In this document: piece by piece, positions 1 through 40,843 of the stretch
How the letters are laid out: each line of letters starts with the position of its first letter
Position numbering within the stretch: position 1 is the first letter of the stretch
DNA from: a virus
IMG/VR virus record: IMGVR_UViG_3300005467_000022
Location: 1 to 40,843 of that record
Direction: 5' to 3' (one strand)
Length of the DNA stretch: 40,843 nt
Position numbers and translations under genes: made by a program
Notes under the pieces: generated by a model
Told to the model about the DNA's origin: nothing
What the model saw: the letters and a program-made list of their open reading frames with translations, nothing else
The model's database searches: none

Positions 1-60
1 CGTCGTCCACGTCGTCGGGACCGAACACCGCGTGCGGGTACGCGTCCGAGATCATGCGCC
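1..60. repeat. 60-bp terminal direct repeat, identical to 40784..40843; circular-assembly overlap
   Basis: The first 60 nt (cgtcgtccacgtcgtcggg...gagatcatgcgcc) recur exactly as the last 60 nt. The repeat lies in phase inside a minus-strand tail gene. Confidence 0.9.
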
Positions 61-496
61 TGATCTCGGCCACGGCGGACGCCCCTTGCTGTGAGGCGTA
101 GGGCTGCTCGAAGTCGTCGACGACCACGTCGGCCGCGAGGTCGTCGGCCCGGAACGTGACCTCCCCATCGGCCCCCAGGCGTGCGCTGTAGACCCGGCCG
201 GTGAAGACCGGGAACAGGTCGCGGTCCCCGTTCGGGTAGCCGACCCCGGCGCTGATCTGGACGATCGCCCGGTGGGGGCTGAAGACGTCGGCGGAGGTGA
301 GCGGCATCCACTCGGCGCTGAGGGTGAAGGTCGCCGACCGGGTCACCCGCGACTGGAGCTGGGCCGACACGGACCCGGTCTGCACTGGCACGTCCTCTGC
401 CAGGAGCGTGCCGTCCGGGGTGCGCACGGTGACCACCGCGACCCGCCGGTGAGGGTACGGGTACGCCGCCTCGTACAGTGCCGATCCGGTGAGCAT
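1..496 (-). CDS. Minor tail protein, baseplate-hub-like; N-terminal part of a gene that crosses the circular junction and continues at 40185..40783
   Basis: The ATG at 496 shares one nt with the upstream TGA (TGATG). My manual translation (MLTGSALYEAAYPYPHRRVAVVTVRTPDG...) has no stop down to nt 1. nt 55 equals ATG 40838, so the frame is continuous and the joined product is 364 aa. Confidence 0.7.
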   Translation of the reverse strand, partial: MLTGSALYEAAYPYPHRRVAVVTVRTPDGTLLAEDVPVQTGSVSAQLQSRVTRSATFTLSAEWMPLTSADVFSPHRAIVQISAGVGYPNGDRDLFPVFTGRVYSARLGADGEVTFRADDLAADVVVDDFEQPYASQQGASAVAEIRRMISDAYPHAVFGPDDVDD

Positions 497-1104
497 CAGT
501 AGATCCCGGCCCAGTGCGCGGTCACGTGCGCCGTGCGCGAGGCCATGGTGATGCTCGCGGGGAGGGTGGTCTGGGCCGTCGGCCCGGTCGCCCACAGGGC
601 GGTCGCGACCGCGTTGGTCCCATTGATGAGGCTCTGGTGGTTGGCGTTCTGGGCGGCGGCGATCTGCGGTGGCGTGGTGCCCGCGAAGAGCATCGCGACG
701 TACAGGGACTGCCCGGCCGTCGCCGCGTACGGCGCGGTGAAGGCGGTCTGCTGCATGCCGGTCGCGCCCCATGCGCCGGTGGTGTTGGCACTCACCGCGA
801 CCTGGGCCCCGGCGCTGGTGTACAGCCCGGTGTAGGCGGCGGTGAGCCCGGCCGCAGCCGCAGCCCGGTAGAGGTAGGTGCCGTTGACGGTGAGCGCCCG
901 CGACAGGGCCGGGAGCCGCATCATCACCACGGTGCCGCTCACCGGAGCCGTACCACTGAAGGCGATTGCGTGCCACGGGTGGAAGTTCCAGGTCTGGAAC
1001 CCGAGGTCGCCGGGGTTGAAGGCGGTCTCGCCCAGTGTGGAGAGGGCGGTGTTGAGGGGTGTTCCCCACCCCGAGGACCCGATGACCGGGACGGTGATGC
1101 TCAT
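496..1104 (-). CDS. Putative minor tail protein (202 aa)
   Basis: A GGAGG RBS precedes the ATG at 1104, which follows directly after the upstream TAG. The sequence is Ala/Gly/Thr-rich and beta-type, similar in character to 7474..8145, and sits in the tail module. Confidence 0.5.
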   Translation of the reverse strand: MSITVPVIGSSGWGTPLNTALSTLGETAFNPGDLGFQTWNFHPWHAIAFSGTAPVSGTVVMMRLPALSRALTVNGTYLYRAAAAAGLTAAYTGLYTSAGAQVAVSANTTGAWGATGMQQTAFTAPYAATAGQSLYVAMLFAGTTPPQIAAAQNANHQSLINGTNAVATALWATGPTAQTTLPASITMASRTAHVTAHWAGIY

Positions 1105-2025
1105 CTAGCCTCCGTAGAGTCCTGCGCCGTACAGTCCGTCGCCGTAGCCGAGCGGCTCGGGGCCGGACGCGATCCCGGCCGCCGCGTCGGCCCAGGTGTA
1201 GCCGGACGCCGTGTAGTCCCCCATCGTGGGGTAGGTCTCCGCCAGCACGCACCAGTTGGCGGTGTCGGTCCCCTGCGGCGGTCCGACAGGGGCGTCGACT
1301 GCGGTGAGCGGAACGCTCCACAGGCGCGCCGGCTTGCGCTGGTCCTGGCCCAGCACCGACTCCGTCAGATCGTCCGGCTGGTAATAGCGGTCCCGCTGGG
1401 AGCGCGGGTAGTCCATGGCGTAGACGGCCGGGACCTGGATCAGCAGTGGGCCGCCCACGGTGTAGAGGTCGTAGACGTCGTCGATGCTGGCGCGGGTGCG
1501 GCTGAGGAAGCGGGCCGAGGTGGTGATGTCCTTGCGGCGCGCGTAGACGTCGGCGGGACGCTCGCGGTCGAGCACAGGGAAGAGCCCGGCGTCCGCCGCC
1601 CGTACCCGGTCGGTGAAGCCGACCCAGGCCCGCGGGGGCTGGGGTACGGGACCGCAGTCCTCGTCATCGCGCGAGGGTGTCAGGCACAGGTCCAGGGACA
1701 GGTCCGCCCACGGCCGCCCCGGGTCCTTCATCCACACCAGGCCGTTGCCGGGGACTGTGAAGGGACCGGCTGTCATCACCGAGCCGTCGTCCGCCGTGGC
1801 GGTGTACCAGACTGGTTCGTCGAGCCGGGCCTCGTGGTCGGAGACGTACGCCTTCTGCCCCAGGAGCAGCGCATCGTCCAGGCCGCGCACGTACTCGCCT
1901 GGGGCCGTGAGCGAGCCCACGTGGCGGGTGAGTGTGGCGCGCACCTGCGAGCCCGGCGTGGCTGTGAAGTCGACGAAGAGGTCGATGCGCGCGTTGGCCG
2001 CGTCCACGGTTCCGGTCAGTGGCAT
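1105..2025 (-). CDS. Minor tail protein in the distal-tail-protein slot (306 aa)
   Basis: This is the first ORF after the tape measure stop (TAG 2029-2031, ATG 2025). The function is assigned from synteny only. Confidence 0.55.
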   Translation of the reverse strand: MPLTGTVDAANARIDLFVDFTATPGSQVRATLTRHVGSLTAPGEYVRGLDDALLLGQKAYVSDHEARLDEPVWYTATADDGSVMTAGPFTVPGNGLVWMKDPGRPWADLSLDLCLTPSRDDEDCGPVPQPPRAWVGFTDRVRAADAGLFPVLDRERPADVYARRKDITTSARFLSRTRASIDDVYDLYTVGGPLLIQVPAVYAMDYPRSQRDRYYQPDDLTESVLGQDQRKPARLWSVPLTAVDAPVGPPQGTDTANWCVLAETYPTMGDYTASGYTWADAAAGIASGPEPLGYGDGLYGAGLYGG

Positions 2026-2028
2026 GGT

Positions 2029-4629
2029 CTACCGTCCCGTTCCCTGAGCCGCGAGGCGGTCGCGTTTGCGGTTGTTGTCTTCCACGATCCGCTGCATGTA
2101 GCCGGTGAGGCGGTCGTTGCCGATGTACACCGAGACGTTGGGGGCCGCGATGCTGGCGGTGACGTTCGTCCTCGGGGCCGACAGCAGCGACGTGGCGGAA
2201 CCGAGCGATCCGGCCACGCCGAGGGACGGCCCCGGCAGCGTCGCGGTGGAGCCTCCCACGAGCGAGGCCATGGCCCGGTCGACCGTGTCCCCGCTGGAGA
2301 GGATGCCGCGAGCGAAGTCCTGGCTGAGCGACATGCCCCGGTAGAGCGAGTAGCCACGGCCGGAGAGGGGGCCGCGTTTGGCCGGGGAGCCGGGGAGGAA
2401 GTCGGTCACGGCGCCGACCACGCTCTTCGCGGCGCTGATCGCGGAGCTGATCATGGACTTGATGCCGCTCACGAAGGAGCTGAGGAGGGATCGGCCCGCG
2501 TTGTAGAAGGCGCCCGCGTAGGAGCCGATGATCCCCACCGCGCGTGAGCCCAGGGTGCCGAGTGCTGCGAGGGTGTCTGCCACACCGCTCTTCGCGGCGC
2601 TCACGAAGCCCCGGAAGGCACGCTGCGCACCGCTCGGCAGCAGCGAGACCAGGCGGTTGACGACGGTCACGATCAGGTTCCCGAAGGTCGTGACGGTGTT
2701 GCCGATGAACGCGCCGACCTGACCGACGATGTTCCCGAGGTTGCGCCACGCGGCCGAGAAATTGCCGGACAGCAGATTGCCGATGAGCTGGATCGCCGGG
2801 CCCGCGATGCCGATCAGGGTGGAGACGAAGTCCACCACGACATCGATGACCGCCTTCACGGCGGAGACGATGTTGGTCAGGGTGGCCGTGACGAACGCCG
2901 CCGCCTCCACCAGGATCACGATCGCCCCGACCAGGGTCGTGCCGATGAGCGGCGCGAGCTGGGCGATGAGCGGTGTCAGTTCCACGATCAGGGCGGAGAT
3001 CTGGGTGAACAGGTCAGCCAGGAACGGCAGCGACTCGACCAGCGCCTTGATGCCCTCGTCCACGAGCGGCGTGAGCGCGGTGAGGAGCAGCCCGGCGTTG
3101 TCCGCAAGCTGCTGGAAGAGCGGGGCCAGCACCGCGATGAGATCGGAGAGACGGTCCGCCAGGAGCGCCACCAGCGTCTGCACCGGGGGGACCAGCGTCT
3201 GCACCACGGGACCGAGGGCTGCCAGCGCCTGACCCAGGAGCGGGAGCACACTGGACACGAGGTCGCTGCCGAGTGCGATGAGCGCGTTCAGGGTGTCCTG
3301 GAAAGCGTCCGTCGCGGTGGCGTCCTGGAACGCCTGGGTGATCTTCTCCAGTGTTCCGAAGAGCCCCTCCCCCGAGGTCTCCGCCACACTGAGGATGTTG
3401 CCGAGACCGCCGAAGACGTTGCCGATCACGCGCCCGAGCTGAGCGATGGTGTCGATGGCCCGGTCGATCGCCTTCTCCAGTGCGCCCGACTTCGCCGCCT
3501 TGTCCAGCTTGTTGGTGAGGTTGTCGGCGACCTTGGCGATCCCGTCGGTGACCCGCTTCAGGCCCGGCGATCCCCCCGCCGCGAGCTTGAAGATCGCGTT
3601 GAGCACCTGACCGGGGATGCGCTCCAGGCTCTGGAACGCGACGCGGCTCCCGTCGAGCGCTTTGCCCAGCGTGCCGTCCTTGCCGAGCCGGGTGGCGGTT
3701 GCACCGACGTCCTTGCCCATACGGTTGAACGAGTCGGCGAACCCCTCGGTGGTGCGCCTCAGTGCGGGCAGGGTGGCCGCGCCGACGGTCCTGAGGGTGC
3801 CGTCCAGGCCTTTGAACAGCCGGTCCTGTACGTCCAGACGCAGGTCCAGGAATCCCTGGCGCATCCCCTGGAGGACGCCGACGAACTTCTGGGCGTTGGG
3901 GCTGAGGTTGGCCAGCGCCTCTTGCAGCTTCTTCGGGTCCTGCTTGAGTGCGAAGACCTCGGACACGGCGTCGCTGACCCCGCTCAGGCCCAACTTGAGC
4001 GTCTGGGTGGCGGCGGTGACGCCGACCAGCGCGGTGACGCCGACGGCTGCGGCCGGCGCCATGTTGCCGATCTCGGCCGCCAGGCCCGCGACCAGTGGCA
4101 CGGCGGTGGACGCCACCGAGGCCAGCGAGAGGATCTTCCCGCTCGTGGCGGCCACGCCCAGGCCCGCACGCGCGAACCCGCTGAAGGTGCTGAGCAGGCG
4201 GCCGACACGGTCGTTGCCCTCGTCCGCGTCGTCCCCGATGCGGCGCAGTCCGTCCGTGTCGTCCCCGAGACTGCGGCTGGAGTCCCCCAGATCGCCGAGG
4301 GTGTCGTTGAGCCGGAGCAGGTTCAGGTTGGTGTTCGTGCTCTCGGCCCTGATGCGGCTCAGCTCGGAGGTGAGACTGTCCGCGAGACGGGAGAAGTTGG
4401 CGTCCATGCTGTCGGTGACGCGCTGGAAGCCGCGCCCCAGCACCTCCGACTGGAAGTCGGACTCCTGGATGATCGTCCGCCGCAGGCTGGAGGTGTCCAG
4501 GTCCACGCGCAGGTCGACCGTGGGGGCGCGCCGTTCGGCGTCGTTGACGATGCGTACGAGCTGGGCCCGCATGGACCGGTCGGCGCCGGTGGCGTCGACC
4601 ACCAGGTTGACCACGGCCTCGGAGGACAT
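2029..4629 (-). CDS. Tail tape measure protein (866 aa)
   Basis: It is the largest ORF in the tail module and follows the chaperone pair. It has long Ala/Leu/Gly-rich hydrophobic repeats (e.g. LAPLIGTTLVGAIVILVEAAAF) and a GGGAGG RBS before ATG 4629. Confidence 0.85.
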   Translation of the reverse strand: MSSEAVVNLVVDATGADRSMRAQLVRIVNDAERRAPTVDLRVDLDTSSLRRTIIQESDFQSEVLGRGFQRVTDSMDANFSRLADSLTSELSRIRAESTNTNLNLLRLNDTLGDLGDSSRSLGDDTDGLRRIGDDADEGNDRVGRLLSTFSGFARAGLGVAATSGKILSLASVASTAVPLVAGLAAEIGNMAPAAAVGVTALVGVTAATQTLKLGLSGVSDAVSEVFALKQDPKKLQEALANLSPNAQKFVGVLQGMRQGFLDLRLDVQDRLFKGLDGTLRTVGAATLPALRRTTEGFADSFNRMGKDVGATATRLGKDGTLGKALDGSRVAFQSLERIPGQVLNAIFKLAAGGSPGLKRVTDGIAKVADNLTNKLDKAAKSGALEKAIDRAIDTIAQLGRVIGNVFGGLGNILSVAETSGEGLFGTLEKITQAFQDATATDAFQDTLNALIALGSDLVSSVLPLLGQALAALGPVVQTLVPPVQTLVALLADRLSDLIAVLAPLFQQLADNAGLLLTALTPLVDEGIKALVESLPFLADLFTQISALIVELTPLIAQLAPLIGTTLVGAIVILVEAAAFVTATLTNIVSAVKAVIDVVVDFVSTLIGIAGPAIQLIGNLLSGNFSAAWRNLGNIVGQVGAFIGNTVTTFGNLIVTVVNRLVSLLPSGAQRAFRGFVSAAKSGVADTLAALGTLGSRAVGIIGSYAGAFYNAGRSLLSSFVSGIKSMISSAISAAKSVVGAVTDFLPGSPAKRGPLSGRGYSLYRGMSLSQDFARGILSSGDTVDRAMASLVGGSTATLPGPSLGVAGSLGSATSLLSAPRTNVTASIAAPNVSVYIGNDRLTGYMQRIVEDNNRKRDRLAAQGTGR

Positions 4630-4659
4630 CCGCTCACCTCCCTCTCAGGGGGAAGTGTC

Positions 4660-5322
4660 TCACCCGATGCTCACGCCGGGCATGCCCCGCAGGCGCTCCA
4701 CCACCGAGGACAGATCCTCTTCCGGCTGCTGCGCCACGGCCTCGGGCGGCACCATGGTCAATTCCGCCTCCATGCGCATGCGGTCCGTGTCAGGCAGTCC
4801 GCTCATGATGAGCGAGCGCATGGCCGCGAGGAAGGCGGCGAGAGTCAGACGGTTCGGGTCGAGCCCCTTCAGCAGAAGCGCCCCCAGCGCTTCGGGCGTG
4901 AGCGCGTACGAGGCCAGCCGCTCCGCCTCCCACCACGGGCAGCCCGCAGCCCGGGACAGCAGCTCGCGGGCCATCTCGCTGAGGTAGGGGCCGTCGGCGT
5001 CGCCCTCTTCCGCGTGGTCCAGGAAGCGCCCGCGCGACTCGGGCGTGAGGGCGTACAGCACTTCCACGGCCCATTGGGGATGGCTCAGCATCGTCATCCA
5101 GCGGGCCGCGTTGCGGGCGGGGATGGTGTAGTCGGCGCCGCGCACGGTGACTGTGAAGGGGCCGGAGCGGAAGGCGGCGTCGCGGAACTCAGACACGGCG
5201 GGGCGCCCGGTCCTGCGGGGGTGCAACCGGAACCGGGTCCACCAGGAGTACCCCGGGGTCGGTGGTGGTGGTGCCGGGCACAGGAGCGTCCCACTGGAAC
5301 TTGACCAGCTCCTCGGCCACAC
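4660..5322 (-). CDS. Tail assembly chaperone, downstream (T-like) reading frame; probably expressed as a frameshift fusion with 5189..5563
   Basis: The frame is open from 5322 and overlaps the upstream chaperone ORF by 134 nt. It lies in the +1 frame relative to that ORF. It contains FTVTVRGADYTIPARNAARWM and GCPWWEAERL, which I recall as typical of actinophage chaperones. An alternative own GTG start is at 5196. Confidence 0.6.
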   Translation of the reverse strand: MWPRSWSSSSGTLLCPAPPPPTPGYSWWTRFRLHPRRTGRPAVSEFRDAAFRSGPFTVTVRGADYTIPARNAARWMTMLSHPQWAVEVLYALTPESRGRFLDHAEEGDADGPYLSEMARELLSRAAGCPWWEAERLASYALTPEALGALLLKGLDPNRLTLAAFLAAMRSLIMSGLPDTDRMRMEAELTMVPPEAVAQQPEEDLSSVVERLRGMPGVSIG

Positions 5323-5563
5323 GCATGAGTTCCTCGGGGTGGACGGTGCCCTCGATGAGGGCTTCCTCCACCACGCTCTCCCAGGCCTCGGGGCCGGCCA
5401 GCTTCTCCAGCACCCGCAGAACCCGGCGCACGGTGCGGCCGGTCTCGGCGTCGCTGCCCGCGCGCGAGAGCGCGAGCGCGAAGAGCTGGCTGTCCGTGGG
5501 CCGGATGAGGATCAGTTCGGTGTCTCCGAAGGGGAAGGCTGCGCGCTGTGTCGTGTCGTCCAT
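5189..5563 (-). CDS. Tail assembly chaperone, upstream (G-like) ORF (124 aa)
   Basis: A small acidic ORF lying upstream of the T-like frame and the tape measure, with a Pro-rich C-terminus overlapping the next frame. Confidence 0.6.
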   Translation of the reverse strand: MDDTTQRAAFPFGDTELILIRPTDSQLFALALSRAGSDAETGRTVRRVLRVLEKLAGPEAWESVVEEALIEGTVHPEELMRVAEELVKFQWDAPVPGTTTTDPGVLLVDPVPVAPPQDRAPRRV

Positions 5564-5584
5564 GTCACGAGGATACGAGACCGG

Positions 5585-5995
5585 TCAGTCCCCGCTGATG
5601 CGGTAGCCGCGTCCCGCAGTCACCTGGGCGATGGCCCGGTCCAGGAAGGGGCGCGCCCGGGTCCCGGGGTGGTGGACGATCTTTGCGTACACGACCTGGT
5701 TGCCGACCCGGAAGCGCAGGGCCTGCGCGGTGCGGGGCCGGATGATGTGCGGGCGCGTGCCGTCGTGGACGTACCGCGCGTAGCTGACGTCAGCCGCCAC
5801 CGTCACCTGCGGACGCAGGGTCCAGGTCCGGCTGTACACCGGCGGCCCGATGCTCGCGCGGAGTCTCCCCGTATCCACCGGAGCCAAAACCTTCGCCCGG
5901 TTCACCACCTGCGGCCCCACGGTCCGCAGCTCGCTCATGCTCGCGCCCCGGATCGCCCTTCGCAGGTCGGCCCGGTCGATCCTGATCCGGCCCAT
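5585..5995 (-). CDS. HK97 gp10-like head-tail joining / tail completion protein (136 aa)
   Basis: The motif APVDTGRLRASI and the length fit the HK97 gp10 family as I recall it. A strong GGAGG RBS precedes ATG 5995. Confidence 0.6.
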   Translation of the reverse strand: MGRIRIDRADLRRAIRGASMSELRTVGPQVVNRAKVLAPVDTGRLRASIGPPVYSRTWTLRPQVTVAADVSYARYVHDGTRPHIIRPRTAQALRFRVGNQVVYAKIVHHPGTRARPFLDRAIAQVTAGRGYRISGD

Positions 5996-6119
5996 CGCTC
6001 ACCTCCACCAGCCCGGCCCGCTCGTAGGCGCGCAGCAGCGCCGTGTCGTCCACGGTGCCGGTGCTCCCGGCCTGGAGACCGTTGAAGCTGGTCAGCACCT
6101 TGATCTGTACGGTTTTCAA
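5790..6119 (-). CDS. Small connector-region ORF; only about the first 42 codons look coding
   Basis: A TTG start follows directly after the upstream TAG, with an AGGAG RBS. The N-terminus MKTVQIKVLTSFNGLQAGSTGTVDDTALLRAYERAGLVEV is plausible. The remaining 65 codons overlap 5585..5995 out of frame and have poor third-position G+C. Confidence 0.35.
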   Translation of the reverse strand: MKTVQIKVLTSFNGLQAGSTGTVDDTALLRAYERAGLVEVSDGPDQDRPGRPAKGDPGREHERAADRGAAGGEPGEGFGSGGYGETPREHRAAGVQPDLDPASAGDGGG

Positions 6120-6635
6120 CTAACACTCCTGGCAATCGAGCCACACGGTCACGGTCAGGGTGCCGCCGGTGCAGCCCCCGGACGAGTCGAGCGGAGTCCA
6201 GGTCCCGGGCAGAATGCGGTACACCGCGCTGTTGCCGGTCAACGCAGCATCGGTACAGCACACGGCCCGACGCATGCGGGCGGCGTCGGTGTCGATGCGC
6301 GCCGCAAGCGTGGTCCAGTCCTCGCACGAGGGGCCCTTCGCGGCGGTGCCGAAGGGCTGGCACCGGGCCACCCCCAGCTCCAGCGTGAGCCGCCTCCCCG
6401 TGGTGTCGCAGGGGTTGTACCCGGCGTTCTGCGCCTCGTCCGGGTCCACCACCGGGGCGATCTCGGTGATGCGCACCCAGCCGAGCCCGGCGCAGCACTC
6501 GTCCTCGGCGGTGCCGAAGTCGAGCCGGACCTCGCTGCCGGGGCGGTGGCAGATCTCTGCGGGCTTTCCCGCGTCGTCCTCGTAGGCCGCGTCGAGACAG
6601 GAGACGAGGACACCGGCGATCTCGAAGGGGGTCAC
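6120..6635 (-). CDS. Cys-rich head-tail connector protein (171 aa)
   Basis: The start overlaps the stop of the upstream adaptor-like gene. The motifs ECCAGLGWVRI, ARC and CTGG...DCQEC resemble actinophage connector/stopper proteins as I recall them. Confidence 0.5.
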   Translation of the reverse strand: MTPFEIAGVLVSCLDAAYEDDAGKPAEICHRPGSEVRLDFGTAEDECCAGLGWVRITEIAPVVDPDEAQNAGYNPCDTTGRRLTLELGVARCQPFGTAAKGPSCEDWTTLAARIDTDAARMRRAVCCTDAALTGNSAVYRILPGTWTPLDSSGGCTGGTLTVTVWLDCQEC

Positions 6636-7462
6636 GGGTACACCACCGGGTGCCGGGGGAGGTCGGGGGACATGACGCGGGCGCGGCGCTTGAGGCCGTA
6701 CGGGTTGGCTGCGGTGATGAACAGGTCCACCTCACGGATGCCGGTGCGGCCGTCGGTGAAGACCGTCTGCGGGTCGACGAACTCGACATCCACGCCCTGG
6801 CGGGACAGGGACGCGATCTGCGCCGGGAGTCCGCACGCCGCACCCGCGCACGCCTTGGCGAACTCGGACGCCAGCATCCCCGCCGCGATCTGCCCCGAGA
6901 GCGGGAGCGGGCGCCCCGGCTGGAAGGTCACCGAGAAGGTGCCGTCCTCGGTGTCGGGCCGGGACGGGTCCTGGCACGCGGGCCAGCACGGGCCCCCGTC
7001 GGTGCGCGCCAGCCACTGGCCCACGAGGCCGTACGAGGCGGGGTCGAGAACGTTGCCGTTGACCTTCACCTCGGTGATGGCGGCGACCGGAATCCCGAGG
7101 TCGACCCGGCACGCGGGAGCGCAGTCGCACCCGCCCGCGCAGGCACAGTTGCGCCAGACCCCGTTGGCCACGTACGGGCTCATCCACGGCCCCGGCACCG
7201 TCCCCGAGGGCGCGCCCGCCGGGAAGGTCTGGTACCCGCTGTACAGCCCGCACGAGGGGCCGCACGGCCGTACGGTGACTGGGCACTGGGCGAACTGGCG
7301 CCCGGTCAGCGCATCGAGCACGTACACGGCCAGCGCCGTTGCGCGTGCCTGTTGCTCAGGGGTGTACGAGGACCATGCCGTGTCGCACGACACGTCGATC
7401 GGCCACACGCACGGGCCCGGCACGGCGGCGATCGCCGCCGGCCCCGGTTCCACCACCGGCAT
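6632..7462 (-). CDS. Head-to-tail adaptor-like protein (276 aa)
   Basis: An AAGGAGG RBS precedes ATG 7462. The N-terminal motif CVWPIDVSC...ALAVYVLDALTGRQFAQCPVTVRPC matches the adaptor family pattern as I recall it. The 510-aa track ORF is an upstream shadow extension. Confidence 0.55.
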   Translation of the reverse strand: MPVVEPGPAAIAAVPGPCVWPIDVSCDTAWSSYTPEQQARATALAVYVLDALTGRQFAQCPVTVRPCGPSCGLYSGYQTFPAGAPSGTVPGPWMSPYVANGVWRNCACAGGCDCAPACRVDLGIPVAAITEVKVNGNVLDPASYGLVGQWLARTDGGPCWPACQDPSRPDTEDGTFSVTFQPGRPLPLSGQIAAGMLASEFAKACAGAACGLPAQIASLSRQGVDVEFVDPQTVFTDGRTGIREVDLFITAANPYGLKRRARVMSPDLPRHPVVYP

Positions 7463-7473
7463 GGCTGCCTCCT

Positions 7474-8145
7474 TCAGGTGAGCTGCACGGACAGTGAGGG
7501 CGCCTGAATGGCACCCGCTACAGCACCGTACGTGGCTGGGAGCGCCCCGGTCACTCCGTCGCGGTAGTAGCCGGAGTTGTTCGCCGCGATCGTGGGCGCG
7601 CTCTCGGAGACGCAGGGCTCCCAGGTGTCGCGTGAGCTGAGCCCGAGGTTGAGAAGACCGCCCTGCCGTGCCACCACCAGCCAGTGCAGCACGGGACGTA
7701 CCGCGACCGACAGGCCGGTGACGGACCGGATGCCGGTGACGCCCGTGGCGACGGTGCCCCAGTCCGCGACCAGACTGCCCGGCACGGCTCCGGCGTTCGC
7801 GTACAGGCCGAAGCGGATGTTGCCCCCGACCAGCGCGAGCGTGACGTTGGCCGCGATCCCGGTGACCGTGGCCGAACGGCCGGGCCAGAACGGAATGGCG
7901 AACAGCCTCCCGTCCGGCACGTTGGCGGCGGTGTTGGCGCCGTAGGCCGGGAACCCGTGCCACGCCCCGGACCGGATCACCGGCGCGTTGCCGGTGGGCC
8001 CGAGCGGGACGGGGCCGGTCGCGTCGGCGCCATGGAGCTGGGACAGGTCGGTGCGCCACCACAGGTCTCCCGCGTCCGTGGTGACGGCCGGGTCGGCACC
8101 GAGCCCGAGAAGTCGCGCCAGGTGCGCGAACCGGCGTGCGCTCAC
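7474..8145 (-). CDS. Fibre-like structural protein (223 aa)
   Basis: An N-terminal GDLWWRTD motif is followed by a Gly/Ala/Val-rich beta region similar in character to 496..1104. The start overlaps the stop of the upstream gene. Confidence 0.45.
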   Translation of the reverse strand: MSARRFAHLARLLGLGADPAVTTDAGDLWWRTDLSQLHGADATGPVPLGPTGNAPVIRSGAWHGFPAYGANTAANVPDGRLFAIPFWPGRSATVTGIAANVTLALVGGNIRFGLYANAGAVPGSLVADWGTVATGVTGIRSVTGLSVAVRPVLHWLVVARQGGLLNLGLSSRDTWEPCVSESAPTIAANNSGYYRDGVTGALPATYGAVAGAIQAPSLSVQLT

Positions 8146-8495
8146 GGACGGACCGGGACCACAAGGACGCGGTACGCGTTGGCGGCGGGGGCGGTGCCGA
8201 ACCCGACCGTCACCGTGTTGGGGTTGGTGCGGATCACGTCGATCTCGACGCTCTGCCCGGTGGCCTTGGCGTAGACCTGGACCTGTACGTCGAGCGTGCC
8301 CAGGCTGTGGGTCACGGTGAGCGTGGTGGCGGTGCCGTCCCCGATGTCCGCCGCATAGCTGTGGAGGGCGGCGGCAGCGACGGCCGCGTTGAGCTGGTCC
8401 AGGTTCACCCCGTCGGTGCCGACGGTGCCGGGCCCCAGCTCGGTGACCTTGAACCCGTTCAGATCCAGTTGGTTGTTGAACTGAATTCCGGGCAT
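8142..8495 (-). CDS. Small fibre-like protein with a C-terminal beta-sandwich module (117 aa)
   Basis: The N-terminus is LDLNGFKVTELGPGTVGTDGVNLDQLN. The C-terminal TVTHSLGTLDVQVQVY...NTVTVGF is paralogous to the C-terminus of 8508..8975. Confidence 0.5.
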   Translation of the reverse strand: MPGIQFNNQLDLNGFKVTELGPGTVGTDGVNLDQLNAAVAAAALHSYAADIGDGTATTLTVTHSLGTLDVQVQVYAKATGQSVEIDVIRTNPNTVTVGFGTAPAANAYRVLVVPVRP

Positions 8496-8507
8496 ATAGG
8501 GCGCTCC

Positions 8508-8975
8508 TCAGCGTCGCAGATAGGCACGGCCCGCCACGGGCGCGCCGAAGGTGATGGTCAGCCGGGAGTCGTCCAGGTACGCCACATCACCCTGAGTGAT
8601 CTCATTGTCCGTGTTGAGCGTGCTGACGCTGGGGAACGACTTCAGGCCATGATCCACCGTCCACACCGGCTCAGCGGTGGGGTGGTTGTGAACGAATGTC
8701 GCGGGCCAGACCCGGGTCAACTCCGGGTCGGTGTCGATGACGAGATAGAACGACGACCCGTTGATGTAACCCCAGTAGTCACCCGCCTCCACCCAGAACG
8801 AGGCGATGCCCGACGACGGCAGCACCACCGGGTTGGGCACGGCGACCGTCCCCGTGGCGTCGGTCCACAACTCTGCCAGGGGCGGACCGCTACGCGGGTA
8901 GACGTGCAGCTTCTGGCCCGAAGCCGGGGCACCGTCCGGAGTCCAATAATTTTCAGCGTATGGCGCTAGAGCCAA
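8508..8975 (-). CDS. Structural protein with a C-terminal beta-sandwich module (155 aa from TTG 8975; alternative start 9014)
   Basis: The C-terminal WTVDHGLKSFPSVSTLNTDNEITQGDVAYLDDSRLTITF parallels 8142..8495. An AAGGGA RBS precedes TTG 8975. Confidence 0.45.
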   Translation of the reverse strand: MALAPYAENYWTPDGAPASGQKLHVYPRSGPPLAELWTDATGTVAVPNPVVLPSSGIASFWVEAGDYWGYINGSSFYLVIDTDPELTRVWPATFVHNHPTAEPVWTVDHGLKSFPSVSTLNTDNEITQGDVAYLDDSRLTITFGAPVAGRAYLRR

Positions 8976-9047
8976 TGCACTGTCCCTTTGTGAGCGGAAC
9001 CCTGCCGAGTGCAAGTCGGCAGGGTTCCCGGTCTCGTACGGATCAGG

Positions 9048-9527
9048 CTACTTGGGAGACTTCGGAAAACGAAGCTGAATACCCGCCGCACGTCGTTTTC
9101 GTTCTTCCCGTTGCCGGTGACAGGTTCGACAATCCCGCCTCCACAACCCCTCCCTTCGACCTTTTCGAAGCATTGTGTTTTCTTCGCTGTACGGATGCCC
9201 TTGGGGGCACTCAGTCCTGGACTTCTGGTGAGTACCGAATACACCAAGGGGGGCGGCGCGCCTTACGTTCTCCGCATGTGTCACAGGCTCCAAGTGGTCT
9301 GGGTTCACACATTCACGGACCCGACAAAGGTGATCGATGTGCAACCCGTCGGGAATCGGTCCGACCCACAATTCGTAGGCCACCCGATGCGCACCTGTGT
9401 TAACGCCACCCCACCGAATGAGCCCATGCCCGGACGGGAATTTAGCTGCGATCCAAGGCAGACACCCATTTTCATCTGGGAGACCCACCTTGGACCAGAA
9501 CCGGACCTTCGACATACGATGCCCCAT
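9048..9527 (-). CDS. Free-standing HNH homing endonuclease (159 aa)
   Basis: The HNH core is HRVAYELWVGPIPDGLHIDHLCRVRECVNPDHLEPVTHAEN, followed by a CxxxH...CxxC tail. A GAGGAG RBS is present. The local G+C and codon usage are visibly atypical. Confidence 0.85.
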   Translation of the reverse strand: MGHRMSKVRFWSKVGLPDENGCLPWIAAKFPSGHGLIRWGGVNTGAHRVAYELWVGPIPDGLHIDHLCRVRECVNPDHLEPVTHAENVRRAAPLGVFGTHQKSRTECPQGHPYSEENTMLRKGRREGLWRRDCRTCHRQREERKRRAAGIQLRFPKSPK

Positions 9528-9550
9528 GCTGACTCCTCACAGTCGGCCAA

Positions 9551-9577
9551 CCCCCGGATCGGGCCTGATCGCGGGGG
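9551..9577 (-). terminator. Hairpin downstream of 9605..10306
   Basis: The sequence is CCCCCGGATC-gggcct-GATCgCGGGGG, a 10-bp stem with one bulge. Confidence 0.4.
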
Positions 9578-9604
9578 CTTTGCATGTGGAGCATCGTACA
9601 ACAG

Positions 9605-10306
9605 CTACGCGGCCAAAGCAGTCGCGCCGCAGGCAGCCGCAGGCGGCGGCACGGTGACCGTCTCGAAGTGGAGGTGGTCCGTGTCGTCGATCGCCGTGAG
9701 GATCTTCTCGGGCGTGCCCGTGGCCGCGTCCCCGCGCACGAGGTACGAGTTCGGGCCGGTGCCCCAGCCGGAGCCGGTGGACGTGCGGGCCGTCATGGTC
9801 AGGGTCAGCGCCGCGTTGGCGATGGACCACTCCCCCAGACGCGCCTGGACGATGTACGGGAACAGCCAGTAGCCGTAGGGCTTGTCGCCGCTCGCGTCGC
9901 AGGGAACACCGTTGACGCCGGACCACAGCTCCATCGCGAACGAGGCCGTACCCGTCAGCTCCCCGTTGAGGCGGAAACCCACGGTGTCCGTGGTCGGCGT
10001 CGCGTCGTTCACCACCAGCGGGTTGCCGGTGATGATGTTGACCGCGTCGGGGTCGATGTTGCACATGACGACGGTGAGGTCGATCCACCGCAGCGCGGGG
10101 CGCCCCTGATCGTCGATGCAGAGGTCACCGTTGGCGTTGAGCTGGGTGATCTCCTCCGGATCCAGGTAGTTCGGTGCCCCATCGACGTTGATGAACCCGT
10201 CGGTGACCAGCGTCCCCGTCGGCCCCGGAACCGGGGCGCCGCAGGCATCCAGGCGCGTCAGACGCATGCGGGACGCGCGCGCCAGCTTCACACAGCGAGT
10301 GGCCAT
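9605..10306 (-). CDS. Abundant structural protein; candidate major tail (tube) subunit by elimination (233 aa)
   Basis: It has a very strong AAGGAGGA RBS and is followed by a hairpin. No other tube candidate is present and the canonical slot before the chaperones is empty. I do not recognise the family. Confidence 0.3.
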   Translation of the reverse strand: MATRCVKLARASRMRLTRLDACGAPVPGPTGTLVTDGFINVDGAPNYLDPEEITQLNANGDLCIDDQGRPALRWIDLTVVMCNIDPDAVNIITGNPLVVNDATPTTDTVGFRLNGELTGTASFAMELWSGVNGVPCDASGDKPYGYWLFPYIVQARLGEWSIANAALTLTMTARTSTGSGWGTGPNSYLVRGDAATGTPEKILTAIDDTDHLHFETVTVPPPAAACGATALAA

Positions 10307-10309
10307 GGC

Positions 10310-10534
10310 TCAGTCCTCCTTCGTGCGCGACCGCGCGCGCCGCTTCGGTGCCGTCTCCGGGGTCCCGGTCACGGCTCTGTGATACAGCTCCGCGAGCGGA
10401 GCGGGGACGGTGAATTCCGTCCCGCCCCGCGTGGTGCGGACGATCTCCGGGGTGTCCCCGGCCAGCTCCAGGAGCGCCCGCGCCGTTTCCGCGAGCGCGC
10501 CCTGGGCCGGGACGACGGTCACACGGCCGCTCAC
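10310..10534 (-). CDS. Hypothetical small protein (74 aa)
   Basis: The GTG start overlaps the upstream TGA (GTGA). Third-position G+C is high and the C-terminus is basic (KRRARSRTKED). Confidence 0.45.
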   Translation of the reverse strand: MSGRVTVVPAQGALAETARALLELAGDTPEIVRTTRGGTEFTVPAPLAELYHRAVTGTPETAPKRRARSRTKED

Positions 10535-11385
10535 GGCGCCGCCAGAGTGACGACCGCCGGAGCGGCCACGGGGACCTGTACCGCGTACACGACCGGGCAC
10601 GCCCACGTGTGCGCGTAGACCCGCTCCGCGAGCGCCAGCCACTGGTTGTGGACACGGTCTATGGTGGCGGTGACGTCCGGCTGGATCACGGCGGAGCGCC
10701 GGATCGTGACCGGGGGCGTCATGAACGCCCACACGGACCCGGCCTCCGGCGCGATGCCGCCAGGTCCCGCGATGCCGTACCCGGCGCCGAACACCAGACT
10801 GGAGCCCATCGGGGTGATGAGGCGTCCCCCCTGACTCTCAGCCACCTGGGCATAGGCCAGCGCCGCGTACGCGCGCATGGACACGTGGATGACCCCGGTG
10901 TACCCGTAGTCGTCGTAGAACGCGTCCTCCAGCGCCGCGATGGCGGCCCCCGCACCGTCGCCCGAGGGCACGACCGTGACCACGCCGGGGGTGCCGATGA
11001 GGTTCGGGTCGGAGGCGACCGCCGTGCCGCCCCAGAACTGGGACTCCACCGCGTGCTGCTCACCGGCCGCGAGGCGGCGCCGGACCGAGGCGGCGATCTC
11101 CGTGGCGGAGGTGCCGACGGTGCCGCACTTGCGGGTGGCGTACACCCAGTACGGCACGGCCTCCATGTACGCAAGACCCTCGTCGAAGGTCTTCACCGGG
11201 TGCGTGGCGCAGTTCGCGTCATAGGCCCGGACCAGGCCGCAGTCCTCGGCCGCGAACTGGAAGCCCGAGCCGATACCGCGCGTGTCCAGGTCGTCGAGCG
11301 GAGGCGCCACCGAGAACAGCCCGTACCGCTGGCGGCCGGGTGCCGGTGAACTGATCAGCTCACCATTGCTGATGATCCCTGCCAT
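10531..11385 (-). CDS. Second HK97-fold capsid-like protein (284 aa)
   Basis: The pattern SVRRRLAAGEQHAVESQFWGG, VIHVSMRAYAAL, LITPMGSSLVFGAGYG and NQWLALAERVY parallels HK97 gp5 landmarks as I recall them. A GGGAGGGA RBS is present. Confidence 0.4.
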   Translation of the reverse strand: MAGIISNGELISSPAPGRQRYGLFSVAPPLDDLDTRGIGSGFQFAAEDCGLVRAYDANCATHPVKTFDEGLAYMEAVPYWVYATRKCGTVGTSATEIAASVRRRLAAGEQHAVESQFWGGTAVASDPNLIGTPGVVTVVPSGDGAGAAIAALEDAFYDDYGYTGVIHVSMRAYAALAYAQVAESQGGRLITPMGSSLVFGAGYGIAGPGGIAPEAGSVWAFMTPPVTIRRSAVIQPDVTATIDRVHNQWLALAERVYAHTWACPVVYAVQVPVAAPAVVTLAAP

Positions 11386-11409
11386 GTGTCGTCCCTCCCT
11401 TCAGAGGAA

Positions 11410-11451
11410 GGCCCCGCCCGCGCCACATGGACGACGGGAGCGGGCGGGGCC
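11410..11451 (-). terminator. 12-bp GC hairpin immediately downstream of the major capsid gene
   Basis: GGCCCCGCCCGC pairs with GCGGGCGGGGCC across an 18-nt loop. Confidence 0.6.
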
Positions 11452-11465
11452 GGTAGGGGAGAGGA

Positions 11466-13199
11466 TCAGGCCGCAGCGACCGGGGCGGCGCAGGACGTGT
11501 AGACCTGAGCGGCGGTCGCACCCGACGGGCAGGTCTGGGCGGTGTACCGGCGGATCTGGCCGCAGGGGAAGAGGAGGCCGAAGCCCTCTTCCGAGAACAG
11601 CCGCGTGAACAGGTTCTGCGTCAGGTTGGTGGAGTCGTAGACGTTGGAGAGCGTCACGACGTCCTGGCGCGCGAGCACCGCCGCACCGGCCGGGTAGATC
11701 AGGAAGTCCACCGTGGTCGGCAGCGCCGTGAGCGGCACCGCCGGGTCGCCGGGACGGCCGCCGCCCGCTCCGCCCGCGTAGAAGTCCTGCCAGTCGTAGA
11801 CGAACTGGGGGCGGATGTTGCGGGCGCTGAACCAGGCCACGAGCTGCGCATCGGCCAGCGCCGCGTTCTGCGGGTCCCAGCCGTTCTTGCGGATGACGTC
11901 GGCCCGGAACTGGGTCAGGACCCAGAGCGGGAGCACAACCTCGAAGGTCGCGTTGCGCGCCATGCGGTCGCGGTAACGCAGGTCGGTCGCCGCGAGGTCG
12001 ACCGCCGACAGGACCGAGGCCACCGCAGACGAGTCGGCCGCGAGGCCAGCAGCACCGGTGCCCGTGATGGTGCCCTGGGCCGGGATGACGATCGGTGCGC
12101 CCGCGCGCGTCACCAGGCGGCTGATGATCGTCTGGTTCAGCTTGTGCGCGTGGTTGGTCAGAAGACCGTCCACCCAGGTCTCCACCAGCTCGGGGAAGCC
12201 CGCCGCCTGGAGGAACGACCCGGTGATGCAGGTGACCGCGACGTCGAGCCGCATCTCGGTCGGCGTCGGGCAGGGGATCTCGGCGCAGTCCTTCTCGGTG
12301 CCAGCGATCACCTGGGCCTCGGTGAGGACCGTGAACGAGGCCGATGCCTGGAGCTCGGCGTAGGTGGGGGTGTTGCTGAAGTAGCTGAACCCGCCCCGGC
12401 GCGCCTGCGCGGTGGGCAGGTCGAGCATGCCGTCCATGCTCCACAGGGCGCACAGGTCGTAGAGCTGTTCCGAGGGGGCACACCAGCCCGCCGCCGCCGT
12501 GAGCGACTGCGTCTCCTTGAAACCCTTCTGCCACGCGCTGAGGAGGGAGCCGCCCTCAAGGCGGTTCTCCTTGATCATCTTCTGGACCGTGGCGTAGTCG
12601 GCCGCCTCGGACTTGATCAGCTCGAAGCCCTCTGCCCGCTCACGGGTGAGCTGCGCGATGGCGCGCTTGGCGCCGGTCCCGCCGCCGCCGTGGCCGTAGG
12701 TCTGGAACGACTTGACCACGGCCCGGGTGATCTCGCTGAGGTTCGTCTCGTCCCCGTACCGCTTCCCGATCGCGCCCGCACCGTCCGGCGTGAGCTGCAT
12801 CGTGAAGGAGCCGCGCCGCTCGGGGGCCGGGGGCGTCTGCGGGGCCGCCTGCGGCGCGAGCTGCGCCACTGAGGGCACGACCGGAGCGGGCGCCGCAGCA
12901 GCGGTCACCGCGCCCGGCTCGGGGTCGGTGGAGGGAGCGGGCTCGGTCTCCGGGTCCGGCGTCGGGTCGGGCTCGGACGCGAACGCCTCGCGGGCTGCCT
13001 GGAGGGTGGCGGCGCGCTCGGTGCGCGTGGTCTGCTCCGTGGTCACGGCGCTGCGCTGCGCCGCGAGCGACTCCAGCTCGGCCGCCTCTTCGGCGGTCAG
13101 CTCCGTCTGGGCGGACAGCTCACGGCCACGCGTGTGGACGCGGGCCAGCTCCGCACCGAGGGCGGCGTCGTCGAGAGCTGCAAGCTCTTCGGGGGTCAT
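11466..13199 (-). CDS. Major capsid protein with an N-terminal scaffold-like coiled-coil/Pro-rich domain (577 aa)
   Basis: The N-terminal ~150 aa are helical and Pro/Glu-rich. The body contains AAAGWCAPSEQLYDL and a C-terminal NLFTRLFSEEGFGLLFP. The gene follows the protease and is flanked by hairpins on both sides. Confidence 0.7.
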   Translation of the reverse strand: MTPEELAALDDAALGAELARVHTRGRELSAQTELTAEEAAELESLAAQRSAVTTEQTTRTERAATLQAAREAFASEPDPTPDPETEPAPSTDPEPGAVTAAAAPAPVVPSVAQLAPQAAPQTPPAPERRGSFTMQLTPDGAGAIGKRYGDETNLSEITRAVVKSFQTYGHGGGGTGAKRAIAQLTRERAEGFELIKSEAADYATVQKMIKENRLEGGSLLSAWQKGFKETQSLTAAAGWCAPSEQLYDLCALWSMDGMLDLPTAQARRGGFSYFSNTPTYAELQASASFTVLTEAQVIAGTEKDCAEIPCPTPTEMRLDVAVTCITGSFLQAAGFPELVETWVDGLLTNHAHKLNQTIISRLVTRAGAPIVIPAQGTITGTGAAGLAADSSAVASVLSAVDLAATDLRYRDRMARNATFEVVLPLWVLTQFRADVIRKNGWDPQNAALADAQLVAWFSARNIRPQFVYDWQDFYAGGAGGGRPGDPAVPLTALPTTVDFLIYPAGAAVLARQDVVTLSNVYDSTNLTQNLFTRLFSEEGFGLLFPCGQIRRYTAQTCPSGATAAQVYTSCAAPVAAA

Positions 13200-13291
13200 G
13201 GGTTCTCCCTGGTCTGCAAGGGGGTCTCGGACGGTGTCATCACGTCGGACCGGCCCGCAGCCAGGCGCCCTACCGGGCCAGGATACAGCGA

Positions 13292-13325
13292 CGCCCCCTG
13301 GGGGTCCGAGGACTTCCAGGGGGCG
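13292..13325 (-). terminator. 10-bp hairpin in the 150-nt gap upstream of the capsid gene
   Basis: CGCCCCCTGG pairs with CCAGGGGGCG across a 14-nt loop. It could be an attenuator or an RNA-processing element. Confidence 0.4.
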
Positions 13326-13349
13326 ACGAGCTGTTCACCAGGGACGAGT

Positions 13350-13508
13350 CTACGCCTTCTTCGTCGGCTCCCAGCCCACGGTCCCGCCGCCGTGCGTCGC
13401 CAGGTACATGCGCGCCTCGGTGTCGGTGCTGAACTTCTTCACCGTCCCGTCGTTGGCCTTGGCCACGAACTGTCCCGTGGACCCGCCGGTCCTTCCGCAG
13501 CACCCCAT
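13350..13508 (-). CDS. Hypothetical small protein (52 aa, MGCCGRTGGSTGQF...)
   Basis: A GGGGGAA RBS precedes ATG 13508 and third-position G+C is good. The longer track ORF is an upstream extension. Confidence 0.45.
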   Translation of the reverse strand: MGCCGRTGGSTGQFVAKANDGTVKKFSTDTEARMYLATHGGGTVGWEPTKKA

Positions 13509-13510
13509 GT

Positions 13511-13726
13511 CTATTCCCCCTGATTCCGCGCGATGGCCGCGTTCGCCCAGAACACGACCTCTTCCAGCTTGGTCAGGGCCAGGGACTGCTCCCGGCTCTG
13601 GGGCACTTCCTCGTCGATGAACTGGGCCAGCCCCAGGGCCCCGCCCCGGACCGTGTCCATGATCTCCAGCCACTCCTGACTCACGGAGTGCGAGATGAAC
13701 CTGTTGTGGATCTCCTGTTGTGCCAT
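13511..13726 (-). CDS. Small helical protein; possible N4 gp49 / Sf6 gp66 (Acb2-like) family member (71 aa)
   Basis: The sequence is MAQQEIHNRFISHSVSQEWL...VPQSREQSLALTKLEEVVFWANAAIARNQGE. The SRExSLAxTKLEE..WANAAI motif matches that family from memory only. Confidence 0.4.
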   Translation of the reverse strand: MAQQEIHNRFISHSVSQEWLEIMDTVRGGALGLAQFIDEEVPQSREQSLALTKLEEVVFWANAAIARNQGE

Positions 13727-13727
13727 G

Positions 13728-14837
13728 TCAGATCGCCTCCCACTCGGACCGTGCCCACGCGGCGCGTGCGGCGGTCCCCTTGTCGTCGTCCGTCGCCTTG
13801 ATCGTAGGCGGTTCCACCTTGAACGTGGCGATGAGGGACTGCTGACCACCCCGCTCGATCGAGAACGACACCTTGCGCAGCACCGGGAAACCGGGCGTGT
13901 TGACCGCGCACACGGCCACCAGCTCCAGGTTCCCGCCGACACGCCGCCAGTCCCCGGACACGTCCAGGTCCGCGAGCTGGCTGACCCGGTCCGGGTCCGC
14001 GTAGGGCGGCACCCAGCCCGCGACCCAGATCCCATGCTCGTCCTCACCGATGTTCACCCGGGCCACGGCCGAACCGACGTCGTCGTAGTGCGCGAGGGCG
14101 GCGACGACCCCGGCCGCCGGGTCCGCATGGCCGCCGCCGACGGTGAGCACCCCGACGGGGACAGTCTCCCCCGTCGCCACGGTCTGCTCCTGCCGCAGGA
14201 AGTGGGCGTAGTGCGTGGCGCTGGACGGTGCCGTGGTGCAGCCGGGCAGCCCGATATGACACGTCGACCACAGAGCCACGTATCCATGGACCCGGTCACC
14301 GTCGACGGTGACGGGCCCGACCTCGGCGGGGCGTGCGAAGTACTCCAGCGGGGGCTGGACCACCGGTGCGGCAGCGAGGATCACGGGCTCGGCCATGACC
14401 CCATCCGCCATGACCGGCTCGGGTGCTGCCTCCGGCTCCAGCTCGATCGAGACCTCGGCGAAGGCGGGGATCGCGACCAGCGTCGCGCCGGCCACCCGGG
14501 CTGAGGTGATGACGACGCGGTCGGAGTCGTCGACCACGTACTCAAGGTCGTCGAGATCCATGGACGGCCCGATCACGCCCGCCTCGATGAGCTGTTGCGC
14601 CTCGGACGCCTCCGGCACGTCGAGCATGGTCCCGGTGACTGCCACGGTGTCCTGCCCGAAAGTGATGGTCTCGAACCTGCCGACCACCACCGATCCCGCG
14701 TGCCCGTCGCTGGACTGACGCTGCCAGCTCATCGGGAGCGGGAGATCGCGGGAGGTCAGTCCTCCTGGGGTGATGATCCGGCCATCGCCGGTCGGTGTAC
14801 CCAGGCGCCCGATGACGCTCCGAAACCTGCGAGCCAT
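13728..14837 (-). CDS. Capsid maturation protease (369 aa)
   Basis: The start MARRFRSVIGRLGTPTGDGRII overlaps the upstream TAA (TAATG). The gene lies between the MuF-like and capsid genes. The protease call is largely positional. Confidence 0.55.
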   Translation of the reverse strand: MARRFRSVIGRLGTPTGDGRIITPGGLTSRDLPLPMSWQRQSSDGHAGSVVVGRFETITFGQDTVAVTGTMLDVPEASEAQQLIEAGVIGPSMDLDDLEYVVDDSDRVVITSARVAGATLVAIPAFAEVSIELEPEAAPEPVMADGVMAEPVILAAAPVVQPPLEYFARPAEVGPVTVDGDRVHGYVALWSTCHIGLPGCTTAPSSATHYAHFLRQEQTVATGETVPVGVLTVGGGHADPAAGVVAALAHYDDVGSAVARVNIGEDEHGIWVAGWVPPYADPDRVSQLADLDVSGDWRRVGGNLELVAVCAVNTPGFPVLRKVSFSIERGGQQSLIATFKVEPPTIKATDDDKGTAARAAWARSEWEAI

Positions 14838-15007
14838 TACGGCCACCTCCGATGGCACTTGCAACGGCACGGTGCCGCGCAGAACTTGCACTGCGCCGGG
14901 ATCTTGTCCCCGGCCGCTCCCTTGTCGCCCGCGCAGTATCCGTGGTCGCCATGCAGACACGCGGTCGACAGATACCGATGGCGCCGTACGAACCGGACCC
15001 ATGTCAC
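14837..15007 (-). CDS. Small Cys/His-rich protein (56 aa)
   Basis: The GTG start overlaps the MuF TGA (GTGA). The sequence is VTWVRFVRRHRYLSTACLHGDHGYCAGDKGAAGDKIPAQCKFCAAPCRCKCHRRWP, with high third-position G+C. Confidence 0.5.
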   Translation of the reverse strand: MTWVRFVRRHRYLSTACLHGDHGYCAGDKGAAGDKIPAQCKFCAAPCRCKCHRRWP

Positions 15008-15780
15008 GGGTTCTGCCTCCGGCTCCAGTCGAGCCGCTCCCCATCGACCAGGTATGCGCAACCGCAACGACAATTAATCACAGACGCCGCAGGGCCCCGG
15101 GGATCGCCGGGGAACTGGAGCCGGGCCCCGCCCACGACGAACGGCTCGGCGATCAGTGTGCTCTGTCCGTCGGCGGCCCGGTGCGCGGGGCGCGTCCTTT
15201 CGTCCCGAGTGCTGATCCACACCTTGCGGGGAGCGAGGTCGCCCCGTTCACGCGCCGCCTCCAGCGCGCCGAAGTAGGCGCCCGCCTGGACCGCGCCCTG
15301 GACCTCGGTGCGCGCCACGACGACGGCCCGGTTGGGCCAGTACTCCGAACCGCTCGCGGTCAGCACGGTCCGCACCCTGGCACTGATCTCGGGGATGCCC
15401 TCGCTGCGCGCGAGGCCGGTCTCGATCTCGCGCACCACGAGCGAGTAGACCTCGTCCGGCACGCGCCGCAGCCGGTTGCCCGCCTCGTTCAGGTACGCCG
15501 CCGCTTCCCGGTCGGTCACCGCCTCGTCCTCGGGCGCGCCGGTGAGACGGTTGCGCACGCGGACCAGGAGGCCTGAGGCGACCGACACCACCTCGGAGTC
15601 CATGAGCTGGCCCCAGTAGACCGTGTGACCGCCGAGCGCCTGCGGTGCCGGTGGTCCGTCGGCGGGCAGCACCTGGGGGCGCACGCGGTCCATCCACCGG
15701 GTCAGCGACCGGAACCACGCCCTCCGCATGCGGTCCTCTCCCTGGGTGACGAGGGGATCGTCCTCAGGCGGCGTCGACAC
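15004..15780 (-). CDS. MuF / SPP1 gp7-like head morphogenesis protein (258 aa; alternative ATG at 15729 with a GGGAGAGGA RBS)
   Basis: The motifs DERTRPAHRAADGQ and VINCRCG are typical of the family, and the gene lies immediately after the portal. Confidence 0.75.
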   Translation of the reverse strand: MSTPPEDDPLVTQGEDRMRRAWFRSLTRWMDRVRPQVLPADGPPAPQALGGHTVYWGQLMDSEVVSVASGLLVRVRNRLTGAPEDEAVTDREAAAYLNEAGNRLRRVPDEVYSLVVREIETGLARSEGIPEISARVRTVLTASGSEYWPNRAVVVARTEVQGAVQAGAYFGALEAARERGDLAPRKVWISTRDERTRPAHRAADGQSTLIAEPFVVGGARLQFPGDPRGPAASVINCRCGCAYLVDGERLDWSRRQNP

Positions 15781-17554
15781 GGACCACCGTCCCCAGGTGA
15801 GCTTCCAGCAACGGGCGGCTGTGGGGCTGCCGTGACTCGATGCACCGGCTCACGTAGTAGCGCAGCGCCCGGGACAGCCCCTCACGGTCCAGCCCGAAGG
15901 TGTCTGCCACCAGGTCGGTGAACTGGAACGATCCGTCCAGCAACTCGTCCGACCGTCCGGCTGCCGGGATGTAGGTGTGCAGCTCGAACTTGGGCATGTC
16001 CCGAACCACCGGGTTGCCCCGGTACTCCCGGCTGAGCAGACGCCCGCCCGCGCGCGAGAGGGCGTCGTACACCACCAGCTCGGCCGCCGCCGTGAGCCCG
16101 GCGTCCGGCTCGGGCTGCGCCTGCCGCTCCGGGATCGCACGCGGGGACACCTCCGGCGCCGCCTCGGGCTGCGCCACGGCGCCGGACCCGGTGGGCACCG
16201 ACGGCTCGAAGCCCAGCTCGGCCGCCACCGACGGGTTCTCCAGGAGCGTCGGCGCGCCCGTCACCAGGATGCGCGCGAGCTGCCTGCGCTCCTCTTCATG
16301 AGTGGGGATCGCGTCGTCGGGGATGCCGAACTTCGCCCGGGTGTAGTCGGCGCTGATGAGGTTCTCGCCCCACAGCCACTTGGTGTCTTCGGAGTCGTCC
16401 GGCCTGGCGATGACCTCGCTGACATCCCAGTTGAGTAGGTAGCGCTCGGGGTTCGCCACCTCCATCGCTGCCAGGGTCTCCTGGAAGTACTCGGAGACCA
16501 GGATCATGCCCAGCTTGAGGAGCAGCGGTTCCAGGTGGATCTTGTAGGTGCCCTCCTCGATCTGCCAGGCGGACCAGTGGTTGGCGTCCGACATCTGCCC
16601 GAGCGCGATCTCGCGGGGCATGTCCAGGGTCCGGCCGAGCCGGGTGAAGGCGTTCTCGCGCAGCTCCGGCACCGTGCCGTCGAGCTGGGTCGAGAGGTCG
16701 ACGTGGCCGTTGGCCAGGGCCGAGATCAGCTCGGCGGGCACCTGCGCCATCAGCGGGACCTGGGCGGCGGCGGTGCCCGGGTTGGCCAGGGACGCCTCGG
16801 CCGCCTCCATCAGCAGCCGCATGAACGAGGTGGCGTCTGCCTGCTCACCCTCAGCGGTGGGGAACTCCAGCTCCTGGGGCAGGAAGAACAGGCCGTTGCC
16901 CGCGATGCGCGAGTCCAGGCGCGCAGCGATGTTCTGCGACGCCTTCTCGATCTCGGCACAGATCGGGATCGCCGCCCGCATCGCACAGTCGGCGTGGGTC
17001 TGCTCGTCCGGGTGCGGCTCCCAGGCGCGCAGCACCCGGTCCCGGGTCCCGAACTTGGTCCACGCCCCGGTCAGCGGGTCCTTGTACGACCACGAACCCC
17101 CCTGCATCCGCAGGGAGTTGCGGGTGACCGCCTCCCACCGGTCCGCCTTCCCGGTGCCCTGGGGCAGGATCAGGATGTAGCTCTCGCCGCAGACCTGGGA
17201 CTGGAGCGTGATCAGGGACAGCAGCCGGGGCAGGTTGCGCGGGCCGCCCAGCACCGTGGCCGCCGCCGCCTGGACCCGGGGGTCGTCGGTGGGGCCTGCT
17301 GTCTGGCCCGTCTCCGGGTCCGTCTCCACCGCCTGGAGCACCGAGCGGGACGCCGCCTTGGCCAGCCACTGGAAGGCGAACCTCAGTTCCCCGATCGCGT
17401 CGTAGTAGTACCAGCCCTGTTTCTGCCACTGGACGTCCGAGGCGGAGCTGTCCCACGCCTGCCTGCCCTCGGGCCCGGTGAGCGGCAGGGCTGCGGCCAG
17501 CATGGTGCGCGCCTGCGGGGACGGGTCCTTGTCCCGCCTGCGGAAGATCGCCAC
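15764..17554 (-). CDS. Portal protein (596 aa)
   Basis: Size and position fit a portal: it lies between the terminase and MuF genes. The GTG start shares one nt with the upstream TAG. Confidence 0.8.
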   Translation of the reverse strand: MAIFRRRDKDPSPQARTMLAAALPLTGPEGRQAWDSSASDVQWQKQGWYYYDAIGELRFAFQWLAKAASRSVLQAVETDPETGQTAGPTDDPRVQAAAATVLGGPRNLPRLLSLITLQSQVCGESYILILPQGTGKADRWEAVTRNSLRMQGGSWSYKDPLTGAWTKFGTRDRVLRAWEPHPDEQTHADCAMRAAIPICAEIEKASQNIAARLDSRIAGNGLFFLPQELEFPTAEGEQADATSFMRLLMEAAEASLANPGTAAAQVPLMAQVPAELISALANGHVDLSTQLDGTVPELRENAFTRLGRTLDMPREIALGQMSDANHWSAWQIEEGTYKIHLEPLLLKLGMILVSEYFQETLAAMEVANPERYLLNWDVSEVIARPDDSEDTKWLWGENLISADYTRAKFGIPDDAIPTHEEERRQLARILVTGAPTLLENPSVAAELGFEPSVPTGSGAVAQPEAAPEVSPRAIPERQAQPEPDAGLTAAAELVVYDALSRAGGRLLSREYRGNPVVRDMPKFELHTYIPAAGRSDELLDGSFQFTDLVADTFGLDREGLSRALRYYVSRCIESRQPHSRPLLEAHLGTVVRVDAA

Positions 17555-17847
17555 TAGTCACCAGCTTCCCGGGATGCCAGTGCTCCCGTCACGTGCGATG
17601 CGGCCAGCGCGAGAACGGTGGCCTGGTACCACATCGTCGCACCCCACATGTACCAGAGCGCCCCGCCCGCCAGACCCACGTACACGCTCATGCACCACGG
17701 GCAGAGCAGGAGGTAGGCGGACATGGACTCGTCCCGGCCCCGCAGCAGCTTCCGTACAGCCCAGTTACGGGGGCGCTCGGTGACGTAGTCCGAGGTGATC
17801 AGCCGGGTCACACGGGCGACCGCGAGAACGGTGAGAACGAAGATCAT
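17554..17847 (-). CDS. DUF1360-like membrane protein (97 aa)
   Basis: It has hydrophobic segments and the motifs ARVTRLITSDYVTERPR and LLCPWCMSVYVG. The ATGA junction overlaps the TerL stop. Confidence 0.55.
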   Translation of the reverse strand: MIFVLTVLAVARVTRLITSDYVTERPRNWAVRKLLRGRDESMSAYLLLCPWCMSVYVGLAGGALWYMWGATMWYQATVLALAASHVTGALASREAGD

Positions 17848-20174
17848 GCGCTGCGCCTCCTCAGGCGGTCGAAGGGATGGCCCCCGATGGCCCGGCCGAG
17901 CCCGGCCGCATGGGGGGACACGACGGTGCCGCGCCCCTTCTCCCGGCGCAGGAGGTGGGTCACCGCGTGGACGAGGGCGTCGACGCGGTCCGGTGACTCG
18001 TTCGGCGTCTCGTGCGGGTCCCAGGACGTTAGCTGAAGCTCAAGCCCGTCGAGCCTGCCGACGTGGAAAATCTTGCCCTGTTCGTACCGCATGGCCACGG
18101 GCTGCGCCCGCAGCACCTTGCCGTGCTGCGCCGTGACCTTGCGCAGCATGCGGTAGGGGGTCGGTACCACCGCCACCGGTTCTTCATCCTCCTCTCTCTG
18201 CATGTTGTGCTGAAGGGCTTCCCACTCCGACCGTTTCGCGTCCTCTTCCGTACGCAGCCGGAGACGCTGCTCCGCATCGAGTTCGTGATGGTCGGCGTAG
18301 GCATCGATCAAGCCGTCGCGCAGCCACTGCTTGCCGAAGTTGTCCTCGTAGACGAGCAGCGAGGCGCCGTGGTCGTACAGCGCCTTCCAGGCTGTGAGGC
18401 CGGTCTCGCGTGCCGACATCTGCCTGGACAGGTCGGCGAGTACGTACACATGCTGGTCCTCGGCGCCACGCCCCACGACCACGATTCCGGCCTCGTCACC
18501 GGTCCCGGTGCCGGCCGGGTCCACGCCCACCACCACGAGGTCCAGCTCGGGCGCCGCGTCGACGTGGTGGATGTGCTTGCGCTGGACCAGCGCGCCGGGC
18601 AGGTCTTCCAGGATCTCGGCGTCCAGCTCCTGGCGCCCCAGCGTGGTGCCCGCGTACCGGTCCAGGACCGAGCGCCTGAACACGGGCGCGAGGTTGTGAA
18701 GGTTGTCGTAAGTCGAGCCCCGCACCACGGCGAACCGCTCATCCTTGACCGCCTCGCGGACCAGGGGCAACGGCCGGGGCGTGGTGGTGATGCAGCCCCG
18801 CGGGTGCTCACCCAGGCGCAGGCCCATGAGGGCCATGTCCCAGGTCTGCTGGAGGTAGCGCCACGCCGCCCACTCGTCGCAGTTGTGCACGACGACGCCC
18901 CCGGCCACGAACTCGCCGTGGCCGGGGACGCCGATGTCATAGACGTCAGCCCTGCGGAGGAGCCGCGAGACGCTGACGACGCGCTCGGGCCGCGCACCGC
19001 TGAGTGCAGTACTTGGCCCGCTGTCCTGTGGAGAGGTAAGTCCCCCCACAGTGAGCACAGACGACCGGGCGTGCCTCACGGGACTGCCAGGACTGCTTGG
19101 AGACAGCCGACCGGTCGATGTGGGCGTACAGCCCCCGGGCGTGGTTGTCCTTGCAGTGGTAACTGTTGTGCTCTGCGTGGGAGAGCATCCGCAGGTTGCC
19201 GAGCTGGTTGTTGGCCTTGTCGTGGTCGGCATGGTGGATGACGTACCCGGCCGGGATCTCTCCGTGGGCCGCGATCCACACGTGCCGGTGCAGCAGCCAG
19301 CCCCCGCTGTCCCGGTAGTGCCCTGCCTGTTGCCGGTAGTACCGTCGCTCGCGCCACTCGATCCACGCGGGGGGTGTGCCGGGGCCGTCTGTGAGTTCCA
19401 TACCTGGATGGTATCGCCACACTCGATGAAGCGTGCTTCAACCCAACCTGTGTCGGTGGATGCGATGCGGTGTTCGGGGGTGCATACGACACGCGCCCCC
19501 GACTCCGTGACGATCTCCATCAACTCTGCGTCACGCTTCGTCCGGAACGACCCGGAACAACGGCCCCACCCTGTGCGGGTCGCCAGTAGATCCTGGTCCG
19601 TGACGTCCTCGATCGGCACCCATCCCCGGGCAGTGAGGATCGGCTCCCCCTCTGCGATGCACCACAGGTAGTGGTGCTGGGGTCCGCGCAGGCGCTCCGG
19701 CTCCTCGGCCGAGTAGCAGTACAGCGCCGACCCGTTGGGGAACTCGACCTTGCGCTTGGACGGGTGATAGACCGGCCGGAACGAGGGGCGGGCACAGGCC
19801 AGGATGCCTGACTCGCCCTCGATCATGGTGTCGCGCACGTCGGCGGCGGTGGGCCCGATGAGCGCCCCGCGCTCCAGGGTCTTCGCCTGGCGGATGACCC
19901 ACTCGGCGCCGGTCCGGGTCTTGCCGAAGCCACGCCCCGCGAGCAGGAGCCAGAAGTCCCAGTCGTCCCCGGCCGGCGCCCGCTGGACCGACCGCGCATG
20001 CTCGTTGCGACGCCCCTTGTGCGGGCGGCCGTCACAGTCCTCGCGGTCACAGAGCCACGGGCCGCGCCCGGTCTCGCGCTCCTGGGCCAGGGACTGGAGT
20101 CCGGCCAGCAGCTCCTGTTTCTTGTCGACGGGCCAGTGCTCCCAGCCCCGGGGGAGGGCCGGGGCGGCGGTCAT
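17844..20174 (-). CDS. terL: Terminase large subunit interrupted by a 260-codon intein
   Basis: Walker A is LLLAGRGFGKTRTG. The single 776-codon ORF has a Walker B-type LWCDE that is split as ...HHYLW / CIAEGE...VVVHN / CDEWAAW. Confidence 0.9.
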   Translation of the reverse strand: MTAAPALPRGWEHWPVDKKQELLAGLQSLAQERETGRGPWLCDREDCDGRPHKGRRNEHARSVQRAPAGDDWDFWLLLAGRGFGKTRTGAEWVIRQAKTLERGALIGPTAADVRDTMIEGESGILACARPSFRPVYHPSKRKVEFPNGSALYCYSAEEPERLRGPQHHYLWCIAEGEPILTARGWVPIEDVTDQDLLATRTGWGRCSGSFRTKRDAELMEIVTESGARVVCTPEHRIASTDTGWVEARFIECGDTIQVWNSQTAPAHPPRGSSGASDGTTGNRQGTTGTAGAGCCTGTCGSRPTERSRPGTSSTMPTTTRPTTSSATCGCSPTQSTTVTTARTTTPGGCTPTSTGRLSPSSPGSPVRHARSSVLTVGGLTSPQDSGPSTALSGARPERVVSVSRLLRRADVYDIGVPGHGEFVAGGVVVHNCDEWAAWRYLQQTWDMALMGLRLGEHPRGCITTTPRPLPLVREAVKDERFAVVRGSTYDNLHNLAPVFRRSVLDRYAGTTLGRQELDAEILEDLPGALVQRKHIHHVDAAPELDLVVVGVDPAGTGTGDEAGIVVVGRGAEDQHVYVLADLSRQMSARETGLTAWKALYDHGASLLVYEDNFGKQWLRDGLIDAYADHHELDAEQRLRLRTEEDAKRSEWEALQHNMQREEDEEPVAVVPTPYRMLRKVTAQHGKVLRAQPVAMRYEQGKIFHVGRLDGLELQLTSWDPHETPNESPDRVDALVHAVTHLLRREKGRGTVVSPHAAGLGRAIGGHPFDRLRRRSA
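18882..19661 (-). mobile_element. Class-1-type intein in TerL (Cys1 ... His-Asn / Cys+1)
   Basis: Block A is CIAEGEPILT, block B is VVCTPEHRI (TxxH), and blocks F/G are ADVYDIGVPGHGEFVAGGVVVHN followed by Cys. Removing the element gives a contiguous ...GPQHHYLWCDEWAAWRY. Confidence 0.8.
18946..19422 (-). CDS. HNH endonuclease ORF nested in the intein linker, in the -1 frame relative to TerL (GTG 19422 or ATG 19401)
   Basis: The HNH core is LLHRHVWIAAHGEIPAGYVIHHADHDKANNQLGNLRMLSHAEHNSYH, with a zinc-ribbon-like CAHCGG...YCTQRC. This frame has high third-position G+C, whereas the TerL frame over the same interval is T/S/G/P/C low complexity. Confidence 0.75.
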   Translation of the reverse strand: MWRYHPGMELTDGPGTPPAWIEWRERRYYRQQAGHYRDSGGWLLHRHVWIAAHGEIPAGYVIHHADHDKANNQLGNLRMLSHAEHNSYHCKDNHARGLYAHIDRSAVSKQSWQSREARPVVCAHCGGTYLSTGQRAKYCTQRCAARARRQRLAAPPQG

Positions 20175-20644
20175 TCGTCCGCGCCCAGCTTCTGGAGCAG
20201 GTTCACGATCGCCTCGTTGATCGCCTCGGCCTTGGTGTCCTTGGGTTTGCTCAGCTCGGCGGCGAACTGATGGCTCTGCCGGGCCGCACCCATGGCGGTG
20301 CTGAACCGCATCGACGGGTCAGCGCCCTCGGGAAGCATGTCGAGATTCTTCTCCAGCCGGTCCGCGAGCTTGGTCGCCAGACGACTGTGCTGGGCCGCGA
20401 TCTTGCGGGCCATGTCCTCGTACGCCTCTTCAGTCTTGAGGCTCGGCATCGAGTCCCAGGCCCGTGCCCGCTCGACCCAGTTCCACTGGGCGCCCCAGCG
20501 TTTCATGAGTGGTACGGATTTGGACAACACTTCAGAGGCCCGCTGGAGACTACGGTCCGAACCCAGCTCCAGATACACCTTGAACGCCTCGTACGCTTTG
20601 CTCGACTCGCCGGTCTGGCGCTCCCATGGCTTGATCCCGGCCAC
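20171..20644 (-). CDS. terS: Terminase small subunit (157 aa)
   Basis: It lies immediately upstream of TerL with an ATGA overlap. The N-terminal ESSKAYEAFKVYLELGSDRSLQRASE is an HTH-like motif typical of small terminases. Confidence 0.6.
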   Translation of the reverse strand: MAGIKPWERQTGESSKAYEAFKVYLELGSDRSLQRASEVLSKSVPLMKRWGAQWNWVERARAWDSMPSLKTEEAYEDMARKIAAQHSRLATKLADRLEKNLDMLPEGADPSMRFSTAMGAARQSHQFAAELSKPKDTKAEAINEAIVNLLQKLGADE

Positions 20645-20647
20645 GCG

Positions 20648-20905
20648 TCACCCCTTCCCGAAAGCCGCATACACGGACACGGCGACCGCCGCCACCCCCA
20701 TGGTGCCCGAGGTGACCGCCAGAGGGAAACGGCGCTCCTCCAGGGCCTTGACCCGGTTCGTGACGTCGAGCACATCCTCGGCGGTGCGGGACTGCGCCTG
20801 CGCCACCAGGTTGATGTCCCCGCGCACGGCCGCGATGCCGGTGTCCATCTTGCCCGACAGGGACTCGACCGCGACCGCGAGACGGTGAAGGTCCGGGTCG
20901 CTCAT
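20648..20905 (-). CDS. Lysis-associated membrane protein with XhlA-like architecture (85 aa)
   Basis: An ATGA overlap links it to the amidase stop. It has an N-terminal coiled-coil-like region and a single C-terminal TM segment (GTMGVAAVAVSVYAAF). Confidence 0.4.
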   Translation of the reverse strand: MSDPDLHRLAVAVESLSGKMDTGIAAVRGDINLVAQAQSRTAEDVLDVTNRVKALEERRFPLAVTSGTMGVAAVAVSVYAAFGKG

Positions 20906-21648
20906 CCCTTGAACCCCAGTGTCCGGGCCCAGTTCACCAGCTCGTTGATCCACTGGTCAGCCGTCTTCGTGACCGGGGGCTGTGGAGTGGGCGGCTTCCA
21001 GAACACCGGATGCTTGAGCCGCTCCGCCACATGCATGCGGAACAGGTTTCCGGTGAAGGTGAACCGATCGGCCGTCCCGTACCCGTCGACTGGTCCGAGG
21101 GGATCGATCTTCCCCTCCACCGAGGTCTCCTTGTGCATGCCGCACGACTCGGCGGACCACGTGAACTCACGGCAGAAGGCGGCGTTGATGCGGACCCACG
21201 CGTCGTACTGGACCCGGGGGTAGGACTGCTTGCCGTCGCCCCTGTTCTCGGTCTCGATGCCGTACGAGACGTCGTTGCCGTCGACCGTGCCCGAGGACTT
21301 GAGCGGAGCCGGGTGGGATGCCTTCTCGTCCAGGAAGGACTCGTACGCGTTCACGGCCATGGCCCCGGCGTGGTTGGCACGCCCGGCGCTGCACATCCAG
21401 GCGACCCCGTCACGGGCCAGGTAGATGTGCGCGAGGGGTGGGGGCAGGTCACGCGCCCCGTTCTTCGCGACCACGTCCAGGTCGCCGTTGCCCGCCGTGT
21501 GGTGGTTGAGGACCATGTGGACCGGCCCGAAGGTCTTGCCGGTCGCCTCGTCACGACTGCGTGTGCGCCAGCCCGGGTACTCCCGGACGGTGACGCCCTC
21601 GGCCTTCAGGATCTGTATCAGCCGGTCGGGGCTGAGGGGTTCGGCCAT
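20902..21648 (-). CDS. Endolysin, N-acetylmuramoyl-L-alanine amidase (PGRP/Amidase_2 type, 248 aa)
   Basis: The motifs VLNHHTAG, AGRANHAG, YGIETEN and CGMHKE are characteristic of the family. Confidence 0.8.
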   Translation of the reverse strand: MAEPLSPDRLIQILKAEGVTVREYPGWRTRSRDEATGKTFGPVHMVLNHHTAGNGDLDVVAKNGARDLPPPLAHIYLARDGVAWMCSAGRANHAGAMAVNAYESFLDEKASHPAPLKSSGTVDGNDVSYGIETENRGDGKQSYPRVQYDAWVRINAAFCREFTWSAESCGMHKETSVEGKIDPLGPVDGYGTADRFTFTGNLFRMHVAERLKHPVFWKPPTPQPPVTKTADQWINELVNWARTLGFKG

Positions 21649-21684
21649 GATCGCTCCCGTCGTCGGACCCCAGGATATGCCACG

Positions 21685-21711
21685 GCCCCCTGTCCATGAC
21701 AGACAGGGGGC
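21685..21711 (-). terminator. 10-bp hairpin after the 70-aa membrane gene
   Basis: GCCCCCTGTC pairs with GACAGGGGGC across a 7-nt loop. Confidence 0.55.
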
Positions 21712-21750
21712 GATGACCGACGACCCGGGGGGAACCGAATCGCCTGGAGT

Positions 21751-21963
21751 CTAGCGGGGCGTCCACATCCCCGTCTCCGGGTCGTAGTACCAGCCGGGCG
21801 CCTGGGGCAAGTGCGCCGGGGGTCCGGAGTGGGTGATGGTCTCCCGGCGTCCGGCGATGGCGGCGGGGATCCAGACGAAGGCCCACAGCCCGCACGTCAG
21901 CAGCGTCAGAACCGCGTGCAGCGCGTGGTTGCAGGGCCTCTTCACCGTGGTCGTGTACGTCAT
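21751..21963 (-). CDS. Small membrane protein (70 aa)
   Basis: It has a CNHALHAVLTLLTCGLWAFVWIPAAI TM hairpin and a C-terminal GWYYDPETGMWTP. It has its own motif promoter upstream and its own terminator downstream. Confidence 0.55.
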   Translation of the reverse strand: MTYTTTVKRPCNHALHAVLTLLTCGLWAFVWIPAAIAGRRETITHSGPPAHLPQAPGWYYDPETGMWTPR

Positions 21964-21994
21964 CGTGTCTCCCCTTGCGGCCGTCGTTTACCGG

Positions 21995-22014
21995 TCTCCA
22001 CTATGGACAGCTTC
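21995..22014 (-). promoter_or_regulatory. Conserved motif copy (minus orientation): GAAGCTGTCCATAGTGGAGAC
   Basis: It shares the 16-nt TGTCCATAGTGGAGAC exactly with 34657..34672. It overlaps the resolvase stop codon and ends 31 nt upstream of ATG 21963. Confidence 0.5.
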
Positions 22015-22393
22015 AGGTTCCGCTGTCAACCTCCGTGTCCCAGACGGTCCAGTCCTTCGGGCCGGGCCCCGCGATGATCCGCCAGTTCAGGACGGCAGGC
22101 CGGGAGCCGCTTCCGGGTACCACACACACCGACACAGCGTTCACCCCGACCCCGTACCCGCCGATCCGGCCGGACACCCGCAGCAGCTCCCGGCGCTCGG
22201 CCGGGGCCGGGTACACATCCGGTCTGCCGTGCGTGCCCAGCTTCACCTGGACCAAGAGCACACGCCGGTCGCCGACCGCGACCAGGTCGGCGCAGCCCTT
22301 GGAGGCGGCCGAGCGGATCACGTCGTAGCCCAGCTCCCCGAGCCGGTCGCGTACCAGATTCTCCGCGCGTGCCCCGCGCCGGGCCTGGTTCAC
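22013..22393 (-). CDS. Holliday junction resolvase, archaeal Hjc-like PD-(D/E)XK nuclease (126 aa)
   Basis: The GTG start overlaps the upstream TGA (GTGA). The motifs are ARAENLVRDRLGELGYDVIRSAASKGCADLVAV and LLVQVK. Confidence 0.6.
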   Translation of the reverse strand: MNQARRGARAENLVRDRLGELGYDVIRSAASKGCADLVAVGDRRVLLVQVKLGTHGRPDVYPAPAERRELLRVSGRIGGYGVGVNAVSVCVVPGSGSRPAVLNWRIIAGPGPKDWTVWDTEVDSGT

Positions 22394-22719
22394 TCCTCGT
22401 CCTCCCAATCCTCGAACGCCTCTCCGTAGCCCTCCCAGTTGTCGACCCCGGCCGCCTCCAGGGCGGTCAGCTCCCGGTCCCGCTTCTTCAGATACGTGTA
22501 CTCCCCGGGATCGGCCACCGGCCGCGCCTCGCGCATGACCTCGGCGGGCACGATCACGGCCGCCTCGTCCGGCCCGACGGACAGACCGAGTTCCTCCGCG
22601 ACCGTCCGGGCCCACTGCTCCGAGGTGATCACCTTGCCGATGACGAGGAAGTCACCGCTCTCCAGCTCCTTCACGGCCGGGCACGAGTTCTCATGCAGGC
22701 ACTGCGAGGTCTTCTCCAT
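22390..22719 (-). CDS. Hypothetical acidic protein (109 aa)
   Basis: The C-terminal half carries ALEAAGVDNWEGYGEAFEDWEDEE, a motif I recall from many phage proteins of unknown function. Confidence 0.5.
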   Translation of the reverse strand: MEKTSQCLHENSCPAVKELESGDFLVIGKVITSEQWARTVAEELGLSVGPDEAAVIVPAEVMREARPVADPGEYTYLKKRDRELTALEAAGVDNWEGYGEAFEDWEDEE

Positions 22720-22729
22720 GGCTGGCTCC

Positions 22730-22927
22730 TCAGAATCCGTCGGGCGGCTGCGGGGTGAACGGCGGGTCCTGGAAGGCGCTGGTGACGAACAGGTACACCA
22801 CAGCGCCGCCCCCGTCCGCCGCGAGGCACCCCTCCAGGGTCTGCCTGATACCGTCCTTGAGCTCCTGCGGCGTACGCGGATCGTCGTCCGGCCACGTCAG
22901 CTCGGTGATCATCTGGATACGTTTCAC
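22730..22927 (-). CDS. Hypothetical protein (65 aa)
   Basis: The ORF lies in the operon immediately downstream of PolA and has coding-like third-position G+C. Confidence 0.45.
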   Translation of the reverse strand: MKRIQMITELTWPDDDPRTPQELKDGIRQTLEGCLAADGGGAVVYLFVTSAFQDPPFTPQPPDGF

Positions 22928-22957
22928 GGGTTCCCCTTCTGTGTCGTGGTCATGCTG

Positions 22958-24694
22958 TCAGGTGTAGAGCCCGGACCAGGTCCGGGAGGTACGGATCTCG
23001 CCGCGTCCCGCCGTGAAGCGCACCGGCAGCGAGGCGCCGGCCGGGGCCCACTCCCGGGACATGCAGTCGCGGACGATGCGGCCGATCTCCTGGGCGTCCT
23101 CCTCCTTCGCCTGTAGGACCACTTCATCGTGGACAATCACGCGCAAAAGGGGCAGGATGTCCGGCGCCTTGTGGGCCAGGGTGATGAGGCACTCGGCGAT
23201 GACGTCCCGGGTGGTGGACTGGCCGATCATGGCGGGTGCCTGGGTGTACGACCGCTGGGGGTCGACCCGCAGGCGGCGCCCCCACCCGTTGGTGAGGAGC
23301 ACCCCGGCGTCGCCCATCTCGCGCACCCGCTTCTGCCACGCGACCACACCGGGGAAGGCGGAGGCCATGTAGCCGGTGACCGCGTACGCGGCCTGCGGAG
23401 TGACGCCAGGGGTGTTCTCAGCCATGCCCTTGGCGGTGCGGCCGTACAGCCAGCCCAGGTCCAGCGTCTTGGCGTACTTGCGCTCGACCCGGGACATGGC
23501 CGCGATCTCGGTGTGGATGTCCCTGTCGGGATCGTTCAGCAGCGCGATGAGGCCTGGGTCCTGCGCGTGGGCGGCGGCGCACCGGATGTCGACCTGGTCG
23601 GCGTCGATGCTCAGCAGGACGTGGCCCTCGTCCGCCACGAGGAAGGCGCGCTCCGAGTCGGAGGTCCCCTTCTTCAGGACCGTGAGGCCCGGCTCCAGGA
23701 CCGACCACCGGCCCGTCGACTGGAACGGCAGGAACTGGGGGTGCACCCGGCCGTCGGGCGAGACGCAGCGCAGCACGTTGGCCGCGTTGTTCCTGATGCC
23801 GTTCATCTCCTGGACCGCTTCGATCACGGGCAGACAGGCGTGACCGGCGGCGCGCGCCCAGTCGGCGGCGGTCTCCAGGACCTCCTTCGCGAGGGAGAGG
23901 GAGCCGTCCTTGTTGCGGGGCCAGGAGCTGACGTCGACGCCGAACGAGGTGAGGGCGGACTCCAGGGCCACCTTGCCCGCGTTCGTGCGCTGAGGAGCCG
24001 CGTAGGGCTTCCCCTTGCCGTCGGTGAGGGGGAATCCGAAGCGTTCGTGCAGCAGCGTGCGGCCGTCCTCGGCGCGCCGGGCCAGTTCGGCGGCGCGGGC
24101 GGTGAGGCCGGGCACGTCCACCTTGAAGCCGCTCAGGGTGGCGCGGGCGGTCACCGTGGCCACCCACGCCTCGCGCTGCTCGTACGGGTCCCAGGGGATC
24201 GCCGCGTCCAGGCGGCGCGTCAGGTCCAGGTCGGCGCGCAGGTAGTCGGTGTAGCGGGGATCGCCCGCGGGGATGCGGTCCCAGCCGCCGTACTCCTTCG
24301 CCAGTTCCTTGCCCAGGTCGGACTTGCGGGCGTCACCGAGGTAGCGCTCCGCCAGGGCGTCCATGGAGTAGCTCTTGAACCCGGGGCCGGACGAGGTCTC
24401 GTACGTGGTGGGCGGGTCGTGCTGGAAGGCAGCGACGCGCAGGTCCCGGCTGAAGGGGATCGTCGTCTCCACCGGGATGCCGCAGTGCCGGTCCAGGGCG
24501 GGGAAATCGAAGAAGTGCCCGTTGACCGTGACGTGGGGCTGGCGGCTGAAGAAGTACTGCTCCCCGGGCCCGCGCACCTCGTCGTCCACACCCAGGAGAC
24601 GGACGTACGCGGGGTCGGGGGCCGACGTGTACAGGCGGTCGGCGCTGCCCGTTTCGATATCGAGTGGGATGAAGGCGGGGCGGTCGTCGGTCAT
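22958..24694 (-). CDS. Family A DNA polymerase (Pol I-like, 578 aa) with an N-terminal exonuclease-like region
   Basis: Motif A-like is LLSIDADQVDIR, motif B is RKYAKTLDLGWLYG and motif C is VIVHDEVV. The N-terminal PLDIETGS is Exo I-like. ATG 24694 has a GAGGAG RBS, and the track ORF start is a shadow extension. Confidence 0.9.
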   Translation of the reverse strand: MTDDRPAFIPLDIETGSADRLYTSAPDPAYVRLLGVDDEVRGPGEQYFFSRQPHVTVNGHFFDFPALDRHCGIPVETTIPFSRDLRVAAFQHDPPTTYETSSGPGFKSYSMDALAERYLGDARKSDLGKELAKEYGGWDRIPAGDPRYTDYLRADLDLTRRLDAAIPWDPYEQREAWVATVTARATLSGFKVDVPGLTARAAELARRAEDGRTLLHERFGFPLTDGKGKPYAAPQRTNAGKVALESALTSFGVDVSSWPRNKDGSLSLAKEVLETAADWARAAGHACLPVIEAVQEMNGIRNNAANVLRCVSPDGRVHPQFLPFQSTGRWSVLEPGLTVLKKGTSDSERAFLVADEGHVLLSIDADQVDIRCAAAHAQDPGLIALLNDPDRDIHTEIAAMSRVERKYAKTLDLGWLYGRTAKGMAENTPGVTPQAAYAVTGYMASAFPGVVAWQKRVREMGDAGVLLTNGWGRRLRVDPQRSYTQAPAMIGQSTTRDVIAECLITLAHKAPDILPLLRVIVHDEVVLQAKEEDAQEIGRIVRDCMSREWAPAGASLPVRFTAGRGEIRTSRTWSGLYT

Positions 24695-24702
24695 GGAGCT
24701 CC

Positions 24703-24897
24703 TCAGTCGAACGGGTTGGCCCGGAACGGGGTGCCGTCGGGCTTGGTGTTGGACCGCAGCCACTGGGCGGCGGCCAGCTCCAGGGCGGCGGTCCGGGTCA
24801 ACCGCAATGCCTTGGCCGCCTGGATGAAGTCCCACCACAGGCCCTCGGAGTCCTTTGTCACGTTTGCCACCACATTGGGCAGTTTGTTGGTTGCCAT
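24703..24897 (-). CDS. Hypothetical small protein (64 aa), first gene of the polymerase operon
   Basis: The start is MATNKLPNVV at 24897. The helical LRLTRTAALELAAAQWL could be DNA-binding, but this is unproven. Confidence 0.45.
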   Translation of the reverse strand: MATNKLPNVVANVTKDSEGLWWDFIQAAKALRLTRTAALELAAAQWLRSNTKPDGTPFRANPFD

Positions 24898-24944
24898 GGC
24901 CACCACAGTAGACAGTCTTGTAAGAAGTTGCAACTTCTTACAAG
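24898..24944 (-). promoter_or_regulatory. Perfect 28-bp palindrome (24917..24944) abutting a degenerate motif copy just upstream of ATG 24897
   Basis: The palindrome is CTTGTAAGAAGTTG/CAACTTCTTACAAG. On the minus strand AAGACTGTCTACTGTGG lies next to it. G+C is locally low. Confidence 0.5.
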
Positions 24945-24975
24945 GAAATCTAGATGATCATGGTCCTGACCAGGG

Positions 24976-25064
24976 CCTTACGCCTCTTACGCGTAGTCTG
25001 GGTTCCCTCACGTGAGGGAATCTCTCAGAGGGCGGAGCCGGAGGTTCGCGTAAGAGGCGTAAGG
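24976..25064. repeat. Nested inverted repeats: an 18-bp outer IR enclosing a perfect 18-bp palindrome
   Basis: CCTTACGCCTCTTACGCG (24976-24993) pairs with CGCGTAAGAGGCGTAAGG (25047-25064). The inner palindrome is TTCCCTCACGTGAGGGAA (25003-25020). The block lies just after the primase/helicase stop. Confidence 0.7.
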
Positions 25065-25080
25065 TGATCTTGTAACTGGG

Positions 25081-27252
25081 TCAGAACGGGCTGTTCCCGG
25101 GCACAGGGATGGTTGTCATCCCAGAAGGTGCGATACGGACACCCCACCAGACCCGCTTGGCGGCCCCGTCCACCCACTTGACCTTGTACTCGATGCGGTG
25201 TGCCTGGACCCGGTCGTGGGCCCCGAACCGGGAGTCGAACGTCCGCTTCGACCACGGCTTGTGGCCGGTCGGCACCAGCCACTGGCCGAAGGTGTTGAAC
25301 AGGTCCATGGGGGCGGTCATCGCCTCCGGGTCGACCTCCAGACGTTCCTCCAGGAAGGACATGATCAGGTCCCCCTCGCGGCGCCACGCGAGCGTGTCTG
25401 CCACGATCCGATCTGGGTGAGGCGGCAGCACCTTCCCCGCCTCGTACCACCTCACGGCCCCCGCCACGGCCCACGCCAGGGCCGCCCGTGCCGGGCCCTG
25501 GTCGAGCTTGCAGCGGTCGCGCAGCGCGGGGTCCCCCAGCCGGTCCGTCTCCGACACCACGTCCCCGGGCCGGGACCGGAAGGTGTACGGGAACCTGAGC
25601 ATGGCCAGGCGCCGCCACGTGGCGTGGTCCGTCTCCGCCACAGCCGGGGCGAAGTTCGTGTTCACGAACAGCGAGTGGGTGGCGTCGAAGGTCACCGGGT
25701 CCTGGCGGATGCGCCGGGCCGTGATCTGCGGCGTGCCCACGGTCTTCTTCAGTTGCTGCACGTTGAGCTGGCGCGCCTCCGGCGTCTCTTCCATGAGCGC
25801 CAGACGGGCCCCCCGCAGGTCCATCATCTCGGTGGGGTGCTGGTCCACGTTCCCGAGGATCACCCGGTCGGAGAGCTGGACCTGGTAGTCGCCCGCCGCC
25901 CGTGCGATCGGGACCGCCAGCGTGGACTTGCCGTTCTCGCCGCCGCCCTGTTGCACCAGCATCACGTCGTCGGGCGTCATGTACCCCGTGAACGCCTGCC
26001 CGATCCGGAGCTGGTACCACGGCACCACGTCATCGGGCAGTGCCCGCAGTGCCTGCCGGAAATCCGGATCGTCCGCCGCCGACGGGTCGTACTCGGCGCC
26101 GGTCACCTTGGTCATGCGGTACTCGGGATCGGGGTCGAGCAGCTCCCCGGTGCGCAGGTCGACCACGCCGTTCGGCGTGTTCAGCAGATCCGGGTGACGG
26201 TCGAACTCGGACGCCAGCGCATGAAGAGGTCCTTTGGCCAAGGACGCCAGTGCGCGGATGCGGCCCGCCGTGAGGACCTGCTTCCACCCGTTGATGCGGG
26301 CCTCCACCTCCCGGCTGTGGTCGTGCTTGTACTCCTCCAGCACGTCCTCCCAGTGGCCCTTGGCCCACAGGCGGACCTCTTCGACGATGAGGGAGTCGTC
26401 CGTCTGTACCCACCGACACCCGTCGTAGCGCATCCAGCCCAGCCCCTGGGCGTACAGGAACCGGCCTTCCAGCGCCTCGGAACACACGGCGTCGGTGAGG
26501 AACGCCTCGGTGAGAGTGGCGTCCTTGGAGCCGGTGTCGCGCGGCGCCGACTCGGACGCCGCCGCGTACAGTGCCGGGAGCGTGCCGCCCGCCGCGAAGT
26601 AGTCGTCCACCCCCTTGACCGGAACGCCACCGACCTCGGCGGGGACGACCAGGTAGTGGGCGGTTGCGCCACGGGACCTGAGCCAGTCGACCAGCCGCCT
26701 CATGGCGGCCCTTACCTTCGGATTGGTGACCGCGTCCGAGTCGAAGCACACGGCCACTGGCCGCCCACGCAGGGGAACGTCCTCCCAGTCCCCGAGCGTC
26801 CCCTCCTGGTTGCGCCAGTTCCACACACCGGTGAGGGACACCGCCGCCAGGCCGAGCGAGGCCAGGGCGTCCGCCTTCTTCTCCCCCTCCGTGATCCAGA
26901 GCGGGAGAGCGGCGTCGTTCACCCACCCCGTGCACGCGGGGTGGACGCCCACCCGCAGGTTCATGCCCTTCGGGCTGACGTACTTGGGGGTCTTCCCCGT
27001 GCTGGGGTGCGGCTGCGGGACCGCCGGCTTGAACTGGATGCCGATGTACTCGCCGGTCCTCACGCGGTACCGGGGAATCGCCAGGCCCGGGAATGCCGAG
27101 TCGTCGCGGACCGCCCACGCGGGGATGCCCGCGTCCTGCAGCCAACCACGGTGCTCGGGACCGACGGTGGCGTACCGGCGCGACTCGATCAGCTCGGGGC
27201 TGATGCACGATCCGGCGAGTTCAGCCTCGTGCTGAGGCTGGAGGCGGCTCAA
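25081..27252 (-). CDS. Bifunctional DNA primase/helicase (Toprim-like N-terminus plus D5/P4-type SF3 helicase, 723 aa)
   Basis: Toprim-like motifs are ITEGEKKADAL and AVCFDSDA. Walker A is QQGGGENGKST and Walker B-like is ARLALMEE. The TTG start overlaps the upstream TGA (TTGA). Confidence 0.85.
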   Translation of the reverse strand: MSRLQPQHEAELAGSCISPELIESRRYATVGPEHRGWLQDAGIPAWAVRDDSAFPGLAIPRYRVRTGEYIGIQFKPAVPQPHPSTGKTPKYVSPKGMNLRVGVHPACTGWVNDAALPLWITEGEKKADALASLGLAAVSLTGVWNWRNQEGTLGDWEDVPLRGRPVAVCFDSDAVTNPKVRAAMRRLVDWLRSRGATAHYLVVPAEVGGVPVKGVDDYFAAGGTLPALYAAASESAPRDTGSKDATLTEAFLTDAVCSEALEGRFLYAQGLGWMRYDGCRWVQTDDSLIVEEVRLWAKGHWEDVLEEYKHDHSREVEARINGWKQVLTAGRIRALASLAKGPLHALASEFDRHPDLLNTPNGVVDLRTGELLDPDPEYRMTKVTGAEYDPSAADDPDFRQALRALPDDVVPWYQLRIGQAFTGYMTPDDVMLVQQGGGENGKSTLAVPIARAAGDYQVQLSDRVILGNVDQHPTEMMDLRGARLALMEETPEARQLNVQQLKKTVGTPQITARRIRQDPVTFDATHSLFVNTNFAPAVAETDHATWRRLAMLRFPYTFRSRPGDVVSETDRLGDPALRDRCKLDQGPARAALAWAVAGAVRWYEAGKVLPPHPDRIVADTLAWRREGDLIMSFLEERLEVDPEAMTAPMDLFNTFGQWLVPTGHKPWSKRTFDSRFGAHDRVQAHRIEYKVKWVDGAAKRVWWGVRIAPSGMTTIPVPGNSPF

Positions 27253-27635
27253 CGGTCACCAGCCGTGCGCTCGGCCTTGATGCGCTCGGTGATCTCACGG
27301 AGTTTCTCGTGGCCGTGCCAGAGGAAGTTGTACCCACAGGTGTACCCGTCGCCTCCGATGCACACCACCCACTCGCCGGGCTGGGGCTCCGTTCCTTCGG
27401 GGTGGTGGTTTCCCCAGACGAAGGGGTGCCCGCCCTGAGGGCACCGGGCGTTGCCGGAATCCCCGGTGGCCCCGTCGACGATCACCGCAGTCTCAGCCAG
27501 AACGAGGGCACGCCGCAGTCCGGCTCCGGCTCCCCGCTCCCGGTGGAGTTCGGCCAGTGCTTCGGCAAGGACCCATTCGTCTTCGTCCAGGCGGACGCTG
27601 CGCGATTCCCTGGGAAGGTTGTTGCTGGAGTTCAT
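27249..27635 (-). CDS. Putative ribbon-helix-helix DNA-binding protein, first gene of the leftward arm (128 aa)
   Basis: The N-terminal SRSVRLDEDEWVLAEALAELHRERG has a beta-strand-plus-helix RHH pattern and the C-terminal half is Cys/His-rich. ATG 27635 lies 2 nt from the inverted repeat. Confidence 0.45.
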   Translation of the reverse strand: MNSSNNLPRESRSVRLDEDEWVLAEALAELHRERGAGAGLRRALVLAETAVIVDGATGDSGNARCPQGGHPFVWGNHHPEGTEPQPGEWVVCIGGDGYTCGYNFLWHGHEKLREITERIKAERTAGDR

Positions 27636-27636
27636 G

Positions 27637-27680
27637 AGGCGAACGTAGCACACACGAAATAAAATGTGCTACGTTCGCCT
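27637..27680. promoter_or_regulatory. 15-bp perfect inverted repeat with an AT-rich spacer in the divergent control region
   Basis: AGGCGAACGTAGCAC pairs with GTGCTACGTTCGCCT across the spacer acacgaaataaaat. It lies between the divergently transcribed genes that start at 27635 and 27711. Confidence 0.6.
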
Positions 27681-27710
27681 CACACCAACGACGACACGGA
27701 GGACCACATC

Positions 27711-28745
27711 ATGACCGATGAGAACCGTTGCCCCGTCACCGCCCCCGAGGGGGACGCCCGGTGCACGCTCCCGACCGGCCACCGTCTGCCGCACCGGGGT
27801 GAGGGTTGTATGTGGCTGGACGAAGGGTCCCGGTGCCCGGCTCAGCGCACCCCGGAAGGGGACCAGTGTGTCCGCCCTGTCCGCCACCCCCTGCCGCACC
27901 GGGACGCCTGGTGGAGGAAGTGGGCGCTCCCCTTCGACGGGGAGGACGAGCCCCGCCGGTGCGCCATGTTCCCCCACGCCGCCGATCAGGGCCAGTGCAT
28001 CTTCGACGCGGGCCACGAGCACCCGCACCGGGACGAGAGGGACACCGAGTGGCAGGTGACCGGCGATGGGACCACCTGCCGACGGGACGGCTGTACGTAC
28101 CGCTCGGGCCACGAGGGCCTTCACGGCAGCGGGCCCGGTGACTACATCGGCGGCCGTCTGGTCGAAGAGGTTCTCCCCGAGGCGTTCCAGCGCATCTCTG
28201 TGCTGGAGAGGCGCCCGCAGAACACGTCCCCCCACGCCGCCCTTGCTGAGGCATTGGAGCGTGCCCAGCGTCCCCTGTCCTGCGGCGCCACGCACACTCC
28301 CGAGGATGTGACGTACGTCTGCTCGCGCCGGTCCGGCCACACGGGCGGTCACCTGGACGACGCACAGGACGAGTGGTGGATGCCGGTCGGGGGTGCGCAG
28401 CCGGGGGCCGAGAAGCCGGTAGCCGGGCTGGACGTGTGCGGCAGTCGTGCGGGCGGGGACCTCGCGACTCTGTGCACCGAGCGGAACGGCCACGACATGC
28501 CGCACAAGGACAAGCTGACCGGTCTGACATGGGGTCCGGAGCCGACGGCCGAGTGCGGGCTCCGCACTCGGCCGTCGTGGTCTGCGACCCGGCTCCGGTG
28601 CTCCCGGGTCGCAGACCACGACGGGCACCACACGGACAGGCGGTTCGGCACGTCGTGGACCGAGGACGTGGATCTGCCGAGTCTGTGCACGTGGCCGTGC
28701 GTCTTCCGCGAGGGCCACAAGGGTGAGTGCAGTCAGCCGGTCTGA
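27711..28745 (+). CDS. Protein made of 8 tandem C-Xn-C-X5-H-X3-(H/C) zinc-finger-like units (344 aa)
   Basis: A GGAGGA RBS precedes the start. The unit cores include CTLPTGHRLPH, CVRPVRHPLPH, CIFDAGHEHPH, CTYRSGHEGLH, CSRRSGHTGGH, CTERNGHDMPH, CSRVADHDGHH and CVFREGHKGEC. Confidence 0.7.
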   Translation: MTDENRCPVTAPEGDARCTLPTGHRLPHRGEGCMWLDEGSRCPAQRTPEGDQCVRPVRHPLPHRDAWWRKWALPFDGEDEPRRCAMFPHAADQGQCIFDAGHEHPHRDERDTEWQVTGDGTTCRRDGCTYRSGHEGLHGSGPGDYIGGRLVEEVLPEAFQRISVLERRPQNTSPHAALAEALERAQRPLSCGATHTPEDVTYVCSRRSGHTGGHLDDAQDEWWMPVGGAQPGAEKPVAGLDVCGSRAGGDLATLCTERNGHDMPHKDKLTGLTWGPEPTAECGLRTRPSWSATRLRCSRVADHDGHHTDRRFGTSWTEDVDLPSLCTWPCVFREGHKGECSQPV

Positions 28746-28752
28746 CCCTGGA

Positions 28753-28799
28753 CACACCGCAGCCCCAGCGCCGAAGGATGACGCTGGGGCTGCGGTGTG
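28753..28799. terminator. 18-bp perfect-stem bidirectional hairpin between convergent genes
   Basis: CACACCGCAGCCCCAGCG pairs with CGCTGGGGCTGCGGTGTG across an 11-nt loop. Confidence 0.7.
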
Positions 28800-28827
28800 C
28801 TCGGACCTGCCGTCGGGCCACACGCTA

Positions 28828-29109
28828 TCAGCGCACCGCCGCCTCGCGGTCCTTGCTCCCCCGCCGGTTCCAGTGGGCCCACTTGGTCCGGGCCGCCTGC
28901 TCCATTTCGCTGGTGTCGAAGACGACCCCGAGCTGCGGATGCAGGTACCGCTTCACCTTGCCGGACGCCGCCCACCGGGTCAGCGTGCGCACCGTGGTCC
29001 CGGCCAGCCCGGCGGCTGTCTCGCGGTCGACCACGGACATGCCACGCGGCGGAGGGTCCAGGGGTGCCGTCACGCGGCCGTCCCCGGCCCGTGTCGCTCG
29101 TCGTGTCAT
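28828..29109 (-). CDS. Helix-turn-helix DNA-binding protein, MerR/excisionase-like (93 aa; alternative ATG at 29040)
   Basis: The sequence MSVVDRETAAGLAGTTVRTLTRWAASGKVK is a typical HTH. It is the only minus-strand gene inside the rightward arm. Confidence 0.5.
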   Translation of the reverse strand: MTRRATRAGDGRVTAPLDPPPRGMSVVDRETAAGLAGTTVRTLTRWAASGKVKRYLHPQLGVVFDTSEMEQAARTKWAHWNRRGSKDREAAVR

Positions 29110-29137
29110 GGGATCACGGTACCCCGGAGGTCAGGTG

Positions 29138-29170
29138 TGTGGACAGCTTGAGATTGTGAAGTTGTCCATA
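29138..29170. promoter_or_regulatory. Divergent pair of motif copies
   Basis: tgTGGACAGCTTg (reverse copy, 29138-29150) and GAAGTTGTCCATA (29158-29170) form an inverted pair between the genes starting at 29109 (minus) and 29183 (plus). Confidence 0.55.
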
Positions 29171-29182
29171 TACGCTGTCCCC

Positions 29183-29743
29183 ATGAAGCGATTTCTCTAC
29201 CCCACCCCGGCACAGACCGAGATCCCGCTGGTGTGGTCCGCATACGGGGCCGACGCGCTCGACCACCACTACGAAGGGCGGCGGGCCGAGACCCGGGTCC
29301 ACCTCCACGAACTGGTCCGCCGCCTCGGGCTCGGCCCCGGCTACACGGCGATGTCCCGGCACGTGGCGCGCCGCAGGCTCGCGGTCCTGGACCCGGAGCT
29401 GCTGAAGGCCCTGGTCACCGTGCTGCGGTACCACGGGTACATCCACCGCGACCCGGGCACGGACCACTGGCGCGCCACCCCGCTCACCGGGGTCCAGCTC
29501 CATGCCGTGCGGCTGTACGCCTCGGGCCTGGACCAGGGCCAGATCGCCGCCACGCTGCGCGTCAACCGGTCCTCGGTGTCGGCCCGCATGATCCGCATCA
29601 TGCGGGCCACCGACAGCCGCACGGTGCCCCAGGCGCTCATCCGCGTGTACGACCTGGGGTGGCTCCCGGACCGGGACGAGCGCGATCTCCTGGCGCGCCG
29701 CAAGGTGGGCGGCTTCCCGTACCTGATCCAGGAAGAGGACTGA
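29183..29743 (+). CDS. LuxR/GerE-type HTH transcriptional regulator (186 aa)
   Basis: The C-terminal LTGVQLHAVRLYASGLDQGQIAATLRVNRSSVSARMIRIMRA fits the GerE-type HTH. The ATG lies 12 nt after the motif. Confidence 0.6.
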   Translation: MKRFLYPTPAQTEIPLVWSAYGADALDHHYEGRRAETRVHLHELVRRLGLGPGYTAMSRHVARRRLAVLDPELLKALVTVLRYHGYIHRDPGTDHWRATPLTGVQLHAVRLYASGLDQGQIAATLRVNRSSVSARMIRIMRATDSRTVPQALIRVYDLGWLPDRDERDLLARRKVGGFPYLIQEED

Positions 29744-29744
29744 C

Positions 29745-29927
29745 ATGACACGCGAAGAGCACATCGCCGCGATCCGAGATGCGGTGGCGGCAGCGCAGGA
29801 CGACGGGTTCGTGGTCGGGATCGAGAACGACTGCTGCGGGTGCAGTGGCATGAAGCTGGTGGTGGCCGACGACTGGGACGACCCGACGCACGTGATCGTC
29901 GACTCGAACGGTGAGGTGCCGGTGTGA
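29745..29927 (+). CDS. Hypothetical protein (60 aa)
   Basis: The ATG lies 1 nt after the upstream stop and third-position G+C is coding-like. Confidence 0.45.
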   Translation: MTREEHIAAIRDAVAAAQDDGFVVGIENDCCGCSGMKLVVADDWDDPTHVIVDSNGEVPV

Positions 29928-30115
29928 AGGCGTACCGCAGGGGACTGCACCCGAGGGCCGTGGCGCGGGCCCGGTTCCAGGTGCTGCGCCACCGTGACGA
30001 GACCGGTCCGGCGGTGGTGCCGGAATACGTGACCGAACTGGAGCGCATGGCGTCGTGGTACGCCCGTTCCCTGGACGGGATGAAGAACGCGTTCGGGAGG
30101 ATGCCGTGGGTGTGA
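29924..30115 (+). CDS. Hypothetical protein (63 aa)
   Basis: The GTG start overlaps the upstream TGA (GTGA). Confidence 0.45.
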   Translation: MKAYRRGLHPRAVARARFQVLRHRDETGPAVVPEYVTELERMASWYARSLDGMKNAFGRMPWV

Positions 30116-30279
30116 GGACGCTGTACCGCCTCGTCTGCGACACGGACGACTGCGGCGCCGTGGGTGAGATCCAGCTCAGTCCCACGAGGGCCATGCAGGC
30201 GGGATGGGACACGGGCTGGGCCCCCTGCGGCGACGGTCAGTGGCTGTGCCCGCCGTGCCTGAAGGCGGAGGAACGGTGA
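30112..30279 (+). CDS. Small Zn-ribbon protein, paralogue A (55 aa)
   Basis: A GTGA overlap start gives VRTLYRLVCDTDDCGAVGE...AMQAGWDTGW...WLCPPC. Confidence 0.5.
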   Translation: MRTLYRLVCDTDDCGAVGEIQLSPTRAMQAGWDTGWAPCGDGQWLCPPCLKAEER

Positions 30280-30539
30280 TCCGGGCGACCTACCACGTCG
30301 AGTGCGACGGTCCCTGCGGCGAGTACCTCATGGCGTACGAGGGGGCGGAGCTGACCTCGTCTGAAGTCGCCCGGTTCCGGGGTGAGCGTGCCGCCCGGCA
30401 GGCGGCCGAGACCGAGGGGTGGAAGCAGCACACGGCTGTATCCCCGTCGACGTACCAGTGGCTCTGCCCGGCATGCAGGCTCAACCCGCTGGATATCAAG
30501 CTGCCCTCGTGGCAGATCACGAACGGGGTGGGCACATGA
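30276..30539 (+). CDS. Small Zn-ribbon protein, paralogue B (87 aa)
   Basis: A GTGA overlap start gives VIRATYHVECDGPCGEY...AETEGWKQH...WLCPAC. Confidence 0.5.
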   Translation: MIRATYHVECDGPCGEYLMAYEGAELTSSEVARFRGERAARQAAETEGWKQHTAVSPSTYQWLCPACRLNPLDIKLPSWQITNGVGT

Positions 30540-32203
30540 CCGCGACCCTGCGGATGCGGTCCTATCAGCGTGAGACGGTCGACGCGGTGTTCACCGCCTG
30601 GGCTGGCGGCATGGAGCGCCCCGCCGTGGTGCTCCCCACCGGGGCCGGCAAGACCGTCGTCTTCTCCGAGATCATCCGACAGTGGCGGACCGCGCCGGAG
30701 TCGATCGGGGAGGCCGGCCTCGCGCGGATCTCCACCGGCCGCCGCGCCATCGTCCTTGTCCACCGCGACGAACTGGCGGACCAGGCGATCGGCAAGATCC
30801 GTGCCGCCGCTCCGGAACTGTCCGTGGGCAAGGTCAAGGCCGAGGACGACGAGATCACCGCCGACGTGATGGTGTGCTCGGTCCAGACCCTGAGCCGCGC
30901 GCGTCGTCTACGCCGCCTCGTGGAATGGCAGACGGCTCACGGCAAGGTCGGGCTGATCCTGACCGACGAATGCCACCACGCCGTGGCCAGGTCGTACCAG
31001 ACCGTCTACAACGCGTTCCCGGACGCGCTGCACGCCGGGTTCACCGCGACGCTGGCACGCGGCGACGGGGCCGGCCTCGGGTCCGTGTGGCAGGACGTGG
31101 TCTACTCCCGCTCCGCTCTGTGGATGATGCGGGAGGGCTACCTCGTCCAGCCACGGGGCTGGACCGCGCAGGCGGCCGGGCTCGACCTGGACTCCGTGAA
31201 GCGCACCGGCGGGGACTACGGCGCTGCCGACCTCGGGCGGGCTCTGGAAGAGGCGGACGTCCCGGCCCACCTGCCGGACGTGTGGCACCGGCGCGCCGAG
31301 GGGCGCCCCACCCTGGTCTTCACCCCCACCGTGGCGACCGCCCGTGCGGCGGCCGACGCCTTCCGCTCGGCGGGGGTGACGTCGGCGGTCATCTCGGGCC
31401 AGACCCCGCGCGAGGAACGGCGGCAGATCTTCGAGGATTTCCGGCTCGGCCGCACCACGGTCCTGTGCAATTGCATGGTCCTGACCGAGGGCACCGACCT
31501 GCCCTGGGCGTCGTGCGCGATCATCGCCCGCCCGACCCGGTCGGCCCCGCTGTACATCCAGATGGTGGGCCGCGTCCTGCGCCCGTGGGAGGGGAAGAAA
31601 GACGCGGTCGTCATCCATGTGGCCGGAGCCGGGGGGAAGATCTCCACCCTCGTCGACCTGGAGCCCGGCGCTGTCGACGAGGTCAGGGAGGGTGAGGGCC
31701 TCACCGAGGCCGAGGACCGTGAGGAACTGGAGGCTGCGGACGAGGCCAGCCGGACGGAGATCCGGTGCCGTCAGGTGCTCAAGCTCTCTGAGGTCAGCTC
31801 GATGTTCGAAGCCTCCCACCAGGCGTGGCTGACCACGGCGGGCGGCGTGCGGTTCCTCAGCGCAGGCGAGTGGACCTACTTCCTGTGGCCCTCGTCCGAG
31901 CCCGGTACCTGGGACGTGTGCCGCAAGCCGAAGTACGGGAAGTGGGAGCGGACCCAGCACACCGGCCTGGGAGTGGACATGGCCATGTCCTGGGCGGAGG
32001 CGGAGGCGGAGGGCCACGGCTCCTTCTCGGTCGCGCGCTCGGCGTCGTGGCGTGGCAAGTCGCGGCCCCCGTCGCAGGCCCAGACCGACTTCGCGCAGAC
32101 ACTCGGCATCGTCACCAAGGACCTGAACAAGGGCCAGTTGTCAGACGCGATCTCGTACGTGCTGGAGTCCCGGGCGCTCGATCCGTTCATCGGAGTCGTC
32201 TGA
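30536..32203 (+). CDS. SF2 (DEAD/DEAH, ResIII-type) DNA helicase (555 aa)
   Basis: An ATGA overlap start is used. Walker A is VLPTGAGKT, Walker B is LTDECHH and motif III is FTATLAR. A C-terminal helicase domain with QMVGRVLR follows. Confidence 0.8.
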   Translation: MTATLRMRSYQRETVDAVFTAWAGGMERPAVVLPTGAGKTVVFSEIIRQWRTAPESIGEAGLARISTGRRAIVLVHRDELADQAIGKIRAAAPELSVGKVKAEDDEITADVMVCSVQTLSRARRLRRLVEWQTAHGKVGLILTDECHHAVARSYQTVYNAFPDALHAGFTATLARGDGAGLGSVWQDVVYSRSALWMMREGYLVQPRGWTAQAAGLDLDSVKRTGGDYGAADLGRALEEADVPAHLPDVWHRRAEGRPTLVFTPTVATARAAADAFRSAGVTSAVISGQTPREERRQIFEDFRLGRTTVLCNCMVLTEGTDLPWASCAIIARPTRSAPLYIQMVGRVLRPWEGKKDAVVIHVAGAGGKISTLVDLEPGAVDEVREGEGLTEAEDREELEAADEASRTEIRCRQVLKLSEVSSMFEASHQAWLTTAGGVRFLSAGEWTYFLWPSSEPGTWDVCRKPKYGKWERTQHTGLGVDMAMSWAEAEAEGHGSFSVARSASWRGKSRPPSQAQTDFAQTLGIVTKDLNKGQLSDAISYVLESRALDPFIGVV

Positions 32204-32222
32204 CGGGGTTGCGCCCGGTCCT

Positions 32223-32235
32223 GAAGTTGTCCATA
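32223..32235 (+). promoter_or_regulatory. Conserved motif copy GAAGTTGTCCATA(CTTAAG)
   Basis: It starts 20 nt after the helicase stop and ends 26 nt before ATG 32262. Confidence 0.5.
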
Positions 32236-32261
32236 CTTAAGCCCAACGAAAGGGGGTCGTG

Positions 32262-32363
32262 ATGACCAAGGACCTGTTGCTGGGAATCCTGCTCGGCACC
32301 GTCGGGTGGACCGTGTTCGTCGTGGCGGTCGCGCTGATCGCACAGAAGGGCAGAAAGAAATGA
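32262..32363 (+). CDS. Small single-TM protein (33 aa), below the ORF-track length cut-off
   Basis: An AAAGGGGG RBS is present. The product is MTKDLLLGILLGTVGWTVFVVAVALIAQKGRKK, and an ATGA overlap links it to the next gene. Confidence 0.45.
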   Translation: MTKDLLLGILLGTVGWTVFVVAVALIAQKGRKK

Positions 32364-32800
32364 TCTCCGCCGTGGCGTTCGGCTGGGCCACCCTGACGTG
32401 GTGGTCGTGGCTGCTGATGGCACTGGTGGTGTTCTCCTCCACCTACGGCGCGTACCGGCTGGCGTCGTGGCAGGAGAACGGACGCACGGGTCCCTGCCTG
32501 GAGCACCTCGGCACCTTCGAGCGCCGGCGGTCCCGTACCGACGCGTGGTGCTTCCTGCCCGCAGGCCACCGGGGCGTGCACCGCGACCACGACGGGTTCG
32601 CGCCTGCGGAACTGGCCGGGCTGTATGCGGAGAACATCCCTGCCGCCCCGGTCCAGGACACCGACACCATGCGGCTGTCGGAGCTGCTGGCCTCCCCAGA
32701 CAACGATCCCGACTTCTTCCCGGGCAACTGCACGAGGTCGGCGTACTGCTACCGGCCCGACGGTCACGACGGTGAGTGCTTCGAACTGGGCCGTCCGTGA
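32360..32800 (+). CDS. Membrane-anchored protein carrying two CCH(H/C) modules (146 aa)
   Basis: An N-terminal TM segment (WATLTWWSWLLMALVVFSS) is followed by CFLPAGHRGVH and CYRPDGHDGEC. Confidence 0.55.
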   Translation: MISAVAFGWATLTWWSWLLMALVVFSSTYGAYRLASWQENGRTGPCLEHLGTFERRRSRTDAWCFLPAGHRGVHRDHDGFAPAELAGLYAENIPAAPVQDTDTMRLSELLASPDNDPDFFPGNCTRSAYCYRPDGHDGECFELGRP

Positions 32801-32804
32801 CCCC

Positions 32805-32839
32805 ACAGACCCTCCCCCGGCAAGGTGGGGAGGGTCTGT
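32805..32839 (+). terminator. 13-bp perfect-stem hairpin
   Basis: ACAGACCCTCCCC pairs with GGGGAGGGTCTGT across a 9-nt loop. The hairpin starts 5 nt after the stop codon. Confidence 0.65.
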
Positions 32840-32859
32840 CCCACATCCGAGAGGAACAC

Positions 32860-34620
32860 ATGAGCACGACGCAGGACAAGCCCCGTGGCGGCTGCACCGG
32901 GTGCGCCTTCACCTACACGCTGAGCACCGCCCGGAGCGGCGAGTACAAGGGCCTGGAGGTGATCCGCAAGCACAACTCGCGGAAGGGCCCCGGCCTGTGC
33001 GAGGGCGCGCAGAAGCCGCCGCGCCTGGAGCTGGGAGAGGCCACCGGGGACCAACAGGCGTTCGCGGACCCGGCGCCGGTGACCGAGACGGACGAGACCA
33101 GGCGTGGTCCGTGGATCACCGCGTCGTTCGACAGCGAGTGCAATGGCGACTGCGGTGGAGCACTCACGGAGGGGGGCGAGATCCGGGCGGACGGCTCGGG
33201 CGGCTGGCTGTGTGAGGACTGTGGCTCGGACCAGACCACGGACCTGGTCGGCGCCGAGACGGTGGCGGAGATGAGGTCCGTGACGCGCACCGTCTGCGGC
33301 CGTGAACTCACCGCCCGGTTCGAGCACAACCAGTGGATGATCCGCTTCTCGCCGGATCACACCTGGGTCGGTTCTTCGGTGGACGAGGTGTTCCTCCGGA
33401 TCGGGACCGCTCTTCAGGAAGAGCCGGAGCGCTACGGCCTGCCTGCCAGGAGCCCGGCAACCGTGGCGGTTGCGGACCTGCCCCGTAAGAGCGGGCTCCG
33501 GTACACCCGCCCGGCGCCGGTGGCCACGATCAAGACGTCCTCGGTGGTCACCCCAGAGTTCGCCAGTCCGGCGCCGGTCCCGGAGATGACGCCGGTGTCG
33601 GGCCAGCCCGGACCGAAGCGCGACAGGTACAAAAGGTATCTTCTCCCCGGTCCGGACGGTCGTGAGACCGCCCACACACGCGCCACCACGTTCGCCAAAT
33701 TCGGGTCGTCCACGTACGCCCTGAGCGAGTGGGGCGAGCGGATGCTCATCAAGGGGCTGACGATGCGCCCCGACCTCCTGGCCATGGCCCACGGCCTGGA
33801 CGTGAAGCGCGACCGCAGCCGTCTCAACCAGCTCGCGGACGAGGCCCAGGCGGCGGGCGGAAACAAGGTCGCCGCCAACATCGGCACGGCACTGCACGGG
33901 TTCAGCGAGAACCTCGACGCCGGGCTCATGACGCTGGACGACGTCCCGGAGCAGTGGCGCGGGCGCATGTCCGAGTACCGCTCCGCCATGGCCGGGGCCG
34001 GTCTGGCCACCCGGCGCGAGTGGATCGAGCGCACCACGGCCGTCCCCGCCTCCGAGGTGTCGGCCCCGCTCCCGGTGGCCGGGACCCTGGACCGGGTCCT
34101 GGAGACCGCGTACGGGGAGCTGATCATCGGGGACCTGAAGAGCGGTTCCGACCTCTCCTACGGCACGCTGGAGATCGAAGTCCAGCTCTGGCTGTACGCC
34201 CGGGGGTGCAACCTCAACGGCCTCTTCGACTGGAACACGGGCCGGTGGGAGCGGCTGGACCGCCCGGTCAGCGAGGACCATGCCGTGGTGATGCACCTGC
34301 CCGCCGACGGCACCGGCTGCACCCTCCTGCGAGCCGATCTCCGGAGGGGACGCCGTAACGCCCAGGTGTCGGGCCTGGTCCAGGCACGGCAGAAGGACAA
34401 GTCGGTGATGCCGGTGCTGTCGAAGCTGGACCTGCGCCCTCCGGAGCCGCCGCAGCGCACGGACATGGGTGTGGCCCGGGAGCTGATCGGCGCCGCCCCG
34501 GACCATCGGCGCCTGACGGACATCCACCGCTACGCCGTGGTGTCGGGCAAGTTCTCCGATCCCGATCTGGCCGAGCTCAAACGCCTGGCCCGGGTCCGCT
34601 GGGACGAGCTGAACGGGTGA
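32860..34620 (+). CDS. PD-(D/E)XK (RecB/Cas4-like) exonuclease with a ~280-aa Cys-rich N-terminal extension (586 aa)
   Basis: The C-terminal half has GTLDRV...LIIGDLKSG (D...D-x-K). The N-terminus has CTGC and CNGDCGG...WLCEDCG zinc-ribbon-like pairs. A GAGAGGAA RBS is present. Confidence 0.55.
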   Translation: MSTTQDKPRGGCTGCAFTYTLSTARSGEYKGLEVIRKHNSRKGPGLCEGAQKPPRLELGEATGDQQAFADPAPVTETDETRRGPWITASFDSECNGDCGGALTEGGEIRADGSGGWLCEDCGSDQTTDLVGAETVAEMRSVTRTVCGRELTARFEHNQWMIRFSPDHTWVGSSVDEVFLRIGTALQEEPERYGLPARSPATVAVADLPRKSGLRYTRPAPVATIKTSSVVTPEFASPAPVPEMTPVSGQPGPKRDRYKRYLLPGPDGRETAHTRATTFAKFGSSTYALSEWGERMLIKGLTMRPDLLAMAHGLDVKRDRSRLNQLADEAQAAGGNKVAANIGTALHGFSENLDAGLMTLDDVPEQWRGRMSEYRSAMAGAGLATRREWIERTTAVPASEVSAPLPVAGTLDRVLETAYGELIIGDLKSGSDLSYGTLEIEVQLWLYARGCNLNGLFDWNTGRWERLDRPVSEDHAVVMHLPADGTGCTLLRADLRRGRRNAQVSGLVQARQKDKSVMPVLSKLDLRPPEPPQRTDMGVARELIGAAPDHRRLTDIHRYAVVSGKFSDPDLAELKRLARVRWDELNG

Positions 34621-34626
34621 CACGAG

Positions 34627-34650
34627 GGCCGGGGTGCTTGCGCCCCGGCC
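34627..34650 (+). terminator. Hairpin after the exonuclease gene
   Basis: GGCCGGGG pairs with CCCCGGCC across an 8-nt loop. The hairpin starts 7 nt after the stop codon. Confidence 0.55.
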
Positions 34651-34651
34651 C

Positions 34652-34672
34652 CAAGTTGTCCATAGTGGAGAC
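34652..34672 (+). promoter_or_regulatory. Conserved motif copy CAAGTTGTCCATAGTGGAGAC
   Basis: It directly follows the hairpin and directly abuts GTG 34673, which may give a leaderless transcript. Confidence 0.5.
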
Positions 34673-35014
34673 GTGAGCACAACGACGACGGAAGGGGTAT
34701 CCGTGGCAACGCAGAGGCTCAACGGGAACAGCGTCCGGGCGGTCCTGGTGAAGGAAGGGTTCCGGGCGAACCGTCGCCACGGCGATGCCGACTGGGGCGG
34801 CTTCTCGGTCCCGGCCGGGGAGCGGACCGCCCCCGTGATCGAGGTGTCGTGGCAGCCGCCGGCCACGATGGACGAGGACCGGGCCCGTGCCGCCCGGCCG
34901 CGCATCCTGCGCCGTTACACCGAGGCGCTGCGCAGCGCCGGGTACGAGTGCCGGACCAGCAACGGGCGCCTCGTCCTGGTCAGCGTCCCGGTCCGGACGG
35001 AGGCGTCGGCATGA
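34673..35014 (+). CDS. Hypothetical protein (113 aa from GTG 34673; 103 aa from GTG 34703, which has a GGAAGGGG RBS)
   Basis: Third-position G+C is coding-like, but the start is ambiguous. Confidence 0.5.
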   Translation: MSTTTTEGVSVATQRLNGNSVRAVLVKEGFRANRRHGDADWGGFSVPAGERTAPVIEVSWQPPATMDEDRARAARPRILRRYTEALRSAGYECRTSNGRLVLVSVPVRTEASA

Positions 35015-35439
35015 GCAGCTTCCGTGTCGAGATCACCTACCTCGACGGGGTCCAGGAAGCCGTCTCGGACATCCCCACCGAGAGGATGGCGGCAGACATC
35101 TACAGCAGCGCGGCGACCCACGACCGGGTCCTCAGCGCGGTGCTGTACGGGGCCGACGGGTGCGTGGTCTCACAGATGGTCACGGCGGTGAACAGGACCG
35201 CCCCGCACCAGCAGACCTGGACGGGCTTCGGCTCGCAGGAGGCCGCAGCGCTGGCGCTCAACCCCCTGCCACGCCAGTGGTCGGTCACCGAGGGGTGCAC
35301 GTCCACCTGGTACCCGGACGGGGCCACCGGCATCTTCCGCCGGTGCGCGCTCCTGCGGGGCCACCGTGGGCCGCACCGCAAGGGCGACATCGTGTGGGAC
35401 GACGCCGACGAGGTTGACGGCCGCCGGCCCGCAGGCTAG
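35011..35439 (+). CDS. Hypothetical protein with one C-terminal CCHH module (142 aa)
   Basis: An ATGA overlap start is used. The module is GCTSTWYPDGATGIFRRCALLRGHRGPH. Confidence 0.55.
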   Translation: MSSFRVEITYLDGVQEAVSDIPTERMAADIYSSAATHDRVLSAVLYGADGCVVSQMVTAVNRTAPHQQTWTGFGSQEAAALALNPLPRQWSVTEGCTSTWYPDGATGIFRRCALLRGHRGPHRKGDIVWDDADEVDGRRPAG

Positions 35440-35440
35440 A

Positions 35441-35454
35441 TTATGGACAGCTTC
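35441..35454 (-). promoter_or_regulatory. Conserved motif copy in reverse orientation (GAAGCTGTCCATAA on the minus strand)
   Basis: It starts 2 nt after TAG 35437-35439. In this orientation it points antisense into the rightward operon. Confidence 0.35.
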
Positions 35455-35590
35455 GCAGGCGGGGAAGTCCACGGGGACGGTGATCCCCCGCCTGCGGAGT
35501 ACAACGGTGGCTCCGCGTGAGTGGAGGTGAACCGCCGTAGGCCACGGGTTCGAGTCCAGTTCCCGGGCTTCTCCGCGCAAGCGGAGGTGA
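35455..35590 (+). other. Highly structured tRNA-like region of unresolved identity
   Basis: It contains an 11-bp hairpin CGCAGGCGGGG/CCCCGCCTGCG, a 7-bp stem ACGGTGG/CCGCCGT, a canonical GGGTTCGAGTCC T-loop (with a G-A mismatch in its stem) and a CTCCGC-GCAA-GCGGAG hairpin. I could not fold a complete cloverleaf by eye. Confidence 0.3.
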
Positions 35591-35592
35591 AG

Positions 35593-35666
35593 ATCTGAGT
35601 AGCTCAGCAGCGCAGAGCATCGGTCTTATAAGCCGAAGGTCGCGGGTTCGAGCCCCGCCTCAGATA
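35593..35666 (+). tRNA. tRNA with anticodon TAT (would read AUA, Ile); no CCA encoded
   Basis: My manual cloverleaf is: acceptor ATCTGAG/CTCAGAT, D arm GCTC-AGCAGCGCA-GAGC, anticodon arm TCGGT-CTTATAA-GCCGA (one G-U pair), variable loop AGGTC, T arm GCGGG-TTCGAGC-CCCGC, discriminator A. The D loop lacks the usual GG. Confidence 0.7.
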
Positions 35667-35810
35667 CGGGTTACCGAGTCGGCTCCGGCCGTGAGGACCC
35701 GCTTAACGGGTACCCCCTCTCGGTGGGGATCGACCGGCCCGGGGCCGGATAACCGACCGGCCCCGGGTGAGCAACACTGGAAACCGCAACAGAAACCGGA
35801 GAAAGAAACC

Positions 35811-36410
35811 ATGAGCACTCCCGCCAACCCGTTCGCCGCCCCCGCGATCCCGCCCAGCACGTTCCCGACGGTCGAGTCCTTCCGGGGACGCCTGGTGGCG
35901 GTCACCCCGGTCGCGGTCGACACCGTCCCGGACAACTTCTCCCAGGTGGCGGGCGCGACCAAGACCCGCGTCACCGCCAACGTGACGCTCATGGACAGCG
36001 ACCAGCCGGTCCCGCTGTTCAAGAACCGCGCGGCCACGGGCAACACGATGGCCGGACCCGAGTTCCCCAAGGTCTGGTTCGAAGGCTCGTACCTGGTCGA
36101 GCAGCTCCGGCCCTACGCCGGAACCGGCCAGATGGTGCTGGGTGTGATCGACACCCGTACCCCGGGCACGCAGGCGGTCAAGGGCAACCCCTGGGGCATG
36201 ACCGCCGCCACGCCCGAGCAGACCGCCCACGCGGTCCAGGTCCTCAACACGCGGGCCCTCGGTGCCGCGGCCGCACCGGCCCCCGTCCCGTCCTCCCAGC
36301 CGGCCGCCCTCTCCCCGGCGGCGGCCGTACCGGCCCCGGCGCAGACTCCCACGGTCCCCACCGTTCCTGCGCCCGGGCCGGCCCCTGCGGGCGTGAACCC
36401 CTTCCTGTAG
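35811..36410 (+). CDS. Hypothetical protein with a Pro/Ala-rich C-terminal tail ending NPFL (199 aa)
   Basis: A GGAG RBS is present. The ~150-aa globular N-terminus is of no family I recognise. Confidence 0.5.
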   Translation: MSTPANPFAAPAIPPSTFPTVESFRGRLVAVTPVAVDTVPDNFSQVAGATKTRVTANVTLMDSDQPVPLFKNRAATGNTMAGPEFPKVWFEGSYLVEQLRPYAGTGQMVLGVIDTRTPGTQAVKGNPWGMTAATPEQTAHAVQVLNTRALGAAAAPAPVPSSQPAALSPAAAVPAPAQTPTVPTVPAPGPAPAGVNPFL

Positions 36411-36430
36411 GAAGGCCGGTCCCCCGCAAC

Positions 36431-36467
36431 CGCCCCCTCGCGTCTCGCCCCTGAGCGCGAGGGGGCG
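36431..36467 (+). terminator. 12-bp hairpin followed by CCCCTCTTTCTCC
   Basis: CGCCCCCTCGCG pairs with CGCGAGGGGGCG across a 13-nt loop. Confidence 0.6.
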
Positions 36468-36495
36468 CCCCTCTTTCTCCCGCCGGAGGCACCCC

Positions 36496-36603
36496 GTGAC
36501 AGCTCACCTCAAGGCCATGTGGGCCGAGCCCGCAGGCGCTCTTCTCGTGGCCGCGAACGCGGTCGGACTGGCTCTGTGCGCACTGCTGGCCGTACGCCCC
36601 TGA
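36496..36603 (+). CDS. Possible small TM peptide (35 aa)
   Basis: A GGAGG RBS lies 5 nt before the GTG. The product is VTAHLKAMWAEPAGALLVAANAVGLALCALLAVRP. Confidence 0.3.
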   Translation: MTAHLKAMWAEPAGALLVAANAVGLALCALLAVRP

Positions 36604-36737
36604 GAGGGACACATGATGCTCACACTTCTGCTCCGACGCCTGCGCGTCCATCACCGGTCAGACCGCGCCCGTCGGCGTCGCCCGGTATGCCGATGTGGCC
36701 GGACCCATCCAGGGCCACGCCCCTGAGAACGTGATGA

Positions 36738-36769
36738 GGCCCCCTCCCCGGCGCAGTAGGGAGGGGGCC
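36738..36769. terminator. Bidirectional hairpin where the two genome arms converge
   Basis: GGCCCCCTCCC pairs with GGGAGGGGGCC across a 10-nt loop. Confidence 0.65.
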
Positions 36770-36784
36770 GCTCTGTGCCCCGGG

Positions 36785-37348
36785 TCAGAAGCCGAAGTCA
36801 CGCCGCTTGAGTTTGGCCATGTCCCCGCGCGGATGGTGCCAGACAATGCCCTCGTAGGGCCAGTTCTCCAACAACCCCCGCAAATGCACGAAGGTGAGTG
36901 GGGTGGCCCCCGCCTCCAGCCGTGCACTGAGCGGGGTCCAGCCATGCTCCACCAGAATATGGAACCGGTGCTCATCACGGTTCCCGTTGATCTTGGGGCC
37001 AACCAGCTCGTACGTGCCGGGCGTGAGACGACTGCCGTCGCTGTTGTCGTACGCATCCGCGAAGTACTTCTCGAACGAGGACTGAGCCACCGGCTCCCAG
37101 CCCACGGTCTTGCCCGTGACTTCGTCGTGCTGGACCACCAGGTACCCGGGGGGCGGCTGCTTGCCGGGCTTCACTTCACGGCGCGCCCACCACCGGCCGC
37201 CCTCGTCGAGCATGACGCAGACACCGTCCCACTTGACCGTGGGCCTGCCTTCACCGGCCATCACCCACTCACAGCCGGGGGTGATCTGGTCCAGGACCCG
37301 GCTGCGGTCCTCGGGGTCGCGCACGAACAGCGTGGGGATCTTCTTCAC
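36785..37348 (-). CDS. Minimal nucleotidyltransferase, ATP-dependent RNA/DNA ligase-like (187 aa)
   Basis: The KxDG motif is TVKWDGV. YELVGPKINGN and GIVWHHPRGDMAKLKRRDF resemble ligase motifs IV and V. A GTG start is used. Confidence 0.5.
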   Translation of the reverse strand: MKKIPTLFVRDPEDRSRVLDQITPGCEWVMAGEGRPTVKWDGVCVMLDEGGRWWARREVKPGKQPPPGYLVVQHDEVTGKTVGWEPVAQSSFEKYFADAYDNSDGSRLTPGTYELVGPKINGNRDEHRFHILVEHGWTPLSARLEAGATPLTFVHLRGLLENWPYEGIVWHHPRGDMAKLKRRDFGF

Positions 37349-37415
37349 GAGGCACCACCCGCGACTGCGGGACCGGTAAAGTTGAACGCGTTCAAGGTGT
37401 ACTCCCTTGTTCCAT

Positions 37416-37444
37416 GACCCCGGCGGCGGACACCGCGCGGGGTC
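37416..37444 (-). terminator. Hairpin downstream of the holin gene
   Basis: GACCCCG pairs with CGGGGTC across a 15-nt loop. Confidence 0.4.
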
Positions 37445-37459
37445 TTCATCGTATCGGGC

Positions 37460-37654
37460 CTACGCCCTGCGCGACCGCAGCCACGACGCGGCGGCGCTCA
37501 GTACGGCGGCGCCCCCGGCCACGGCGCCGGCCGCGAGCCCGGCACGGATAGTGCTCCAGTCGGTGAGGGTGACGACCGGGATCGCGGGCACGGCCGCCTG
37601 GACGAAGGTGCGTGCCGCGCGCTCGATCAGGTCGTCGATCTGTTCCTTGGACAT
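37460..37654 (-). CDS. Holin-like membrane protein (64 aa)
   Basis: The N-terminal LIERAARTFVQAAVPA is r1t-holin-like as I recall it, and a C-terminal TM segment (AGLAAGAVAGGAAVLSAAASW) is present. Confidence 0.5.
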   Translation of the reverse strand: MSKEQIDDLIERAARTFVQAAVPAIPVVTLTDWSTIRAGLAAGAVAGGAAVLSAAASWLRSRRA

Positions 37655-37662
37655 GGGTCCTC

Positions 37663-38229
37663 CTACGGTCCCCAGATGCGGAATGCCGCCATGAACTTGA
37701 GCGTGGCGAACATGGTCTCGTCACTCGGGCCGGCCGGGTTGAGCCGGGCCGAGAAGCTGTCGGTGGTGCCGTTCATGAAGCCGACCCCTGACACGTGCAT
37801 CACGTGCAGCGCCGGGGACTGGGCGAAGTAGCTGGGTGAGTTCCACGAGATCGACTCTGTGACGTTGCGGAGCAACTGCAACTGGCGCGAGGTGGTGAAG
37901 GTCGAGTTCGACGGGGTCACGGCGGCCCAGCAGTACCACCAGCCACTGAGCTTGGGCACGATCCGGGTCGGCTGCGAGCTGAGGTTGGCGGCGCCGTGCG
38001 TATCGATGTCGACGAAGTCGAAGGACAGCTCCGTGTTGGTACGCGGCGGGAACGTCTGCTTGACGGTGCGGGAGCTGACCTTCACCATCGGGCGCTGGTT
38101 GATGGACGAGGCCAGCGCCTGCATGTCCAGGTCGACCGCGTCGGCGAACGCCTCGATCGCCTCAGGGACCCTGCCCGGGTCGCCTGCCACGGGGTACGGG
38201 TAGCCCCGGTTCGGGGTCAGGGCGGGCAT
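37663..38229 (-). CDS. Minor tail / putative receptor-binding protein, RGYPYP family paralogue 1 (188 aa)
   Basis: The N-terminal NRGYPYPVAGDPGRVPEAIEAFADAVDLDMQAL is followed by a beta-rich C-terminus. Confidence 0.55.
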   Translation of the reverse strand: MPALTPNRGYPYPVAGDPGRVPEAIEAFADAVDLDMQALASSINQRPMVKVSSRTVKQTFPPRTNTELSFDFVDIDTHGAANLSSQPTRIVPKLSGWWYCWAAVTPSNSTFTTSRQLQLLRNVTESISWNSPSYFAQSPALHVMHVSGVGFMNGTTDSFSARLNPAGPSDETMFATLKFMAAFRIWGP

Positions 38230-38808
38230 CTACATCACCGACTGTCGGGTCACGGAGAGGTGGCGGGAGCTGGACTGGTACGTGGCGGCTCCGGTCTGGC
38301 GCATCACCATCTGGATGTTGCTGCCCTGGAGCAGCAGAACCACCATCGCGGCCGTCAGCCCGTCGGTGTTGACCGTGGATGCCGCAAAGCTGAAGGACCG
38401 GGCGATCAGACCGAGGCCTCCGGTGCCGTTGTTCATCAGCCACATGCCGATGGAACCGTTGTTGGGGTTCCCCGGAGAAGCCAGGGTCATGGTCCCGGTG
38501 ACCAGGTAGATCCCGGTCTGAGTGATGTTGATCGTCGTATTCGACGTGCCGAGGTTCGCCATGTTGTCCGTGTCCACGACCTCGGTCGTGTACGTCGCGA
38601 TGACATCGGTGCTCGGCGCCACCGCCTGGTTGGTGGCGAAGGGTGCGCGCAGGTAACAGGTCGGCTGGTGCTTGCCCGCGTTGACCCGGTCGTACAGGGT
38701 CTGCATGTCCGTGTCGACTGCGGTCGCCAGCGACTGGATGTTCCCGGCCGGGTTCATCGGGTCGGTGTACTCGGGGTATGGGTAACCGCGAGGGGTAGTC
38801 AGCGTCAT
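38230..38808 (-). CDS. Minor tail / putative receptor-binding protein, RGYPYP family paralogue 2 (192 aa)
   Basis: The N-terminus is TPRGYPYPEYTDPMNPAGNIQSLATAVDTDMQTL. Confidence 0.55.
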   Translation of the reverse strand: MTLTTPRGYPYPEYTDPMNPAGNIQSLATAVDTDMQTLYDRVNAGKHQPTCYLRAPFATNQAVAPSTDVIATYTTEVVDTDNMANLGTSNTTINITQTGIYLVTGTMTLASPGNPNNGSIGMWLMNNGTGGLGLIARSFSFAASTVNTDGLTAAMVVLLLQGSNIQMVMRQTGAATYQSSSRHLSVTRQSVM

Positions 38809-39548
38809 GCACGCCTCGCAGTCGCCCAGTCCCAGCGCGCGCCAGTGAAGGCGTTGAGCGCGGTCCGCAGGCCCACGCGCAGGGTCGTCGAGTTGGCGGG
38901 CACGGTGACGTTCCCGCTGAGGAGCTGCATACGGTCCCCCTCGGGGATGTTGGTGACGTTCTGGACCGTGGTATCAGGGTCGGACGTGGTCGGGTACAGG
39001 GCGGAGCTGGAGCTGAACCAGAGCGCGCGCAGGGCGCACGCAGCGGTGTTCGGCGTGGCGCTGCCGTAGTCGCCGTTGGCGTAGGCGCTGAGCGTCCAGA
39101 CCTGTCCCGGCAGCACCGCGATGGGGTCGCTGTACACGAACGTCACCGAGGCGCCCGAGCCACCGTCGACTGCCAGCGCCGTATCCCCCTCCACCGCCTT
39201 GGCGTACGGGATGACCTTGACGTCGCTCACGCCCGACTGCCGGTAGACGGTCCAGTTCAGCGGGACCGACGTGTTGTCGTCCGCCAGCGCGAAGGAGGGG
39301 TTCGCCACCTCGTTGCCACCCGTGGTGGAGGTGGTGCCGATGATGAACCAGCTCGCGTTCTGCCGGGTCAGCACGACCACGTCGCCGATCCTCGGCGCTG
39401 ACTGACGGGTGTAGGCAGCGCGGAACTCCGTGCCGCCGACGTCGACGGTCGCGAGGAAGGGATCGACCAGGACCACGGTCCCGGGCCTGGTGTGGGCGTA
39501 CTGCCCGATCATCCCGCTGAGCTGCTGTGTGACCCCGAGGACGCCCAT
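38805..39548 (-). CDS. Minor tail protein with a carbohydrate-binding-like domain (247 aa)
   Basis: The sequence NEVANPSFALADDNTSVPLNWTVY resembles the start of a CBM/jelly-roll domain. An ATGA overlap links it to the next gene. Confidence 0.5.
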   Translation of the reverse strand: MGVLGVTQQLSGMIGQYAHTRPGTVVLVDPFLATVDVGGTEFRAAYTRQSAPRIGDVVVLTRQNASWFIIGTTSTTGGNEVANPSFALADDNTSVPLNWTVYRQSGVSDVKVIPYAKAVEGDTALAVDGGSGASVTFVYSDPIAVLPGQVWTLSAYANGDYGSATPNTAACALRALWFSSSSALYPTTSDPDTTVQNVTNIPEGDRMQLLSGNVTVPANSTTLRVGLRTALNAFTGARWDWATARRA

Positions 39549-40159
39549 CAGACGTCCAGCTTGCGGAGCTGGAGCATGCCCATGCGCACACCGAGGTTGA
39601 CCGTGCCCGAGTTGCCTGTCGGCCCGAAGGTCATCTGGGTCTGGACTAGGTCACCGGCGTTGCAGGGGATGATCTCCAGCGCGTTGTACGCCAGCTCGGT
39701 GCCGAGGTACTCACCCGCCCCCTCGTAGTGCCGCCCCTCGGACGTGGCCACGCCCGCACGCAGGAAGCGGATGCCGAGCTGGGTGAAGACACCGGGGTTG
39801 CCCAGGATGCGCACCATCGCGGTGAAGACGTACCAGCCCCGCTCCACCGTGACGAAGCCGTTGCGGGGAATGTCGGTGAGCGAGCCGGTGCCGGAGTTGT
39901 CGAACGCGACCGTGTCGTACGGCACGACGAACTGGGTGTGGGTCGCGGTGAGGAGGGGGAACGGGAAGTTGGTCGCGCTCCCGGTCATGCCCGCAGCGTC
40001 GGGCTTCTCCCAGAACTGCACGATCGAGTCGCTGCGCGCCTGCGCGTCGGCGTCGATCGCCAGCGCGAGGTCGCGTAGCTGGGCGATGTCGCTGGCGTCC
40101 TTCACCAGGGGCGGGTCGCACTCGGGCACGGGGTAACCGCGCCATTCGGTTCTCTTCAT
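39548..40159 (-). CDS. Minor tail protein, RGYPYP family paralogue 3 (203 aa)
   Basis: ATG 40159 has a GGGAGAGA RBS. The N-terminus is WRGYPVPECDPPLVKDASDIAQLRDLALAIDADAQ. The longer track ORF start is a shadow extension. Confidence 0.55.
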   Translation of the reverse strand: MKRTEWRGYPVPECDPPLVKDASDIAQLRDLALAIDADAQARSDSIVQFWEKPDAAGMTGSATNFPFPLLTATHTQFVVPYDTVAFDNSGTGSLTDIPRNGFVTVERGWYVFTAMVRILGNPGVFTQLGIRFLRAGVATSEGRHYEGAGEYLGTELAYNALEIIPCNAGDLVQTQMTFGPTGNSGTVNLGVRMGMLQLRKLDV

Positions 40160-40184
40160 GGTCTCTCCCGTCGTCCCGCTCAGC

Positions 40185-40843
40185 CTAGGGGGTGGGTGCG
40201 GACTCGATCCGGCTGCGGCCCGACAGGGACATGGCCTCACCCGTGTTCAGCGGGTAGGTGACGGAGTCGATGATCTGGGTGTCCCTCAGGCCCCGCCACG
40301 ACACGTCCAGTGTGTCACCAGGCTCGATGCGGTAATCGGGGACGCAGTCCATCTCCCACTGGCGCACGAGTGCCCCGTGGGCCGCGAGCTGGGACCGCGC
40401 CGCCCGCTGCGCCTCGTTGGGGGTGGTGGCGGTCTGGAGCCTCAGCTTGAGCACCCGTTTGCCGAAGTCGCCGCCGTAGACGTACGGGTCCACCGCGTTG
40501 AGGTTGCGCTCCACCGCGCGGATGGGGGTGTCCCCGTCGAGCCGGTCTGCCAGCACGACGACGCTGTTGTACACCCCGTCGGCGGTGACCTCGATGTCCG
40601 CCGAGGTGAGGGTGCCGGTGGGGCCGTCGGTCAGGGAGCCGAGGACGGTGATGCCGTCGTAGCCGAGCCTGCGCACCACGAAGCTGCCGTTGCCCAGGGT
40701 GTACCAGCGCGCCTCCAGGACGGAGGCCATGTCGTCGAGCGCCTTTCCCCGGTCGTCGTCCCACACCAGGCGCGGGACCGACGCGTCGTCCACGTCGTCG
40801 GGACCGAACACCGCGTGCGGGTACGCGTCCGAGATCATGCGCC
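40185..40843 (-). CDS. C-terminal part of the junction-spanning minor tail (hub-like) gene; see 1..496
   Basis: ORF 40185..40838 is in phase with 61..496 through the terminal overlap. The internal Met at 40838 is not the real start. Confidence 0.7.
   Translation of the reverse strand, partial: RMISDAYPHAVFGPDDVDDASVPRLVWDDDRGKALDDMASVLEARWYTLGNGSFVVRRLGYDGITVLGSLTDGPTGTLTSADIEVTADGVYNSVVVLADRLDGDTPIRAVERNLNAVDPYVYGGDFGKRVLKLRLQTATTPNEAQRAARSQLAAHGALVRQWEMDCVPDYRIEPGDTLDVSWRGLRDTQIIDSVTYPLNTGEAMSLSGRSRIESAPTP
40784..40843. repeat. Second copy of the 60-bp terminal overlap
   Basis: It is identical to nt 1..60. Confidence 0.9.

What the first reader, a model, noticed from the sequence alone, without database searches (positions are those of the whole stretch)
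18882..19661. TerL intein whose HNH homing endonuclease is encoded in the -1 frame of the intein linker
TerL is a single 776-codon ORF carrying a 260-codon intein at the Walker B site (HHYLW / CIAEGEPILT ... GGVVVHN / CDEWAAW). The Hint blocks are intact: Cys1, TxxH in VVCTPEHRI, VYDIGVPGHGEFVAGGVVVHN and Cys+1. About 140 codons between the two Hint halves translate in the TerL frame to T/S/G/P/C low complexity with poor third-position G+C. The same DNA in the -1 frame (18946-19422) encodes a canonical HNH nuclease (HHADHDKANNQLGNLRMLSHAEHNSYH plus CAHCGG..YCTQRC) with normal codon bias and its own stop. That ORF overlaps both Hint halves by about 20-40 nt. I see three readings. It could be a mini-intein with an overprinted, separately translated homing endonuclease. 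It could involve recoding. Or the assembly could carry a compensating indel pair. I do not know of a described intein organised the first way.
Basis: partly seen in the sequence, partly recalled or inferred. Interest (0 to 1): 0.9.

Follow-up and report, generated by a model that had tools for sequence, protein, structure and literature searches.

The report
Intein with a frame-shifted homing nuclease gene
The phage's DNA-packaging gene carries a self-splicing protein insert (intein) whose mobility nuclease is a separate small gene in another reading frame of the same DNA; this is real and conserved in many phages, but the layout was first described in 2025 for a different nuclease.

Summary
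TerL (17844-20174, minus strand) is one 776-codon ORF with a 260-codon class-1 intein (19661-18882) in the Walker B motif. An HNH_3 nuclease ORF (19401-18946) lies in the -1/+2 frame of the intein linker.

It is not an assembly artefact. The gene DNA is identical in two fetched loci from different sources. Four relatives (62-68% protein identity) and at least nine more distant loci keep the same nested layout and the same frame offset. Three of these are GenBank phages: Tetrasphaera TJE1, Rhodobacteraceae LS06-2018-MD07 and Acinetobacter Highwayman.

In the linker, selection acts on the HNH frame (pN/pS 0.40). The TerL frame there shows pN/pS 1.30 and is only kept free of stops. It is predicted to be a disordered tether between two Hint halves that model as a mini-intein.

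The HNH ORF has a conserved ATG built from a rare codon. There is no slippery site. A TANNNT -10-like hexamer sits exactly at -12..-7 in 15 of 17 loci, which suggests a leaderless transcript.

Intein-plus and intein-minus alleles occur in near-identical phages. A 2025 preprint (Gosselin, Arsenault, Gogarten) described this layout with endonuclease VII-like nucleases, so this is a new variant of a known kind.

The parts
17844..20174 (-). TerL (terminase large subunit) precursor ORF, 776 codons plus stop, read continuously through the intein
   Evidence: ORF list. Pfam Terminase_6N, Intein_splicing and Terminase_6C. Predicted structure matches terminase large subunits.
19662..20174 (-). N-extein (aa 1-171), ending ...PQHHYLW, just before the Cys-Asp-Glu of Walker B
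   Evidence: Intein-less relatives read ...HHYxW-[A/C]DE... without interruption.
18882..19661 (-). Class-1 intein, aa 172-431 (Cys1 ... His-Asn), followed by Cys+1 at 18881-18879
   Evidence: Precisely absent from the 97%-identical TerL of L022.
19386..19661 (-). N-terminal Hint half (aa 172-263): Cys1, block B CTPEH, ends GDTIQVW
   Evidence: AF2 pLDDT 78-93 with beta strands. pN/pS 0.38 in the TerL frame.
19005..19385 (-). Intein linker as read in the TerL frame (aa 264-390): T/S/G/P/A/R/C-rich and predicted disordered. The frame is kept open but is not conserved as protein.
   Evidence: pLDDT about 25. pN/pS 1.30 in the TerL frame. 0 stops. The composition follows from G/C-rich HNH third positions falling on TerL second positions.
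18882..19004 (-). C-terminal Hint half (aa 391-431): RVVSVSRLLRRADVYDIGVPGHGEFVAGGVVVHN
   Evidence: pLDDT 72-88. pN/pS 0.14. Together with the N half it matches mini-inteins at TM 0.74-0.86.
17844..18881 (-). C-extein (aa 432-776 plus stop), starting CDEWAAW
18946..19401 (-). HNH_3 homing-endonuclease ORF in the +2 (-1) frame: ATG 19401-19399, 151 codons, TGA 18948-18946
   Evidence: Pfam HNH_3, E 6e-16. Start and stop conserved in 5 relatives. pN/pS 0.40. AF2 pLDDT 91.4. Best PDB fold match is I-HmuI, 1U3E.
19156..19236 (-). HNH catalytic motif HHADHDKANNQLGNLRMLSHAEHNSYH (HNH ORF aa 56-82)
   Evidence: H57, N69, L70 and H78 are invariant in 58 family members.
18994..19059 (-). C-terminal Cys4 zinc-ribbon of the HNH protein (CAHCGG...YCTQRC, aa 115-136), a likely DNA-binding module
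   Evidence: C115 and C118 are invariant; C132 and C136 are at least 90% conserved. A weak, non-significant fold resemblance to the YacG zinc finger (E 0.7-1.0).
19408..19416 (-). CGA-TACCAT: -10-like hexamer (TANNNT) at -12..-7 from the A of the HNH ATG, preceded by CGN. Candidate internal promoter for a leaderless HNH mRNA (inferred).
   Evidence: TANNNT at this exact offset in 15 of 17 loci, against 0.9% of all ATGs. It uses the rare codon GAT (9.4% of Asp codons). The motif definition comes from PMC3898074.

Best explanation
TerL is made as one precursor carrying a cis-splicing class-1 mini-intein in its Walker B motif. The roughly 127 residues between the two Hint halves are only a disordered tether. 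That tether is the TerL-frame read-through of a separate gene.

The separate gene lies in the -1/+2 frame of the same DNA. It encodes a 151-aa I-HmuI-like HNH_3 nuclease with a zinc ribbon, and it has its own ATG and TGA.

The nuclease is expressed independently of TerL. It most likely acts as the homing endonuclease that cuts intein-less terL alleles around ...CAC-CAY-nnn-nnn-TGG|TGY-GAY-GAG..., so that the Hint-plus-HNH unit is copied in during co-infection.

The most likely route of expression in this high-G+C (actinobacterial-type) phage is an internal sigma-A-type -10 element (CGA-TACCAT) that starts a leaderless mRNA at the A of the ATG.

Shown here:
- the anatomy and its conservation;
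- frame-specific purifying selection;
- the predicted folds;
- presence/absence polymorphism of the intein.

Inferred, not shown:
- splicing;
- nuclease activity and target site;
- the transcription start.
For: Not an artefact:
- Two fetched loci from different sources (JGI and Logan) carry identical gene DNA.
- P0002-P0005 (62-68% identity) keep an intact +2-frame ORF with the same ATG and TGA.
- The same layout and offset occur in L007, L008, L009, L016, L017, L023 and L025, and in GenBank phages TJE1, LS06-2018-MD07 and Highwayman. These span three or four terL insertion sites and two terminase Pfam families.

Selection:
- pN/pS is 0.40 in the HNH frame and 1.30 in the TerL frame of the linker, against 0.39-0.43 in the exteins. 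The periodicity shift is shown.
- The TerL frame is free of stops in 11 of 11 loci.

Folds:
- The HNH model has pLDDT 91.4 and its best PDB match is I-HmuI.
- The Hint halves match mini-inteins at TM 0.74-0.86, and the linker has pLDDT about 25.

Own start:
- In the high-G+C loci whose sequence was read, the ATG is formed by an A-ending codon followed by TGG. In the window group that codon is GTA, which is 1.6% of Val codons.
- TANNNT lies at -12..-7 in 15 of 17 loci, against a 0.9% background. This matches the mycobacterial -10 and its CGN extension.
- Phage LS06 has GGAGGG at that position instead.

Mobility:
- Intein-bearing TerLs are scattered among intein-less ones in the extein tree.
- L002 and L022 have about 96% identical extein DNA and differ by a precise presence or absence of the intein.

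Nuclease family:
- None of the 68 hits exceeds 245 aa.
- None of ten of the longer hits (288-610 aa) among the best 150 exhaustive-search hits has a Hint or terminase domain.
- Free-standing relatives exist (L018, L024).
Against: - There is no Shine-Dalgarno sequence before the ATG (dG -1.9 to -5.8, at background level).
- There is no full sigma-70 consensus promoter, so expression is inferred only.
- The TANNNT hexamer partly overlaps conserved Hint codons (G-D-[T/S/R]-[I/L/M]). Part of its conservation could therefore be protein-driven.
- The intein is about as diverged as the exteins, and no co-conversion tract is visible next to the L002 insertion. Ongoing homing is therefore not demonstrated; precise loss would also explain the polymorphism.
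- Splicing with a 127-residue disordered tether is untested.
Confidence: 0.8

Rival explanations
1. Assembly or sequencing artefact: an ordinary in-frame HNH intein that carries a compensating +1/-1 indel pair.
For: Homopolymer runs (C6-7, G6) lie inside the region. One relative, in a Planctomycetota MAG (L013), does show a frame break.
Against: - Two fetched loci from different sources carry identical gene DNA.
- The same offset, ATG and TGA occur in 4 relatives with 62-68% identity and in at least nine more distant loci, including three GenBank phage genomes.
- No in-frame relative was found in 5.8 billion clusters or among the best 150 of 1.84 billion representatives.
Confidence: 0.01
2. 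Recoding: ribosomes translating TerL slip by -1 near the end of the N-Hint half and make an N-extein/N-Hint/HNH fusion protein.
For: The HNH frame is the -1 frame of TerL in every case. -1 frameshifting is common in phages (general knowledge).
Against: - No conserved X_XXY_YYZ heptamer. Only the window has CCCCCCG, and it lies 27 nt after the ATG.
- HNH-frame stop codons lie 9-72 nt upstream of the ATG in 13 of 14 loci, and only 9 nt upstream in three of them.
- The ATG is maintained with rare codons.
- No Rfam element was found.
Confidence: 0.04
3. The HNH ORF is an unexpressed relic of a nuclease gene that once invaded the intein. Only the mini-intein matters now.
For: No SD and no consensus promoter. 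Homing-endonuclease genes commonly decay after fixation (general knowledge; discussed in the preprint).
Against: - pN/pS is 0.40 in the HNH frame, the same as in the essential exteins.
- Catalytic and zinc ligands are invariant in 58 sequences.
- The ORF is intact in every nested locus with a continuous TerL frame, across phages annotated or binned to hosts of three phyla.
- The start-codon context is conserved.
Confidence: 0.05
4. The HNH protein has been domesticated and serves the phage, for example as a terminase-associated HNH needed for packaging as in HK97-like phages, rather than serving homing.
For: It sits inside terL. HNH proteins that assist terminases are known (cited in PMC11855218).
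Against: - Most close relatives lack both intein and HNH, including a phage whose TerL is 97% identical (L022).
- The ORF is always coupled to a Hint domain, at three or four different terL sites and in two terminase families.
- The best fold match is the homing nickase I-HmuI.
Confidence: 0.06
5. The insert does not splice. It stays in TerL as a tolerated loop, like the ShiLan insertion in a phage methylase.
For: Such non-splicing hidden-HNH insertions exist (PMC11855218).
Against: - All class-1 splicing residues are present.
- The Hint halves are under strong purifying selection (pN/pS 0.14-0.38).
- They model as a mini-intein.
- The insert splits the Walker B motif of an essential ATPase.
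Confidence: 0.03

Closest known systems
Actinobacteriophage inteins with an endonuclease VII-like nuclease in 'reading frame 3' (Gosselin, Arsenault & Gogarten, bioRxiv 10.1101/2025.01.02.630785; e.g. phages Keitabear, Sedona, Affeca)
   Same: - The Hint halves are in the extein frame.
- The nuclease ORF lies in the +2 frame of the linker and stops just before the C-terminal Hint half.
- The frame-0 linker is T/S/A-rich.
- Non-canonical inteins of this survey occur in terminase large subunits among other host proteins.
- The proposed origin is invasion of an intein by a free-standing nuclease gene.
   Different: - The nuclease family differs. Theirs carries the Endonuclease_7-type motif CVDHDHxTGxVRGLLCxxCN. 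Ours is HNH_3 (HHxDHDKxNN...NL...H) plus a Cys4 ribbon, and is I-HmuI-like.
- That survey lists HNH inteins only as in-frame.
- Our family extends beyond actinophages to phages annotated or binned to Alpha- and Gammaproteobacteria and Planctomycetota.
- Frame-specific selection and the TANNNT/ATG signal are shown here, not there.
ShiLan domain: hidden out-of-frame HNH in a mycobacteriophage DNA methylase (Arsenault et al., Genes 2025, PMC11855218)
   Same: An HNH endonuclease ORF is overprinted on a host-gene read-through that contains no stops. There is no recognisable RBS. Leaderless initiation was proposed there too.
   Different: ShiLan has no Hint or splicing domain, so the insertion is thought to stay in the protein. 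Here the nuclease gene sits inside an intact class-1 intein that should remove the read-through peptide.
[quoted passage not shown] 1997, as cited)
   Same: A Hint splicing domain plus an HNH-type homing nuclease, inserted at a conserved site of an essential phage gene.
   Different: There the nuclease is a domain of the intein polypeptide. Here it is a separate protein from another frame, and no in-frame relative of this HNH was found.
Fractured genes: split inteins with a free-standing nuclease gene between the halves (Dassa et al. 2009, PMC2677866)
   Same: The nuclease is a separate ORF located between the N- and C-terminal intein halves.
   Different: In fractured genes the host gene is broken into two ORFs and spliced in trans. 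Here the TerL frame stays open through the nuclease gene in the 11 loci tested by simulation, so the intein is contiguous.
I-HmuI (PDB 1U3E), the intron-encoded HNH nicking endonuclease of Bacillus phage SPO1
   Same: It is the best structural match over the whole 151 aa (Foldseek prob 1.00, E 2e-3, 160 columns), and both hit the HNH_3 Pfam family.
   Different: Only 19% identity. I-HmuI is intron-encoded. The C-terminal DNA-binding module here is a zinc ribbon.

Membership tests
Class-1 intein (Hint splicing domain) | N-terminal Cys/Ser nucleophile at position 1 | tested here: met
   Cys172 (CIAEGEP). Conserved in P0001-P0005.
Class-1 intein (Hint splicing domain) | Block B TxxH | tested here: met
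   C-T-P-E-H at aa 220-224, conserved as CTP[ED]H.
Class-1 intein (Hint splicing domain) | C-terminal His-Asn followed by Cys/Ser/Thr at +1 | tested here: met
   VVVHN|C in all five.
Class-1 intein (Hint splicing domain) | Profile match above the curated threshold, and a Hint fold | tested here: met
   PF14890 scores 42.4 bits against a cut-off of 35.8. The AF2 model matches Ssp DnaB, gp41-1 and Mtu RecA mini-inteins at TM 0.74-0.86.
Class-1 intein (Hint splicing domain) | Protein splicing activity | not testable with these tools
   Requires expression of the TerL segment.
HNH_3 / I-HmuI-like homing endonuclease | HNH_3 profile match and conserved His/Asn/His catalytic residues | tested here: met
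   PF13392, E 6e-16, 58.2 bits against a cut-off of 24.8. H57, N69 and H78 are invariant in 58 sequences.
HNH_3 / I-HmuI-like homing endonuclease | Fold of a known homing HNH enzyme | tested here: met
   pLDDT 91.4. The best PDB hit is I-HmuI 1U3E, prob 1.00, although TM is only 0.41 for this elongated protein.
HNH_3 / I-HmuI-like homing endonuclease | Sporadic distribution of the element among closely related host genes | tested here: met
   Five intein-bearing TerLs are scattered in the extein tree. L002 and L022 differ by precise presence or absence.
HNH_3 / I-HmuI-like homing endonuclease | Cleavage of the element-free allele at or near the insertion site | not testable with these tools
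   Needs purified protein and the L022-type target.
Inteins with an out-of-frame (frame 3) nuclease ORF (Gosselin et al. 2025) | Nuclease ORF on the same strand, in another frame, between the splicing blocks, while the extein frame stays open | tested here: met
   The Keitabear intein has the same +2 offset.
Inteins with an out-of-frame (frame 3) nuclease ORF (Gosselin et al. 2025) | Nuclease is endonuclease VII-like (IPR004211) | tested here: not met
   Only HNH_3 is found. The motifs differ from Keitabear's. tblastn of the HNH ORF against the phage collection listed no actinobacteriophage genus other than Tetrasphaera among its top organism groups, so the Keitabear-type inteins were not detected as relatives.
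Fractured gene / split intein with intervening nuclease gene | Host gene split into two separately translated ORFs | tested here: not met
   A single 776-codon ORF with 0 stops in the TerL frame in 11 of 11 loci.
Programmed -1 ribosomal frameshift | Conserved slippery heptamer upstream of the shifted ORF, with the shifted frame open from the slip site | tested here: not met
   No conserved heptamer. HNH-frame stops lie 9-72 nt before the ATG in 13 of 14 loci. No Rfam hit.
Leaderless mRNA from an actinobacterial sigma-A promoter | TANNNT -10 hexamer 7-12 nt upstream of a start site that coincides with the start codon | tested here: inconclusive
   The sequence motif is present at -12..-7 in 15 of 17 loci against a 0.9% background, often with a CGN extension. 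The transcription start itself is unmeasured.

The most novel reading that the evidence does not exclude
Hint plus a -1-frame HNH_3 gene is not a transient accident. It is an old, stable and widespread composite mobile element.

- It keeps one conserved junction (xxA-TGG, read as ATG-G) and its own expression signal: a -10 element for a leaderless mRNA in high-G+C phages, and an SD in a Rhodobacteraceae phage.
- It has colonised three or four terL sites and two terminase families, in phages annotated or binned to Actinobacteria, Proteobacteria and Planctomycetota.
- It is invisible to annotation: it is labelled plain 'terminase', or gene callers split terL around it.

If this is right, an intein and its homing nuclease can persist long-term as two proteins made from one stretch of DNA. 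That is direct support for the 'splicing first, nuclease gene invades later' origin of bifunctional inteins. This HNH_3 form has not been described.
Probability: 0.6. Interest if true: 0.65.

Novelty: new variant of a known kind. Interest (0 to 1): 0.6.

Why it matters
Inteins are textbook single polypeptides, with splicing domain and homing nuclease read in one frame. This locus shows an alternative: the two functions are encoded by overlapping frames of the same DNA and made as two proteins. The frame-specific selection measured here shows that the overlap is maintained rather than decaying.

It matters for three reasons.
- It gives a natural test bed for the idea that bifunctional inteins arose when free-standing nuclease genes invaded mini-inteins.
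- It shows that mini-inteins tolerate a tether of about 130 residues of arbitrary sequence.
- It exposes an annotation blind spot. Three GenBank phage terminases carry the element unannotated, and metagenome gene callers split terL around it.

Synonymous mutations separate the two functions cleanly. GTA->GTC removes the nuclease start codon without changing TerL, so homing and splicing can be tested independently.

Tried and rejected
- Nucleotide search of the phage collection found nothing.
- The search for related loci with the 5-sequence HNH alignment found nothing in viral contigs.
- A degenerate DNA pattern for QSTGMRAKYC gave only 1 viral, 1 genome and 5 metagenome loci. Prevalence therefore rests on sampled contexts, not on a census.
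- A Shine-Dalgarno sequence before the HNH ATG was looked for and not found.
- The sigma-70 consensus promoter and terminator scan found nothing.
- The Rfam scan was empty.
- The slippery-site scan was negative.
- A co-conversion tract flanking the intein in L002 versus L022 was looked for and is not evident, so gain versus precise loss is unresolved.
- L013 versus L017 was compared to see whether L013's frame break is a single indel. The two are only 65% identical with many indels, so this is inconclusive.
- The first open-frame simulation timed out and was rerun.
Full report
1. OBSERVATION

The window carries a single 776-codon ORF on the minus strand (17844..20174). Its product has Terminase_6N, Intein_splicing (PF14890, above the gathering score) and Terminase_6C domains.

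The intein is aa 172-431 (19661..18882). It is bounded by HHYLW|CIAEGEP and VVVHN|CDEW, and block B reads CTPEH. It interrupts the Walker B motif. Intein-less relatives read ...HHYxW[A/C]DELAAW... without interruption.

The +2 (= -1) frame holds an ORF, 18946..19422 from the first GTG, that hits HNH_3 (PF13392, E 6e-16).

2. NOT AN ARTEFACT

- The identical TerL protein is on record on four contigs. The gene DNA of two fetched loci from different sources, JGI 3300025910 and Logan SRR5456967, is identical to the window.
- Four further TerLs (P0002-P0005, 62-68% identity, from four other sequencing runs) have the same intein and no in-frame HNH.
- In each of their loci the +2 frame holds an intact 151-154-codon ORF. 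It begins at the same ATG (MEF/LTDGPGTPP...) and ends at the same TGA.

3. WHICH FRAME IS SELECTED

Along a codon alignment of the five genes, variability and G+C peak at TerL position 3 everywhere except aa ~255-400. There they move to TerL position 2, which is HNH position 3.

Nei-Gojobori proportions:

| Region and frame | pN/pS |
|---|---|
| Exteins | 0.39-0.43 |
| N-terminal Hint half | 0.38 |
| C-terminal Hint half | 0.14 |
| Linker, HNH frame | 0.40 |
| Linker, TerL frame | 1.30 |

So the linker DNA is conserved as the HNH protein. The TerL frame there is only kept open.

The T/S/G/P/A/R/C-rich composition of the linker is a by-product. G/C-rich HNH third positions fall on TerL second positions.

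The TerL frame has no stop across the HNH ORF in 11 of 11 loci. In Acinetobacter phage Highwayman (HNH ORF 39% G+C), synonymous shuffles leave it open only 0.05% of the time.

4. STRUCTURES

- The HNH ORF, modelled with 58 homologues, folds confidently (pLDDT 91.4).
- Its best PDB match over its full length is the homing nickase I-HmuI (1U3E, prob 1.00, E 2e-3). The C-terminal Cys4 module shows only a weak, non-significant resemblance to the YacG zinc finger (E 0.7-1.0).
- H57, N69, H78, C115 and C118 are invariant, and C132 and C136 nearly so.
- In the TerL precursor model the Hint halves are well predicted (aa 172-263 and 391-431, pLDDT mostly 72-93). The linker, aa 264-390, has pLDDT about 25.
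- The model matches terminase large subunits. Through both Hint halves it also matches mini-inteins (Ssp DnaB M86, gp41-1, Mtu RecA; TM 0.74-0.86 to the target).

5. HOW WIDESPREAD

A profile of the five HNH ORFs found 68 proteins, none longer than 245 aa.

Six of these were looked up in their contigs.
- Five lie inside a continuous terL ORF with Hint halves, again at offset +2: L007, L008, L009-L011, L023 and L025. There the gene caller had split terL.
- One, L024, is free-standing.

A DNA-pattern scan added three more cases.
- L012/L014/L016 is nested, with its intein in the terL nuclease domain.
- L017 is nested.
- L018 is a free-standing relative.
- L013, on a Planctomycetota MAG contig, is frame-broken.

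Three GenBank phages are annotated only as 'terminase large subunit' but carry a Hint domain in the TerL frame and HNH_3 only in the +2 frame. They are Tetrasphaera phage TJE1, Rhodobacteraceae phage LS06-2018-MD07 and Acinetobacter phage Highwayman, which has a Terminase_3-family TerL.

An exhaustive profile search of 1.84 billion representatives shows that the nuclease belongs to a very large family of roughly 200-aa HNH_3 plus zinc-ribbon proteins (1198 representatives at E <= 1e-30). Ten of the longer hits (288-610 aa) among the best 150 were scanned with Pfam, and none has a Hint or terminase domain. So no in-frame ancestor is visible.

6. HOW THE NUCLEASE IS MADE

Recoding is unlikely. 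No slippery heptamer is conserved, and HNH-frame stops lie 9-72 nt upstream of the ATG in 13 of 14 loci. There is no Rfam element.

The ATG is maintained. In the high-G+C loci whose sequence was read it is formed by an A-ending codon plus the Trp codon (xxA-TGG). In the window group that codon is GTA, which accounts for 1.6% of Val codons in this genome.

There is no SD and no sigma-70 consensus promoter.

However, a TANNNT hexamer lies exactly at -12..-7 from the A of the ATG in 15 of 17 loci. The variants seen are TACCAT, TAGGCT, TAGCAT, TACACT, TATAAT, TAGAAT, TACAAT, TACATT, TACTAT and TAAAAT. It is usually preceded by CGN. Among all ATGs the background is 0.9%, and among ten representative loci no other offset scores more than 1.

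This matches the mycobacterial -10 element (TANNNT 7-12 bp upstream of transcription starts, with a CGN extension), which is described for a transcriptome rich in leaderless mRNAs (PMC3898074).

The Rhodobacteraceae phage has GGAGGG at that position instead.

I infer an internal promoter that gives a leaderless HNH mRNA. This step is a hypothesis, at roughly 0.5-0.6. The hexamer partly overlaps conserved Hint codons, although it depends on the rare GAT codon (9.4% of Asp codons).

7. MOBILITY

In an extein-only tree the five intein-bearing TerLs are interspersed with intein-less ones.

P0003 (L002) and the intein-less P0037 (L022) are 97% identical in extein protein and about 96% identical in DNA. 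They differ by a precise 780-nt presence or absence.

No co-conversion tract is evident, and the inteins are as diverged as the exteins. Recent gain therefore cannot be told from precise loss.

The nuclease is dispensable to the phage, because intein-less relatives lack it. This argues against a packaging role.

8. COMPARISON WITH WHAT IS KNOWN

Gosselin, Arsenault & Gogarten (bioRxiv 10.1101/2025.01.02.630785) report actinophage inteins whose nuclease lies in another frame. These are endonuclease VII-like in 'frame 3', or antisense LAGLIDADG or VSR-like. They propose invasion of inteins by free-standing nuclease genes.

I translated their Keitabear intein. It has the same +2 offset and a T/S/A-rich frame-0 linker, but an Endonuclease_7-type motif rather than HNH_3.

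Arsenault et al. (PMC11855218) describe a hidden out-of-frame HNH in a methylase that has no splicing domain.

Dassa et al. 2009 (PMC2677866) describe fractured genes, which have two ORFs. That is not the case here.

So the architecture is a known, very recently described kind. This case is a new variant of it:
- a different nuclease family, which that survey lists only as in-frame;
- a broader host range;
- several insertion sites;
- frame-specific selection and a conserved expression signal, both documented here.

9. VERDICT

- Novelty: new variant of a known kind.
- Interest: 0.6. It is striking and experimentally tractable, but the concept is already in the literature.

Noticed in passing
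L019 (HQ225832.1 13379-15565), L020 (OP947163.1 20470-22518), L021 (OZ038341.1 10078-12360): Three deposited phage genomes annotate terL as a plain terminase. Each contains a Hint intein near the C-terminal nuclease domain with an HNH_3 ORF in the +2 frame. Neither the intein nor the nuclease is annotated.
   Followed up: yes
L007 4001-5708; L008 4001-5534; L009 550-2113; L023 285-1800; L025 2864-4409: Metagenome gene callers chose the HNH ORF plus a truncated C-terminal terL piece and left the N-terminal part of terL uncalled. Continuous 760-839-codon ORFs exist in L007 and L008, and long open TerL-frame stretches exist in the others. Protein databases therefore hold these nested nucleases as if they were free-standing genes.
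   Followed up: yes
L013 (CAWJTV010000011.1, Planctomycetota MAG, 1.49 Mb contig), minus orientation 561-3076: This is a relative in which the HNH frame runs on into the C-terminal Hint half and C-extein, while the N-extein frame hits a stop. It could be a frameshifted prophage copy, a long-read indel, or a step towards a fractured gene. It is only 65% identical to its nearest relative, L017, so the cause is unresolved.
   Followed up: partly
L018 2044-2547 (-); L024 208-660 (+): These are free-standing members of the same HNH_3 plus zinc-ribbon family, not inside terL. L018 is 58% identical to the nested nuclease of L016 and has TGG-TACACT (an extended -10-like sequence) at the same offset from its ATG. 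L024 has a GGAG SD instead.
   Followed up: partly
P0007 (901-aa TerL relative, 72% extein identity): It carries a different intein with LAGLIDADG domains, inserted in the Walker A P-loop (GRGFGK|ATGLST...PTHN|TRTGAEW). It starts with Ala rather than Cys or Ser. So this terL lineage hosts at least two unrelated inteins at two ATPase motifs.
   Followed up: partly
L002 7407-8286 (gene runs off the locus): The Mu-F-like head morphogenesis gene is 517 aa with a weak Intein_splicing hit. The window's homologue is 241 aa. This may be a second intein in a neighbouring structural gene of a relative.
   Followed up: no
L008 and L023, terL around the intein: In these phages the intein sits after ...AWLDE[IV]| and before |CKW. 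This is four residues downstream of the window's site (W|CDE) in the same Walker B region, so it is a neighbouring but distinct insertion point.
   Followed up: partly
L022 4506-4958: The intein-less close relative has an extra 150-aa gene (MTIAVDFDGVIHAYRQGW...) between terL and the next gene. The intein-bearing L002 and the window lack it. It is not an HNH protein by inspection, and its function was not examined.
   Followed up: no
A5 alignment, column of TerL residue 432: Most intein-less alleles have Ala at the +1 position (29 of 45 sequences). All five intein-bearing alleles and four intein-less ones (P0008, P0013, P0037, P0084) have Cys. The latter could be footprints of precise intein loss or pre-adapted targets.
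   Followed up: partly

Follow-up and report, generated by a model that had tools for sequence, protein, structure and literature searches.

The window, by which we mean the whole stretch of 40,843 nucleotides analysed here, is the source of the repeat gene described below and represents the complete genome (~41 kb) of an uncultured phage with a GC content of 70%. The gene encodes a protein of Cys2His2-Trp repeats (P0001; Table 1), whose 344 residues include 18 Cys, 20 His and 11 Trp, and whose pI is 5.8. The GC content at its three codon positions (0.70/0.56/0.86) is that usual for true genes of a 70% GC genome. Furthermore, all homologues of the protein begin with MT(D/Y/L)(D/E)N(R/H)C, and the chosen ATG is therefore supported.

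Table 1. Features of the repeat locus and of the second unit-bearing gene in the window.
Feature	Position	Strand	Details
Divergent control region, perfect 18-nt inverted repeat	27635..27682	.	arms 27635-27652 / 27665-27682
Shine-Dalgarno GGAGGA	27699..27704	+	6 nt 5' of the ATG; read from the sequence
Repeat-protein CDS (P0001)	27711..28745	+	ATG start, 344 aa, Cys2His2-Trp repeats
Unit 1	27729..27815	+	residues 7-35; C7, C18, H24, H28, W35; profile E 4.8e-11
Unit 2	27834..27914	+	residues 42-68; C42, C53, H59, H63, W67/W68
Unit 3	27960..28052	+	residues 84-114; C84, C96, H102, H106, W114
Unit 4, short variant	28077..28124	+	residues 123-138; C123, C128, H134, H138; no Trp; 4.6 bits
Central non-unit linker	28149..28274	+	residues 147-188, within the ~50-aa non-unit stretch at about residues 139-190
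Unit 5, "anchor"	28281..28379	+	residues 191-223; C191, C204, H210, H214, W222/W223; core GHTGGHLDD
Unit 6	28437..28532	+	residues 243-274; C243, C255, H261, H265, W274
Unit 7	28554..28658	+	residues 282-316; C282, C297, H303, H307, W316
Unit 8, short CCHC variant	28686..28730	+	residues 326-340; C326, C330, H336, C340; 1.2 bits
Hairpin between convergent genes	28753..28799	.	arms 28753-28770 / 28782-28799; -45.5 kcal/mol, z -6.5
Second gene with one unit	35011..35439	+	142 aa; C-terminal unit CTSTWYPDGATGIFRRCALLRGHRGPHRKGDIVW (about 35296-35403); E 1.5e-5

The gene was initially annotated as bracketed by an inverted repeat at 27637-27680 and a terminator with an 18-bp stem. The inverted repeat is present, with its coordinates corrected to those of Table 1, and the stem is a perfect one of 18 bp that is not followed by a U-tract, which explains why a canonical terminator scan scores nothing at this hairpin. 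Each arm of the inverted repeat holds an outward-facing, extended -10-like TGCTACGTT (plus strand, 27667-27675; minus strand, 27650-27642), and the outward-facing TGyTAnnnT pair is kept in this intergenic region of five phages, including L005, L001, L015 and L016. We infer from this sequence pattern that the motifs are promoters; a generic scan for sigma-70 promoters and terminators called nothing. The leftward motif stops 6-7 nt ahead of the start codon of the leftward gene, implying a leaderless leftward mRNA. The hairpin downstream of the repeat gene, which is retained in L001, is probably a factor-independent bidirectional terminator. Since the next gene (28828-29109) runs on the minus strand, the repeat gene, lying between the divergent control region and this strong hairpin, is monocistronic in this phage, as had been proposed. 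It is also the first rightward gene in the window, but not in a sister phage, where a gene for a unit joined to an HNH-like region comes before it. Early expression of the repeat gene is plausible from the outward-facing motifs kept in the five phages.

The protein contains exactly eight C-X5-H-X3-(H/C) cores, and the full pattern is C-X(3-14)-C-X5-H-X3-(H/C), the upstream Cys preceding cores 1 to 8 by 10, 10, 11, 4, 12, 11, 14 and 3 residues, respectively. The annotation of eight tandem CCHH-type units, whose three quoted examples are all present verbatim in the protein, is thus borne out, since composition-preserving shuffles (n = 20,000) gave a mean of 0.10 sites and a maximum of 3. Six of the sites are full units of ~35 aa that end in an invariant Trp, and the other two, units 4 and 8, are abbreviated. 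A profile built without the repeat protein, on 31 units taken from ten distant proteins, recovered all eight sites; by ligand pattern and profile together, six belong clearly to the Cys2His2-Trp unit class and two, units 4 and 8, weakly (bit scores in Table 1). The units were thought to make up almost the entire protein; in fact they cover about two thirds of it and leave a non-unit stretch of ~50 aa in its middle. Likewise, the Trp described as following an acidic stretch is found 3-8 residues past the last His in six units, but the acidic run is clear in units 3 and 5 only.

The units and the segments between them differ in how well they are kept among relatives. Unit 5 is the most conserved: it hardly varies among P0002-P0005 and can still be recognised in P0006, P0009 and P0011. 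Unit 8 recurs as the C-terminal unit in P0002, P0004 and the L006 allele. A GxGDYxGGRxxEEVL segment, which follows unit 4, is shared with P0009 and P0011. The central linker is probably helical, with a helix predicted at residues 174-185 in a low-confidence full-length model; L005, P0002 and P0003 have a different segment in its place, and in P0010, P0011 and P0013 its counterpart is long and coiled-coil-like. The DNA coding for the loop between the two Cys of unit 7 consists of two perfect palindromes.

An alignment of 47 units from 15 proteins, encoded by phages of 45-70% GC, defines the unit as C-X7-15-C-X5-H-X3-H-X5-8-W, with the C, C, H, H and W invariant. The Cys and His positions, whose conservation the annotation had made a test of its reading, are kept in every homologue as well as throughout these 47 units. 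A Gly, part of a GH pair, is near-invariant, and the other positions are free, most of all those of the loop between the two Cys. All 15 members of the family are acidic (pI 4.6-6.8); the net charge per unit averages about -1, and the aligned units have no conserved basic column. An AlphaFold2 model of unit 5, computed from the 47-unit alignment, reached a pLDDT of 90.8 and consists of two beta-hairpins, while the full-length model, computed from a 5-sequence alignment, was unusable (pLDDT 30). The two-hairpin topology is ribbon-like. The modelling and Foldseek comparison that the annotation had proposed thus gave a confident unit model which matched no known non-zinc fold in the PDB: no match was significant (best E 3.3), and beta-hairpin repeat proteins, such as the choline-binding repeats of the Cp-1 lysin, entered the list only at E about 10. 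It is most likely, judging from the ligand pattern, that the two Cys and two His of each unit hold one Zn(II) ion, and in the model the Trp and the near-invariant Gly would complete the tiny two-hairpin core.

The unit had been described as no named domain, and the databases agree: Pfam, NCBIfam and the PDB hold no counterpart, and in PHROGs it matches only families of unknown function (21374, 33110, 13875, 20343 and 25654). Indeed, hmmscan of the repeat protein against Pfam-A yielded no family at E up to 10, a PDB sequence search with the unit profile yielded no match at E up to 10, and one with the whole protein yielded a single chance-level match (E 0.65). Ten distant relatives gave only weak coiled-coil-type or chance-level matches in Pfam and NCBIfam, for example Zn_Ribbon_1 (E 0.39) in P0011. 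The relation to phrog_21374 is instructive: the repeat protein matches only profile positions 283-330 of 340 (E 3.8e-8), that is, the unit part, and hence shares with this family the unit and not the architecture. Gp64 of Gordonia phage Paries (Vividuovirus), on the other hand, matches the profile over positions 1-340 (E 3e-176) and carries two C-terminal units (profile E 5.7e-7 and 2.4e-9) behind an N-terminal region of ~320 aa; gp65 of the same phage also bears the unit.

In line with the survey of actinophage proteins that had been suggested, the unit was found in proteins of Gordonia, Microbacterium and Mycobacterium phages (BFVD models and PHROGs). The unit model superimposes on BFVD models of actinophage proteins with TM scores of 0.75-0.86 and an rmsd of ~1 Å, including stand-alone proteins of 43-44 aa. 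Because this confident fold matches small stand-alone phage proteins, we regard the unit as an autonomous, unnamed, phage-borne module and not as a classical C2H2 finger. These proteins are annotated as "hypothetical protein", and their genes lie in the early/replication arm. The actinophage relatives contain one or two units, either joined to unrelated domains or standing alone, whereas the protein of the window contains eight; an eight-unit array was not seen among the phage entries examined (BFVD, and tblastn of the GenBank phage collection). The single-unit gene of the window, encoding 142 aa, is also found in L001. This phage moreover encodes a 148-aa protein in which one unit is fused to an HNH-like region with a visible CRLC...HIGH...DDNLALMCEEC motif; it gave a weak NCBIfam match to the HNH region of IscB (E 0.0022), with no Pfam match (E up to 0.1) and no PDB sequence match.

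Other searches added little to this set. A word-indexed protein search with the unit alignment returned 20 candidates and no match, and the same type of search with the unit plus HNH-like protein of L001 returned this protein only. Against phage genomes, tblastn of concatenated diverse units gave one marginal match and tblastn of the 142-aa single-unit protein none, nor did megablast of the repeat locus give any. Among 185,579 species-representative genomes no relative of the repeat gene was found, and these genomes consequently offer neither a prophage copy nor a clue to the host. No description of a Cys2His2-Trp unit was found in the literature searched on zinc fingers of phages and actinophages.

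The repeat gene occupies the same slot in five related phages, behind the outward-facing extended -10-like motifs and ahead of a strong hairpin. The gene order primase (-), small gene (-), repeat gene (+), HTH gene (-) is shared by the window, L005, L015 and L016, and occurs with variations in L001 and L008. The content of the slot is hypervariable, with positional orthologues of 2-8 units and alleles that are mosaic. Between the window and L001, phages that are 97-99.9% identical elsewhere, the interval 24694-28695 has been replaced, and within the swapped module of L001 only two patches of DNA survive, those of unit 3 (27995-28064, 95.7% identity) and unit 5 (28281-28391, 90% identity); the primase is exchanged along with the repeat gene from one sister phage to another. 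In a single pairwise comparison with L005, which involves few substitutions and may be inflated by recombination, the Ka/Ks of the repeat gene was 0.99 for the N-terminal and 0.67 for the C-terminal part, as against 0.25, 0.23 and 0 for neighbouring genes. A search for iteron-like direct repeats in 24600-29300 picked up nothing beyond the DNA counterpart of the protein repeat, and Tandem Repeats Finder returned nothing. The reshuffling of the array between near-identical phages points to a binding protein that evolves fast, and not to a zinc finger of the classical, DNA-reading kind.

We consider it quite probable that the product is an early protein of the phage in which an autonomous module of ~35 residues, with a putative Zn(II) site and a Trp/Gly core, is present in six full copies and two shortened ones. 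It may further be a zinc-stabilised, multivalent early binding or adaptor protein under diversifying selection, a reading to which, taken together with the mechanism set out below, we give somewhat less than an even chance. We infer the identity of the metal, the timing of expression, the type of partner and the biological role; as to the binding target, a protein is slightly favoured over nucleic acid. Nucleic-acid binding itself is, on the sequence, somewhat disfavoured, and a role as an accessory factor of the replication/recombination module, whose units contact ssDNA, dsDNA or RNA, is a reading to which we give somewhat lower odds than to the one above. In such a role the Trp would perhaps stack on bases, as in retroviral nucleocapsid knuckles, and the array would aid the adjacent D5-type primase-helicase, or a nuclease, at templates or origins. 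Tandem metal-finger arrays usually bind nucleic acids, this primase-helicase is without a zinc-binding domain of its own, and the repeat gene adjoins the primase in the window, L005, L015, L016 and L008, moves jointly with it between sister phages, and lies in more distant phages near PolA and beta-clamp, methylase, ligase, or RecT and RuvC genes. The fusion of a unit to an HNH-like nuclease points the same way, but the HNH match is a weak one (IscB HNH region, E 0.002; no Pfam or PDB match). The tandem array, this fusion and the family's consistent place within replication or recombination modules suit a nucleic-acid role no less well than a protein-binding one. On the other side, both proteins and units are acidic without a conserved basic position, and a place in the hydrophobic core of a 35-aa domain accounts more simply for the invariant Trp. 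The interval 24600-29300 yielded no iteron-like array, and phages with ~98% identical backbone DNA differ freely in the number and sequence of their units.

A classical polydactyl C2H2 regulator that reads DNA finger by finger, the strongest form of what the initial annotation had in mind, is the least probable of the readings considered here and is already largely refuted. The ligand set, the tandem array and the adjacent control region would suit such a regulator; spacing, profiles and the two-hairpin model, however, do not agree with a classical C2H2 finger. The spacing is C-X3-14-C-X5-H-X3-H as against C-X2-4-C-X12-H-X3-5-H, no zf-C2H2, Ros/MucR or other zinc-finger family of Pfam matched at E up to 10, and the AlphaFold2 unit model has no helix bearing the His pair (H22-H26). 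Conserved linkers are lacking, the protein is acidic, and the array is reshuffled while the remainder of the genome does not change with it. As zinc and Fe-S sites are indistinguishable from sequence alone, and C-X7-15-C ... H-X3-H together with the HxGGH of unit 5 (GHTGGH) resembles Apd1/Aim32, the sites might instead carry a [2Fe-2S] cluster of the bis-histidinyl type, or some other redox-active metal, making the protein a redox or metal-handling array. This appears unlikely: the Apd1/Aim32 ligands sit in a thioredoxin-like ferredoxin fold of ~100 aa with a long Cys-His spacer, against a spacer of 5 residues in a unit of 35 aa, no ferredoxin-like Pfam family was matched, and we know of no precedent for eight Fe-S clusters in a fast-evolving early phage protein. 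Very unlikely, finally, is a metal-free beta-hairpin repeat, held for instance by packing or disulfides, in a scaffold or structural protein; the beta-hairpin repeat proteins listed by Foldseek at E about 10 would fit it, yet no PDB match was significant, exactly the four ligand residues are invariant in 47 units while all else varies, disulfides are improbable in a cytoplasmic protein, and the gene lies in the early/replication arm, away from the structural genes. A His-metal repeat of the tail-fibre type was rejected owing to this same location.

The mechanism that we propose for the multivalent binding or adaptor protein is as follows. Host RNA polymerase would transcribe the repeat gene at the start of infection from the extended -10 promoter in the divergent control region, and the transcript would hold this gene alone and stop at the strong hairpin. 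In the product, the anchor unit 5 and the central helical segment might grip a constant partner or drive self-association, while the variable units would offer changeable loops to a target that itself changes, most probably a protein of the host, for instance a defence or takeover target, and not a fixed DNA sequence. The array would diversify through gain, loss and recombination of units. More speculatively, the unit may be a phage-specific metal-binding fold not recognised before, which serves as a shuffleable recognition cassette, with arrays that are made first and diversify in an arms race with host factors, and with single units that direct nucleases and other early proteins to their targets.

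If our reading holds, a module that is unannotated in dozens of sequenced actinophages and in five PHROGs would gain a name, together with a fold and a probable cofactor; to our knowledge, phages very seldom carry arrays of several metal-finger units. A hypervariable, probably first-expressed and cassette-swapped gene would furthermore be a candidate for host takeover or anti-defence, a class of genes in which new mechanisms are actively sought. An autonomous scaffold of 35 residues that accepts nearly any sequence outside five positions might also be of use as a minimal engineered binding module. Cultivable relatives of the unit proteins exist, for example Gordonia phage Paries with gp64 and gp65.

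It remains to compare the unit with known metal-binding modules. The [2Fe-2S] cluster of Aim32 is ligated by CX8CXnHX3H (PMC8482512), and the unit resembles Apd1/Aim32 in its two Cys ~8-12 residues apart followed by H-X3-H, and in the HxGGH-like core of unit 5 (PMC8482512). Apd1/Aim32 proteins, however, contain one thioredoxin-like ferredoxin domain each, and no similarity in sequence or fold to the protein of the window was detected. A zinc ribbon, in which two CxxC-type knuckles sit at the turns of two beta-hairpins, was rejected: there are no CxxC pairs, the ligands being single Cys, Cys, His and His, and no PDB match was obtained (best E 3.3). Retroviral nucleocapsid knuckles (C-X2-C-X4-H-X4-C) are about 14 aa long and strongly basic, with an aromatic residue that stacks on RNA bases. 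They are alike in being very small tandem metal knuckles, each with a conserved aromatic, whereas the unit described here is 35 aa long and acidic or neutral, with its Trp 6-8 residues past the last ligand; a CCHC knuckle was rejected, with no zf-CCHC match in Pfam and only unit 8 being CCHC, in a spacing of C-X3-C-X5-H-X3-C. Ros/MucR, the best-known bacterial Cys2His2 zinc domain, is a single DNA-binding domain of ~58 aa per protein (C-X2-C-X9-H-X3-4-H) and, unlike the protein of the window, is not known to form arrays; it was rejected for its differing spacing and the lack of a ROS_MUCR match in Pfam. The zf-C2H2 arrays (PF00096) differ in having the Cys pair 2-4 residues apart and a Cys-His distance of 12 (3-14 and 5 in the protein of the window), and in being basic, beta-beta-alpha folded and joined by TGEKP-like linkers, where the present protein is acidic, has no such linker and is modelled as two beta-hairpins per unit. 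The likeness lies in the Cys2His2 ligands with H-X3-H, in the tandem, metal-stabilised units of ~30 aa, and in the gain, loss and recombination of units by which C2H2 arrays such as those of KRAB-ZNF and PRDM9 evolve. If the proposed reading is true, the phage arrays would be a viral, protein-targeting counterpart of these fast-evolving polydactyl zinc-finger families.

The GC content of the window is 70% throughout, and the repeat gene has codon-position GC values (0.70/0.56/0.86) of the kind that mark true coding sequences in the phage. Its product contains 18 Cys, 20 His and 11 Trp among 344 residues. The C-X5-H-X3-(H/C) core occurs exactly eight times, always with an extra Cys 3-14 residues upstream; 20,000 composition-preserving shuffles gave a mean of 0.10 cores and a maximum of three. 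Six of the eight sites are full units, in which a Trp lies 3-8 residues past the last His; the other two, units 4 and 8, are shortened and lack the Trp (C-X4-C and C-X3-C), the terminal ligand of unit 8 being Cys. The initial annotation had described eight consecutive units; this holds with minor corrections: a central segment of ~50 residues is non-unit sequence and two of the sites are short.

The unit is a real, conserved and autonomous module. Close relatives of the window protein are very rare, with four among 5.8 billion proteins, and two further alleles are found on the related phage contigs L005 and L006; wherever close relatives share a unit, its Cys and His are all conserved. When 1.84 billion representative proteins were searched with a profile, only ten more relatives came to light, all distant (1-8 unit copies each), and a profile built solely from these ten recovered all eight sites of the window protein. 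An alignment of 47 units leaves C, C, H, H and W as the sole invariant residues; the residue before the first His is Gly in 36, Asp is the commonest residue two positions past the last His (26 of 47), and the C-C loop spans 7-19 residues. The AlphaFold2 model of unit 5, made with the 47-unit alignment, displays two small beta-hairpins (pLDDT 90.8), and the full-length model, made with five sequences, failed (pLDDT 30). Foldseek returned no match to the unit model among solved structures (best E 3.3) and many among predicted ones (TM 0.75-0.86, rmsd ~1 Å), these being uncharacterised proteins of Microbacterium, Gordonia and Mycobacterium phages. Since some are just 43-44 aa long, the unit can stand alone. 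The view that it corresponds to no named domain was borne out: Pfam, NCBIfam and PDB sequence searches produced no meaningful match for the unit proteins, PHROGs matches were to families of "unknown function" only, and no description of the unit was found in the literature searched.

Features of the window and of the sister-phage contig L001
Feature	Position	Strand	Description
Repeat gene ORF	27711-28745	+	ATG with GGAGGA ahead; 344-aa product
Inverted repeat of divergent region	27635-27682		Perfect, 18 nt; outward-facing TGCTACGTT on each arm
First leftward gene	27252-27635	-	128 aa; ribbon-helix-helix-like N-terminus RSVRLDEDEWVLAEALAELH; Cys/His/Trp-rich C-terminus
Second unit gene	35011-35439	+	142 aa; one C-terminal unit
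Unit + HNH-like gene	L001 9558-10004	+	148 aa; 4-bp overlap with start of L001 repeat gene
Large terminase	17844-20174	-	776 aa; split by intein (Intein_splicing, E 8e-11); likewise in L001

The unit is also promiscuous, being attached singly to several unrelated proteins. The second unit gene of the window phage, whose product has no family match, is kept in L001 (16830-17258). The L001 148-aa protein joins a single unit at its N-terminus to an HNH-like motif (CRLC...HIGH...NLALMCEEC), which is only weakly backed by a profile match to the HNH region of IscB (E 0.002). In Gordonia phage Paries, gp64 ends in two units preceded by a long unrelated region, and gp65 begins with one, both genes lying within a RecT/replication-initiator/RuvC arm. 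The phages of the more distant unit proteins have 45-70% GC, and the distant unit-protein genes adjoin PolA and beta-clamp, a methylase, or primase and ligase. A 46% GC phage contig encoding the 8-unit protein P0008 (L012) also carries, at 2581-8004, adenylosuccinate-synthetase-like and PTPS/QueD-like genes adjoining beta-clamp and PolA, a set that may reflect modified-base (PurZ-type or deazaguanine) DNA chemistry.

The slot that the repeat gene fills is conserved, whereas its content is hypervariable. Gene order runs primase (-), small gene (-), repeat gene (+), HTH (-) and ~200-aa gene (+) in the window, L005, L015 (encoding P0009) and L016 (P0006), and recurs with variations in L001 and L008, and the occupant carries from two to eight units. 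The alleles are mosaics drawn from a common unit pool: that of L006 has units 1-3 like those of the window, a linker like that of L005 and tail units resembling those of the close homologue P0004, in which units 2 and 3 are merged as a hybrid. Comparison of the window with L005 gives Ka/Ks 0.99 over the N-terminal units and 0.67 over the C-terminal ones; for the neighbours it is 0.25 (primase), 0.23 (HTH gene) and 0 (128-aa gene). The window and L001 are 97-99.9% identical except at 24694-28695 (L001 6336-10694), where the primase-to-repeat-gene stretch is replaced in a sharp mosaic cassette swap. Within it, only the cores of units 3 and 5 are still recognisable at the DNA level. Unit 5 (CGATHTPEDVTYVCSRRSGHTGGHLDDAQDEWW) is a conserved "anchor", recognisable even in the distant proteins P0006, P0009 and P0011.

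Two further observations concern this locus. An 18-nt direct repeat (GCCACCACATTGGGCAGT / GCCACCACAGTAGACAGT, spacing 33 bp) lies at 24866-24916, between the PolA and primase genes and at the edge of the swapped cassette. The unit 7 coding stretch (28543-28624) holds two adjoining perfect palindromes (16-bp stem with 3-nt loop; 21-bp stem with 11-nt loop; RNA MFE -73.7 kcal/mol, z -7.4); its L005 counterpart is 6 nt shorter and forms no more than an imperfect palindrome. The difference suggests quasi-palindrome "perfection" by template switching, which seems to have changed the unit 7 loop from HRTTLGGYRF to LRTRPSWSATRL; the palindromes may also act as a regulatory RNA structure.

Rightward from a 76-bp divergent region, the repeat gene comes first; after it lie a hairpin with an 18-bp stem (-45.5 kcal/mol) and the convergent HTH gene. 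The outward-facing motifs of the divergent region form a back-to-back TGyTAnnnT pair, which also occurs in the equivalent region of L005, L001, L015 and L016, with differing arm spacing; the motif has no other occurrence in the window. Judged by sequence, the pair may be read as divergent promoters of the extended -10 type. In every case the leftward copy stops 6-7 nt short of the first leftward start codon, so that the leftward mRNA would be leaderless. The promoter reading makes early transcription of the repeat gene by host polymerase plausible, if unproven. The 128-aa leftward product has no family match; it is 100% identical in L005, whereas neighbouring genes differ by 8-30%.

A structural Zn(II) in each unit, which four Cys2His2-type ligands would hold, is the best explanation of the unit pattern: the four ligands and the Trp are invariant and, together with the Gly, stand out in a module of 35 residues whose other positions can vary freely. 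Going by sequence, a much less probable alternative is that the units are bis-His [2Fe-2S] sites as in Apd1/Aim32, whose ligand motif is CX8CXnHX3H (PMC8482512). As to function, both the gene neighbourhood and the HNH-like fusion speak for a nucleic-acid role tied to the adjacent primase. We regard this role as a serious, somewhat less likely rival and favour a multivalent protein binder, for example in host takeover or anti-defence, since the unit-bearing proteins have an acidic pI (4.6-6.8), a mean unit charge of ~ -1 and no conserved basic position, a search of 24600-29300 gave no candidate DNA target repeats, and the unit array changes freely while the rest of the genome is almost constant. 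Unit 5 and a central helix would form the constant part of such a protein-binding array.

The window, an entire 40,843-bp contig, is a phage genome. It encodes terminase-side genes (large terminase with intein, amidase, possible small terminase) and replication genes (PolA, D5-type primase-helicase, helicase, exonuclease), and ten large presumed structural or unknown proteins (496-15044 and 37663-40240) had no Pfam match. The closest PolA among GenBank phages, that of Actinoplanes phage phiAsp2, is just 34% identical, and a search of 185,579 reference genomes returned nothing related to the repeat gene. The phage belongs to an uncultured, poorly sampled actinophage-like lineage of soil or rhizosphere metagenomes.

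We rate the window protein as an array of probably metal-stabilised mini-domains, the unit being named by no database and represented by no structure. The feature is real, unannotated and recurrent in well-studied phage collections; it is evolutionarily dynamic and experimentally tractable, with a function that we infer. By spacing, profile and predicted fold, the window protein belongs to none of the classical C2H2, Ros/MucR, CCHC knuckle and zinc ribbon families. It resembles classical polydactyl C2H2 proteins in its ligand set, H-X3-H pair and modular, shuffling array, and its true relatives are unnamed actinophage proteins.
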